This document shows positions 1 to 64,000 of a DNA stretch of 64,000 nucleotides, piece after piece; within the stretch, counting starts at the first letter, position 1; every line of letters starts with the position of its first letter. The position numbers and the translations under genes were made by a program. This DNA comes from Macrostomum hystrix. Lineage: Eukaryota > Animalia > Platyhelminthes. The DNA is taken from NCBI GenBank assembly GCA_950097015.1, contig CATNEN010000038.1, positions 17,422,001 to 17,486,000 of the forward strand. Direction: 5' to 3'. Under the pieces are notes generated by a model, which ran no database searches, was not told the DNA's origin, and was given only the letters and a program-made list of their open reading frames with translations.

Positions 1-27
1 AAGGATTTAAAATGATTTGTCACTCAC

Positions 28-927
28 TTTGGCCTCGCTGGCTCTCCTATTGCGGCAAGATTTGATGGCTCCGGCAGCGTAGGCGCCAGTGCCATTTAGC
101 TCACAGGTGAGGCATTCGCATTCACAATTGCCGCAGCCAAAGAAGTGGTGGCCATAGTGCAGTAGTACTTCGTCATCCTTAACAATTGTTCGAATCACTT
201 CGTAATGAGCAGAATAACTGCCGGCTGGCACGAAGCGAACATTTGGCCGACAATCGTGATTGATGTAAGCCGCCGGGCCTAGCCAGAGTTGGGAGCAGTG
301 CTTCCTAGTTGAATACATCACTGAGAAGTCGTTAACGCCAGGCTTCAGATAGCCACCGTCGGCTTCCTCCTCCGGGGCCACTTCGGCAATGCAGCCAATC
401 AGCATGTCGATGCGTTGGCCAGGCTGCCAGTCTCTAGTTGATACAATCCTAGCACCGACCCGATTCTCGTGCAGGTAGCGTCGGCAGGCTTCGATTTTAA
501 CACCGGACCGACTATCGAACAGGTGCAAATAGCGGCACAGATGAGAGCGCAGATTCGGATCTGTACGCCTACTAGCCGGCAGAAATGGTCGATAAGGACG
601 CAAACAGGCGTTCTCGTTATCAACAACAAACGGTGAATCGCCGCTAGGAATAGAATCGGCTTTTAGCAGGGCGTCGCATGCTTCCTCGTAGTTCTGATCT
701 AATTGAAACTGTTCCAAAGCTCGCCGGCAGGCCTTTCTAAGCCGCGGTGGGGCGCGAAATCTCTCGCACATTTTATGCGTGCCAAAGCCCAGATAGGCGT
801 CAACTGTCAGGCAATTCGCCAAGTCGTCTAGATCGCCTAGTTCGCGGGCTGTCAGGCCGCCAGTGTAATTACACGGCCCAATTAATGTGGCGACAGTTTT
901 AGCGCCTTTTGATGTTGCCAACTTCAT
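28..927 (-). CDS. KMT5B: Histone H4K20 methyltransferase SUV4-20/KMT5B-like, first coding exon (gene probably continues off the left edge)
   Basis: SUV4-20 signatures: DDLANCLTVDAYLGFGTHKM, NDFSVMYSTRKHCSQLWLGPAAYINHDCRPN (SET) and YGHHFFG..CECECLTCE (post-SET). A probable donor AAA|GTGAGT sits at 28/27, so the ORF stop at 7 is likely intronic. Confidence 0.93.
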
Positions 928-1921
928 AATAGACGGTGCTGGCCACTGATGCCGCCAAAGTATGTAGTGGCGCTTTGAATTGAGTGACTGACGCCAATCT
1001 AAAATTTCGGCGTCTTTGATAATGAGTTATATCTAGTGGATGGCACAATTTAATTATAATAGTATTGGTTAATGATTTACTTTAAAGGAGATTATATTAA
1101 AATAATAGAAATGTTTGCATTTTGACCAGCCAATTCGGAATATTTTTAAGCAGTAGGCAGCAAAAAAAGCACATAAAAGTTTTTCTGATTTGTCTAAATT
1201 ACAATGAACTTAAAAAGCTGCTTATGAAGGTATCAGAAACCTACTTTCTTCAACATAATTATATGAAAGAATTAAAATGTGCATTTCTTTTTTTTTAATG
1301 CTCACGTTTTAGATTATTTTGCTAAAAATAAATAAAAAATTGTCCTAGAGCCATGGAGCCTAATTGTAAGGCATAAGACAAAAGATATTGATTAATTTAA
1401 AATTTGAATTACTGTGTGCTTTTTAAACGTGGAAAATAACTACTATTGTATATTATAAAATACACCTAGAATGAATGGATAAAAATACACATTTAAGTAA
1501 CTAGCAAAATCTAGTAATAAACATAATATCTTTTTGTGATTCTGAAGAGGACCTTAAACTGCACCAAGTTATTTTTACCCAGTTTAAGCAACTTGTGCCT
1601 TAAGATAGGATCATACTAGCAGTATTATCTTTTGTAGTTTCTGATATTGGTTGGTCAACCACTTTGTAGCAACAAGAGGTGTCCAACTAAGTTTTAATTT
1701 GCATGAAACATAACCACAGGCTCATTTAAAATAGGGGATAGTGTTACAATAAAATTTCAAAGCAATTTTTTTGCAAACAAAATGTAGTGGCAAGAAAAGT
1801 TTTACAACCAAAGTTTGATGAACAAATTTTATCGAAGCAAACTTCCTACAAGCAATTAAAATAAGGATTCAATGTAACACTATTTTACTATATCATATAG
1901 GCCTTTACCAAATATTGAAGC

Positions 1922-2454
1922 ACCCTATTGGAATAAGTTGACAAATTGCGTCTGACCATACATGCGCAACACCCGGCCGACCCGGCCGAACCGGCCGGGT
2001 GAAACGAGGGCCAAGCAAGGTAAGTCGCAAAAACCAATTGACCAAGCGCAAAAAAATCAAAGGGGGGACCAAGGGACAAAAAAGGAAGGCGTGAAGAAAA
2101 GGAAAAAGGGGAGAGAAAAAGAGAGCAAATGAGAGCAAACTAAGTCGTAAATAGAGCAATGAAATGAACTAAGTCGCAAATGAGAGCAAAAACTAAGTCG
2201 CACGGCCGGCTAAGATTTGGGAGGTTGCGCATGTATGCGTCTGACTGTCTATTGTATCTTCAGAATTATTGTGTCACATCGGGTTGCTGTGTCCCGACTT
2301 GCTTGCAAGGCAGTGTCACATTGCAGGAGGGTGCAACACAATGCACTAGGCCAGAGGGGCAAAGCATAACAAGGTGCGGCATGGCACTGTGTCAACTTGT
2401 GGTTTTAAGATATATTTTTATACCCATGTTTTTGAACATTTATTCCAATAGGGT
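1922..2454. mobile_element. Non-autonomous TIR element (outer) hosting a nested MITE
   Basis: 15-bp perfect inverted repeat ACCCTATTGGAATAA (1922-1936) / TTATTCCAATAGGGT (2440-2454). A shorter version of the same IR pair flanks 30985-31216. No clear TSD. Confidence 0.55.
1957..2237. mobile_element. hAT-like MITE, 281 bp
   Basis: 14-bp TIRs CATACATGCGCAAC / GTTGCGCATGTATG and a perfect 8-bp TSD CGTCTGAC (1949-1956, 2238-2245). A second copy lies at 31479-31720. Confidence 0.88.
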
Positions 2455-2483
2455 CAAAGCATAGCATAGTAGCATAGCATAGT

Positions 2484-2709
2484 GCGGTAAAAACTGCACT
2501 GCGGTGCTAACTTCACTGTGCGGTAAATTCTGCATAGTCTACTGCATAGTCCAAGCCTAAAATGAGGTCATTTAAACAGTGCAGTAAATTCCGCATAGTC
2601 TACCGCATAATAATGTTTGTTAAACAGTGCGGTAAAAACAACTAGCTTCACCCTAGGGTAATGTGCTGCTATTAGGCTACTATGCGGTAAAGTTAGCGGT
2701 TTTTACCGC
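2484..2709. repeat. Probable MITE remnant rich in GCGGTAAA motifs
   Basis: 11-bp inverted repeat GCGGTAAAAAC / GTTTTTACCGC with internal iterated (t)gcggtaaa motifs. Confidence 0.4.
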
Positions 2710-2832
2710 GCGGTAAAATGTCAGTAACATTGTAGCTTCATGACTAGCAAATCAAATTTTGTGTGCAAATACTAATTGCATTATGCATTTTAGGCCTTTT
2801 TTGCTTCATAGCCATTCATGATTCAAGGTCAA

Positions 2833-3150
2833 GGTTGTAGCCATGTGGTTAGAGCATTAGACTTATAACTTAAAAATGGAGACTACTAGCATCCACTAGA
2901 CTAGATTCTTTTTAGTGTCTTTTAACACTCTACATTGCTTCAGTTCACCTAGCTGTTAACTGGGTACCAACATTAGCTGGCATAAAAAATATGGGTGTGG
3001 GATCCTTTAGTCCATGGACATTGGACAGAACAAATAGGGCCTATATGCAGCCTTTAGATGCATAGGCCGCCTAGCACAATAGCTGGGATAGGCCTATGCT
3101 GTTGGCTACACATCTGGCCCAATTAGGGCACTGTAATCAATAAATTATTA
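2833..3150 (+). mobile_element. tRNA-derived SINE, copy 1 (diverged)
   Basis: tRNA-like head GGTTGTAGCCATGTGGTTAGAGC (A box), central TCACCTAGCTGTTAACTGGGTACC, AT-rich tail. Aligns by eye with copies at 23600-23890 and 24960-25581. Confidence 0.72.
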
Positions 3151-3911
3151 GACCTATGATTTAACAAGTAGGTGTCTTTTTCACATGCATGACAGGGCAT
3201 CACTGGTGGCAAAACAAAAAATTATATTGACAATTTGACATCCATTCAATAAAGTAAAAAACTAAAAAATCTGCTGATTTAAGACAAGTGAGCTCTAAGC
3301 CAATTAGGCCTATACAAATATTCCAGACCTATTATAATGTTAGGCTAGGCCTACAATAATGAATACTAATCATACTTATGTCAATGATAATGACATAGCT
3401 ATAGTAGGCCTATTACTATGGCCTATAGCACTAGGGCCTATTGACGTCTATACTTCCAGTACCAGAACCAGTACCAGAACCAGTACCAGAAAAAAATTAT
3501 GTTATAGCCAACAAAAAATCGACAAGCAACTAATAAAAAGACTTCTAACAGATGAAATACTTATATATCGGTCCGAAAATATCATTATTGAGAATAAAAT
3601 TAATAAATATCGACGGACTTGCGCACAACACACAAAAAATCGTTTACTTTCACAAAACGTTTTCTAATATATTTTTTTCATGGAATAAAACAAATTTGCT
3701 CAACCAACTGAGTAAACGAATACAAAAAGCGGCTTACTAAATATCGCAACTACTAAAATCACAACTCAAAACTCACCTCATTAAATGTGTTTGTATAATT
3801 TATTATTTTTATAATCATCGTAAACTTCATCAAAAAAACTAAAAATATAACCTCTTTTGCGCTTCGCAGGATTATTACTCGTACATGATATACAGCTGAG
3901 AGCAATGATAA

Positions 3912-4784
3912 GGAAGGAAACATTATCTGTAAACACGGCTGTAAAATTTCAGAGCCCTGACTAGTCGCGTCTCGGAGTTGTAGACCCTCGAGTCCCCCCA
4001 CTCTGATATCTCCCATTTTAAAAGTACTTTTCGTCACCTCACTGAATCTGGTGGTCAGACGAGGCTAAAAACTCAGATCTGGAAGGAAACATTATCTGTG
4101 AACACGGCTGTAAGATTTCAGAGCCCTGACTAGTCGCGTCTCGGAGTTGTAGACCCTCGAGTCCCCCCCACTCTGATATCTCCCATTTTAAAAGTACTTT
4201 TCGTCACCTCACTGAATCTGGTGGTAAAAAGAAGCTGAAAACTCAGATCTGGAAGGAAACATTATCTGTGAACACGGCTGTAAAATTTCAGAGCCCTGAC
4301 TAGTCGCGTCTCGGAGTTGTAGACCCTCGAGTCCCCCCACTCTGATATCTCCCATTTTAAAAGTACTTTTCGTCACCTCACTGAATCTGGTGGTCAGACG
4401 AGGCTGAAAACTCAGATCTGGAAGGAAACATTATCTGTGAACACGGCTGTAAAATTTCAGAGCCCTGACTAGTCGCGTCTCGGAGTTGTAGACCCTCGAG
4501 TCCCCCCCACTCTGATATCTCCCATTTTAAAAGTACTTTTCGTCACCTCACTGAATCTGGTGGTAAAAAGAAGCTGAAAACTCAGATCTGGAAGGAAACA
4601 TTATCTGTGAACACGGCTGTAAGATTTCAGAGCCCTGACTAGTCGCGTCTCGGAGTTGTAGACCCTCGAGTCCCCCCCACTCTGATATCTCCCATTTTAA
4701 AAGTACTTTTCGTCACCTCACTGAATCTGGTGGTAAAAAGAAGCTGAAAACTCAGATCTGGAAGGAAACATTATCTGTGAACAC
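3912..4784 (+). repeat. 169-170-bp tandem repeat, about 5.1 copies (left arm of foldback)
   Basis: Unit GGAAGGAAACATTATC... starts at 3912, 4081, 4251, 4420, 4590 and 4760. Confidence 0.95.
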
Positions 4785-4788
4785 AGAG

Positions 4789-5913
4789 TGGGAGATATCA
4801 GAGTGGGGGGGACTCGAGGGTCTACAACTCCGAGACGCGACTAGTCAGGGCTCTGAAATTTTACTGCCGTGTTCACAGATAATGTTTCCTTCCAGATCTG
4901 AGTTTTCAGCTTCTTTTTACCACCAGATTCAGTGAGGTGACGAAAAGTACTTTTAAAATGGGAGATATCAGAGTGGGGGGGACTCGAGGGTCTACAACTC
5001 CGAGACGCGACTAGTCAGGGCTCTGAAATTTTACAGCCGTGTTCACAGATAATGTTTCCTTCCAGATCTGAGTTTTCAGCCTCGTCTGAGCACCAGATTC
5101 AGTGAGGTGACGAAAAGTACTTTTAAAATGGGAGATATCAGAGTGGGGGGGACTCGAGGGTCTACAACTCCGAGAAGCGACTAGTCAGGTCTCTGAAATT
5201 TTACAGCCGTGTTCACAGATAATGTTTCCTTCCAGATCTGAGTTTTCAGCTTCTTTTGACCACCAGATTCAGTGAGGTGACGAAAAGTACTTTTAAAATG
5301 GGAGATATCAGAGTGGGGGGGACTCGAGGGTCTACAACTCCGAGACGCGACTAGTTAGGGCTCTGAAATTTTACAGCCGTGTTCACAGATAATGTTTCCT
5401 TCCAGATATGAGTTTTCAGCTTCTTTTGACCACCAGATTCAGTGAGGTGACGAAAAGTACTTTTAAAATGGGAGATATCAGAGTGGGGGGGACTCGAGGG
5501 TCTACAACTCCGAGACGCGACTAGTCAGGGCTCTGAAATTTTACAGCCGTGTTCACAGATAATGTTTCCTTCCAGATCTGAGTTTTCAGCTTCTTTTTAC
5601 CACCAGATTCAGTGAGGTGACGAAAAGTACTTTTAAAATGGGAGATATCAGAGTGGGGGGGACTCGAGGGTCTACAACTCCGAGACGCGACTAGTCAGGG
5701 CTCTGAAATTTTACAGCCGTGTTTACAGATAATGTTTCCTTCCAGATCTGAGTTTTCAGCTTCTTTTGACCACCAGATTCAGTGAGGTGACGAAAAGTAC
5801 TTTTAAAATGGGAGATATCAGAGTGGGGGGGACTCGAGGGTCTACAACTCCGAGACGCGACTAGTCAGGGCTCTGAAATTTTACAGCCGTGTTTACAGAT
5901 AATGTTTCCTTCC
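4789..5913 (-). repeat. 170-bp tandem repeat, about 6.6 copies (right arm, inverted)
   Basis: Reverse-complement units ending ...GTTTCCTTCC at 4893, 5063, 5233, 5403, 5573, 5743 and 5913. Confidence 0.95.
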
Positions 5914-8008
5914 TTATCATTGCTCTCAGCTGTATATCATGTACGAGTAATAATCCTGCGAAGCGCAAAAGTGAGGTTATATTTTTAGTTTTTTTGATGA
6001 AGTTTACGATGATTATAAAAATAATAAATTATACAAACACATTTAATGAGGTGAGTTTTGAGTTGTGATTTTAGTAGTTGCGATATTTAGTAAGCCGCTT
6101 TTTGTATTCGTTTACTCAGTTGGTTGAGCAAATTTGTTTTATTCCATGAAAAAATATATTAGAAAACGTTTTGTGAAAGTAAACGATTTTTTGTGTGTTG
6201 TGCGCAAGTCCGTCGATATTTATTAATTTTATTCTCAATAATGATATTTTCGGACCGATATATAAGTATTTCATCTGTTAGAAGTCTTTTTATTAGTTGC
6301 TTGTCGATTTTTTGTTGGCTATAACATAATTTTTTTCTGGCACTGGTTCTGGTACTGGTTCTGGTACTGGAAGTATAGACGTGCCTATTGTTAGTATTTT
6401 AGCAAAGTAAATTTTAAGCATAAAAAAGTTTTTTAGACAATGATGCACATTCAAAGTGAACAAATTAATCTGCAAATGAATAAGGAAAAAATTTCCAGAG
6501 TGACTTCAACCAGTTTGTATTAAAATATAGACAATTTTTTTGCTGTGCCATTAAGTTGATAAGAGAATTTACATGATTAAGTTGCACCAGCGACGTAGGC
6601 ATTTACTAGACAACACAGGAACTTAAAGCGAACAGACACAACAAATGTTAACACGTAACTTTTCTAAGCTGAGGATTAATTTCCAAACAGGCTTGTTTTA
6701 TTATGATTAGCCAGGGCCTAGTTTTTAAGAAGACAGTAGACTAGACCCGGAGCAAGCTTTAAAGGGTTTTTAAATAAAAGTGCTTTTTAATAAGTGCTTA
6801 TTAATTTCTATGTTAAATGTCCGTATAAAATAATCTAAATCTAATCTAAAAAAATAATTTTTAATAAATTCAGATAAATATATTTAAAATTCAGTGGTAG
6901 AGTTCCTCTGAACTGATCCGCGCCCCCCAACTGGTCCTTTGGGGGAGTCATTTTAACAACAAATAAAAGTGCTAATATTAATTTCCTAGACGATAAGTTA
7001 AATAAAATTTACTAAGAGCAAAACCTTTATTATGTAACGTTTTTTAGAAACTTTATATATAGGCCTAGTTAGGCCCTATTTGTTGAAGTGGATAAAAGCA
7101 TTTTAAACTTTCTAGAAAACTAATTGCACGGAATGGTTTGTGTCTGTCTCGTGCGCTCGTGCGTTTACTTTACCAAGGCCAAGCCGCCAATCTATCGTAA
7201 ATAAGCCTCGCCTTGCTTAGAGGCCTATCATGAGGGTATGTTGATGTGTTAACGGTAATTTCGTCTGCCCCCTTTTCTTCAGCCACCTTTTTGTGGAATC
7301 GGACTATATCTAGCTTTGTTATTTTATTGTGTTAGTCAGCCTTTAAGCCCTGAAATCACACAGGGATTATATCACACAATATGTGACAAAATCACGATGT
7401 AATCTACCATCTTTCACTCTCTGAAATCCTGCACAGTTTGTATCCAGATGATTAAATATCCATGTATTATTTAAACCAGTCTGGCTAGGCTATCTGCTTT
7501 TGCTAGTTTATTAAATATAAAAAAGTTATTCTTGCTTTTTATCTAAAACCGAACAATGATTTTCATGTATCTTCAAACCAAACAGAGAATTTGATGTTTG
7601 GTTTTACAATTTGAGTGAGTGGTTTAATCTTATTTGAAGGAGTAAACTATCATGAATTAGGCTATGTAATTTGATTTCAAGCATTTTTCATGCTCTATAA
7701 ATAACTACATTTATGGTCATTTAATTGGCAAGCAACCACATACAATCTTCATCTAAAGTACATACTGAAAAAATGTTGTTAAAAGTATGCTTTTGCAATA
7801 AAAATTTCTACTGAAACATCAATATCTTTCTTTCCTCTTAATGCTTCATTGCAGATCATGCCTCAGCTTGTAGATAATTTCTTCAACTTTCAAATTAGTT
7901 GTTCTGTGAAACACAATAGCTTGTTTCTGTCTTTCACGAGACCAAGGAAGAAGTCAAAATCATTGTTTGGTTTTGAAGATACACTGTTCGGTTGATTATA
8001 CATTACCC

Positions 8009-8106
8009 TATAGATGACAAAGTGTCCACAAGTCTAAGTCTCTTCGTCACCCACCCTCTGAGATATTGGACAGATTGACATCTGGATGATGAAGTGTTCA
8101 GGCACC
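8009..8106. mobile_element. Solo end of the 9-bp-TSD MITE family seen at 28311-30840
   Basis: Reverse-complement match to 28311-28424 (GATGACAAAGTGTCCACAAGTCTAAGTCTCTTCGTCA...GAAGTGTTCAGGCACC). Confidence 0.75.
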
Positions 8107-9302
8107 TATATATATACAGGCTTTTTTGTCAGAAAAGCAGGTGCAAGCTTTCATCTTAGGCCCAAAATCTAGGTGCAAATTAAAATTCTGGGTGCAGATT
8201 GCATCTAAACCCAAAATAAGTTCTAGGCCTAACACAAATATGTTTAAAAATATTTATTCAATTGAAATTTCAGAGCTTAAAGCAGATGTTTTAGGCCTAC
8301 CTGAATATTTCAAAGAAATCTGTGCTACAGCCTGCCAATTTGAAAAGTGTTTTATTTTTTAGTAAATTGAAAATAAAATATCAAGTTTTATTTTAATGAT
8401 GCTGAATAAATGTGCTAATTAATTGAAAAACACAACAAGGAACAAAAAGTTAGGTCTACTTTTAAGTGTTCCTAAAATCTATTTGCAAATCTCACCTCAG
8501 AAAAAATCTGGTACAAGATTTGCATCTGATTCCCAAAATTTAGATACAAATCAGGATTTTGGGGTGCAAGTTGTACCTAATTTGCCCAAAAAAACCCACC
8601 CTATATATATATTTGCTAGTTTCACTAAATCCTGATTTACATTAAACATTTATTCAGCATAATAGTTTTAATGATTTCTTCTTTGACATATAGTTAATGT
8701 TAAATTTCTAATAGTATGGCTCATTTTTTTAGCTGGGCCCATTGTTGTTAAAATTTGGCAATTAGATGACCCATTCACATTTTATCTACATGTTAAAGGG
8801 GTTCAAGCCTATTATAAAGGTTGCTAGGTAACAGTTGTATGTAGCTTTTCTTCTTTTTTTCTTGTCAAAAATAGTTTGCAACTACATATGAGTTACATTA
8901 GAGTTACTATTTTAGTATCCTCTTTGCTAGTTTCAATATTATATGTTTTTTGTAAAATCATGTATCTTAAAACTTTATTGCAACTCTTTTAAAAATTATA
9001 TTATTTGATGCATTTATATTAAAAGTTCTCAACATATACACTTTTTTACCAGATTTTAAATTTATAATTCACACTTATTAGAGTAAAGTCAGTGGTTTTG
9101 TTGAAGAAAAAACAACTTTTTATAGTGCAAGTACTAATATGTTGCTTCAATTTAAATGTCACTTTTTACAGTTTTTTTTGCATTGCATTTGCAGCCAGCC
9201 AATCTGCATTGGTCTAGTTTATTATAACCGTGTAGTGAAATTAACTTCCTACTTAAAATCATTGGGTCAAAATCAACAAATTGTGTGCAGCAGGCGGTGA
9301 AA

Positions 9303-12300
9303 ATGCAGCCTAGCCAGACTCCAGTTCGAGTCCTGCGTCGGGCCGATTCTCAGCAACAGCAGTCACGTGACACTGTTGAAGTTTTCTGTCGCGTCCGGCC
9401 AGCTTCACTTAATGCCGATTTTGAAGACTGTCTGGTGATAAAGGACGATAAAACTCTGATTCTGGAGCGTGTCGGTGCTTTGAGGTTTGAATTTTGTAAA
9501 ATATGTAATATGTACTTACGATGCAACGATTGAACTACTGACAGTAATATAACTCGTGTCTTATTGGCACAAAGCAAAATATTTGTGCTGCATAACCTAT
9601 TGCAATGAGTTTAATTCTTTGTTAATTTAGTAAAGTAAGGTTTTTAGCCCAATTTCCAAATTTTGTAAATCACCCATTTGTAAAATGGGTACCAATGAGT
9701 TATAGATACAGGTCGTGTTGGCTGCAATGAACTTGTAACTATGCTGACTAGCTAATGGGCTGAACAGTTGTGCACAGCTTCTACATATTCTATATTTACG
9801 AGCTGTTTATGCGCGTCTTCAGTTGTCTACTTTTAGTAGTAATGTGTGAAAATGTTGCCATTAAATTCTGTTACGCAGGTCCACCGAGTACACATTCACT
9901 CGCGTATTCGACGACGCCTCCAAGCAGTCGGATGTGTTCAGCAGTGTGGGCCTGCCCCTAGTCGAGGAGCTGGTTCAGGGCCGCAATGGCCTGTTATTCA
10001 CCTACGGTGTGACCGGCAGCGGCAAAAGTTTCACAATGCACGGCCATCCAGAAAATCCGGGCCTGCTGCCCCGATGCCTTGACTCTCTTTTTAACTCCGT
10101 TGGCAGTCGGCTGGCTAAGAAATTCGTTATCCGGCCAGACCGGGCCAACGGATTCGATATTCACAGCGAGGCCAGCGCCATGATGGAGCGACAGCGGACT
10201 GAGCTGGCTCAGCGACAGGGTGGCGGAACTAGGCAGCTCGAGGCTGAGGTTTGTGGCTTTTTGCTCTAGCTGTTATTCCCTTATCTCTTAAAACTCATCA
10301 CTCCCTCGCTCCCTGATCACCAAATGCCCACTCCCTCACCTCTAAACTCATCACTAAATCTCCACTCCCTCACCTCTAAACTCATCACTCCCTCACCTCT
10401 AAACTTATCACTAAATCCTCGCTCCCTCACCTCTAAACTCATCACTCCCTCGCTCCCGATCACCAAATCCCCACTCCCTCACCTCTAAACTCATCACTCC
10501 CTCAGCTCTAAACTCATCACTCCCTCAGCTCTAAACTCATCACTCCCTCAGCTCTAAACTCATCACTCTTCATCACTAAATCCCCACTCTTTACCCCTTA
10601 ATTCATTACTCCGTCACCCCTTAATTCATCACTCCGTCACCCCTTAATTCATCACTCCGTCACCCCTTAATTCATCACTCCGTCACCCCTTAATTCATCA
10701 CTCCGTCACCCCATAATTCATCACTCCGTCACCCCATAATTCATCACTCCGTCACCCCATAATTCATCACTCCGTCACCCCTTAATTCATCACTCCGTCA
10801 CCCCATAATTCATCACTCCATCACCCCTTAATTCATCACTCCGTCACCCCATAATTCATCACTCCGTCACCCCTTAATTCATCACTTCGTCACCCCTTAA
10901 TTCATCACTCCGTCACCCCATAATTCATCACTCCGTCACCCCTTAATTCATCACTTCGTCACCCCTTAATTCATCACTCCGTCACCCCTTAACTCATCAC
11001 TCCGTCACCCCTTAATTCATCACTTCGTCACCCCTTAATTCATCACTCCGTCACCCCATAATTCATCACTCCGTCACCCCTTAATTCATCACTTCGTCAC
11101 CCCTTAATTCATCACTCCGTCACCCCATAATTCATCACTCCGTCACCCCTTAACTCATCACTCCGTCACCCCTTAATTCATCACTCCGTCACCCCTTAAC
11201 TCATCACTCCGTCACCCCTTAATTCATCACTCCGTCACCCCTTAATTCATCACTCCGTCACCCCATAATTCATCACTCCGTCACCCCTTAATTCATCACT
11301 CCGTCACCCCTTCTTTTTGTAAGGGGGGGACTCCAATCTCCAAGGATAATTATTATGTTTTAATTTTATTTCCATTAAGGCGACTAATCGGCAGCGCGAG
11401 TCGGCCCGAGTGCCCCTTGGCGAGCTGGATGGCGTCGCCTTCGGCTGCGCGGTGTTCGTCAGCTACGTGGAGATCTACAACAAGCTGGCCTACGACCTGC
11501 TGGAGGACTTAAGCGGCCAGCTGTCCAGGGCCGAGCCGACGTCGCGGGCTCTGCGGGAGGACGCCAGGCGGAACGTGTTCGTCAGCGGCGCCCAGGAGGT
11601 CGAGTGTCGCTCCGGCGATGAGGCCTACGCCGTCTTCCTGAGGGGCCGCGCCAGGCGGAAGGTCGCCCAGACCGCTCTGAATGCCGAGAGCTCCAGATCA
11701 CACTCCATCTTCACCGTCCGCCTCGTGCGCGGCTGCTACGATTGCCGGCGCGACGAGATGGTCCAGGTGAGTCGTAGATGTCTAGTAGCATTCAGATGCG
11801 GGCAGTGTATGTCAGTCGTCGATGTCTAGTAGCATTCGGGTGCGGGCAGTCCAGGTGAGTCGTCGATGTCTAGTAGCTCGTAGCATTCGGGTGCGGGGAG
11901 TCCAGGTGAGTCGTCGATGTCTATAGTAGCATTCGGGTGCGGGCAGTCCAGGTGAGTCGTCGATGTCTAGTAGCATTCAGATGCGGGCAGTCCATGTCAG
12001 TCGTCGATGTCTAGTAGCTCGTAGCATTTGGGTGCGGGCAGTCCAGGTGAGCCGCTGACATTCAGTATCGGTCACAAAGCAGCTCCCGGTCGCCCACCGC
12101 AGGACAAGAGCCTGCTGCAGGTGAGCCAGCTGTGCCTGGTGGACCTGGCCGGCTCTGAGCGGTCGCAGCGCACGGGCAACGCTGGCAGCCGGCTGCGGGA
12201 GGCGTCGAACATCAACAACTCTCTGCTGGTGCTGAAGCGCTGCATTGAGGCCTTGCGGGAGAACCAGCGGGCTGTCAGCGCCGGGGGCGCCAACGCTGCC

Positions 12301-14484
12301 ACCAAGATGGTGCCCTACAGAGACAGCAAGATGACTCAGCTGTTCAAGAACTACTTCGATGGCGACGGCGCCGTCAAGATGGTGCTCTGCGTCAACCGCA
12401 ACGCCGAGGAGGCCGAGGAGACGGCAAATGTGCTGAAGTTCGCCGAGATGGCCGCCGAAGTGCAGGTGAGTCTGCTGTCTGTTCTGCATCCCCTTCCCTC
12501 CACTCCCCATCTGCCATCCCCTTCCCTCCACTCCCCATCTGCCATCCCCTTCCCTCCAGTCCCCATCTGCCATCCCCTTCCCTCCAGTCCCCATCTGCCA
12601 TCCCCTTCCCTCCAGTCCCCATCTGCCATCCCCTTCCCTCCAGTCCCCATCTGCCATCCCCTTCCCTCCAGTCCCCATCTGCCATCCCCTTCCCTCCAGT
12701 CCCCATCTGCCATCCCCTTCCCTCCAGTCCCCATCTGCCATCCCCTTCCCTCCAGTCCCAAATCCCCATCTGCCACCCCCTTCCCTCCACTCCACATTAT
12801 TAATGTCAGTTTTGCTAAAATCCCATCTCGATCGTTATTCTAATTTTGAACCACTCTCAGGTGACCCGCTCGAGGGCGCCGATGACGCCACGCTGGCAGG
12901 TGCCAGCTACTCCACGCTTACAGCAGCCAACAGCGCCGCCGTCATCATCGTCGGAGTCTTTGACCGATGTGGCTGGCGGCCGCCTCTGGCAGTTTGACGC
13001 CATCAGGCCCGTTTCGCCGCTGCCATCCTCGCTGGACGCCGCAGCCGCAGCCGCAGGCGCCACCCTGCGGGAGTCGCAGTGGGATCTCTGGGAGCAGCGG
13101 ACCCGACTGTTCCGAGCCGAACTGGACGCAGCCTGGGAGGACGGCGGCAGCGGCGGCGCCGACGCTCTCGAAGAGCTGCAACGGCTGCTGGCGGCGCACA
13201 GGGCGGAGAAGGTCAGGCTGGAGAAGCGGCTTCGCAATGCGGAGATGCGGCTGTGCAAGGACCGCGCCGCCGCTGATACGGGCCGACGAGAGCTGCTGAC
13301 CCGACTAGAGGATCAGGAGAACCAGCTGCGGCGGGAGCGGGCAGACAAGGAAAGGCTGCGGGATCAGTTTAAGTACCGCATGGTGAGTTTATCGATGGTT
13401 TACGTGTGCTATCGAGACTTTTGAGACTTTTAAGACTACTTTAAGCAGGCAATTGACACTACTGTAAGTAAGCTATTGAGACTACAGTAAGTTTGCTATT
13501 AGGACTGCAATAAATAAGCTATTCAGACTACTAACTCAGTTCAATACTTCCGCCAAGGACGCCGTTCAAAAGTCCGCCGCTCGCAATAATCAGCGTCGAA
13601 GTCGGTCACAGGACCCGCTTCAGCACAACAACGCCGAAGCTGCTGCCGCCCCGGCTGTCGAAGCGGCGCCGACGCCTGGTCTTGTTAGCCGCCTGCGCTG
13701 CCGTTTCAGTCCCAGCGCCAGCGCTCAGAAGCAGCCGATGCAGCAGCCGCCTCCGCCTTCGAATCCGCGCAGCCGACGATCCCGCAGCGCCGGTCAGCTG
13801 ACTGTCGATCATCACGCCAAGTACGAGACTCCCAGCGGCACCGTGCTGGGTGCTAAGGTGTCGGGCAAAAGGAAGTCTGTCACCAAGCTTGAGGCTCGCG
13901 ACATCAACAAGGCCACGGACTACGTACTGACTCACCAGACTGCCGATGCCAACGGCGGCCTGCGCACCGAGGTGTACAAGGGCTCCGTCACTCCTACCGC
14001 CGGGGGCGGCTCCGCTGTGCGCTTCAACGATGTCGAGATGCTCTGCCAGGTAATGATTGTTAATAGTCGTTCGTGTATCGCCGATTCCTATTAGAAGCCT
14101 AAAACGGCCCATTTAAGGGCCACCAAATGTAAAATCGATCTCGTAGGATTGACAACGTCTGGGTATATTCACTTATTGGTGGAAAAATCAGACACCAAGT
14201 TAGCTAATCAGAAAGTTTGTTTTGAAACTCTTAAGGTGTCGCCAACACAGCTGACTGTCCCCTACGCGTCTAATTCATCTGCAAACGCAAATGGCGACAC
14301 ATCCTGGCTTCTAAGCAGCGCCAGACGAGACGGCTGCAGAAAACGCAAGGCTTCAGCGTCTCAACGCGACCGCGGAGCCGCGGACAATCAGGACTCTGCC
14401 GGACGGCAGCGTCAACTGTGCGGTCCCCTGAATCTGGTGGCTTCGCCCGATGCTGCTAGTCTCACATCTGAGGATGACAATTGA
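9303..14484 (+). CDS. KIF23: Kinesin-6 KIF23/MKLP1 (centralspindlin), 7 exons, about 854 aa
   Basis: Exons 9303-9484, 9879-10248, 11380-11766, 12103-12465, 12861-13382, 13558-14049 and 14236-14484; all GT-AG and frame-consistent (2565 nt). Motifs: [61 protein letters not shown], a coiled coil, the RRSRSAG 14-3-3 site and the MKLP1 tail [26 protein letters not shown]. Confidence 0.95.
10295..11310. repeat. 23-bp minisatellite (TTAATTCATCACTCCGTCACCCC) in KIF23 intron 2
   Basis: About 30 near-perfect units from 10600, preceded by a related degenerate CTCATCACTCCCTCACCTCTAAA block. Confidence 0.95.
11761..12052 (+). repeat. About 44-bp tandem repeat that includes the exon 3 splice donor of KIF23
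   Basis: Unit GTCCAGGTGAGTCGTCGATGTCTAGTAGCATTCGGGTGCGGGCA, about 6.3 copies. Confidence 0.92.
12487..12792. repeat. 28-bp C-rich minisatellite in KIF23 intron 4
   Basis: Unit CCCCATCTGCCATCCCCTTCCCTCCAGT, about 11 copies. Confidence 0.95.
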
Positions 14485-15705
14485 TGTGGGACTCTTCACT
14501 AACCGGTTTTGTGTAACTTTTCTGTATAGTACTCGTATTATGCGCTTTTTTGCTTCTTATTAATTCGTTTTTTACTTTCCCGAATCTACTTTGAGTTCCA
14601 ATGCATGCATTTACTTAGCATTTTCAAATATCCCAAAAATACGAATTCCCAGTCACTCATAATCCTAAATCATTAAATCCTAGGCCATTATTTTCTTTAA
14701 AAAACTATGAATTCCCAGTCCATTTTCCCTAATGTATCTATCTCCCTTTTTTAATTGCAGCTAAACACTTTTTAAAATTGAGTGGCATTGGATTTAAATT
14801 AATTTTTTACTCTTATTTTGCAATACTTTTAGCTTTTTTTTCATTTTTATGAATAACTTTTTAGCATTTTCAATTTTTTAATGCCCTTTCAAGCTTTGGT
14901 TAGTATAATTTGCATCGATATGTCATTTCTTTCAGTCTCAGTTATCACACAATGATTAATTGCATTGTTTACTAGAGTGCATGCCATAATTTTTATACTC
15001 TCATTTTATTTTATAATCGTTGTGCATTTGCTTTTTGGTGCATATACTTTGCATACGCAATTTATTTTTATCTATACTAAAATGCTACTATAAGCAGTAG
15101 TATAGTTTATTTATCAAAAAATTTCATTGTTTTGCTGCATGCAATTATTTATAAAATTTCTGCCGCATGGTTGAAATATTTTACTCTCTGTGTTTTATCG
15201 ATTTATTAGCATTTGTTATTCCGCTTAAGTAAATTATTTTTGTGACGTCATGTTTAAAAGTTTTATTAATGATAATTTCAAATTCAATGCCAATGTGTCA
15301 GGTAAATATAATTTTACTCTCGCGACAAATTAAAATGATCTTTATCAATGAGTTGTTTGTAATTAATTTAAAATCAACCCGTCACTCATTGACGCAAATC
15401 AGTGACCACTGAAATGTACCGATTGCATAAGCCACAATGCTTAGCTCACTATGACGAAAACACCTGCTATTATAAGAAAAGTGAAAAGAAAACAATTTTT
15501 TAACCAGATACATTTTTGACGTCACACACAAGTGCTTTTTAATTCACCTGCTCGGTTATTAAGTGCGCTTCAGTCGATGTGTATAATAGTAAGAGTTTTA
15601 ATTTAGCTGTCCAGATAGGCCGAACAACTACAGCACTGTTTGCTTTAGGCGACTCAGCAAATTACCAACACTTAATAACACCATTGTAAAGACTCAATCT
15701 GCATT

Positions 15706-18585
15706 ATGAATGGTGAGTATCGATAAATAGTCACTCTCCCAACTGATCCTCACACTGAACTGGCACTCTCCCAACTGATCCTCACACTGAACTGGCACTC
15801 TCCCAACTGATCCTCTCTCACACTGAACTGGCACTCTCCCAGCTGATCCTCACTCACACTGAACTGGCACTCTCCCAACTGATCCTCACACTGAACTGGC
15901 ACTCTCCCAACTGATCCTCACACTGAACTGGCACTCTCCCAACTGATCCTCACACTGAACTGGCACTCTCCCAACTGATCCTCACACTGAACTGGCACTC
16001 TCCCAGCTGATCCTCACACTGAACTGGCACTCTCCCAACTGATCCTCACACTGAACTGGCACTCTCCCAACTGATCCTCACACTGAACTGGCACTCTCCC
16101 AACTGATCCTCACACTGAACTGGCACTCTCCCAGCTGATCCTCACACTGAACTGGCACTCTCCCAACTGATCCTCACACTGAACTGGCACTCTCCCAACT
16201 GATCCTCACACTGAACTGGCACTCTCCCAACTGATCCTCACACTGAACTGGCACTCTCCCAGCTGATCCTCACTCACACTGAACTGGCACTCTCCCAGCT
16301 GATCCTCACACTGAACTGGCACTCTCCCAACTGATCCTCACACTGAACTGGCACTCTCCCAGCTGATCCTCACTCACACTGAACTGGCACTCTCCCAACT
16401 GATCCTCACTCACACTGAACTGGCACTCTCCCAGCTGATCCTCACACTGAACTGGCACTCTCCCAACTGATCCTCACACTGAACTGGCACTCTCCCAGCT
16501 GATCCTCACACTGAACTGGCACTCTCCCAACTGATCCTCACACTGAACTGGCACTCTCCCAACTGATCCTCACACTGAACTGGCACTCTCCCAGCTGATC
16601 CTCACACTGAACTGGCACTCTCCCAACTGATCCTCACACTGAACTGGCACTCTCCCAACTGATCCTCACTCACTCTGAACTGGCACTCTCCCAACTGATC
16701 CTCACTCACACTGAACTGGCACTCTCCCAACTGATCCTCACTCACACTGAACTGGCACTCTCCCAACTGATCCTCACACTGAACTGGCACTCTCCCAACT
16801 GATCCTCACTCACACTGAACTGGCACTCTCCCAGCTGATCCTCACTCACACTGAACTGGCACTCTCCCAACTGATCCTCACTCACACTGAACTGGCACTC
16901 TCCCAGCTGATCCTCACTCACACTGAACTGGCACTCTCCCAGCTGATCCTCACACTGAACTGGCACTCTCCCAACTGATCCTCACTCACACTGAACTGGC
17001 ACTCTCCCAACTGATCCTCACACTGAACTGGCACTCTCCCAGCTGATCCTCACTCACACTGAACTGGCACTCTCCCAGCTGATCCTCACTCACACTGAAC
17101 TGGCACTCTCCCAGCTGATCCTCACTCACACTGAACTGGCACTCTCCCAGCTGATCCTCACTCACACTGAACTGGCACTCTCCGAGCTGATCCTCACTCA
17201 CACTGAACTGGCACTCTCCCAGCTGATCCTCACTCACACTGAACTGGCACTCTCCTAACTGATCCTCACTCACACTGAACTGGCACTCTCTCAGCTGATC
17301 CTCACTCAACTTTCCAGCTGATCCTCACACTTAACTGGCAATCTCCTCATTAACCCGATTACTCTGAGCTCATGCCACTCATTCCGCAGTCTTCTCATTT
17401 TCGGCTCTGTTGGTTGTCATGGCAACCACATATTGCGTGGCGGATCTGCTAATCTTGTCCGAGGAGCAGAAACTGGCTATACTGGAGGCTCACAACAAGC
17501 TGCGCGCCCAGACAGCCAACGGGAACACGCCCGGCCAACCACCAGCCGCCAACATGATCGAACTGGTACTTTAAATGACTGACAGCACACGAAGCGGAAA
17601 TCTAAATCTATATTTAGCTTGTGCACCGCAGTCTTAAATAAGCCAGACTCGAACCCTGCCCCGCATCCACTCAGGTCTGGGACGACAGGCTGATGACCAG
17701 CGCTAACCGCTGGGTGCAGAACTGCGCTGTTGGACACGACAAGCCCGAGGACCGAGCCTTGCCTGAGTTTAGCTGGGTCGGACAGAACTGGGCCGGTAGC
17801 GGCGACAGTGACTTCACCAGGTGAGGAAGAGTATTGCAAACTCTTACATAAAAAAAATTCTCCTGATAGATTTCAAAACTGAGATTCACCTGGAAAATTC
17901 CACAGACAAGACTGTCCAGCAGAGAATCATTAAACGAGAGCCCCTTACTGGGATTCCCCAACGGGATTCTCCAACCGAGATTCCCGAAAGTCTGTATTTC
18001 CTTGATTCCCTAGTCAAAACTGACAAGCAGTGAATAATCTAACGAGATTCCTCCAATTCAAATTCCCAAATCATTATTCCCAAACCGACATTCCCCCAAA
18101 AGTAATTCCGCAACCGGGATTCCCCAACCGGGATTCCCCAACCGGGATTTCCTACCGTGATTCCCCAACCGGGATTCCCCAATCGGGATTTCCTACCGGG
18201 ATTCCCCAACCGGGATTCCCCAAACGAGATTCACGAAACGATATTCATTTAAGTTTGTTCAGTCTCCGTGAAGTTTTTACAATGAAAATTCCCAATCTGC
18301 AGCTTCGTCCAGATGTGGTTCGACGAGCACAAAGACTACACTTACGATGATAACTCCTGTGCCGGTGTGTGCGGTCACTACACGCAGGTTGTGTGGGCCA
18401 GGACCAGCCGAATGGGCTGCGGAGTGGCCAAGTGCGGCAAATATCCCTACCACATGGTGTGCAACTATGCCACAGGAGGCAACTTCAACAACGAGCTACC
18501 GTACATCAGCGGCTCGGCTGGTAGCAGCTGCGAGTCCGGCTTTCAGGCTGGACAGTTGAGTGGCCTCTGCGTGGCTAGCTATTGA
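15706..18585 (+). CDS. Secreted CAP/SCP/TAPS protein (venom-allergen-like, GLIPR/PI16 family), 4 exons, about 203 aa
   Basis: Exons 15706-15712 (ATGAATG|gtgagt), 17390-17565, 17675-17820 and 18303-18585 give 612 nt. Signal peptide MNVFSFSALLVVMATTYCVA, then AHNKLR, PAANM, WD, GQN, WFDE, GHYTQVVWA, VCNYATGGN and a Cys-rich tail. Confidence 0.9.
15732..17340. repeat. 32/36-bp minisatellite filling CAP intron 1
   Basis: Unit CACTCTCCCA(A/G)CTGATCCTCA[CTCA]CACTGAACTGG, about 48 copies. The 36-bp variant becomes dominant toward the 3' end. Confidence 0.97.
18112..18225. repeat. 14-bp repeat CCGGGATTCCCCAA in CAP intron 3
   Basis: About 8 copies, with degenerate GATTCC flanking copies from about 17860. 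Confidence 0.85.
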
Positions 18586-20455
18586 AGACGGCCGTTTTTG
18601 GGGATTTATCTAATTTAATTCATTTTTTAAAATAGCCATGTTTATTTCGTTAATGGTTTTTTGTTTTAATTCATGTAATGAAAACAATAATTTAATTTAA
18701 TGGAATATTCTAGTTTGATTGACTAGCTCGAGGGTGTCCTATGGTTGAGCTGCGCCTAATATTTCGGCTTGATCAGGGTCTCAAGCCTATTTGCACCTGT
18801 TGATTGAAGGTCATTAAAGGTCCAGCAGTCCGTCTAGACAAACGTGGATGACCGCCGAAGACGGAGATGATGCAGGCACATTCGGGTGACATGCTGATAA
18901 TTTTAAAGGTCAAGGCGGCAAGGCGGCACCGAGGCGCAGTACTAATTCGTGTATATGGATGTATAAAAGACAACTAGCGCTTATTGAAAAAATCTGACCT
19001 TCGGGCAGAACCATTGAATATCTCGACGTTCTGAAGAGCTAGTGGGCTTGATTCTTGTGTCAGAAGATGCGCAACAAAAAGTTGGCCCGTGTTCGTGAGT
19101 TTTTTGTGCTTGCGTTGCTTTGTTCGGGTGCAGCACAAAAATTGTCCCAATTAGCAACTGCTTAAAATCAAAATAATTGGTATTCCTATCGATTATCTTT
19201 GAATTGTGGTGCTTTTAACTTTATGATACGTCATTAAAAAATTATCTTAATCAATCTTGGTTGATTTGACGCATTGTCTATTTCTGGTAAAGCCCTCGGC
19301 GTTACTAATTAAGTACAATATACAGGTGGATTCATATTGATGTGCATATTTTTGCCAGTATAGTAAAGCTCGTAGTTATCTACATGATGTAGATATAGCT
19401 ACGTATAGCTTAAAGTGTTCTACAATGACTTATGCAATTAGCCTTTAGCATATTTACGACGTACGTTCAACGACCTCATATAGTTTCACAAACCGGAATT
19501 CTACATTCTAAAACTAGTATTATAAATTAAAATTTAATTGTGTATATATGCAGAGAACAGAATTAGTAGTCAAAGAAAAAAGTACGCTGCTAAACTTCAC
19601 ATTTGAGGATGCAACAGCGAAAGCACAATAACTGATAAGATCACTTAAGATCACTTAAACATCGAACTATATAATAGTATTGTGTTGATATCTGTTTTTG
19701 TATAGCATATATTTATTTTTATTTTATTTTTTGGGACAAAAAACAACAATGCTAGTTAATATTCGCTTCTTTTTGGAGAAGTGAAGAACTAATTTCCGTT
19801 TAAAAACTACAAAAAAGTCATGTTTAACATCGTAGGGAAACTTTAGAAGACACTTAACTTAAAAGCACAACAACCGTTAGAAAGAGAATTCGAGGTATAA
19901 CAACAATATACTGAAATCCCGATAATTGAAATGGATTCAAAATAGTTTATATCTGTACTAAAAACGTCACATTTTCTCTTCAATATTTTATGGTTTAAAA
20001 GTAAAACCATTTTGCTAAATTTTTCTAGGCAAAAAAGGAAAAAAACTCTGTCAATAATCCAGAGAAATCAACAATGCTACTGTTTGTTATGGAGAGGCAG
20101 TAATAATATTATTAATAAACAGAAACACAGAAAACTGACAAGGCTAAAATAAAATGCAACCAGGACAAAAGGCTCTATTCATATACTCTCCGTTTCTGAG
20201 AGTCCTAATGTTGTCACTAATGCCGTCACTAATGCATTTTGCGATATAAAGAGTGATTATTGATTAACCGACAACACAAAATATTATGGCTACAAAAACA
20301 AACAACATTCAGCTAGCATTTCGTGTAGGGTCAAGTTTGATTCTCTCAGCAGCTTTTGATAAGTCGATTGATCTGTCTCTGATTGTTCTTAGAATCTTAG
20401 ACAAATTTCAATAATCGTTGACAGCCGTTCCTACTACGATTATACGACGAGCTTA

Positions 20456-23400
20456 TTAGAATCGACCAGCCTTTTCAAATAGCAGAGTAAAAACCGCGCC
20501 TGTACGTTGCAATGAGAAGAAGTTGGTAGCGATTAGTCGATGATCAGACATCAAATTGATTATATAAATTCGCTAACTCGTTTGCCTCCCTCACATCTCT
20601 CACCCACCCGTTTCCCGAAAATATTTTCCATAGATTTTTCACATCCACCCCACGCCGAATTAATTCCTCCCTCAACCCTAGAGAGTTCACACCCACCCCA
20701 CGCCGGATTTCTTCTCCAAAACCCTTTATACGAGCTCGTACTTCACACCCACCCCACGCTAAATTCCTTCCCTCACAAGCCTAAAAATTTTGCACCCACC
20801 CAAAGCCGAATTCCTTTGCACCAAACTATAATTAATTTCAATGGCTTTCCCACCCCTAAAAAATCTGCACTCACCGAGAACGGAGAAAGCGGTGCCTAAT
20901 AGAAACAGGCCCAGCCAACCAATGGTGTCCTTCAGTACGGTGGTCAATACTGCGCCAATAATGCCCGACATGGCCTGGAAGTGTTTAACACAGAAGTATC
21001 AGATATAACTTGAATAGAACATATATTGCTTACGAAAAATGATTCTAATTCGCAGGTACTCACATTTGCCGTGAACAGTACGCCGTAGTTCACAGTCAGA
21101 TTGTCCTGGCCGTACAGCTTGGCGCAGACGGCTGGAAAAAGTGCAAAATTTCCAGCCCAGAAGCCGAACATGACGCAGACCCAGACCATGAAGTACCAAG
21201 CCGCTCCTGACAAGGTGAATGTGCCCATTAGTATGGCCATGCCGAAACTAAGCACAAACATCAGGGCTCTATACGGCAATTGATCGTGCAGATAGCCCCA
21301 CAGGATTCGAGCTGCGGCGTTGAATACGGCGGCCAGGGAGCCGACAACGGCTAGAAAATGATCGCTAAGTCCTAGAGACAGGCCGAACGATTTGTACTGA
21401 GTGTTGATGTACACCACTGACTGAGAATTCACCAGAAAAGTGGCCCACAGTAGCCAGAACTGCGGCTTGCGAATCAACTGACTAGGCGATACTTCGTTTG
21501 TTGCCATGGCAACCGGCTTGCTAGGACTGCTCTGGACGGCTCGGTCATCTAGCGGTGTTTCCTGAGCCGTAGCTAGCTGCTGTTCGTCGCCCGAGTCAAC
21601 GAGTTCCTGACGCTGTTAATTAGAAAATTATAGAAAATTACAATATATGCATTTTATGCTTTGAAAGTAGACAGCAGACAGTTAATAAGTTCGTTTAGCC
21701 AGTACGATTAAATAGGGCCATTATATTACATATTATCGCACAGTAATAACCAATTCATTGCCTTCAAGGTTTTTAGTGCTATTTGTTAGCTTTACACCAG
21801 CCAGAATTAACCTCGTTTCCTACAATAGTTAGCCCAGAGAAGCCTGTTAGCGTGCATTAAAATTACAATAATCTAGATCCCGATGATAAGATAATCGAAA
21901 ATGATGGTAAGACGGTCGATAACGATGGCAAAATAGTCGATAACGATGAAAATATGGTCGATAATTATGATAAGACAGTCGATAACGATGGTAAAATGGT
22001 CGATAACGATGGTAAAATGGTCGACAATGATGATAAGATGGTCGATAACGATGAAAATATGGTCGATAATGATGATTAAAGTTTTGATAACGATGATAAG
22101 ATGGCCGAAAACGATAAAAATATGGTCCAGTGAGATGATAAGATGGTCAATAGTGATGATAATTTCGTCGATAATGATGATTAGATGGTCGATAACGATG
22201 ATAAGATGATCAATAGTGATGAAAATATTGCCGATAACGATGAAAATATGGTCTATAAAGATGACAAAATGGTCGATAGAGATGACAAAATGGTCGATTA
22301 TAAGGAAAATATGGTCGAAAACGATAAAAATATGGTCAATTGTGATGATAATTTGGTCGATAATGATGAAAATTTGGACGATAGTGATGAAAATATGGTC
22401 GATAGTGATAATAATTTGGTCGATAGTGATGATAATTTGGTCGATAATGATGAAAATATAGTCGATAACGATGATCAGATGGTCAATAAGAGGATAAAGA
22501 CCATGATAAAGTGAAAAGGATCCAGGTATTTTGGAATTAGATGATTTTCTAAAGATAATAGAATATTAATAAGATTTAATATCAAGCTCCTATGCCCAGT
22601 TAGGGATCGCCTAAAATGAATTTGCTTTAATAAATAATAAATTCGGTCTCGAATGAACTCGGTCTCAAAAAGTATACTAATAAACACTTAACTTGTCTAA
22701 AACAGTCTAAAATCGCAGTCATACAATTAGCAATTGTTCATAAGATTAAAACAATAGCATAATGAGTTATTATGAAGAATTATAGCACAGCAAAAACCAG
22801 GGTTCAACTCTTACGTCGCATTTCAAAAAGAAGTTAAAACTACGAGTAATATGTTATCAATGCATTTTTATAAACTAAATATTGGAACTAAAAAGCGCAC
22901 TTACCTACCAGCGGCATGTATCCGTAGTTTGGACGATAACGCTGCATAACCTTGAGGCGGTTAATAAAAAGCAAACAGAATAGAGCTACAAAAATATAGC
23001 TATACACAATTTTTTATAGCTGAAAATAATAGAAAATATTTTATGAAATCGACTACACAAAAAAGGAAACACATTTTATAATATTTTTATGTCTTATACA
23101 AATTTCACCTGTAAGACAGGAGTTTTAACTCTTAGACAGGAGTTTCATCTGTTAGACGGAAGTGTCACCTGTTAGACAGGATTGTCACCTGTTAGACAGG
23201 ATTGTCACCTCTTAGACAGGATTGTTACCTGTTAGACAGGATTGTCACCTGCTAGACAGGATTGTCACCTGTTAGACAGGATTGTCACCTGTTAGACAGG
23301 ATTGTCACCTGTTAGACAGGAGTGTCACCTGTTAGACATGAGTGTCACCTGTTAGACAGGTGTCACCTGTTAGACAGGTGTCACCTGTTAGACAGGAGTG

Positions 23401-26333
23401 TCACCTGTTAGACATGAGTGTCACCTGTTAGACAGGTGTCACCTGTTAGACAGGAGTGTCTATTGTTAAGCAAGAGAGCTTCATTTTTGACAGGATCACG
23501 AAAATTATCGATTAAATATCCGTTTATACAACGATAAAAAGACAAAATATTCAACTAAGAGCTGCAAGGATTTATAGTTAGAATATATAGCAATAATAGT
23601 AAATAAATATTTAATAACACCTGCCTGAATTAGGCCAGTTGTGCTACCGAAATCACAGACGCAGCTAGAGTGCGGCGCATCTGAAGGCTGCAGGTCCATA
23701 GACTGGGGGAGACGTAGGCCCAACCCTTAATTACCCCAGCAACTAATACTTATTTAACAGCTGGGTGAAATGAAGCAATGTAGAAATAATTGTCTAGCTA
23801 AAGAACAAAAATGGTTCCAGTGGCGCTGAGAATCGAACCCCCGACCTTCAAGTTGTAAGTCGGACGCTCTAACCACTAGGATACAACCCCGAGCAGTGAA
23901 TATATGCTACTCGTACTGCTTCCATTAGTAGCTTAAACGCGCGTGCGCTCAAGTTTTTTAGTAGCTACCGAAACAAACTTTTAAAACTAACCTCTTCTAG
24001 TTCAGCGGCTGATGGACGACGTAGAAGGGCCACTCCGACGGCCTGCAGAAGGGCGTAGATGAATCCCAAAAATAGGAAGCAGCTGGGCACGCGGTCGATG
24101 ATGTCTGGCTGGTCGAAGTAGCTATACGTCGGGGAGTGGATTAAATGGGTTAATGTAAAGCGAGTTATAATTGCCCTTCTTTAACCAGTCTTTCTAGATT
24201 TTCTATGCATTTTTAAACTTGGAAAAAAGCGTGGAAATCTGAGGATCTGGATACTTGACTGCTCAACCTGAGGATCTGGATACTTGACTGCTCAACCTGA
24301 GGATCTGGATACTTGACTGCTCAACCTGAGGATCTGGATACTTGACTGCTCAACCTGAGGATCTGGATACTTGACTGCTCAACCTGAGGATCTGGATACT
24401 TGACTGCTCAACCTGAGGATCTGGATACTTGACTGCTCAACCTGAGGATCTGGATACTTGACTGCTCAACCTGAGGATCTGATAGCTTGACTGCTCAACC
24501 TGAGGATCTGATAGCTTGACTGCTCAACCTGAGGATCTGATAGCTTGACTGCTCAACCTGAGGATCTGATAGCTTGACTGCTCAACCTGAGGATCTGATA
24601 GCTTGACTGCTCAACCTGAGGATCTGATAGCTTGACTGCTCAACCTGAGGATCTAGTAGCTTAGCTAAGCAAGCAGATCTGAATTGCAGAAAAGCGATAC
24701 AAAACAAAATATCTTACTGTTCATTGCCCTGAACAGTAACGTTGGCGCGCACATTATTGGGATTGATGTAGAGAGTCTGAAACTGATTAAAGATCAGGCT
24801 ACCGCCGCCGAAGCCAGCAACAACGATGCCGCCGACTAGGCCCCTTCGGCTTGGAAACCACTGGCAGATGATGGTTGGGAAATGCGAAAATTTAGATCAG
24901 TCTTAAAACTTTTTAAGTTTAAAACTTTTCATCCGCATTAACATCGCTTTATCTTCATAACAATTGATTATAATTGCCTCCCATTTGATAATATGTACAG
25001 CCGACAGCAAAGCTGCAGCTATATGTACAGCCGACAGCAAAGCTGCAGCTATATGTACAGCTGACAGCAAAGCTGCAGCTATATGTACAGCCGACAGCAA
25101 AGCTGCAGCTATATGTACAGCTGACAGCAAAGCTGCAGCTATATGTACAGCCGACAGCAAAGCTGCAGCTATATGTACAGCTGACAGCAAAGCTGCAGCT
25201 ATATGTACAGCTGACAGCAAAGCTGCAGCTATATGTACAGCCGACAGCAAAGCTGCAGCTATATGTACAGCTGACAGCAAAGCTGCAGCTATATGTACAG
25301 CCGACAGCAAAGCTGCAGCTATATGTACAGCTGACAGCAAAGCTGCAGCTATATGTACAGCCCACAGCAAAGCCGCCGCTAATGCTATCATCTGAACTCT
25401 GTGTATGGCTGTTCAGTCCATGGACTGGTGGACGCAACACCCACCCTCAATATCGCCAGCTAATTCTGTTACGAATGTAACAGCTGCGTGAACAAAGCAA
25501 TGTAGAGTCTAGTGCAGTCGGGAATCGAACCCACGACCTTTAACTCGTGAGTCCGATGCCCTAAACTTTAGGCTACAACCCACATTCACTAACCGACATA
25601 GACGCGGCGATAGCTACAGCGTAACAAATTCCGGTGCCAACGCCAAACATCAGGCCGTAGGTCACTACTAATAGGCCGAGATGCGACTTTACCGCGAAGT
25701 AAGACAATAGGACGCCAAGGCTGAAATTGAGACGGAAGATTCAAAGAAATATTCCACATATTTTGTAACAACTTTTACTAAATGTTAATAAAAATTATAC
25801 TAGAGCTACACATTTTCAGACTTTTTAGTGAGCCAAGAACCACGTGATTTAGATACGATCTCACATGTGTCACTGTCTCACAAGATTCACACCTTCGTCA
25901 TTCACTGCGCCACTATCGCTATGATCACATATTTATGACTTTTCGTTCCACTATTATCTCACCTTTGTAATTAAGCCAGTCTCTATGATCTCACATTTGT
26001 AGTTACGCCTGTCACTTTAATGTCATTTTAATAATAGAGTTTAGTCGCAGACCCAGCTCACCTCATAATCCATGAGCCAATCAGAGCAGTTGGCCTGGTT
26101 CCGATGCGTTTTTCAATGAGGCCACCGAATGCCATCGAAGCACCTTGGCCAAAGATTGATAGACCAAAAATCCAGGTAGCATCCGGATAACTGATCCAGG
26201 GACTATGCGAGTGCAGTCGCATGTAGGACACAACATAGGGACTCATGTTGCCAAATGTGTACACTGTACCCAGAGTGAAGTGAATTAGAAAGCCGCCAAT
26301 GACAGCCCCAATTCCTTTCCAAGGCAATGGCAT
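20456..26333 (-). CDS. MFS transporter, oxalate:formate antiporter (OFA)-like, 7 coding exons, about 454 aa
   Basis: Exons 26333-26062, 25720-25594, 24860-24718, 24121-23992, 21612-21064, 20974-20875 and 20499-20456 give 1365 nt in frame. Motifs: GGFLIHFTLGTVYTFGN, YGLMFGVGTGICY, WFPSRRGLVGGIVVAGFGGGSLIF, FNAAARILWGYLHD, GNFALFPA..YG...NYG. Confidence 0.9.
21880..22490. repeat. Degenerate 21-bp repeat (GATAAGATGGTCGATAACGAT) in an MFS intron
   Basis: About 28 diverged units with a recurrent ggtcgataa core. Confidence 0.85.
23105..23460. repeat. 20-bp minisatellite GTCACCTGTTAGACAGGA(T/G)T
   Basis: About 17 copies; the unit is self-complementary (CCTGT-TAG-ACAGG). Confidence 0.93.
23600..23890 (-). 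mobile_element. tRNA-derived SINE, copy 2
   Basis: Minus strand reads GGGGTTGTATCCTAGTGGTTAGAGCGTCCGACTTACAACTTGAAGGTCGGGGGTTCGATTCTC (A and B boxes), then CTACATTGCTTCATTTCACCCAGCTGTTAA, a body shared with the other copies. Confidence 0.82.
24239..24655. repeat. 29-bp minisatellite CTGAGGATCT(GGATA/GATAG)CTTGACTGCTCAAC
   Basis: About 14 copies in two homogeneous variant blocks, within an MFS intron. Confidence 0.95.
24960..25581 (-). mobile_element. tRNA-derived SINE, copy 3, carrying an internal 30-bp tandem expansion
   Basis: Head GGGTTGTAGCCTAAAGTTTAGGGCATCGGACTCACGAGTTAAAGGTCGTGGGTTCGATTCCC, then body CTACATTGCTTTGTTCACGCAGCTGTTAC...CAGTCCATGGAC. Confidence 0.78.
24990..25380. repeat. 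30-bp minisatellite ATATGTACAGC(C/T)GACAGCAAAGCTGCAGCT
   Basis: 13 copies, phase-locked at a 30-bp period. Confidence 0.97.
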
Positions 26334-28310
26334 GATGTCCAATTTTGCACTGAAGTATATGAATTTATTTTAATTTTGTCAATCTTCTTAAATCTAGTAG
26401 AAGTAAACAATGGACTATGGTCTAAGAATTTTATATTCAATAGTAGCTTGAGTAATAAAGAGTTTCATTAATGTGATGAGAAGAGACTCCACATATAGCT
26501 AGCTACTCATTGTTAAAGAAGATATACAACTCAGGCTTAAAAAAAACAAAATTAAACAGTCATGCCATGATAGCTAATTAAAATTATTATGAAATAAATA
26601 AACAAATAAATAAATAAGCTTGTTTATAATTATAAATAATAGGGTTTTAAACTAACTTTACCAGATTATAATAATGCATTATAAATAAATAAATAAATAT
26701 AATAAGAATGTCCTAAATCCTGAATTAAGCAAAAAATCTATACCAAATTTATTTAAAAAGCAAATTGCAAACAGACTACCTTTAGGAATATAAAGCAATA
26801 TAAGAATATAAGAATATAAAAACGATAAAAAGAGAAATATATATTTTCTATTATATATTATATATTCAGGAAAAGAAAATTTAATTCTCAGGATCACAAA
26901 AATAAAGCTCATATTAATTTATTAATTTCAGGCGGCGAGTTACAAGTGTAGATATCGTAACCTGTCTTTCAAGAGTGGAATCTCTTAACAACAATCTATT
27001 TTTTGAATGTTAAAAAGTAAGGAAAGTTTTTTACTGTTAGTCATTATTAACGTTAGTGACAAACACAGTAGTCTGGCGACATATTATGCAAAGTGCTGAT
27101 TAGAAGTAAGACGTAAAAATGCCTGATTGGTAAAAGCGATAATTAAAATGGAAAAGATGACAGTAATTGTGTTCGCGCTCTTTTTAAAAGCACTCGTTGG
27201 CTTAACAAAACGAGATAGTAAAATAATAAAATAATGAAATAAGTTTAAACATAATAGACAGGAAGGGAAGAAAATTTTCAACGTTATAAACTTGAACAAA
27301 TAGTTTTTAGTAAATGCACAGCATTTTTTAATTACCGATTTTCTTCAAAAAACGAAATATTTTTTGCTGGCATGTATGTAGTAGGCCTAGCTCTACTAGC
27401 TTGTACTCTCGCACTTAGTTAGTATTTGTGAATATAAATCTGGACGGTTCTTTAGTACTTTATAATCTCCTTATGTCGATTTGTTCCTAATCTGTATTCT
27501 TAAGATGCAAACTAGTAGCAGTCATAACGCGCAATTCATTTGGGTCTATTGAATTATTGTCGATTGTTGTCAGGTTTTTTATGAAAATAGGGTAATTTAT
27601 ACCCTGAAATTTGGATTTGCACCCACTTTTTTGGCACTGGATGCAACTCATGAATCTGCATTTTTTGAGATCAAGATGCATGCAAGTCATTTTTTAGCAA
27701 AAGTTAGGCCCCCTACAAACAGCATAATGTATAAATATAGGCCCCCTATTGTTTTTTAAAATACTTTTTTTTGGTTTTAGAAAAAATTTGAATTCCAAAT
27801 AGTTTAATGAAGGGAACCATACTTATGCGTTATGCCACTTACTTTAGTTATATAAATAATGAAACAAATAGAAAATTAATTATTCATCCCAACAAAATTT
27901 GCAAATTGTGACCTAGATGCAAGTTGTATCCTGGTTTTCATATTTGCATCCATTTTTTAAGCTTGAGATGCAAGCTTGCATGATGCATGCACATTTTTTG
28001 GTAGAAAAAACCCTCATTTTTGTACCAATTTATCATAAGCTAACACAGTATATATCATTATTAATGCAATTCATGAATTGAATTTATAAATTATTGAATT
28101 AGGGCAATATTTAAAGCCTCTGACTACTGACTACAATTGTATCATCGTTTGACAAAATGACTTCTTAAAACTTGTTCTCCATTTAAGATTTAATCATTCT
28201 CCCCCTCTTTCACACATGCTCGCTCTTGGTGTCTTGGTTGCTTACCCAGACCAAGCTGTCTGCTTCTCTTCTGTCACATCAAGTTTCAAGTTTAACTAGG
28301 CCTAGTAAAC

Positions 28311-30840
28311 GGTACCTGGACACTTCATCATCTTACAACTTCGTCATCCAGATGATGATCTGTCCAATATCTTAGAGGGTGGATGACGAAGAGACTTAGA
28401 CTTGTGGACACTTCGTCATCTATAAAACAAAAGTTTTCAAAGTTAGAACAGAACCACCCCTCCCCACCTCCTCACATCGTGTTGGCACCTTTCTTTTAAC
28501 TCTTATAATGAAATCAGTTTTGACACCTCTTTTTGGCAATTTAAGATGTGAAGTGTGTTCATACCTCTGCCCCACCACCCTACCCTCACTTTATTGATGA
28601 CAAACTTAATTGCTTATTTGTTATTAGTATTATTATTATTATTATTAAGACGCTGAAGAGTCAGAGACCCTTAGCGCTCACACGCTCGCGAAAAAGCTCA
28701 GAGGGGCAGGAAGTAGCCTCAAGCAGAGTGAGGTTGATGGCCTGTAGGTCATTAGTGAAGGTCTTTAAGAGAGTTTCAGTGCGCGCATGTCCGTGTCGAA
28801 AAGGATCGCTTGGCGGATTTAGCACAACAATCGCAAGGGGGTTGGTTTCTCCGCGTCCGTAGTTGCGTAACACGTGGCCGAGAAGCCGCTGTCTCCGCGC
28901 CCTGAGTATGGAGCTCACCGGCGGGACGCAGGAGCGAGCAGCGAGCGCACGGTTTGACAGCCTTTCGGGGTAGCGTACGTCCAGAGCGAAACGCAGGAAG
29001 GCTCTGAAAGTGGCGTCGAGAGCCCGCTTGCAAGATTTCGTGATTGGGAGAGCCTCCAAGCCATAAAGGAATATCGGCTCTACGGCAGCACGAAAAATCC
29101 GGATTTTGAGTTGGTCAGGCACGGGTGAGCAGAAGATGGGGCTCAGCTGTCGAGCAGCTCTCCAGGCTTGCGCACGACGATCGGCGACGATGTCCTCCGG
29201 AGAGACCACCAGCGAGCCGAGGTACCGAAAATCCGAGCAGACAGAGATTTCGTCACCGTTTGCAAGGGTAAGAGGAGCCGGGTCGCTGATGCCGACGTGG
29301 AGCACCTCGGTCTTGCGAGCGTTCACTTCGAGGCCGACTCTGGCACCTTCCTCGCAGATTCTGTTGAGCGCTGACTGAGCGGCCGAAGGGTCTCTGCACA
29401 CCAGGGCGATGTCGTCGGCAAAAGAGAGGGCAGCCAGCGTGGTCTCAGGGTGACGCGAGCTGCGGCGGTGGACAACAACATAGGCTTCGTCTTCAGAGAG
29501 GGAACGGCGAAGGACATAATCAATGATAATGATGAATATGAAAGGGGCTAGGGTATCTCCTTGGAGAACGCCGGAGCTGGTAGTGAAGGTCTCGGTGACA
29601 TCCTTTCTCATCTCGACAAAAGCGCGGGTGTCGGAGTAGAGGTCCATGATTGCCGTCACTAGAGTTGGTGGAACACCATAATAAGAGAGGAGCCACTCAA
29701 TGGCAGCTCGACTGACCGAGTCAAAGGCTTTGCGAAAGTCGACGAACACTATGGTCACCGACTTTTGCCGCGTTATGCAGGACTCGATGATGCAGCGGAC
29801 AGTGGCTATTTGCTCAACAGTAGATCTGCCAGGGCGGAATCCACTCTGAGCGCCCAGCAGAAGCAGGTTGATGATCGGCAGCAGTCTGTTCCTCAGGATC
29901 GAATTGAGGAGTTTTGTCCTGGGTACACTCCAGGACAAATTTCATTCAAAGCTTTATGAACTCCGACCCACGCCCTGATGAATCCGCTGACGCCTTTGCC
30001 ACCGCCGTCGCTTCTGCCGCCGCGACGCTGCCGAAGCGCTCCCCTCATCGGCCAAAGGCGCTTTGGGACTCCGATCCTCACGTGGAGCTGGCGAGGAGGA
30101 GGCTGCAAAAGGACGTCGCCCGTTTCGGACAGGACAGCCCTGCTGCCGACAACGCGCGTGACAATCTCACCCGCACCTACTCGGATTGCACGAGACTTTT
30201 CGTTGAGGAGGCTGTCTCGGAAATCAGGGATGCAGTTGACAACTGCAGACACAGAGCTGCTTGGAGAGCCATAAACAATCTGACCTGCCGGAAACCAAGG
30301 CAGTGCACTGTTGTTGCACAAAGTGCGCCGACTCGGTCAAGGACAGAAAGGCTAAGCTTGTAGAGCACTATCGGCGTGTTCTCAACCCACCTGTCCCAAC
30401 TGCGGTGCTTCTCCCTGTCCCTGGCTTCACCCTTGCTCGCAGCGAGGATTTCAATATCGGTCCTATCACGCCCTCCGAGGTTCGCAACACGCTTAAAAGC
30501 ATGAAGCCTGATGCTGCGCCTGGTGTCGATGGGGTGCCTCCCAGGGTCCTCAGACTTCCAGAGCTTACTTCGGTAATCACCACGCTCCTCAACAAATATT
30601 CCGTTCTTGGAGGCGACGCCGGCGCCGAGGCTCCCTGCATCTGGCGCACCTCTAAGATTGTCTCAATTCCAAAGAAGGGCCTGTCCACCTGCCTGGACAA
30701 CCAGAGGGGCATCGCTCTGGAGTGTTATTAGTAGATGACAAACTGACCAAACTTTAAAGCATGCCAATTGGCTGGATGACAAAGTGTCCTACCTTCCAAG
30801 TGGATGACGAAGTTGTAAGATGAAAAAGTGTCTAGGATCC
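28311..30840. mobile_element. Merlin/Mutator-like MITE (about 426 bp excluding the inserted LINE)
   Basis: 40-bp TIRs with 35/40 identity (28311-28350; 30801-30840), beginning GG and ending CC. Exact 9-bp TSD CTAGTAAAC (28302-28310, 30841-30849). Confidence 0.85.
28630..30722 (-). mobile_element. RTE-like non-LTR retrotransposon, 5'-truncated and 5'-inverted
   Basis: Minus segment 28630-29933 carries RT motifs GFRPGRSTVEQI, FVDFRKAFDSV, GVLQGDTLAP, FADD and FRYLGS, a stop at 28661 and a (TAA)n tail. Plus segment 29934-30724 encodes the upstream linker and RT start (APGVDGVP, WRTSKIVSIPKKG, NQRGIALEC) with a frameshift near 30330. 11-bp TSD TGTTATTAGTA (28619-28629, 30723-30733). Confidence 0.92.
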
Positions 30841-31478
30841 CTAGTAAACTAGGGCTAGGCCCTAGTCAGCATCAAGAGATAGGTTTTCCATCAAAATTTC
30901 AAGACATTGTCATATGTTTTATAAGTTGTAGGCCCTAGTAAATACTAGGCCTATAGTATAGCATAATTCACAAATCCCTAGGGGCCTATTGGAATATCTA
31001 CAAAATCTTGTTGAGGCATGACAGGAGTGCTCTCAAATGTGTAACAAGCCCATCTAGTTTTACTAAGATGAGTGACAATTATTAACTAAGAATTGCACAT
31101 AGCAAAAAAAGTAAAAAATTATGAAAACATGTAGATGTGATCATCAAAGCAGGATAGGCTTATTGAAAATATATTACAGACAATTGTCCTAAAAAAATTA
31201 AACTTATTCCAATAGGAACACATTTAGATTTTTAGTTACCTTTTCAACCTAGGCTAGGCTTTTTGAATAATTTGATGAATGGACAGTATTTCAAATGACC
31301 AACAATCAATCACTAGGCCATGCTAGTTCCTTTTTACTTATAGTATACAGTTTGGACTTCTTTTTTAACAAAAGGACTATGTTTGTTCTTACTCTAAATT
31401 GTTCTAATGTATTTTAAGATATACCTTGTTACTAATTAATGGGACCACACCTAATATCCTGGATGTTCCACCAAAAAT

Positions 31479-31720
31479 CATACATGTGCAACCTCCCAAA
31501 TCTTAGCCGGCCGTGCGACTTAGTTTTTGCTCTATTTACAACTTAGTTTGCTCTCATTTGCTCTATTTTTCTCTCCCCCTTTTCCTCTTCTTCACGCCTT
31601 CCTTTTTTGTTCCTTGGCCCCCCCTTAGATTTTTTTGCGCTTGGTTGATTGGTTTTTGCAACTTACCTTGCTTGGCCCTCATTTCACCCAGCCGGTTCGG
31701 CCGGGTATTGCGCATGAATG
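31479..31720. mobile_element. hAT-like MITE, second copy (opposite orientation to 1957-2237)
   Basis: CATACATGTGCAAC...ATTGCGCATGAATG termini; the body is the reverse complement of 1957-2237 with a deletion. No TSD recognisable. Confidence 0.85.
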
Positions 31721-34700
31721 TATTTGTATGTGGGCTGTCTGCGTGTCCAAATTTTCTACCATGTATGGAACCAATGACAACCTATTTGAGATATAGGCCT
31801 ACTTCTAAGAAATCATATAATACTAAATCTTCCATAAGCATCTATTTGGCAACATCCTGTTGGCCTTTTAATATTGGATTGTACATTTTTATCCTGTGAC
31901 TCTTATTTGACTTCATTGGCCATGACTTGACTTGTTCCAATAACTGTAGACTAAAAAAATCTATAAATGTATTCAAATAATTTTAAACAGGAAACTATGC
32001 CCTATGTTTGATTAGCATAAATAAGTTTTTAGTGATAATTTGGTGTGCCTAGTTGCCCATAGATTAGGCATAGTTTGTATTCTCAGGATTCAAATTCCAG
32101 GACAATTACAGATTTAGTAGGTTGAACATTTTGTTTTTTAACCCTCTCATCAAATTTTAAGTTATTAGAAATTAACACTCATTAGAAAATGACTAATATA
32201 ACTACTAAAATTTTGATTTTGTCATTAAAGTATTGTTGTTGACAAATATTTTTGTTTGCATGATATCTAATGATGATAACTAATGATTTCACAACCCACA
32301 TGGCATAGCATTAATGACTTGTTAAGTCACATCCTATGAGTCCAAAACACTAATCAATTTTGTTGAATACCAAATGTAGCACTTATAGGCTATGTAAAAA
32401 TCTAGTATTTTAGTAACTTTGGCTTTATAATTAAGTAGTTTGATAAGCATAATAAAGTACTCGTAAGCTTTAGCTAGCTAATTGAAATATTGTTTAGGGC
32501 CAACTTTTTTACATAAATTATAGTTGGCCTAACTATAGTCTTGACCTAGCATAGTTGGTATACATTATGGCATTAAATTTCACAGTTGTTTAGTACTTGT
32601 ATAGAAAATAAGCTATGATATAGAATATCATTAGCAGCTCAATATTAAAAATGTAGTACTCGTGTATCCCTTAAAAGGCAAATTAATTAGTAAATGGGTC
32701 TTATTAAGCAAAACTAGCAGTTGTATATTTGATATTTTAATATAATGTAAATGTTATGTTCATTATTATGTTTATGTTATTGTTGTATATAATGACCTTT
32801 GTAATATCATTTTATAATATTCAGGATGGCTGCAGGCAATTGCACATCATTTGGTGAGGCTAGACCTGCAGCCAGCAAGGAGTCAATTCTGCCCATTTCA
32901 CTGACTCCTGAGCACACTATACACACACATACTGTATGCAGGGACACACACAAGCCTGTACACCTGCCTGATTTTCTCATGTCAGACAGTGTACACTTCA
33001 CTGTGCCTTGGAGATTGGCCCCCATGGCATAAATTGCACAACAAGCCCCCTTTGCCTTGTTTCTGCGCCTGCGCCCTACTTTGTAGTGTGGTCTCGCTAC
33101 AGAATTGAGCTCCTCAAGGCCACATTAGGAAGCTTGGTGCAAGAGGCAGATTTGTTTAGCGCCCTGCGACTCCCTATGATTCATTATGATTCAGCATTAA
33201 AATGGATATCTTAAACATAATCAACAGGCAGACTTTGTAACTTTGTAGAGTGAGTCTTGAAATTTTGCCCAGCTTCACTGTAGAAAAGAATTTTTGTTAT
33301 TTAAGTATGACACTTAATTTCCCCTTGTTTCAATCATTAGATGGCATAAAAATCTAGATAGGTTGTTGGTAGCTCTATTGATGGAGTAGGTGTACACAGC
33401 CATTTGATGTATCACAATTTTGATAGGCGTAAATTGCACGACTAGCCCCAAGCCTTCTCTCCAAGACTGCGACCCAAATGAATGTGGCCTCGCCACGGAA
33501 TCGAGCTTAGGGACCTTGGTGCGAGAGGCAAACGCGTTAACTGCTCTGCCACTCTCCTCCTGTGGTATGGGAATTACAATTAGTCTATTAAGGGTTTCCC
33601 ACTTGTCTAAAAAATTGCTGAAATAGTCACATTGTTGCAAGCACTAGGCTGTACATCTGCTTACTGTACCTTGGTGTTGTTTTTTTAGTGTGAGGTGCAC
33701 GCGACCTGGTGAAACAAGATTCGCGCAGCATGAAAATGGGTCCCATGATACTAGATTTCAACTTCGGACCGATGTTTCTACTAGTGTTGTAGAAACGGTG
33801 GGTCTAGCCCATTGAATTTTAGATCACAGTGATCTAGCTCTGAGAGGTCTGAATTTCGATCTTAGCCCAAGCGGAACAGTACCCCAGATCTTGTTAGAGT
33901 ATAAATTCAGGTGGGTTCGAATATATATATCCTTGTCTTTTAGTTGTTCATAGTCATGTTTTGAAGTAAAAAATAAAGACACTTAACTAACATATGCAGT
34001 TAGTTGGCTAAATCAGTTTTTTGTTATTTCGCGAATCTGGCTTTTGTGTCACGCGATCTTCTAATATTGCGTTGGAACACTAGCCCGCTTTTTTAAGAAA
34101 GTCTGTCTTTAAAACGTAAGACCTTCGTGACGGTAATAATTTTCTTTAGCCTTCTTCTGGTAGGAAAGCTAGACTCAAGATCATAATAGACCGGAGAACA
34201 ATAATGAAGATTAATATCCTTTAAATTGTCGGTCTGGTACTAACATTCTGGTACTATAAATTATAGCTAGTTATTACTATTATCTATCTATATGTAACAG
34301 TCAGTCTGTTTTTTAGCCCCTGGGGATATCCATGGCACACTGAATAGATTTAGCTTGGGGTTTGGCGGACTGTTTAGGAGATATTTGGTAACCAGGACTT
34401 AGGGAAGCAAAGTAATAGACTCGGTCATTATGTATACATGTGTGTCAAAATCTTTCTCAATTTCTGCGCGAATCCTGAAATGCTGGAATCTGTATTTTGG
34501 TGCATAGTTTAACTTATCTCGCGCACCCGGATATAGATCCTCTAAGTAGTAATAATAAATCTATAATCTGCGGCAATAATATTATATCGAAAATAAATTA
34601 TTAGAATTCTCACTGGGCCGCACCCAAGTCCAGTTGCATTCCATTTTTTTCTATATTTCTCTCCCATGTATATATCTGACACACGCGCGCATTAATGCCC

Positions 34701-35599
34701 AAGCTAAGCTTTGCAAAGGATGATAGAAAGATAGAATGAGCGGCAATACTAAACAGAGTGGAAGTTAGAGGAGAAACTAGGGACTAGGCTGAAAAGGGCT
34801 AAAGGGAACTGGTGTATGGGTTGGAGTAAAAGCACAAGTCCCTTTCTATTTCTCCTCTCTCTCTCGCTCACTCTCTCTCTCTCATACTGTGCGCGCGTGT
34901 GTAATTTGATGGACTTGCCCTGATAACGGCATAAGGGTTGACGCTGCAAAGGATAGACGAGGAAGGAAATCGAGAGAGCGAGAGTTGAAGAGAGAGAGGC
35001 ATACAAGGAAAGGAAACGCATAGCTGGTATAGATGGGATCCTATGCGAATTGGGCGAGGGTTTGTCGATTGGGGGACATTGTGGAGTGTCGCCCTTTTCT
35101 CGCAATGCTATCTCGGAATACCCCGAACCCAGCCATTCAGGCCTTAGACGCATGCCTACGGCCAGCTCTCCCATAGAAGCGAGCCGAGTTTTTTATCTCT
35201 CTTTTTGTGGGTCAGAAAATGCTCTCCTACTATATTAACCAATCGGCGCCCGGCAACAAAAAATTGTCTCCTCCGCTTTTTCGCTGTCATAATCCTTGCT
35301 TCTTTGCAAAGTTTCGTCTCTCCTACACAGTTAGACAGTGTAGAACTATAGACTATAGAATTGTATTTGATTGCTTTGCAGATCGTCGCTCCGCTCCGCT
35401 TCACCTAGTGTCAATGCGTAGCTATGCGCGGCTCGGCAAACTTGCAGCCGTAAGCTACAAAGCGAAATCGAATTAAGAAGTTTTGATAGAAAAGTTTTCA
35501 TAGAATTCGTCAACAGTCTTCTACGGAAATCAACAAGAACGAGCTAAAAGAATCAGGCCAGACAGACATTGCCAGAAATCAGCACAGCATTATCTCCCC

Positions 35600-38500
35600 A
35601 TGCCATGCTGCGGCTGCGGAGGCGGCAGCGGTAGCAACAACATCGCCAACTATTTAAACAAAAATATTAATCATCTGAACTTAAATAGTCACAGTAATAA
35701 TAGCAATCGTCTGTTCACTAATAGAGGCATCCTTGCTGCACAATTCTGCTTATTAGTAGTGGCCATAGTCTGCAGCGTTTGCGACGCTTCTGGAGGCAGC
35801 GTCGGCGGCGTCAAGAGCGACAAAAAAGTGAACTTTTTAGCCGCGATGCTGTCACTATGCCTGCCGTCATTAAAATCTAGCGCCAATATAAGCAGCATCG
35901 AATCTTTATCTAATGTTGTTGTTGATCGAACTAAGCGCGACGCGCCAACGCCCAATGTCATCATCGATTATCGTTCGCCATTGGAAATCGCTCGCCTATC
36001 GTTAGGTGAAAATGTCAGCCTGATTAATGAGCTATGCAAGCAGCCAGTGACTGATAATACCCCGGAGCTATTGTCAAGGCTTCTATCATGGATTAATAGT
36101 GGTTTATTGAGGGTGCTCAACTGTGAGCACTTGTCAATAGAATCCGTGCTGCCGCAGTTTGACGGCTGCTCGGAGCTGACGACAGTTTTGTCCGCAGCTG
36201 TACACAACTCCGGTTCAACTGACGGCGCCCGCAGCCTTGCCTGCCATTGCATCGGCAGCTTATTGAATGCTTCGTCTAATCTAAGTCATGTTCTCGCCCA
36301 GTTTCACTTTCTAGTTGATCGGGTGTACTTTACAAAGAGTTCGGTAAACAGAACTGCTCATCAGGAGACTATGCGAGAATGTCAGGTGAGAGTTTTGTGT
36401 AGCTTTTATTTAAAATCGTTTTTTGCATTAAAAATCAATCTCTGATCCCTGACTTAAATTAGGATTAAAATAGAGTTGTATTTACCGAAACAGCATACGA
36501 GGATCTGAAAAATTGACCTTCACTTAAGTCCCTGATAAAAAGTACAAGAATAGAACTGAAAGTTAAAACACAGTATTATATTACTATATTACTGTTTGGT
36601 TATAAGTCCGATAGATTAGATATATTTTCTGCGATTTTTTCTTTGCAAAAATGTCTGCAAAAGACGCAGACGCAGCAGGTCTGATGGATAGGTAGAAACA
36701 TTTTTTTCTAGTTTATTCCCAGCCATAAAAGCCTAGGATTGGATGCCATGTTGGATGCCTCGCCTGTTTAGAGTTTAAGACGCCAAATGTACTGTAGGTT
36801 GGGGATGGCCGAAGTTGGAAGGCTGGGAGTGGACTACCGAATTAGGATGTTGGTCGAGTGGGGAGGTAAATGCGGTCTGGCGCACTATCGATGAGGATGC
36901 GATGTGGGCAGTGCGGCGGGGTCAGTACATCTGGCATCTGGCACGGTTTTAGTGGATTCGTTTTTTTGGCGGCTGTTTGCTTAAGATTTTCAGTCTTGGC
37001 AGCTGGCAGCACGCACACCTAGAAGAAGGTGAAAAATGTTATTGAGGCTGTGCTTTTTTCTAGGCGCGGAGTTTGATTTGTTGAATTCGGATGCTGTGTC
37101 TAGGGGATCTTAATACTATGAGTTGGGATGTAGTGTCTAGGGGATCTTAATACTTTGAGTTGGGATGTAGTGTCTAGGGGATCTTAATACTATGAGTTGG
37201 GATGTAGTGTCTAGGGGATCTTAATACTATGAGTTGGGATGTAGTGTCTAGGGGATCTTAATACTATGAGTTGGGATGTAGTGTCTAGGGGATCTTAATA
37301 CTATGAGTTGGGATGTAGTGTCTAGGGGATCTTAATACTATGAGTTGGGATGTAGTGTCTAGGGGATCTTAATACAATGAGTTGGGATGCTGTGTCTAGG
37401 GGATCTTAATACTTTGAGTTGGGATGTAGTGTCTAGGGGATCTTAATACAATGAGTTGGGATGCTGTGTCTAGGGGATCTTAATACTTTGAGTTGGGATG
37501 CTGTGTCTAGGGGATCTTAATACTTTGAGTTGGGATGCTGTGTCTAGGGGATCTTAATACTTTGAGTTGGGATGCTGTGTCTAGGGGATCTTAATACTTT
37601 GAGTTGGGATGTAGTGTCTAGGGGATCTTAATACAATGAGTTGGGATGCTGTGTCTAGGGGATCTTAATACTTTGAGTTGGGATGCTGTGTCTAGGGGAT
37701 CTTAATACTTTGAGTTGGGATGCTGTGTCTAGGGGATCTTAATACTTTGAGTTGGGATGTAGTGTCTAGGGGATCTTAATACTATGAGTTGGGATGCTGT
37801 GTCTAGGGGATCTTAATACTATGAGTTGGGATACTGTGTCTGAGGAATACTAAGAATTGGGATGCAGTGTCTGAGGAATACTAAGAATTGGGATGCAGTG
37901 TCTGAGGAATACTTAGAATTGGGATGCGGTGTCTGAGGAATACTTAGAATTGGGATGCAGTGTCTGAGGAATACTAAGAATTGGGATGCAGTGTCTGAGG
38001 AATACTTAGAATTGGGATGCAGTGTCTGAGGAATACTAAGAATTGGGATGCAGTGTCTGAGGAATACTAAGAATTGGGATGCAGTGTCTGAGGAATACTT
38101 AGAATTGGGATGCAGTGTCTGAGGAATACTAAGAATTGGGATGCAGTGTCTGAGGAATACTAAGAATTGGGATGCAGTGTCTGAGGAATACTAAGAATTG
38201 GGATGCAGTGTCTGAGGAATACTTAGAATTGGGATGCAGTGTCTGAGGAATACTAAGAATTGGGATGCAGTGTCTGAGGAATACTAAGAATTGGGATGCA
38301 GTGTCTGAGGAATACTTAGAATTGGGATGCAGTGTCTGAGGAATACTTAGAATTGGGATGCAGTGTCTGAGGAATACTAAGAATTGGGATGCAGTGTCTG
38401 AGGAATACTAAGAATTGGGATGCAGTGTCTGAGGAATACTAAGAATTGGGATGCAGTGTCTGAGGAATACTAAGAATTGGGATGCGGTGTCTGAGGAATA

Positions 38501-41500
38501 CTAAGAATTGGGATGCAGTGTCTGAGGAATACTTAGAATTGGGATGCAGTGTCTGAGGAATACTTAGAATTGGGATGCAGTGTCTGAGGAATACTAAGAA
38601 TTGGGATGCGGTGTCTGAGGAATACTAAGAATTGGGATGCAGTGTCTGAGGAATACTTAGAATTGGGATGCAGTGTCTGAGGAATACTTAGAATTGGGAT
38701 GCAGTGTCTGAGGAATACTAAGAATTGGGATGCAGTGTCTAGGGGATCTTAATACTTAGAATTGGGATGCAGTGTCTGAGGAATACTAAGAATTGGGATG
38801 CAGTGTCTGAGGAATACTAAGAATTGGGATGCAGTGTCTGAGGAATACTAAGAATTGGGATGCAGTGTCTGAGGAATACTAAGAATTGGGATGCAGTGTC
38901 TGAGGAATACTAAGAATTGGGATGCAGTGTCTGAGGAATACTTAGAATTGGGATGCAGTGTCTGAGGAATACTAAGAATTGGGATGCGGTGTCTGAGGAA
39001 TACTAAGAATTGGGATGCAGTGTCTGAGGAATACTAAGAATTGGGATGCAGTGTCTGAGGAATACTAAGAATTGGGATGCAGTGTCTGAGGAATACTAAG
39101 AATTGGGATGCAGTGTCTGAGGAATACTAAGAATTGGGATGCGGTGTCTGAGGAATACTAAGAATTGGGATGCAGTGTCTGAGGAATACTTAGAATTGGG
39201 ATGCAGTGTCTGAGGAATACTAAGAATTGGGATGCAGTGTCTGAGGAATACTAAGAATTGGGATGCAGTGTCTGAGGAATACTAAGAATTGGGATGCAGT
39301 GTCTGAGGAATACTAGTCTGGTAGTTCTACAATGAAAATTACTTAAACTAGGCAGAATAGAGTAGGCTTAGTGAGATGAGCTGTAAGCTAACAGGACTGT
39401 GTGGTCTAATTAGGCTTACAATTATACTCTAGTACTTAATTAGGCCTAGGCGTGCCCGTTCTATTGACTAACTTGATTTCAACACCCAGGCCTTGTTCGC
39501 TTCGTCTATTTTTTTCTATCTATAGTCATCCTGTCAGGGCTCCACAGCTGCGCGAGTGGTATATATGATATATAATAAATACCTTGATTTTCGCGACGTG
39601 CGACACACTCAACTCTATGATACTTAGCTCGTATGTACTAATGCGAGTACATTTAGTTTGAAATTTGTTTAGTTAATTCTTAGTCTCAACTGAGAGACTT
39701 CCAATGTTAAACGTCTCCGTAGTCGTAAACTATCGGAGATACGAGAAAACAAAATATGAGACAGGTGAATGGTTAGATATTGGAGATACGTGAATGGTTA
39801 GATGTTGGAGACGGGTGAATGGCTAGATATTGGAGATACGTGAATGGTTAGATGTTGGAGACAGGTGAATGGTTAGATATTGGAGATACGTGAATGGTTA
39901 GATGTTGGAGACGGGTGAATGGCTTGATATTGGAGATACGTGAATGGTTAGATGTTGGAGACAGGTGAATGGCTAGATGTTGGAGACAGGTGAATGGTTA
40001 GATATTGGAGACAGGTGAATGATTAAATGTTGGAGACAGGTGAATGGCTAGATATTGGAGACACGTGAATGGTTAGATATTGGAGACAGGTGAATGGCTA
40101 GATGTTGGAGACAGGTGAATGGTTAAATGTTGGAGACAGGTGAATGGTTAGATGTTGGAGACAGGTGAATGGTTAAATGTTGGAGACAGGTGAATGGTTA
40201 GATATTGGAGACAGGTGAATGGTTAAATGTTGGAGACAGGTGAATGGTTAGATGTTGGAGACAGGTGAATGGTTAGATGTTGGAGACAGGTGAATGGTTA
40301 GATGTTGGAGACAGGTGAATGGTTAAATGTTGGAGACAGGTGAATGGTTAGATGTTGGAGACAGGTGAATGGTTAAATGTTGGAGACAGGTGAATGGTTA
40401 GATATTGGAGACAGGTGAATGGTTAAATGTTGGAGACAGGTGAATGGTTAGATATTGGAGACAGGTGAATGGTTAAATGTTGGAGACACGTGAATGGTTA
40501 GATATTGGAGACACGTGAATGGTTAGACGTTGGAGACAGGTGAATGGCTAGATATTGAAGACACGTGAATGGTTAGACGTTGGAGACAGGTGAATGGCTA
40601 GATATTGAAGACAGTTAAATGTCTAGAGGGACAGCTTTAGCTATTAGAAAATGCCCAGCCAACCGATCACTAAGTGAGTTGGGACGGTCGTAACGCTAAA
40701 TTGATGAAAGTTAGGTAAGATCCATTCGTCGTCTATTTCACGTTTTACTCGTTTGCACTATTGAATTTAAAAGTGCAAGCGCATTTCTTGCAAATTAAAT
40801 TTACACAGGACAAGTACAGAGACTGGCTCTGCTCCGTGACATTCAGCGTCTATAATTCAAGCTCGCCTGCTAGCAAAGTCAGCCCCTGCTCCGTTTGGTG
40901 CCAATCGGTGGAGACCGAGTGTCCATATTTGACACCGTCCGACGAGAACTCTAATTCCGGAGAGCCAGTCTTCCTGTGCCATGGTGAGCCTCCAAGACCT
41001 CTTACATGCCTCCCAGATCCTCTACTTACCTCTTAGATCCTGTATAACCTTCAAGATCTCCTACTGACTTCCCAGATCGCCTACTGACTTCCCAGATCCC
41101 CTACTGACTTCCCAGATCCCCTACTGACTTCCCAGATCCCCTACTGACTTCCCAGATCCCCTACTGACTTCCCAGATCCCCTACTGACTTCCCAGATCCC
41201 CTACTGACTTCCCAGATCCCCTACTGACTTCCCAGATACCCTACTGACTTCCCAGATCCCCTACTGACTTCCCAGATCCCCTACTGACTTCCCAGATACC
41301 CTACTGACTTCCCAGATACCCTACTAACTTCCCAGATACCCTACTGACTTCCCAGATACCCTACTGACTTCCCAGATCCCCTACTGACTTCCCAGATACC
41401 CTACTGACTTCCCAGATACCCTAATGACTTCCCAGATCCCCTACTGACTTCCCAGATCCCTTGCTGACTTCCCAGGTATCCTACTGGCTCTACGACATCT

Positions 41501-43073
41501 TACAGACATCCAAGATCTCCTGCTGACCTCCTAAAACCTTCAGACTTCAGACTCCTTCAGACCTTTCAGACTCCAGATCCTCCACTGACTCCAGATCCAA
41601 TACTGACCTCCAGATCCACTACTGACATCCTAAATGCCGTTCTGAACTCCTATATTTCATATTTTCGAACAGTCCAATTATTCGAAAAATGTCAAGTAAA
41701 TTTCTATTTAAATATCCTCAAACACAGTTAGCTGTGTGCTTTTCTAGGATTAAAGCCCCTCGTTTTTGCAATTCAAATTTCCTGCCAGCCTAATTAGCTA
41801 TTCGATGGTATGCTTGTGGGGATTGAAAGCTTGTCTATACAGTGAGCTGGGATATGCATTAGCGCATCCCTGTAGCTTTCATTTTCCGTGTTTAGTGGTT
41901 TCCCTAGATGCACAGTGGGATGGCAGGTCAGAATTTTTAATTCGCTGTCCGGTCAGATCAATTTACGCCTCTCTTAGCTTTAATCTGTCGCCTATCCGTC
42001 TTTGTTTGACCCATATGAATTGTCCGCTTTTGAGATCCGATATCTCCTAATTGACTCTTTTTAACCCTATTCTTCCCTTTCTAGGAACTGGTGTTTTCTG
42101 GGGAAATCTAGTTTGAACTTGCTGTCGTTAATTCGGCGCACTCTAGCACTAGTTAAATATAATTTTCGTCTCGATAGACTTGTTTATACATTTCTTAACT
42201 GTCTAGATCCCCATCTAGCATTATAAATCCCCATCTAATATTTTCAATTTCCTGCCAGATCCCTATCCTACCTTCCAGATCCCTATCCTACCTTCTAGAT
42301 CCCTTTCCTACCTTCCAGATCCCTATCCTACCTTCCAGATCCCTATCCTATCTTCTAGATCCCTATTCTATCTGATTCTTATCTTTCAGATCCCTATCCG
42401 ACCTGATCCTTTTCTTCCAAATCCCTATCCGACCTGATCCCTATCTACCAGATCCCTATCCGACCTGATCCCTATTTTCCAGATCCCTATTTTCGAGATC
42501 CCTATCTTCCAGATCCCTATCTGACCTGATCCGTATCTTCCATATCCCTATCCGACCTGATCCCCATTTTCCAGATCCCTATTTCCCGATCTCTATCTTC
42601 CAGATCCCTGTCTTCCAGATCCGACCTGATCCCTATCCTATCTTCCATATGCCTATCAAACATTCGAGATTTCTTGTCTAAAAAGCAAATTTAGTATCAA
42701 CATCAGGCCGCCAATATCAACATCCGCAGAGGACAGTTACAAAGGCGCCAATGTGTCGGATCGTTGCACTGGCAGCTCGCAATGCTGCTGCTATGAACCA
42801 GCGACTATAGGCAATCACACTGATATTGCCATCGTCTGTACCTCACCGCCTGTCTCTGCTTCTGCTTCTATATCGAGCAGTCAGGGCGGCGAAGCTATTG
42901 AAGACTATTCAACCGCTGACAGTCCAAACTCCGATGCTAGTATTGCAAATTCTTCAAATACTACTTATTATAATAGCAGTAGCAGTAGCAGTGCTAGTTC
43001 AAATAGCGCCGCCAACCGAAGCCTGATATTAATGCTCCTGCTGTTGTTAGCACTAATCAATTCATTACATTGA
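35600..43073 (+). CDS. NALF1: NALCN channel auxiliary factor NLF-1/FAM155 (Mid1-related), 3 exons, about 434 aa
   Basis: Exons 35600-36385, 40809-40983 and 42730-43073 give 1305 nt. N-terminal hydrophobic segment; Cys-rich domain CQDKYRDWLC...PCSVWCQSVETECPYLTP...GEPVFLC matching the FAM155/NLF-1 pattern; CCY; Ser-rich stalk; C-terminal hydrophobic tail. Confidence 0.82.
37090..39315. repeat. Compound minisatellite: 37-bp block (37090-37830) then 31-bp block (37830-39315)
   Basis: Units TAGTGTCTAGGGGATCTTAATACTATGAGTTGGGATG and CAGTGTCTGAGGAATACTAAGAATTGGGATG. Confidence 0.97.
39758..40615. repeat. 25-bp minisatellite GGAGACAGGTGAATGGTTAGATGTT
   Basis: About 34 copies in NLF-1 intron 1. Confidence 0.96.
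41060..41630. repeat. 20-bp minisatellite CTACTGACTTCCCAGATCCC
   Basis: About 21 near-perfect copies to 41475, degenerate beyond; NLF-1 intron 2. Confidence 0.95.
42255..42650. repeat. Degenerate CCAGATCCCTAT-based repeat
   Basis: Iterated (cc)agatccctat / acctgatccctat motifs with a period of about 16-20 bp. Confidence 0.85.
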
Positions 43074-43599
43074 TATTAATCTGCTGCCTGCTGATCTACC
43101 CGCCTAAATGCATGCGTCTTTAATCGGAGAAGACTGAAAACATTTTAGTAGGAATGCTACTACGAGTATATTGTAGCCTCGTATGTCTACTAGACCCTCC
43201 TGGTCTCATTATTTTCAGTTTAATAAGAAAATGTTTAAGCCAAACAAAATCTATTTAGAGTTTATTTAAAGGCATCCTTGTATTTGACTATAGTTTATTT
43301 TTCATTTTTATGATACATTTATTGTGCAATGAACATTGAGTTTGTACACTTAGTATTCTACTAGTCATTGATTTCTTTATACTGAACGTATATGATAGTA
43401 TATTTTTCTATGAACTCTATCGTCTGTACTGTCGTGCTGATGTACATTCGCTAACAATGTCTAGTCTATGCTTTAATATTATTTGCTATACTTTTGATTA
43501 AGACAATTTTTTGTGAATTATTCTAAGATCAAGTGTCAGACATACAGTTGTGAAATTAGATTTAAAAAACCTTTTGATCTCAAAGCAACCGTCTTAAAA

Positions 43600-44170
43600 A
43601 GTGAGATCTTATAAGAACTATAAAGGGGTGAGATCTCATGGCAGCTATCACAGAATGATGAGATCTCATGACAGCTAATCACAGAATGATGAGATATCAT
43701 GACAGCTATCACAGAATGATGAGATCTCATGACACCTATCACAGAATAATGAGATCTCATGACAGCTATCACAGAATAATGAGATCTCATGACACCTATC
43801 ACAGAATAATGAGATCTCATGACAGCTAATCACAGAATGATGAGATATCATGACAGCTATCACAGAATGATGAGATCTCATGACAGCTAATCACAGAATG
43901 ATGAGATCTCATGACAGCTAATCACAGAATGATGAGATATCATGACAGCTATCACAGAATGATGAGATCTCATGACAGCTTATCACAGAATGATGAGATC
44001 TCATGACAGCTTATCACAGAATAATGAGATATCATGGGCGTCATGGCAGTTATTTTAGAAGGGTAAGATCTCACGGCAGTTGGTTTAAAGGGGTAAGATC
44101 TCACGGTAGTTATTTTAAAACGGTAAGATCTTACGGCAGCCCTCATGCAATCAGGAGATCTCACGATAAG
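43600..44170. repeat. 30-31-bp minisatellite with palindromic ATGAGATCTCAT core
   Basis: Unit GAGATCTCATGACAGCTATCACAGAATGAT, about 14 good copies plus degenerate flanks. Confidence 0.93.
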
Positions 44171-44474
44171 ATGACATCCGCTGCTCATTAAGTGTAGAGA
44201 TTTTCTGTTTGAACAGACTTTTTGGCATGTTGTGGCTTAATGTTAATAGCCAGATTGTCGTCTGTATGACCAGTCATCATTTTCTCAACAAATCCAACAA
44301 TCAGTTGGTGTTTATTAATTATATATAAAAATCTGTCTAGACGTCGGACCCATCAAATACCGTTTCAGCTTGCCAGCGTTCATTTTTTCACTCGCGGCTA
44401 ATTATTTAAGATTGTTAATAACTATAGAAAATTATACTTGAAGCTGTTGAGTCCCCATAAAAGTAATGTGAGTG

Positions 44475-45035
44475 TAATTGGTTCCCTTTCTCTCTATTCA
44501 CGGGTCCTTCACTCTGATTGGTTCCCCTGTCTCTCTATTCATAGATCCTTCAATCTGATTGGTTCCCCTGTCTCTCTATTCATAGCTCCTTCAATCTGAT
44601 TGGTTCCCCTGTCTCTCTATTCATAGATCCTTCAATCTGATTGGTTCCCCTATCTCTCTATTCATAAATCCTTCAATCTGATTGGTTCCCCTGTCTCTCT
44701 ATTCATAGATCATTCAATCTGATTGGTTCCCATCTCTTTCTATTCATAGATCCTTCAATCTGATTGGTTCCCCTGTCTCTCTATTCATAGATCCTTCAAT
44801 CTGATTGGTTCCCCTCTCTCTCTATTCATAGATCCTTCAATCTGATTGGTTCCCCTATCTCTCTATTCATAGATCCTTCAATCTGATTGGTTCCCCTGTC
44901 TCTCTATTCATATATCCTTCAATCTGATTGGTTCCCCTATCTCTCTATTCATATATCCTTCAATCTGATTGGTTCCCCTGTCTCTCTATTCATAGATCCT
45001 TCAATCTGATTGGCTACCCAGTCTCTCTATTCACC
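44475..45035. repeat. 41-bp minisatellite containing a CCAAT box
   Basis: Unit TCTGATTGGTTCCCCTGTCTCTCTATTCATAGATCCTTCAA, about 13 copies. Confidence 0.95.
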
Positions 45036-45679
45036 AATCCTTTGTTGTGGTTGCTTGTCTCATAGATAGATTAAGGTCATTAGTGTTGTATTGTTAGCTC
45101 AAGTATAAAAATACTTATTTTTTTCAACGCAGATTTAAGCATTCAGGGTACAGCTTTTGCAGCAGTTTCTGTGTTTAATGCGCATATTGCACGTACATCG
45201 TGTGAAAGCATGGAGCTTATGTAATGTATCGTTATTCTATTTTTCTGTCTAGTACAAAGATGTTTCACAAAATATCAACAAAGCTTGCAACACTAAAAAC
45301 ACAACCAGATAGATACATGCCACCATGATTTGCCTTCCCTAGATTTACCTACCAGAAAATTACTTAAACAAAGTGTAAGTGTTTTGCATGCTTTTTCAGT
45401 TCTTTTTATAATTACAAGTACTAGCTAAATGCCAATCTTTTGTGTCGAGATGTTGGTTTTTCTACGTTTTTGTGTTAAATTAAACGCAATTATCAGTGTA
45501 AGTTTTTAATGTTTTCTACTGGGACACATTACGTGTGTTTTTTGTATTCTCATATTGTATTCATTATACCTAGAATTGACTTATTTAAAAATGTATTTAA
45601 CTTCTGCGTCCTTAACTTCGTGTTTTTTCTTTATTGGTAAACATTTCGTGCGTTATAAATGACGTTTAAACTCTCAATG

Positions 45680-46092
45680 CTTCAGGATGCTGGCTGTGTA
45701 ACCCCCAGTACTTCAGGATGCTGGCTGTGAAACCCCCAGTACTTCAGGATGCTGGCTGTGTAACCCCCAGTACTTCAGGGTGCTGGCTGTGTAACCCCCA
45801 GTACTTCAGGATGCTGGCTGTGTAACCTCCAGTACTTCAGGATGCTGGCTGTGTAACCCCCAGTACTTCAGGGTGCTGGCTGTGTAACCCCCAGTACTTC
45901 AGGATGCTGGCTGTGTAACCCCCAGTACTTCAGGGTGCTGGCTGTGTAACCCCCAGTACTTCAGAATGTTAGCTGTGTAACCCCTAGTACTTCAGGATGC
46001 TGGCTGTGAAACCCCCAGTACTTCAGGATGCTGGCTGTGTAACCCCTAGTACTTCAGGATGCTGGCTGATTAATTTCTAGTACTTCAGGATG
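45680..46092. repeat. 31-bp minisatellite CTTCAGGATGCTGGCTGTGTAACCCCCAGTA
   Basis: About 13 copies just upstream of the MPP8 start codon. Confidence 0.95.
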
Positions 46093-46243
46093 ATGACAGT
46101 GAAATCCCTTGTACTTCAGTTTTAATCCGGCTTGTGTTTCAAAAATTTTCAGAAATGTCTCCCAGCAGACTACCAGTCCTAACTGGTTAAATTAGGTTCA
46201 CAATATCAGAGCAATTGCAAAAAGAAGAGGTCAGATATAAAAT

Positions 46244-48686
46244 ATGGAACAATTGGAATCTGGGGAACTGTCCACCCAGTCTTCTACTGCTACGGAAGCT
46301 GCTCAGCAAAATGAGCACGAAAATGAATACGAAGTTGAGAGCATCCTTGAAGTGCGTGGACGCGGTCACACCAGGCGCTATCTAATCAAATGGAAAGGCT
46401 TCGGCGACGATTGGAACACTTGGGAGCCGCGCAGCAATCTGATTGGCTGCGAGGCGGCTCTGCAAGCCTTCAACGAAGAATTGCAACGGAAGAAGAATAA
46501 GAAGCTGTCGAAGCAGAATAAGAAAAAACTGACTGTTGTTTCCATGGTAAATATTTTTGTTCCCTCTGAAACCCGATCCCTTTGAATCTGAAATCTTATT
46601 TAATATCTTCGAATACAGAATCCCAAATCCCTATTGACGATCCAATAAGCCTACATATCAAATCCCAGTGGCCCCTAACCAAACTTCTGAAATCCCAATT
46701 ACCTCAACCCAAAATATCAACTCCCCATCACCTCCAATCCCTAATACATCCAACCCTAAGAGTCAAATCCCTAATACATCTAACCCTAAGAGTCAAATCC
46801 CTAATACATTCAACCCTAAGAGTCAAATCCCTAATACATTCAACCCTAAGAGTCAAATCCCTAATACATCCAACCCTAAGAGTCAAATCCCTAATACATC
46901 CAACCCTAAGAGTCAAATCCCTAATACATCCAACCCTAAGAGTCAAATCCCTAATACATCTAACCCTAAGAGTCAAATCCCTAATACATTCAACCCTAAG
47001 AGTCAAATCCCTAATACATTCAACCCTAAGAGTCAAATCCCTAATACATCCAACCCTAAGAGTCAAATCCCTAATACATCAAACCCTAAGAGTCAAATCC
47101 CTAATACATCCAACCCTAAGAGTCAAATCCCTAATACATTCAACCCTAAGAGTCAAATCCCTAATACATCCAACCCTAAGAGTCAAATCCCTAATACATC
47201 CAACCCTAAGAGTCAAATCCCTAATACATCCAACCCTAAGAGTCAAATCCCTAATACATCCAACCCTAAGAGTCAAATCCCTAATACATCAAACCCTAAG
47301 AGTCAAATCCCTAATACATCCAACCCTAAGAGTCAAATCCCTAATACATTCAACCCTAAGAGTCAAATCCCTAATACATCCAACCCTAAGAGTCAAATCC
47401 CTAATACATTCAACCCTAAGAGTCAAATCCCTAATACATTCAACCCTAAGAGTCAAATCCCTAATACATTCAACCCTAAGAGTCAAATCCCTAATACATC
47501 CAACCCTAAGAGTCAAATCCCTAATACATTCAACCCTAAGAGTCAAATCCCTAATACATTCAACCCTAAGAGTCAAATCCCTAATACATCCAACCCTAAG
47601 AGTCAAATCCCTAATACATTCAACCCAAAGAGTCAAATCCCTAATACATCCAACCCTAAGAGTCAAATCCCTAATACATCCAACCCTAAGAGTCAAATCC
47701 CTAATACATCTAACCCTAAGAGTCAAATCCCTAATACATCCAACCCTAAGAGTCAAATCCCTAATACATCCAACCCTAAGAGTCAAATCCCTAATACATC
47801 CAACCCTAAGAGTCAAATCCCTAATACATCCAACCCTAAGAGTCAAATCCCTAATACATCCAACCCTAAGAGTCAAATCCCTAATACATCCAACCCTAAG
47901 AGTCAAATCCCTAATACATCTAACCCTAAGAGTCAAATCCCTAATACATCCAACCCTAAGAGTCAAATCCCTAATACATCCAACCCAAAGAGTCAAATCC
48001 CTAATACATCCAACCCTAAGAGTCAAATCCCTAATACATCCAACCCTAAGAGTCAAATCCCTAATACATCCAACCCTAAGAGTCAAATCCCTATTACATC
48101 CAACACTAAGAGTCAAATCCCTAATACATCCAACCCTAAGAGTCAAATCCCTAATACATCCAACCCTAAGAGTCAAATCCCTAATACATCCAACCCTAAG
48201 AGTCAAATCCCTAATACATCCAACCCTAAGAGTCAAATCCCTATTACATTCAACCCTAAGAGTCAAATCCCTAATACATTCAACCCTAAGAGTCAAATCC
48301 CTATTACATCCAACCCTAAGAGTCAAATCCCTAATACATTCAACCCTAAGAGTCAAATCCCTAATACATTCAACCCTAAGAGTCAAATCCCTATTACATT
48401 CAACCCTAAGAGTCAAATCCCTAATACATCTAACCCTAAGAGTCAAATCCCTAATACATTCAACCCTAAGAGTCAAATCCCTATTACATCCAACACTAAG
48501 AGTCAAATATCTTTTCTCCAACCCTAAATACAAATCCCTTTTACCTCCAAGCCCTAAAATTATGAAATCTGAAATCTCCATTTTAAGGCCTCAGCTACTC
48601 CAGCAACAGTGTTGCCTGTAGAAATAGATAGGCCTAGTTCAGATCGTCTTACGGAGACTCGTCATAATCTTCAACAACAACAACAA

Positions 48687-48726
<40 letters not shown>

Positions 48727-50433
48727 CAAACAGTACTGATGAGTCATCGGACATTAACCGCGGTCTATTTAACAAATTCCGTCGATCTTCTGAGTCCACC
48801 AGCTCCAACCCAGTCGCAGTGCCTGGCAGCTCTAGTTCGGCGTCTAATTCGATCTATTATAAATCTGGCCACGAACTCGACCGCCTACTGGACTCCCTGC
48901 CGGCTCTGAATCACTGTCCCAGTTTGCCGGACCCGCCTAGCAGGCCAGGTTGCTCTAATCCGATCGCCGCGGTTGAAACCGGATCACTGGCCGAACTGAT
49001 TCGCCTACTACATTCGCCCGGCTGCGATCTGAACTGGACAGACGAGGATAGAAACGGAGAGACGGCGCTGACTGCCGCGCTCAGGCTAGGCAATGTGGCC
49101 GCTGTTCGACTGCTGCTGCAGCACGGCTGCTCCGTCAGCACCTGGACTACGCTCAATTCGGTGCATCATCATCAGCAGCAGCAGATTCTGCCGCCATCTT
49201 CAGCTTCCTCGTCGTCTGCTTCATCTTATTCTCCGTTAGCCGCTGGTGATTTATTGAATAATGGAAACAGACAGCAGCAGTTGGTGCTTAAAGATCCGTT
49301 TATTGTGGCCAGGTAAAATTGATTTCACCTGTTGTGTCGTCTAATCCCTTAGTGCCCTTATCATAAAATCTCTTTCCTCTTTCCTCTTCTATTCTTTCAG
49401 AGTCAATATCCAATCCTTCAGGTTCATTATCAATCCTTCAGGGTCCTCATCCAATCCTTCAGGTTCATTATCAATCCTTCAGGGTCCTCATCCAATCCTT
49501 CAGGTTCATTATCAATCCTTCAGGTTCATTATCAATCCTTCAGGTTCATTATCAATCCTTCAGTGTCTTCAGCCAATCCTTCAGGGTCTTCATTCAATAC
49601 TTCAGGGTCCTCATCCAATCCTTCAGGGTCTTCATCCAATCCTTCAGGGTCCTCATCCAATCCTTCAGGGTCCTCATCCAATCCTTCAGGGTCCTCATCC
49701 AATCCTTCAGGGTCTTCATCCAATCCTTCAGGGTCCTCATCCAATCCTTCAGGGTCCTCATCCAATCCTTCAGGGTCCTCATCCAATCCTTCAGGGTCTT
49801 CATCCAATCCTTCAGGGTCCTTCATCCAATCCTTCAGGGTCCTTCATTTAATTATTGTAAATCCTCACGCAATCCGTTTGAGTCGCTAATCCGCAACCCG
49901 TCTCCCATCTCGCCCATCCCAGAAGTTGTCCCCTGGCCGGGGAGCTGCAGTGCCTGCTCCAGCGTCACTGCGATGCAGTTTCTCAGGCCCTCGCCGACTG
50001 CGCCCAATCGGCTCTGAGCAGCTCGGCGCGCCTTCTCGCGCCGCTAGGCCGGCTGCACATTCTGCCAAGGCCCGGCCTAGTTGTACAAATCGATGTGCCG
50101 GATCGCCTGCCAGATTTGCCATGCGTTCTGTTGCTAGGCAACGCAGTGTTCGACACCGGACCAGATGCTACCGCGGCTCCTTTAGTGCGTCTAAGAGGCC
50201 GCTGTTCCCTTAGGGAGGTCTGGCTTAACAATGTCCGTCAGCAGGCGCTCAGTCAGGCCGGGTGTTTCATTGTCACCTGCGCACCACTGCGGCCTGGAAT
50301 GAATCAGCTCAGTCTGGTGCCGAGCGCCTCCTTCCGCGAACCGGCTGACGGACGATTCAGGCTGCTAGTGCGCGCCTACGAAGTCAAATTATTAACAGAC
50401 GGTGCGGGTGGCGATGATTCTCAGGGTCGGTGA
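46244..50433 (+). CDS. MPHOSPH8: M-phase phosphoprotein 8 (MPP8) orthologue, 3 exons, about 512 aa
   Basis: Exons 46244-46546, 48588-49312 and 49923-50433 give 1539 nt. Chromodomain YEVESIL...YLIKWKGFGDDWNTWEPRSNL; ankyrin DRNGETALTAALRLGNVAAVRLLLQHG; C-terminal LLQRHCDAVSQ...LLAPL...VRLRGRCSLREVWLN...PGMNQL...RLLVRAYEVKL resembles the recalled human MPP8 C-terminus (LLKNHLETLSR...LLEPV...ARLCGPCSVQAVVLN...AGPNKL...KLLIGAYRVQL). Confidence 0.86.
46735..48508. repeat. 30-bp minisatellite AAATCCCTAATACATCCAACCCTAAGAGTC in MPP8 intron 1
   Basis: About 59 indel-free copies, phase-locked. Confidence 0.98.
48672..48725 (+). repeat. (CAA)6(CAG)12 coding polyQ tract (18 Q) in MPP8 exon 2
   Basis: Read directly from the sequence. 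Confidence 0.95.
49410..49845. repeat. 21-bp minisatellite CCAATCCTTCAGGGTCCTCAT in MPP8 intron 2
   Basis: About 20 copies in two variants. Confidence 0.95.
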
Positions 50434-50464
50434 GAACTTTTTTAAGAATCGCATATTTCTAATC

Positions 50465-51300
50465 TCCATGAGAATCGTCTCTCATAAATCTCCATGAGAC
50501 TCGTCTCTCTCCAATCTCCATGAGACTCGTCTCTGACCAATCTCCTTGAGACTCGTCTCTCTTCAATCTGTATGAGAATCGGCTCTCCCTATGACCTATG
50601 ACCTTGATGAGAATCAGCTCTCCCTATTACCTCGATGAGAATCAGCTCTCGCTATGACCTCGATGAGAATCTGCTCTCCCTATGACCTCGATGAGAATCT
50701 GCTCTCCCTATGACCTCGATGAGAATCGGCTCTCCCTATGATCTCGATGAGACTAGGCTCTCCCTATGACCTCTATCAGAATTGCCTCTCCCTATGACCT
50801 CGATGAGACTCGGCTCTCCCTATGACCTCGATGAGAATCGACTCTCCCTATGATCTCGATGAGACTCGGCTCTCCCTATGACCTCTATCAGAATTGCCTC
50901 TCCCTATGACCTCGATGAGAATCAGCTCTCCCTATGATCTCGATGAGACTCGGCTCTCCCTATGACCTCTATCAGAATTGCCTCTCCCTATGACCTCGAT
51001 GAGAATCAGCTCTCGCTATGACCTCGATGAGAATCAGCTCTCCCTATGAACTCGATGAGAATCGGCTCTCCCAATGACATCGATGAGAATCAGCTCTCCC
51101 TATGAACTCGATGAGAATCGGCTCTCCCAATGACATCGATGAGAATCAGCTCTCCCTATGAACTCGATGAGAATCGGCTCTCCCAATGACATCTATGAGA
51201 ATCGGCTCTCCCTATGACCTCGATGAGAATCGGCTCTCCCTATGACCTCGATGAGAATCAGCTCTCCCGTCCCTATGACCTTGATAAGACTCGGCTCTTT
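50465..51300. repeat. 28-bp minisatellite TGAGAATCAGCTCTCCCTATGACCTCGA
   Basis: About 29 variable copies directly 3' of the MPP8 stop. Confidence 0.92.
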
Positions 51301-52345
51301 GTCTCTCACATGACTACAAACCGGCTTTCATTTTCCCTCACAATTATCTGTCAGAATCGTTTTAGAAAAGCGGTTTCAAAACTAAAGGCAGCTTGACTAT
51401 TTGGATTGGCTGTTTTCTTCTTTTCTTCAGCTTATCGATTAGATATAACAATGAAATTGTACATACGATTTGTCACCCTAAGCAGTATTCCGATCTAGTT
51501 AGTTATTTCGAACCATTTGGTTGTGTCGACGTTGTTGATCTCTTTTTTATAGCCGATTTTCTTCCAGATCTTATCTGTGTACGCGATTATAGTGTCCTGG
51601 AAAAAATGTCATGCACATGAACTTCCATATTTCTTATTTTAAATACAATTTTCGCACCTGTTCCACTTTTCACTTTAAGTTAAAGTGTAACTTCACTTTT
51701 TATAACTTATAATTGTTTCCCAATTTGTTTTCATTCGAAATGAGGCCAAGCTTAATTATTGTTTTTTGTTTATCTTGACTTCATTTCTATATATATAAGA
51801 AAATGTGACAAGGTTTGTGAGCCTTCGACTCAGAATGTTTTTTATTTGTTAAAAAGTACTTCTTGAGTTGCCCCACTTAGTTGAACTCTACATTTAATCT
51901 ACCGTTAATCTACAAAAACTTCTCAGTTTTCGATTTTTACTGGTAGTCTAAAAACTCCCTAGATCCTCGTTAGAAAACTTCTCCAATTCTTATTTGCAGT
52001 CTGAAAACTTCCCTGGTCCTCATTTTCTGTCTGAAAATATACTGGTTGATATACTGATAGATTACTTTGTCTTAGGCGCTTGACTTCTTAGTGTTAGATT
52101 GGTTTTGTGTAAACTTCATATACCTGTTCTCGTTTTTAGTGTCCAACAATGGCACTAGTCTTTTTTCAGTCGCTGCGCTTGCTACTTGTTTGTCTTTTTA
52201 CTCATGTTCTGTCGTGCCTATGTTATATTTAAACTTAAAATAAACGGCTCGGTTTTGGTTATTGGCGGTCTAGCAAACAGTTTTGCGTGTTCTCGTGAAT
52301 TTTTTCTGATATCGTATCTTTGACCGCAATCCAGACAATTAAGGT

Positions 52346-53650
52346 CACCCCAATCCCATCCCAGATCCTCAGCCCCACCCCAATCCCACCCCAGATCCTC
52401 AGATTCACCCCAATCCCACCCCAGATCCTCAGGTTCACCTCAATCCCATCCCAGATCCTCAGCCCCACCCCAATCCCACCCCAGATCCTCAGATTCACCC
52501 CAATCCCACCCCAGATCCTCAGGTTCACCTCAATCCCATCCCAGATCCTCAGCCCCACCCCAATCCCACCCCAGATCCTCAGGTTCACCCCAATCCCACC
52601 CCAGATCCTCAGGTTCACCCCAATCCCACCCCAGATCCTCAGGTTCACCTCAATCCCACCCCAGATCCTCAGGTTCACCCCAATCCCACCCCAGATCCTC
52701 AGGTTCACCTCAATCTCACCCAGATCCTCAGGTTCACCCCAATCCCACCCCAGATCCTCACGTTCACCTCAATCCCACCCCAGATCCTCAGGTTCACCCC
52801 AATCCCACCCCAGATCCTCACGTTCACCTCAATCCCACCCCAGATCCTCAGGTACACCCCAATCCCACCCCAGATCCTCAGGTTCACCTCAATCCCATCC
52901 CAGATCCTCAGATTCACCCCAATCCCACCCCAGATCCTCAGGTACACCCCAATCCCACCCCAGATCCTCAGGTTCACCTCAATCCCATCCCAGATCCTCA
53001 GATTCACCCCAATCCCATCCCAGATCCTCAGGTTCACCCCAATCCCATCCCAGATCCTCAGGTTCACCCCAATCCCACCCCAGATCCTCAGGTTCACCTC
53101 AATCCCACCCCAGATCCTCAGGTTCACCTCAATCCCACCCAGATCCTCACGTTCACCCAATCCCACCCCAGATCCTCAGGTTCACCCCAATCCCACCCCA
53201 GATCCTCAGCCCCACCCCAATCCCACCCCAGATCCTCAGGTACACCTCAATCCCACCCAGATCCTCACGTTCACCCAATCCCACCCCAGATCCTCAGGTT
53301 CACCCCAATCCCACCCCAGATCCTCAGGTACACCTCAATCCCACCCAGATCCTCAGGTACACCCCAATCCCACCCCAGATCCTCAGGTTCACCTCAATCC
53401 CACCCCAGATCCTCAGGTTCACCTCAATCCCACCCCAGATCCTCAGCCCCACCCAAATCCCACCCCAGATCCTCAGGTACACTTCAATCCCACCCAGATC
53501 CTCAGGTACACCCCAATCCCACCCCAGATCCTCAGGTTCACCTCAATCCCACCCCAGATCCTCAGGTTCACCTCAATCCCATCCCAGATCCTCAGGTTCA
53601 CCCCAATCCCACCCCAGATCCTCAGGTTCACCTCGATCCCATCCCAGATT
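52346..53650. repeat. 30-bp minisatellite CAATCCCACCCCAGATCCTCAGGTTCACC(C/T)
   Basis: About 43 copies, probably within a 5'UTR intron of ICE1 (candidate donor AAG|GTCACC at 52344; acceptor TTTCCAG at 53779). Confidence 0.96.
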
Positions 53651-53792
53651 CAATTCAATCCTATCTCACTCCCAGATTCTTGGGTGGATCCTGTCCTAAA
53701 TCGTCATCCTCACCCCCATCCCGTCCCATATCTAAATAGGATTGTACATAAATTCGACTGCTCACCATACCATTTCCAGCATCCCAAGAAGG

Positions 53793-56700
53793 ATGCAGGC
53801 CAACGCCACTCGCGAAGATCTCATTAGAGCTCTGTTCCGCGCCAAGAGTCTTCTAGTCGAATGCGATCATCTCCACCGGGCCTATGCTCAGCAGTGCCGG
53901 CGGGTGAGCTCGCTAGAGGCTGAGCTCAGCCGCGCCAGAGATGCCGTAGACCGGTGCTCTGTGCTCGAAGCTGCTTTATCATTGACCGAGGCCAAATTGC
54001 AGCGAACTCAGCAGGAATTGAACGAGACTCAATTAGAACTAAGAAAATATCGAGACAAGCCGCAGTTATCCGAGACTTTAAAAACTTCTAAACGACCAAG
54101 AAGTGCAGCTGCGGCGGACGAAAATGTCTCTTCCGGAGCAATCGCATTGCGAGCAAAGCGTCCAAAACGGCATTCTAGCGTTGCTGAAATCAATCCTAGA
54201 ATAGCCATGCAAAGCCGGCATCCGCGTCGGGTTGATCTGGACGCAACCTCTAGCGACGAAGAAAGTCAGCGCTTGAGCGGTGTTATCTCGACCTCGGAGA
54301 CAGAAACAGTGCATCGTACAGTTGGGATCTCCAATGAATCCACTCGACCAAAGTGTTCGAGCCTGCAACAACAGGCTTTAGCGCATGAAACTGTTGAAAA
54401 TGATGCTGAAATTCCTTCACCCGAGAAGCCTACTTGTAAGCTGGACTGTACCAGATCGTCGTCTTCTAACGACTTGTCCGATCAGTCCCTAGTAATTGTT
54501 AGGGAAGTGCCAGCTAGACAGTCCAACGATCAACCACCGGTCACCCGATCGAAACAATCGCGACTATCTCTGCCAGCTCATTCTCGAGCGACTCAGATAG
54601 CTAAACAACGTCGAAAATTTCGTCGGGTTGATCTGGACGCAACGTCTAGTGAAGACGATGATAATGCTCGCGTCGATGATCAAGGATGTTCTTCTTCGAC
54701 CGCAGTGCCCAATAAGTCTTTTTCGGTCAAGACAAGGCATCGACTAGCTACAAAACGGAATGCTGATAGAGTTTTCAACCTAAAGAGTTTTATGAAAGTT
54801 CTAACCATTGAATCGACAGATAGGCCAGTTATTAATGCTAAGAATTTAGCATCTGGCGAAGTAATTTTGGTGCAGGATGCTCAAGGTACAACATCTGAGG
54901 ATGCTATTGTCGTGCAGGATGCTGCAGGTGCAACATCTGAGGATGCTATTGTCGTGCAGGATGCTGCAGGTGCAACATCTGAGGATGCTATTGTCGTGCA
55001 GGATGCTGCAGGTGCAACATCTGAGGATGCTATTGTCGTGCAGGATGCTCAAGGTGCAACATCTGATGATGCTATTGTCGTGCAGGATGCTCAAGGTGCA
55101 ACATCTGAGGATGCTATTGTCGTGCAGGATGCTCAAGGTGCAACATCTGAGGATGCTATTGTCGTGCAGGATGCTCAAGGTGCAACATCTGATGATGCTA
55201 TTGTCGTACAGGATGCTGGAGGTGCAACATGTGAGGATGCTGCAGATGCAACATCAGAGGATTCGATTGTCGTACATGATGCTGAAGGCTCAGCTTCAGG
55301 GAAGTCTGTTGAGATAAAGGACGCTGGAGATCCTACATCAGAGGGGCTAGCAATAATCCTGGACGCTGAAGATACTGCATCTGATGCGCCGGCTATTGTA
55401 CAAGACGAAACATCTGAAGAATCAGCTGTAGTACATGATATAGAATATACGAAATCAAAGGGATCGGTTGTGGTGCATGATCTAGAAGACACGAAATCTG
55501 ATGGATCGGCTGTAGAACATGATCCAGAAGACACGAAATCTGATGGATCGGCTGAAGTACATGATCCTGAAGACACGAAATCTGATAGATCGGCTGAAGT
55601 ACATGATCCTGAAGACACGAAATCTGATGGATCGGCTGAAGTACATGATCCTGAAGACACGAAATCTGATGGATCGCCTGAAGTACATGATCCTGAAGAC
55701 ACAAAATCTGAGGGATCTGACTGGTCGTCAGTAGTCCACGATGCTGAAAATGCGACGTTTGAGAGGCTGGCTGTTGTGCACAATCTAGAAGATGCTAAAT
55801 CGGTCCGGTCTGACCAGTTCTCATTATTACACGATGCTGAAGATGAAAATTCTACGGTTTCTAAAGTGGTTCAGAACGTCGAGGAGCCCGTGGTACAGGA
55901 GGTGCTAGACGGTGCACCTAAGCAGTCATTCTATGTAGAAAAATCTAACAAAACCCAATCAGAACAGCAACTTGCGGACAATCCTAAAGACTCTTCAAGT
56001 CAGCTTCTTAGCGATAACACTGACGAAGAATCTGCTGAGCTGACTTATGTGGAGGAATCGAAGGACGCCTTTGCAGAGCTTGTCATTGACGATAATGACG
56101 AAGAGTCTTCAAGCAAGCTTATTGTTTCAGATTCCACTAAAGAAGTCTCATCGGAGCTCATTGTTGTTGATGATTATACTAAGCAGATGTCTTCTGAACT
56201 GTCCGATGGCGGCCAAATCTCAGCAGATAGTCAAACAGTGTGTTTTTCTGCGCAGAGTGAAGCAAAGGGCCCTTGTTCATGTTCGTCAAGACTAGACAGT
56301 ACCGAGAGGCATTCTTCCAGAGTTTCAACATCAGAAAGTGATGATTCCAACGCGCTACCAGTGGGTGTTGCCATAGCGGAATGCGCCGCCTTATCTAGCC
56401 TCATCGAGCAGGCCTCAGAGCTGCAGGAAAGTGCCGATTCAAGTCCGGAGAAATTTAGAATCTCCGATACTAAATTGCACGAGGATGATACATTAGAAAA
56501 CTTGACCATTGTGGACAGCGAGATGTCCGACAAAATGCCCCGGCTAGCGCATTCAGTGACTAAGGCCTCGGACGACTGGCAATCTAGCGCGTCAGCTGCA
56601 ACTATAAGTGAAGACTTCGATGATGCGCCGTGCTCTCTTGCTATCGTCGACTTTGACGACGATACTGACCGAGCTTCGATTGCCAGCAGTTCAACAGCGG

Positions 56701-57416
56701 CTAAACGGCCGTCCTTCCTCTCACCCATCAGGTCTCCGGATCCCGAGACGATCGACTATCCCGTCGCGCCCAGCGCCGCTTCCGTTTGCCGGCTAAAACA
56801 GTGCTCATTTCCCATTGAAGAGTTTGTTCTAGATCTCAACACGTCCTCGGCATTTCGTGCCGTTGCCAGACGCTTCGCCGACGGCTGGCAACTCGACCCG
56901 GTGATGGACTGGATCTTCTTCCTGTCACACCGCATGGACATGCTCGAGCCCCTGCCCGCTGAACCTCTCAGCTTCCGAGAACGCGTCCAGGCCGGCATGG
57001 CTATCGTCCTTGACAACGAGAACGGCGTCCTTGACAACGACGAGCTCGACGCGCTGCTCCGGCCGGACGCCCTCGCTGAACTTTGCCGCGGCGTCCAACC
57101 GGCTTGGATTATCGACCGATTAATTCCTTTCCTTCAGCGCCTGCTGGAGAACACTTCCGGGGGCGATGACGGCGGCGTTCAACACGACAGCCAGCTGGCA
57201 GCCCTGAGACGCCGCTGCGTCGCCTGCCTGATGCTAGTCGGGCCGTTGTCACCGGAGTCGGCCGCACGCTCCGCGGTGCGCTGGATTAATGCCGATAATC
57301 CGCCTACTGGAGACACGATAATCGGCCAGGTTAAGCGATTCCTTAAGATGCGACCGGCACTACTGCGAACCCTGTTTGCCACTGAGAAATTTCCTGTGTG
57401 CCTGCTGACCGCCTGA
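53793..57416 (+). CDS. ICE1: Little elongation complex subunit 1 (ICE1)-like, single coding exon, about 1207 aa
   Basis: N-terminal coiled coil ALFRAKSLLVECDHLHRAYAQQC has the same spacing as the recalled human ICE1 ALITLKQKIINTDNLLTEYQKKC. A long acidic disordered middle follows, then a C-terminal helical domain ending GPLSPESAARSAVRW (compare LSPSNPAEISKILEAW). First ATG at 53793, after an acceptor at 53779. Confidence 0.7.
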   Translation: MQANATREDLIRALFRAKSLLVECDHLHRAYAQQCRRVSSLEAELSRARDAVDRCSVLEAALSLTEAKLQRTQQELNETQLELRKYRDKPQLSETLKTSKRPRSAAAADENVSSGAIALRAKRPKRHSSVAEINPRIAMQSRHPRRVDLDATSSDEESQRLSGVISTSETETVHRTVGISNESTRPKCSSLQQQALAHETVENDAEIPSPEKPTCKLDCTRSSSSNDLSDQSLVIVREVPARQSNDQPPVTRSKQSRLSLPAHSRATQIAKQRRKFRRVDLDATSSEDDDNARVDDQGCSSSTAVPNKSFSVKTRHRLATKRNADRVFNLKSFMKVLTIESTDRPVINAKNLASGEVILVQDAQGTTSEDAIVVQDAAGATSEDAIVVQDAAGATSEDAIVVQDAAGATSEDAIVVQDAQGATSDDAIVVQDAQGATSEDAIVVQDAQGATSEDAIVVQDAQGATSDDAIVVQDAGGATCEDAADATSEDSIVVHDAEGSASGKSVEIKDAGDPTSEGLAIILDAEDTASDAPAIVQDETSEESAVVHDIEYTKSKGSVVVHDLEDTKSDGSAVEHDPEDTKSDGSAEVHDPEDTKSDRSAEVHDPEDTKSDGSAEVHDPEDTKSDGSPEVHDPEDTKSEGSDWSSVVHDAENATFERLAVVHNLEDAKSVRSDQFSLLHDAEDENSTVSKVVQNVEEPVVQEVLDGAPKQSFYVEKSNKTQSEQQLADNPKDSSSQLLSDNTDEESAELTYVEESKDAFAELVIDDNDEESSSKLIVSDSTKEVSSELIVVDDYTKQMSSELSDGGQISADSQTVCFSAQSEAKGPCSCSSRLDSTERHSSRVSTSESDDSNALPVGVAIAECAALSSLIEQASELQESADSSPEKFRISDTKLHEDDTLENLTIVDSEMSDKMPRLAHSVTKASDDWQSSASAATISEDFDDAPCSLAIVDFDDDTDRASIASSSTAAKRPSFLSPIRSPDPETIDYPVAPSAASVCRLKQCSFPIEEFVLDLNTSSAFRAVARRFADGWQLDPVMDWIFFLSHRMDMLEPLPAEPLSFRERVQAGMAIVLDNENGVLDNDELDALLRPDALAELCRGVQPAWIIDRLIPFLQRLLENTSGGDDGGVQHDSQLAALRRRCVACLMLVGPLSPESAARSAVRWINADNPPTGDTIIGQVKRFLKMRPALLRTLFATEKFPVCLLTA
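54870..55850 (+). repeat. Coding 42-bp (14-aa) tandem repeats in ICE1
   Basis: VQDA(A/Q)GATSEDAIV x8 grading into HDPEDTKSDGSAEV x5-6 with a mostly maintained 42-bp period. Confidence 0.93.
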
Positions 57417-57509
57417 CCCTGCCGAACCACTTTGCCGCCGTTTTAATCCCACCGTCTAAATTAGATGCCAGTTTTTTTAATTCTTTTTCTGCTCACCCAT
57501 TTCTCCCTT

Positions 57510-57925
57510 TGTTTCACCCCTTCTCTCCCTGCCTCATCCCTTCTCTCCCTCTGTCTCACCCTTTCTCTCCCTCTGCCTCACCCCTTCTCTCCCTCTGTCT
57601 CACCCTTTCTCTCCCTCTGTCTCACCCCTTCTCTCCCTGTCTCATCCCTTCTCTCCCTCAGTCTCACCCTTTCTCTCCCTCCGTCTCATCCCTTATCTCT
57701 CTGTCTCATCCCTTCTCACCCTCTGTCTCACCCCTTCTCTCCCTCTCTCACCCCTTCTCTCCCTGTCTCATCCCTTCTATCCCTCTGTCTCACCCCTTCT
57801 CTCCCTGTCTCACCCCTTCTCTCCCTGTCTCACCCCTTCTCTCCCTCTGTCTCACCCCTTCTCTCCCTCTGTCTCACCCCTTCTCTCTCTCCGTCTCACC
57901 CCTTCTCACCCCCTGTCTCACCTAT
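57510..57925. repeat. Pyrimidine-rich 20-22-bp repeat (TCTCCCTCTGTCTCACCCCTTC) 3' of ICE1
   Basis: About 19 variable copies. Confidence 0.9.
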
Positions 57926-58391
57926 CCTCTTTTCCTTGTGTCTGTCCCTTATTTGTTTGTATTTTAAATATCTCTTTGGCACTTACTATTATTCAGTCAG
58001 ATTCGCAAACGCAAACGCAAACTTGACTAGCTGAACGAATTGGTTTTCGCTGCTTCTCTCTCGGTCTGATTTTGTGGCGAAATTTGAACAATTTTTGCCT
58101 AAGAGACACAATAACGGAGGTACACGCATTTTCTAATCCATACCTAAAGCAGTCTATTTTTTATGTTAATTGTTTGCGACTTCTGATTTGCAGTAGGCGG
58201 CACAATTTCGTCTTGATCTGATGCCAATTTTTAAGTGACCAACAATAAAACTTGTAATTAGTGTTTTATCAAATTAAAATTTACCAAATGGTGTAAACTT
58301 TTGCGAATGTTGTGCATGTCCATTTCATATGATTGTGAGATGAGGAACTTGACTTTTGTGATATTGTAGTCTTGTTTTAATTTTTCAATCT

Positions 58392-59685
58392 ATCTCAGAT
58401 CCTCTGGTTTGAGCAGTCATCCCAGATCCTCTGGTTTGAGCAGCCATCCCAGATCCTCTGGTTTGAGCAGCCATCCCAGATCCTCTGGTTTGAGCAGTCA
58501 TCTCAGATCCTCTGGTTTGAGCAGCCATCCCAGATCCTCTGGTTTGAGCAGCCATCCCAGATCCTCTGGTTTGAGCAGCCATCCCAGATCCTCTGGTTTG
58601 AGCAGCCATCCCAGATCCTCTTGTTTGAGCAGCCATCCCAGATCCTCTGGTTTGAGCAGTCATCTCAGATCCTCTGGTTTGAGCAGTCATCTCAGATCCT
58701 CTTGTTTGAGCAGTCATCCCAGATCCTCTGGTTTGAGCAGCCATCCCCAGATCCTCTGGTTTGAGCAGTCATCTCAGATCCTCTTGTTTGAGCAGTCATC
58801 CCAGATCCTGTGTTTTGAGCAGTCATCCCAGATCCTCTTGTTTAAGCAGTCATCCCAGATCCTCTGGTTTGTTCAGTCATCTCAGATCCTCTTGTTTGAG
58901 CAGCCATCCCAGATCCTCTGGTTTGAGCAGCCATCCCAGATCCTCTGGTTTGAGCAGTCATCTCAGATCCTCTTGTTTGAGCAGTCATCCCAGATCCTCT
59001 GGTTTGAGCAGTAGTCCCAGATCCTCTGGTTTGAGGAGCCATCCTTCCAAGGTCCTCTAGTTTGAGCAGTCTTCTCAAATCCTCTGTTTTGAGCAGTCAT
59101 CCCAGATCCTGTGTTTTGAGCAGTCATCCCAGATCCTCTTGTTTAAGCAGTAGTCCAAGATCTTCTGGTTTGAGCAGTCATCTCAGATCCTCTTGTTTGA
59201 GCAGTCATCCCAGATCCTCTGGTTTGAGCAGCCATCCCCAGATCCTCTTGTTTAATCAGTCATCCCAGATCCTCTGGTTTGTTCAGTCATCTCAGATCCT
59301 CTGGTTTGTTCAGTCATCTCAGATCCTCTGGTTTGAGCAGCCATCCCAGATCCTGTGTTTTGAGCAGTCATCCCAGATCCTGTGTTTTGAGCAGTCATCT
59401 CAGATCCTCTTGTTTGAGCAGTCATCCCAGATCCTGTGTTTTGAGCAGTCATCCCAGATCCTCTGGTTTGAGCAGTCATCTCAGATCCTCTTGTTTGAGC
59501 AGTCATCCCAGATCCTGTGTTTTGAGCAGTCATCCCAGATCCTCTTGTTTAATCAGTCATCCCAGATCCTCTGGTTTGTTCAGTCATCTCAGATCCTCTG
59601 GTTTGTTCAGTCATCTCAGATCCTCTGGTTTGTTCAGTCATCTCAGATCCTCTGGTTTGAGCAGCCATCCATCCCAGATCCTCAG
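58392..59685. repeat. 27-bp minisatellite TTTGAGCAGTCATCCCAGATCCTCTGG
   Basis: About 47 copies between the convergent ICE1 and CYP genes. Confidence 0.96.
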
Positions 59686-60062
59686 AAGCAAAAATTTAAG
59701 TAAATTTAGCCATAGGTCAACTGTTGCTACGCGCTGAATCTAAAGAAACTGAAACAAGAGGAATGCAATGTTAACTATGAGTATACACGAGTGTACTGAA
59801 TGCTTTAACGCTTTCGGAAAGACTTGATCTTCTGCAAGAAACTGTCTACGAGAATCTCGACGTTTTGGATAAGTGGCGTCTTGATTATTGTTTTCAAAGG
59901 TGTGCAACGAAAATTAACCCGGGTTCTTCGAATTTCATTCCTTATTTCAGGTGGAGAAAAAATACATTGGTATGGATTTTACCGTTAATAAAAAGAGAAT
60001 ATGAAGCTACAGCAGTCAGGTTTTTAAAGGTCATTCTTGTTTTTTTAACAACGCCGAGGTCG

Positions 60063-61583
60063 TCAACTGGACCTGTTCGTGAAGACAATCTTGTGCACCG
60101 GCGGGCTCCTAATAAAGACTCCCTTGGTGAACTCCGGATCGTCGGTTAGCTGCCAGATGTTCCTCGAGTCCGTGGGGTCCAGGCCAAATGTGTAGCGCTG
60201 CAGCAGGGTGGCGAAGAAGATGAAGAGCTCCATGCGGGCCAGACTCTCGCCCAGGCAGGCGCGCTTGCCTAAGCCGAAGGTGGCCAAGTGCGGGCAGGGC
60301 ACAAACTGGCCGTCAGTGCCGAGGTGCCGCTCCGGCAGGAAGCGCTTCGGCTCCGGGAACAGTTCCGGGTCGTGGTGTATGGAGTACACGTTAAATGCGC
60401 AGAGGCTGTTGGCCTTGAGGCGGACGCCGTCCACGGTGATGTCCTCCAGGACGCGGTGGAATACGCCTAGCGCTACCAGGCAGGCCTTGCGGTGGACCTC
60501 CTCGATGACGGCCTGGGTGTAGTGCAGCGCCGACTTGTCCTGCATCGTTGGCAGGCGCTCTAGACCGATCTTGTCGGCGATCTCCTTGTGCGCCTTCTCG
60601 GCCACCTCCGGGTTGGCGATCATGAACAGCACCGCCCAGCGCAGCGTGTTTGACGTGGTGTCGGTGCCCGCGATGAACAGGTCGCTAATTGCCAGCGTCA
60701 AGCGCACATCCGTGAACATGTCCGGCCTGCTGCGCTGATGCAGGAGGTGCGCCTCGATGTAGTCCCTGGCGTGTTTGACGCCTTCCATCTCCGCCGCGTG
60801 CTTCTCCCGCTGCTGGTTACAGTAGGCCTGCAGCCGCTTGAAGTTGTCGGCCACCTGCCTGGAGCCGGGCAGTTTGCTGATGAGTGGCAGAAGTATCGGG
60901 AAACGCTCCAGCACCGGACCGGTGGAGAGAAAAATGAAGCTATTCCGATTGAAGTCCGGCGTCTGCGTAATGTCGCTGAACAGCTGCAGGATCTCGGCAA
61001 AGTTGGCGTCCTCCGACGCCAACCGGGAGCCAAACACAAGCTGACAGATGACGTTGCTTGTTGCCGTGCTCATCAGCGCCGATGTCTCGACCGGGGCTCC
61101 ATCGGCCGCGTCCAGCATCCGCTGGAGATGCTCGGCTTCGACTCGGATGATCTCCTCGGCGCCTCGCCGGCCGAAGCCGAAGTCGCGGAGAGTCTTGAGC
61201 GTGAAGCGCCGGTACTCCCGCCAGATGTCACCTTCGCTGTTCACCAGTCCGCCAACGTCGCCGAACAGGCTGGCGGCGATGAGCTGGCTCATGCGGCCCG
61301 TCATCTCCTCGGCGTTGTCCAGCATGGCGGCTCTGAAGGCCGGCCAACGGTTGAACACGTACACCGGCTGGATGCCGAAGTGGACTCGCACAATTTGATG
61401 ACTGCCGAACTTCTCGTACAGAGTCAGGTGCAACGGCTCCTCCAGGTGCAGCAGGCTGCCAATCAGCGGATAACGGCCGACACTGATTGGCTCCCGGCTG
61501 TCCTCCCAGCGTTTCTGCAGTAGCCAGATTAGGCCCCCGGCCAGCGCAGCTCCGCCAGCCAGCACCAGGGTGGACGCGGCCAT
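60063..61583 (-). CDS. Cytochrome P450, clan 2 (CYP2-like), intronless, 506 aa
   Basis: N-terminal anchor, YPLIGSL, WREYRRFTLKTLRDFGFG, I-helix AGTDTT, EEVHR (ExxR), PERH and heme loop FGLGKRACLGESLA. Confidence 0.96.
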   Translation of the reverse strand: MAASTLVLAGGAALAGGLIWLLQKRWEDSREPISVGRYPLIGSLLHLEEPLHLTLYEKFGSHQIVRVHFGIQPVYVFNRWPAFRAAMLDNAEEMTGRMSQLIAASLFGDVGGLVNSEGDIWREYRRFTLKTLRDFGFGRRGAEEIIRVEAEHLQRMLDAADGAPVETSALMSTATSNVICQLVFGSRLASEDANFAEILQLFSDITQTPDFNRNSFIFLSTGPVLERFPILLPLISKLPGSRQVADNFKRLQAYCNQQREKHAAEMEGVKHARDYIEAHLLHQRSRPDMFTDVRLTLAISDLFIAGTDTTSNTLRWAVLFMIANPEVAEKAHKEIADKIGLERLPTMQDKSALHYTQAVIEEVHRKACLVALGVFHRVLEDITVDGVRLKANSLCAFNVYSIHHDPELFPEPKRFLPERHLGTDGQFVPCPHLATFGLGKRACLGESLARMELFIFFATLLQRYTFGLDPTDSRNIWQLTDDPEFTKGVFIRSPPVHKIVFTNRSS

Positions 61584-62569
61584 GCCAACCAGTTAAAACT
61601 TGCCGGCCTCGTTAATGAAACTTTTCCAACTATAGAAATCAGGTCTATTTATACTGCGGCTAGTGAGCCTGTCTGGCTGAGCTGCAAGTAAAATTCTCTG
61701 CGCAGATATCAACGGAGGGCATTGAAAGAAAGCTATTAAAAGACAGTCGAGGTTGGTGTTGAGTATGAGCATACGAGGTTAAATAATCTAAGTTTTTCTC
61801 TAGAGGTCGCACCTATTCTGTGGTAAGATTTGGAGGTTATTTCACTAATCTACAACAGCTGTTATTTATTTATCATTGTCAGACAATTTTTTGTACTAAA
61901 TTATCTAAGTATTCATTCTCTTCTTTCATCTTTCATAAAAAATAATGGAAAATATGAACTCAGTTAATGAATTGTTACAGGTCAGAGGATGATAAATTTA
62001 GTCAAAAAATGCAACGTGATTTTTATATCTGCGCAAAGTTGCCACAGATTTAGCTAGACACAGAAACATAAAAGCTGCAAAACTGCTTCAAGTAGAAGAA
62101 TAAAAGCTTTAAAAAACACAATATATCGTATAGGAAACGATCAAAAAGACTTGGCAAGCAACACAATGTTGATAAGTTGACATGCAAGACAACTAAAAGG
62201 TACTCATCTGATTTAAATCACTGGTCATGGAAAAGCACCAAATTATATGGTACACTGGTTAAAGTTATCGGGTCTCAAGAATAGATCTTAGTTCATGACT
62301 ATCATTAGGGTCAGAAGGATTTATCTTTGGTCATAGAAGACAAAGTTATTTTTTGTTCGTAGGCATGGAATGGCTTCTTTGTCACTAATTAAGACCGTAT
62401 TCATAAAATTACAATTGTTATATTTTTGTAAAAAACTAATAATTAACAAAAATTATAAAAAAACGCTGCATGCGCACTGAATTTTATACTCATAGTAGGA
62501 CACAAAGAACGACCTTCAAATTGTAAAAAATTTAAGTACATAAAATTTACCGTACCGTAAAAAATAGCC

Positions 62570-64000
62570 CTAATTAAAAATGCTCGCAGTACCGTACAAA
62601 ATGGATCGACAAATTTCGCCAAACATTGAGTCCAATTTTTTCACCTGTGACTCTGTATAGACCTTATTGTGAATTCGATACCACAGGTGTAACAGGTAAT
62701 TACGCCGGCGCCAGTCCCACCTGGCCTGCTGGCCTGTGTCATAGATCAGGGCCACCTGTTGCGGGGTCCAATTCGGTCTGGCCATGCTCTCCTGCTCCAC
62801 GTGGCACAGCTGCGGGAGGGCTCGAGCTAGCCTGTCGGGCAGGTGTACGGAATGGATGGCCCAATCGGCAGTGTTAAATGTCTGATAGGCCAGGTGCCAA
62901 ATTGCGACAAAGCTGGCATTTGGTGCGGAGAGCATCGCCGCGTTACAGAGGCCGCTGGAATGCTCCCGACCGATGGTGAAGTCGTAGAGTCGCAACGGGT
63001 CGAGGGGTTTGAGCACAACAACGTCCAGGTCGAGATAGACTCCGCCAAAGATGAGTAGGGCTTCTAGACGCATGACGTCTGACTGATGCTCCGGTGTGGC
63101 TATTGGGCGGGAGTACACTCGCTGTGGTAGCTGCCTGGTTGCCATGACAACGCGATCATCCCAGTTGTGCCCGGTAAGATTGCGTCGAAGCGCCTTCCAC
63201 CAATGGCCTCCGAGTGGACGGCCGGGCGGCTGCCACAGCAGCAGCAGCTGGGGCCGCATCACGTGCACGCAGCTGAGCAGGCTGACGAAGTGATGAAAGC
63301 GCAGGCGGGCTTCCATAAACGGCAGGATATAGTGGGCCGCGTTTGGCACCGGGTTGCCCTGAGAGCGGTTTAGAGTTACTCGGAGTCTTGGAGACATTGT
63401 GTCTAACAGCTGACACGTGTCTAACACCTGACACTAATGTCTAGCAAAAGACACTCAAGTCTAACAACAGACACTCATTTCTAACAGCTGACACTCGTGT
63501 CTAACAGCTGACAGTCAGTTCTAACAGCTGACACTCCAGTCTAACAGCTGGCACTTAAGTCTAACAGCTGAAACTAATATCTAACAGCTGACACTAATAT
63601 CTAACAGCTGACACTAATATCTAACAGCTGACACTAATATCTAATAGCTGACACTAATATCTAACAGCTGACACTCATATCTAACAGCTGACACTCATAT
63701 CTAACAGCTGACACTAATATCTAACAGCTGACACTAATATCTAACAGCTGACACTCATATCTAACAGCTGACACTCCAGTCTAACAGCTGACACTCCAGT
63801 CTAACAGCTGACACTCCAGTCTACAGCAAACAAACCTGAGATCCCTGTAGAAGCGTTCTCTGCACAGCCTCCACCGTCAACACTCGGCCAGACAAGGTTT
63901 TCAGGCGCCAGTCGACAGTAGAAAACCGCGGCACCTGGTGCCTCATCAGGCTGTGCAACAGCAGCCCAGAGCTGCCATGGATTCTCCAGGCGATCTTACT
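62570..64000 (-). CDS. GT32 alpha-1,4-glycosyltransferase-like (A4GNT/A4GALT family), last two exons, partial
   Basis: Exon 63358-62570 (acceptor CTCTCAG|GGC) contains VPNAAHYI, EHQSDVMRLEALLIFGGVYLDLDVV (DxD), LCNAAMLS and WAIHSVHLP. Upstream exon >=64000-63836 is open and in phase (CAG|GTTTGT). Confidence 0.88.
63400..63825. repeat. 20-bp minisatellite CTAACAGCTGACACTAATAT in the GT32 intron
   Basis: About 21 copies. Confidence 0.95.

What the first reader, a model, noticed from the sequence alone, without database searches (positions are those of the whole stretch)
46244..50433. Compact invertebrate MPP8 with intact H3K9me chromodomain and TASOR-binding C-terminal domain: candidate HUSH-like silencing system
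Seen: three in-frame exons, split by minisatellite introns so that the ORF track fragments them, join a chromodomain (aromatic cage residues Y, W, F present), a short linker with 18 Q, ankyrin repeats and a C-terminal beta domain. That domain matches recalled human MPP8 motif for motif (RLRGRCSLREVWLN vs RLCGPCSVQAVVLN; RLLVRAYEVKL vs KLLIGAYRVQL). Known: MPP8 forms HUSH with TASOR and Periphilin to silence LINE-1 and intronless DNA via SETDB1/MORC2, its C-terminal domain binds TASOR, and HUSH has been studied almost entirely in vertebrates. Inference: retention of the partner-binding domain in an apparent flatworm, at about 512 aa with fewer ankyrin repeats than the roughly 860-aa human protein, suggests a minimal HUSH-like complex guarding a repeat-rich genome.
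Basis: partly seen in the sequence, partly recalled or inferred. Interest (0 to 1): 0.78.

Follow-up and report, generated by a model that had tools for sequence, protein, structure and literature searches.

The report
Flatworm counterpart of silencing protein MPP8
A spliced, expressed flatworm gene encodes a shortened, very divergent counterpart of human MPP8, a subunit of the HUSH transposon-silencing complex that reviews call vertebrate-only, and it likely pairs with a flatworm TASOR-like protein, although that partnership and any silencing role are untested.

Summary
The gene is real and the MPP8 identification holds; the HUSH claim stays open. Three exons give 512 aa with no internal stop. 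Both junctions, and a 5' spliced leader, appear in public contigs of one study. The closest relatives are Macrostomum lignano proteins labelled hypothetical. The order is chromodomain, about three ankyrin repeats (human: five), long helix, beta-sandwich. Exon 3 matches MPP8's C-terminal region weakly but consistently: 0 of 5000 shuffles reach its score, human MPP8 8qfb tops Foldseek and a profile without vertebrate rows. A second divergent MPP8-like protein turned up in metagenome contigs. A TASOR-annotated transcript is in a published M. lignano germline list. Against a human-type complex: TASOR-contact residues R741 and F813, invariant in 120 of 120 amniotes, are S and R here; the F548 segment is undetectable; Periphilin and MORC2 are untested. 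TASOR-like proteins in invertebrates are already published. Verdict: a new, distant MPP8 member, with a plausible but unproven pre-vertebrate MPP8-TASOR core.

The parts
46151..46152 (+). Trans-splice acceptor AG; the spliced leader is joined here, followed by a 91-nt 5' UTR with short upstream ORFs
   Evidence: A 22-nt loose end in X3, X5 and X6 equals the 3' part of the M. lignano leader printed in PMC5173321; acceptor and uORFs
46244..46546 (+). Coding exon 1 (aa 1-101): chromodomain aa 29-78 with cage Y29, W50, F53, then a basic stretch
   Evidence: Pfam Chromo E 4.3e-15; ungapped alignment to amniote MPP8 chromodomain; covered by contigs
46547..48587 (+). Intron 1, GT-AG, phase 0, filled by a 30-bp minisatellite (46736-48557)
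   Evidence: skipped in contigs
48588..49312 (+). Coding exon 2 (aa 102-343): low-complexity linker, two ankyrin repeats, low-complexity insert, start of a degenerate third repeat
   Evidence: Ank_2 E 1.4e-8; model of the orthologue; contigs
48672..48725 (+). CAA/CAG run encoding 18 Gln (aa 130-147)
   Evidence: the Gln-rich stretch is shorter and interrupted in M. lignano
48855..48923 (+). Conserved island aa 191-213 before the ankyrins (19 of 23 identical to M. lignano, against about a third in the flanking linkers); role unknown
   Evidence: no significant match to the MPP8 536-565 segment (1739 of 5000 shuffles score as high)
48948..49139 (+). Ankyrin repeats aligning to repeats 3 and 4 of MPP8 (aa 222-285)
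   Evidence: HMM and hhalign alignments
49313..49922 (+). Intron 2, GT-AG, phase 2, with a 21-bp minisatellite (49408-49843)
   Evidence: skipped in contigs
49923..50433 (+). Coding exon 3 (aa 343-512): long helix (MPP8 alpha10) and PINIT-like beta-sandwich ending near aa 499, short tail, stop

Best explanation
This spliced gene encodes a compact, highly diverged flatworm orthologue of MPP8 that likely reads methylated histone lysine with its chromodomain and likely binds a flatworm TASOR-like protein through a re-tuned C-terminal surface, forming a predicted two-protein ancestor of the HUSH silencing core. Shown: gene structure, splicing, domain order, and homology of the C-terminal domain to MPP8's ankyrin plus PINIT-like unit. 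Inferred from the family: nuclear location, binding to H3K9me2/3 or H3K9-like peptides of methyltransferases, and recruitment of SETDB1 or G9a/GLP-type enzymes. Inferred and least secure: TASOR binding, with interface residues that changed together with the partner, and repression of repeats or retroelements, most plausibly in germline and dividing cells.
For: Orthology: the M. lignano orthologue P0001 hits the human MPP8 C-terminal structure 8qfb over aa 311-454 at E 8.5e-5. Its only hit among 7987 scored longer proteins is lizard MPP8 (E 3.4e-4). Exon 3 against alligator MPP8 715-860 scores 72, shuffle mean 27, 0 of 5000 as high. An amniote profile ranks the exon-3 ORF first of 1036 sequences. 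An alignment-free model shows a long helix then beta strands, and Foldseek ranks four 8qfb chains first (E 0.037-0.077). A profile with no vertebrate rows finds 8qfb first, E 0.0026, one of 2 hits. The model built with amniote rows gives 8qfb Z 13.2 (rmsd 6.0, 229 aligned), Siz2 PINIT Z 7.3. Constraint: 140 of 167 identical to M. lignano in this domain against 25 of 80 in the linker. Partner: M. lignano transcript RNA1509_42763 is annotated C3orf63 (the older name of TASOR, recalled) at e=3e-06 and sits in the germline-enriched list; SETDB1 and EHMT1 homologues are in the proliferating-cell lists (PMC5173321 supplements). TASOR-like DUF3715-SPOC-DomI proteins occur in invertebrates (PMC10578480). 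TASOR binding is the main function mapped to this MPP8 region in the passages read (PMC7618375).
Against: R741 and F813, invariant in 120 of 120 amniote rows and part of a non-functional triple mutant, align to S377 and R448; the second divergent homologue has S and D. No segment matching MPP8 536-565 (F548) was detected, and ankyrin repeats 1-2 are not detected although TASOR's SPOC domain is modelled on the ankyrin face. The TASOR annotation is weak, automatic, from a related species, and its domains are unverified. The acidic cage position holds Trp, so mark specificity may differ. Exon 3 alone is below database-scale significance outside Macrostomum, and hhalign of the beta domain alone gave only 24% probability.
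Confidence: 0.5

Rival explanations
1. It is an MPP8 orthologue that works without TASOR: a methyl-lysine reader whose C-terminal domain now binds other partners (H3K9 methyltransferases, RNA-decay or SUMO-pathway factors), so there is no HUSH-like complex in this animal.
For: Tested TASOR-contact residues are replaced, the F548 segment is undetected and two ankyrin repeats appear lost. Mammalian MPP8 has chromatin sites without TASOR or Periphilin and recruits NEXT (PMC7618375). Reviews place HUSH's first appearance in cartilaginous fish (PMC7619638).
Against: The whole ankyrin-helix-PINIT-like unit is kept and strongly constrained. A TASOR-annotated transcript exists in M. lignano. The same residues are also changed in an unrelated divergent homologue, which suggests that R741 and F813 are vertebrate states of a surface that varies, not a loss peculiar to the flatworm.
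Confidence: 0.3
2. It is part of a full human-type HUSH (MPP8, TASOR, Periphilin, with SETDB1 and MORC2) that recognises long intronless transcripts.
For: MPP8 orthologue shown here; TASOR and SETDB1 annotations in M. lignano.
Against: The MPP8 surfaces tested in human HUSH are altered. The window itself holds long uninterrupted reading frames that such a system would have to spare (P450 frame 60063-61592; 1226-aa frame 53736-57416; inference).
Confidence: 0.12
3. It is not an MPP8 orthologue but an independent chromodomain-ankyrin fusion whose beta-sandwich resembles MPP8's by chance or by distant paralogy.
For: The chromodomain's best PDB hits are CBX5 and CDYL, ahead of MPP8. Chromodomain-ankyrin proteins without the beta domain exist (L005). 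The alignment-free model has pLDDT 38, and its Foldseek match to 8qfb has TM 0.33, rmsd about 14 and E above 0.001.
Against: Same domain order and a C-terminus ending almost in register with MPP8; collinear motif matches over about 150 residues; a three-way match among amniote MPP8, P0133 and this protein; ungapped chromodomain alignment to MPP8 but gapped to CBX5 and CDYL.
Confidence: 0.08

Closest known systems
Vertebrate MPP8 / MPHOSPH8 (human C-terminal structure PDB 8qfb; PMC7618375)
   Same: N-terminal chromodomain with three cage aromatics, disordered linker, ankyrin repeats, long final helix, PINIT-like beta-sandwich at the very C-terminus; 42 of 147 aligned residues identical to alligator MPP8 over the last 162 residues.
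   Different: 512 aa against 860; about three ankyrin repeats against five, with a low-complexity insert before the last; R741, C799 and F813 replaced; F548 segment not detected; Trp at the acidic cage position; Gln-rich rather than Lys/Glu-rich linker; trans-spliced mRNA.
Macrostomum lignano Mlig011412, Mlig032405, Mlig007120 (P0001, P0129, P0130)
   Same: Direct orthologues: 84% identity over exon 3, 45 of 52 in the chromodomain, same domain order.
   Different: 463-469 aa, three near-identical copies, labelled 'hypothetical protein' or 'Chromo domain-containing protein', not MPP8.
HUSH complex (MPP8-TASOR-Periphilin with SETDB1 and MORC2)
   Same: One core subunit is present; a TASOR-annotated transcript and a SETDB1 homologue are listed for M. 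lignano.
   Different: Described as vertebrate-specific (10.1101/2020.03.09.974832; PMC7619638). Complex formation, Periphilin, MORC2 and silencing are not shown here.
Siz/PIAS PINIT domains
   Same: Same predicted beta-sandwich fold (Siz2 Z 7.3, rmsd 3.4, 108 aligned; low-ranked Foldseek rows).
   Different: 12% identity, no SP-RING domain found by Pfam; the resemblance is the one already reported for human MPP8.
HP1/CBX and CDYL chromodomain proteins
   Same: Chromodomain hits of similar strength (E 3e-11 to 1e-8).
   Different: No chromoshadow or crotonase-like domain found by Pfam; ankyrin plus beta-sandwich C-terminus instead.

Membership tests
MPP8 | N-terminal chromodomain with an aromatic cage | tested here: met
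   PF00385 E 4.3e-15; Y29, W50, F53 align to the amniote cage columns (the cage residue names F59/W80/Y83/D87 are recalled, numbering anchored on T89 and E91 in PMC7618375)
MPP8 | Acidic residue completing the cage | tested here: not met
   Column is D in 117 of 120 amniote rows (3 gaps); W57 here and W in P0001. That this column is the cage aspartate is recalled.
MPP8 | Ankyrin repeats ending in a long helix | tested here: met
   Ank_2 above the cut-off; three helical hairpins with a 27-residue last helix in the orthologue's model
MPP8 | Five ankyrin repeats as in human | tested here: not met
   Only repeats 3-5 align; a further helix pair at P0001 149-173 has pLDDT under 50 and may be a remnant
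MPP8 | C-terminal PINIT-like beta-sandwich homologous to MPP8 741-860 | tested here: met
   Shuffle test 0 of 5000; profile ranks; structure searches. Weak at database scale for exon 3 alone
MPP8 | Reciprocal best hit to MPP8 across full proteomes | tested here: inconclusive
   Forward: only hit among longer proteins is lizard MPP8; proteins of similar length were not searched with P0001. Reverse: no flatworm proteome available; the lizard query listed only its best 120 of 655 hits, all amniotes
MPP8 | Binds H3K9me2/3 and H3K9-like peptides | not testable with these tools
   Needs peptide binding assays
HUSH complex | MPP8 residues that contact TASOR DomI (R741, F813) | tested here: not met
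   S377 and R448 (an Arg lies two residues from the R741 column); invariant in 120 of 120 amniotes; S and D in P0133
HUSH complex | MPP8 536-562 segment (F548) that wraps TASOR SPOC | tested here: inconclusive
   No significant match (1739 of 5000 shuffles score as high); a short motif could be missed
HUSH complex | TASOR (DUF3715-SPOC-DomI) in the same genome | tested here: inconclusive
   No genome held; published annotation of an M. lignano transcript as C3orf63, e=3e-06; domains not checked
HUSH complex | Periphilin and MORC2 in the same genome | not testable with these tools
   No genome held; the full M. lignano annotation files were too large to read
HUSH complex | Silences intronless transcribed DNA with SETDB1-dependent H3K9me3 | not testable with these tools
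   Needs knockdown and chromatin profiling

The most novel reading that the evidence does not exclude
HUSH is older than vertebrates: a stripped-down MPP8 with three ankyrin repeats and a rewired interface binds a flatworm TASOR-like protein and silences newly integrated or retrotransposed DNA in germline and stem cells, so that HUSH's origin can be tested directly in a flatworm with RNAi and transgenesis.
Probability: 0.35. Interest if true: 0.8.

Novelty: new member of a known kind. Interest (0 to 1): 0.55.

Why it matters
HUSH is described as vertebrate-specific or first appearing in cartilaginous fish, and MPP8 is said to lack fly and worm orthologues (PMC9635835), while TASOR-like proteins are already known across animals. 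An MPP8 with its C-terminal domain in a flatworm, and a second divergent one elsewhere, places that domain's origin before vertebrates and fills the missing half of an ancestral MPP8-TASOR pair. Macrostomum lignano allows RNAi and transgenesis (PMC5173321 passages, PMC5730564 listing), so the question of what HUSH did before vertebrates becomes testable. The natural truncation also shows which parts of MPP8 can be lost.

Tried and rejected
No listed sequencing run is on record as RNA; run X1 laid nothing and X2 one 181-nt piece: no weight either way. Exon 3 alone: no Pfam family at cut-off, 0 PDB sequences at E<=10, 5 hits of 4672 candidates, all M. lignano, 7 hits among 1.84 billion representatives, of which 4 are those M. 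lignano models, 2 share long stretches with P0001 and 1 is a repetitive protein I set aside, 0 of 596 metagenome stretches. ESM Atlas gave only unnamed hits at 0.77 and nothing for the alligator domain. VIA-align of the alignment-free model listed generic beta-sandwiches (best Z 6.3 and 5.7) and not 8qfb among the 50 rows shown; the model is poor, so this is no exclusion. The lizard MPP8 search could not show invertebrates because only the best 120 of 655 hits are listed. My idea that the conserved island aa 191-213 is the F548 segment failed the shuffle test. PPHLN1, Periphilin, MPHOSPH8, FAM208, DUF3715, MORC and ATF7IP gave 0 hits in the four readable supplements of PMC5173321; these are selected gene lists with cut cells, so the blanks carry no weight. 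Gene-name searches in supplements of PMC12801592 and PMC5730564 gave 0 hits; supplements of PMC10578480 could not be read and may list flatworm TASOR-like proteins. Three look-ups of earlier findings returned nothing. Intron-position comparison with vertebrate MPP8 was not done.
Full report
Observation. Exons 46244-46546, 48588-49312 and 49923-50433 join through GT-AG introns of 2041 and 610 nt into 512 codons plus a stop, with no internal stop and an 18-Gln run at aa 130. Both introns are filled by minisatellites, which create the long false ORFs. Public contigs confirm the junctions: laid on exon 2, runs X3 and X4 stop at both exon ends and continue with the end of exon 1 and the start of exon 3; laid on exon 1, X3, X5 and X6 continue into exon 2. 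These four runs are one study, their kind is not on record, and contigs break at the CAG repeat, so one molecule with all three exons is inferred. The same contigs begin with 22 nt that match the 3' end of the Macrostomum lignano spliced leader (PMC5173321 passages), so they derive from mature mRNA and the gene is trans-spliced.

Organism and relatives. Exon 3 found 5 proteins among 4672 candidates, all from M. lignano; the best (P0001, 463 aa) is 84% identical. The window is therefore most likely another Macrostomum species (inference). M. lignano has three near-identical copies, none named MPP8. Between the two species the chromodomain (45 of 52), ankyrins (50 of 64) and the helix-plus-beta domain (140 of 167) are conserved, while the linkers share about a third.

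Is it MPP8? Chromodomain and ankyrin matches are clear but do not identify it: the best chromodomain hits in the PDB are CBX5 and CDYL, and a chromodomain-ankyrin protein without the beta domain exists (L005). The C-terminal domain decides. Alone it is below database-scale significance. Several weak tests agree, however. P0001 hits the human MPP8 C-terminal structure 8qfb over aa 311-454 (E 8.5e-5), and its only hit among 7987 scored longer proteins is lizard MPP8. Exon 3 against alligator MPP8 715-860 scores 72 against a shuffle mean of 27, with 0 of 5000 shuffles as high; the target was chosen by hypothesis. An amniote profile ranks the exon-3 frame first among 1036 sequences (E 0.0014). hhalign gives 93.7% probability for ankyrins plus beta domain but 24% for the beta domain alone. 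A model folded without an alignment is poor (pLDDT 38) but shows a long helix followed by strands, and Foldseek ranks four 8qfb chains first (E 0.037-0.077, TM 0.33); structure-only alignment of that model did not list 8qfb among 50 rows. A model of P0001 built with 19 amniote rows, which biases it towards MPP8, has pLDDT 51.6 and shows a chromodomain, three helical hairpins, a 27-residue helix and a beta-sandwich; it matches 8qfb at E 4e-9 and Z 13.2, rmsd 6.0, 229 aligned.

A bridge. A metagenome scan with chromodomain patterns gave 181 relatives among 594 stretches; 80 were kept. Two of these 80 loci, L007 and L008, match MPP8's C-terminal region to its end (28% identity; profile E 1e-24, most of it from the ankyrins; beta domain alone E 0.018 among 5888 frames). 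The full-length form is P0133, 1223 aa, with chromodomain and ankyrins. Its last 161 residues hit only 8qfb in the PDB (E 0.026) and match exon 3 directly (E 2e-5 pairwise; 2 of 5000 shuffles). A profile from exon 3, L007 and L008 alone finds 8qfb first (E 0.0026), and adding P0133 to five amniote rows improves the exon-3 E-value to 1.9e-5. Its taxon is unknown; at 28% identity against 76% or more among the listed amniote hits it is probably not a vertebrate (inference). I put MPP8 orthology at about 0.9.

How it likely works. In human MPP8 the chromodomain binds H3K9me3 and H3K9-like peptides of SETDB1, ATF7IP, G9a and GLP; the ankyrins and PINIT-like domain bind TASOR's SPOC and DomI domains, and the mutant F548G/R741A/F813A is non-functional (PMC7618375, parts 1-3 of 7 read). 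Here the three cage aromatics are kept (Y29, W50, F53), as are the equivalents of T89 and E91, but the column that is Asp in 117 of 120 amniote rows is Trp (its role as the cage aspartate is recalled). Methyl-lysine reading is likely; the preferred mark is not shown. On the TASOR face, R741 and F813 are invariant in 120 of 120 amniotes but are S377 and R448 here and S and D in P0133. The F548 segment was not detected, and only ankyrin repeats 3-5 align. So a human-type interface is absent. Either the interface changed together with its partner, or the protein works without TASOR. For the first: an M. lignano transcript of 5159 nt is annotated as C3orf63 (TASOR's older name, recalled; e=3e-06 to human, 5e-19 to an acorn-worm protein, with a planarian match) and is in the germline-enriched list, and SETDB1 and EHMT1 homologues are in proliferating-cell lists (PMC5173321 supplements). 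I could not check that transcript's domains. Periphilin and MORC2 were not testable. I favour an MPP8-TASOR-like pair at 0.5, a TASOR-independent reader at 0.3, a full human-type HUSH at 0.12 and non-orthology at 0.08.

What is in print. HUSH is called vertebrate-specific (10.1101/2020.03.09.974832, passages) and said to first appear in cartilaginous fish (PMC7619638, passages). MPP8 is said to lack fly and nematode orthologues (PMC9635835 and its preprint, passages). TASOR-like proteins are reported throughout animals (PMC10578480, abstract, passages and Results section; figures and supplements not seen), in amphioxus (PMC10111866, passages) and by annotation in a snail (PMC12294990, passages). 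Passages of PMC7955679, PMC11295320, PMC10380595, PMC12801592 and 10.64898/2026.09.07.749791 added nothing on invertebrate MPP8. Ten searches listed no paper whose title, abstract start or read passages describe an invertebrate MPP8; subscription papers are missing from the library. From recall, automatic annotations of MPP8-like proteins exist for some invertebrates; I could not check this.

Verdict. A real, expressed, very divergent MPP8 orthologue in a flatworm, unrecognised in the database labels of its closest relatives: a new member of a known family, outside the range stated for HUSH. The step from MPP8 to a HUSH-like silencing system is plausible and testable but unproven, and the tested interface residues argue against a straightforward copy of the human complex. 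Interest 0.55; 0.8 if an ancestral MPP8-TASOR silencing core is confirmed (probability about 0.35).

Noticed in passing
L007:32-3722 and L008; full-length form P0133: A second divergent MPP8-like protein (1223 aa: chromodomain, long linker, ankyrins, PINIT-like end) from an unnamed organism. The frame break in L007 looks like an assembly error, since cluster members are whole. The position of its third cage aromatic appears to hold Cys (read by eye).
   Followed up: partly
window 46151-46243: Spliced-leader trans-splicing at 46152/46153; the leader's final ATG and an ATG at 46155 open upstream frames of 10 and 11 codons before the main start. A 31-bp minisatellite (45680-46119) lies just upstream.
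   Followed up: partly
window 40719-43073 (+): Exons of an upstream gene on the same strand ending in a hydrophobic tail. One exon matches the start of M. lignano gene model P0002 (63%, E 5e-18), which runs on into the MPP8-like gene: conserved neighbourhood, possibly an operon or a mis-fused model.
   Followed up: partly
window 48855-48923 and about 48762-48785: Two short islands in the linker are conserved between the two Macrostomum species (19 of 23 and 7 of 10 identical) with no detected match in amniote MPP8; candidate binding motifs.
   Followed up: partly
L005:483-2294: A 603-aa protein with a chromodomain and many ankyrin repeats but no PINIT-like end.
   Followed up: partly
window 53736-57416 (+): A 1226-codon uninterrupted frame with coiled-coil-like start and 14-aa acidic repeats; no Pfam match.
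   Followed up: no
window 10-1026 (-), 9865-14091 (+), 20947-21615 (-), 28664-29941 (-), 60066-61592 (-), 62573-63433 (-): Neighbouring coding pieces by Pfam: a SET domain, a KIF23/MKLP1-like kinesin, an MFS transporter, a reverse transcriptase, a cytochrome P450 in one uninterrupted frame, and a DXD glycosyltransferase (7 of the 20 window frames scanned had a match).
   Followed up: no
window 1-64000: About 31% of the window (20060 nt in 28 merged arrays) is tandem repeat, mostly 20-42-bp units, including two facing arrays of a 170-bp unit at 3912-5913.
   Followed up: no
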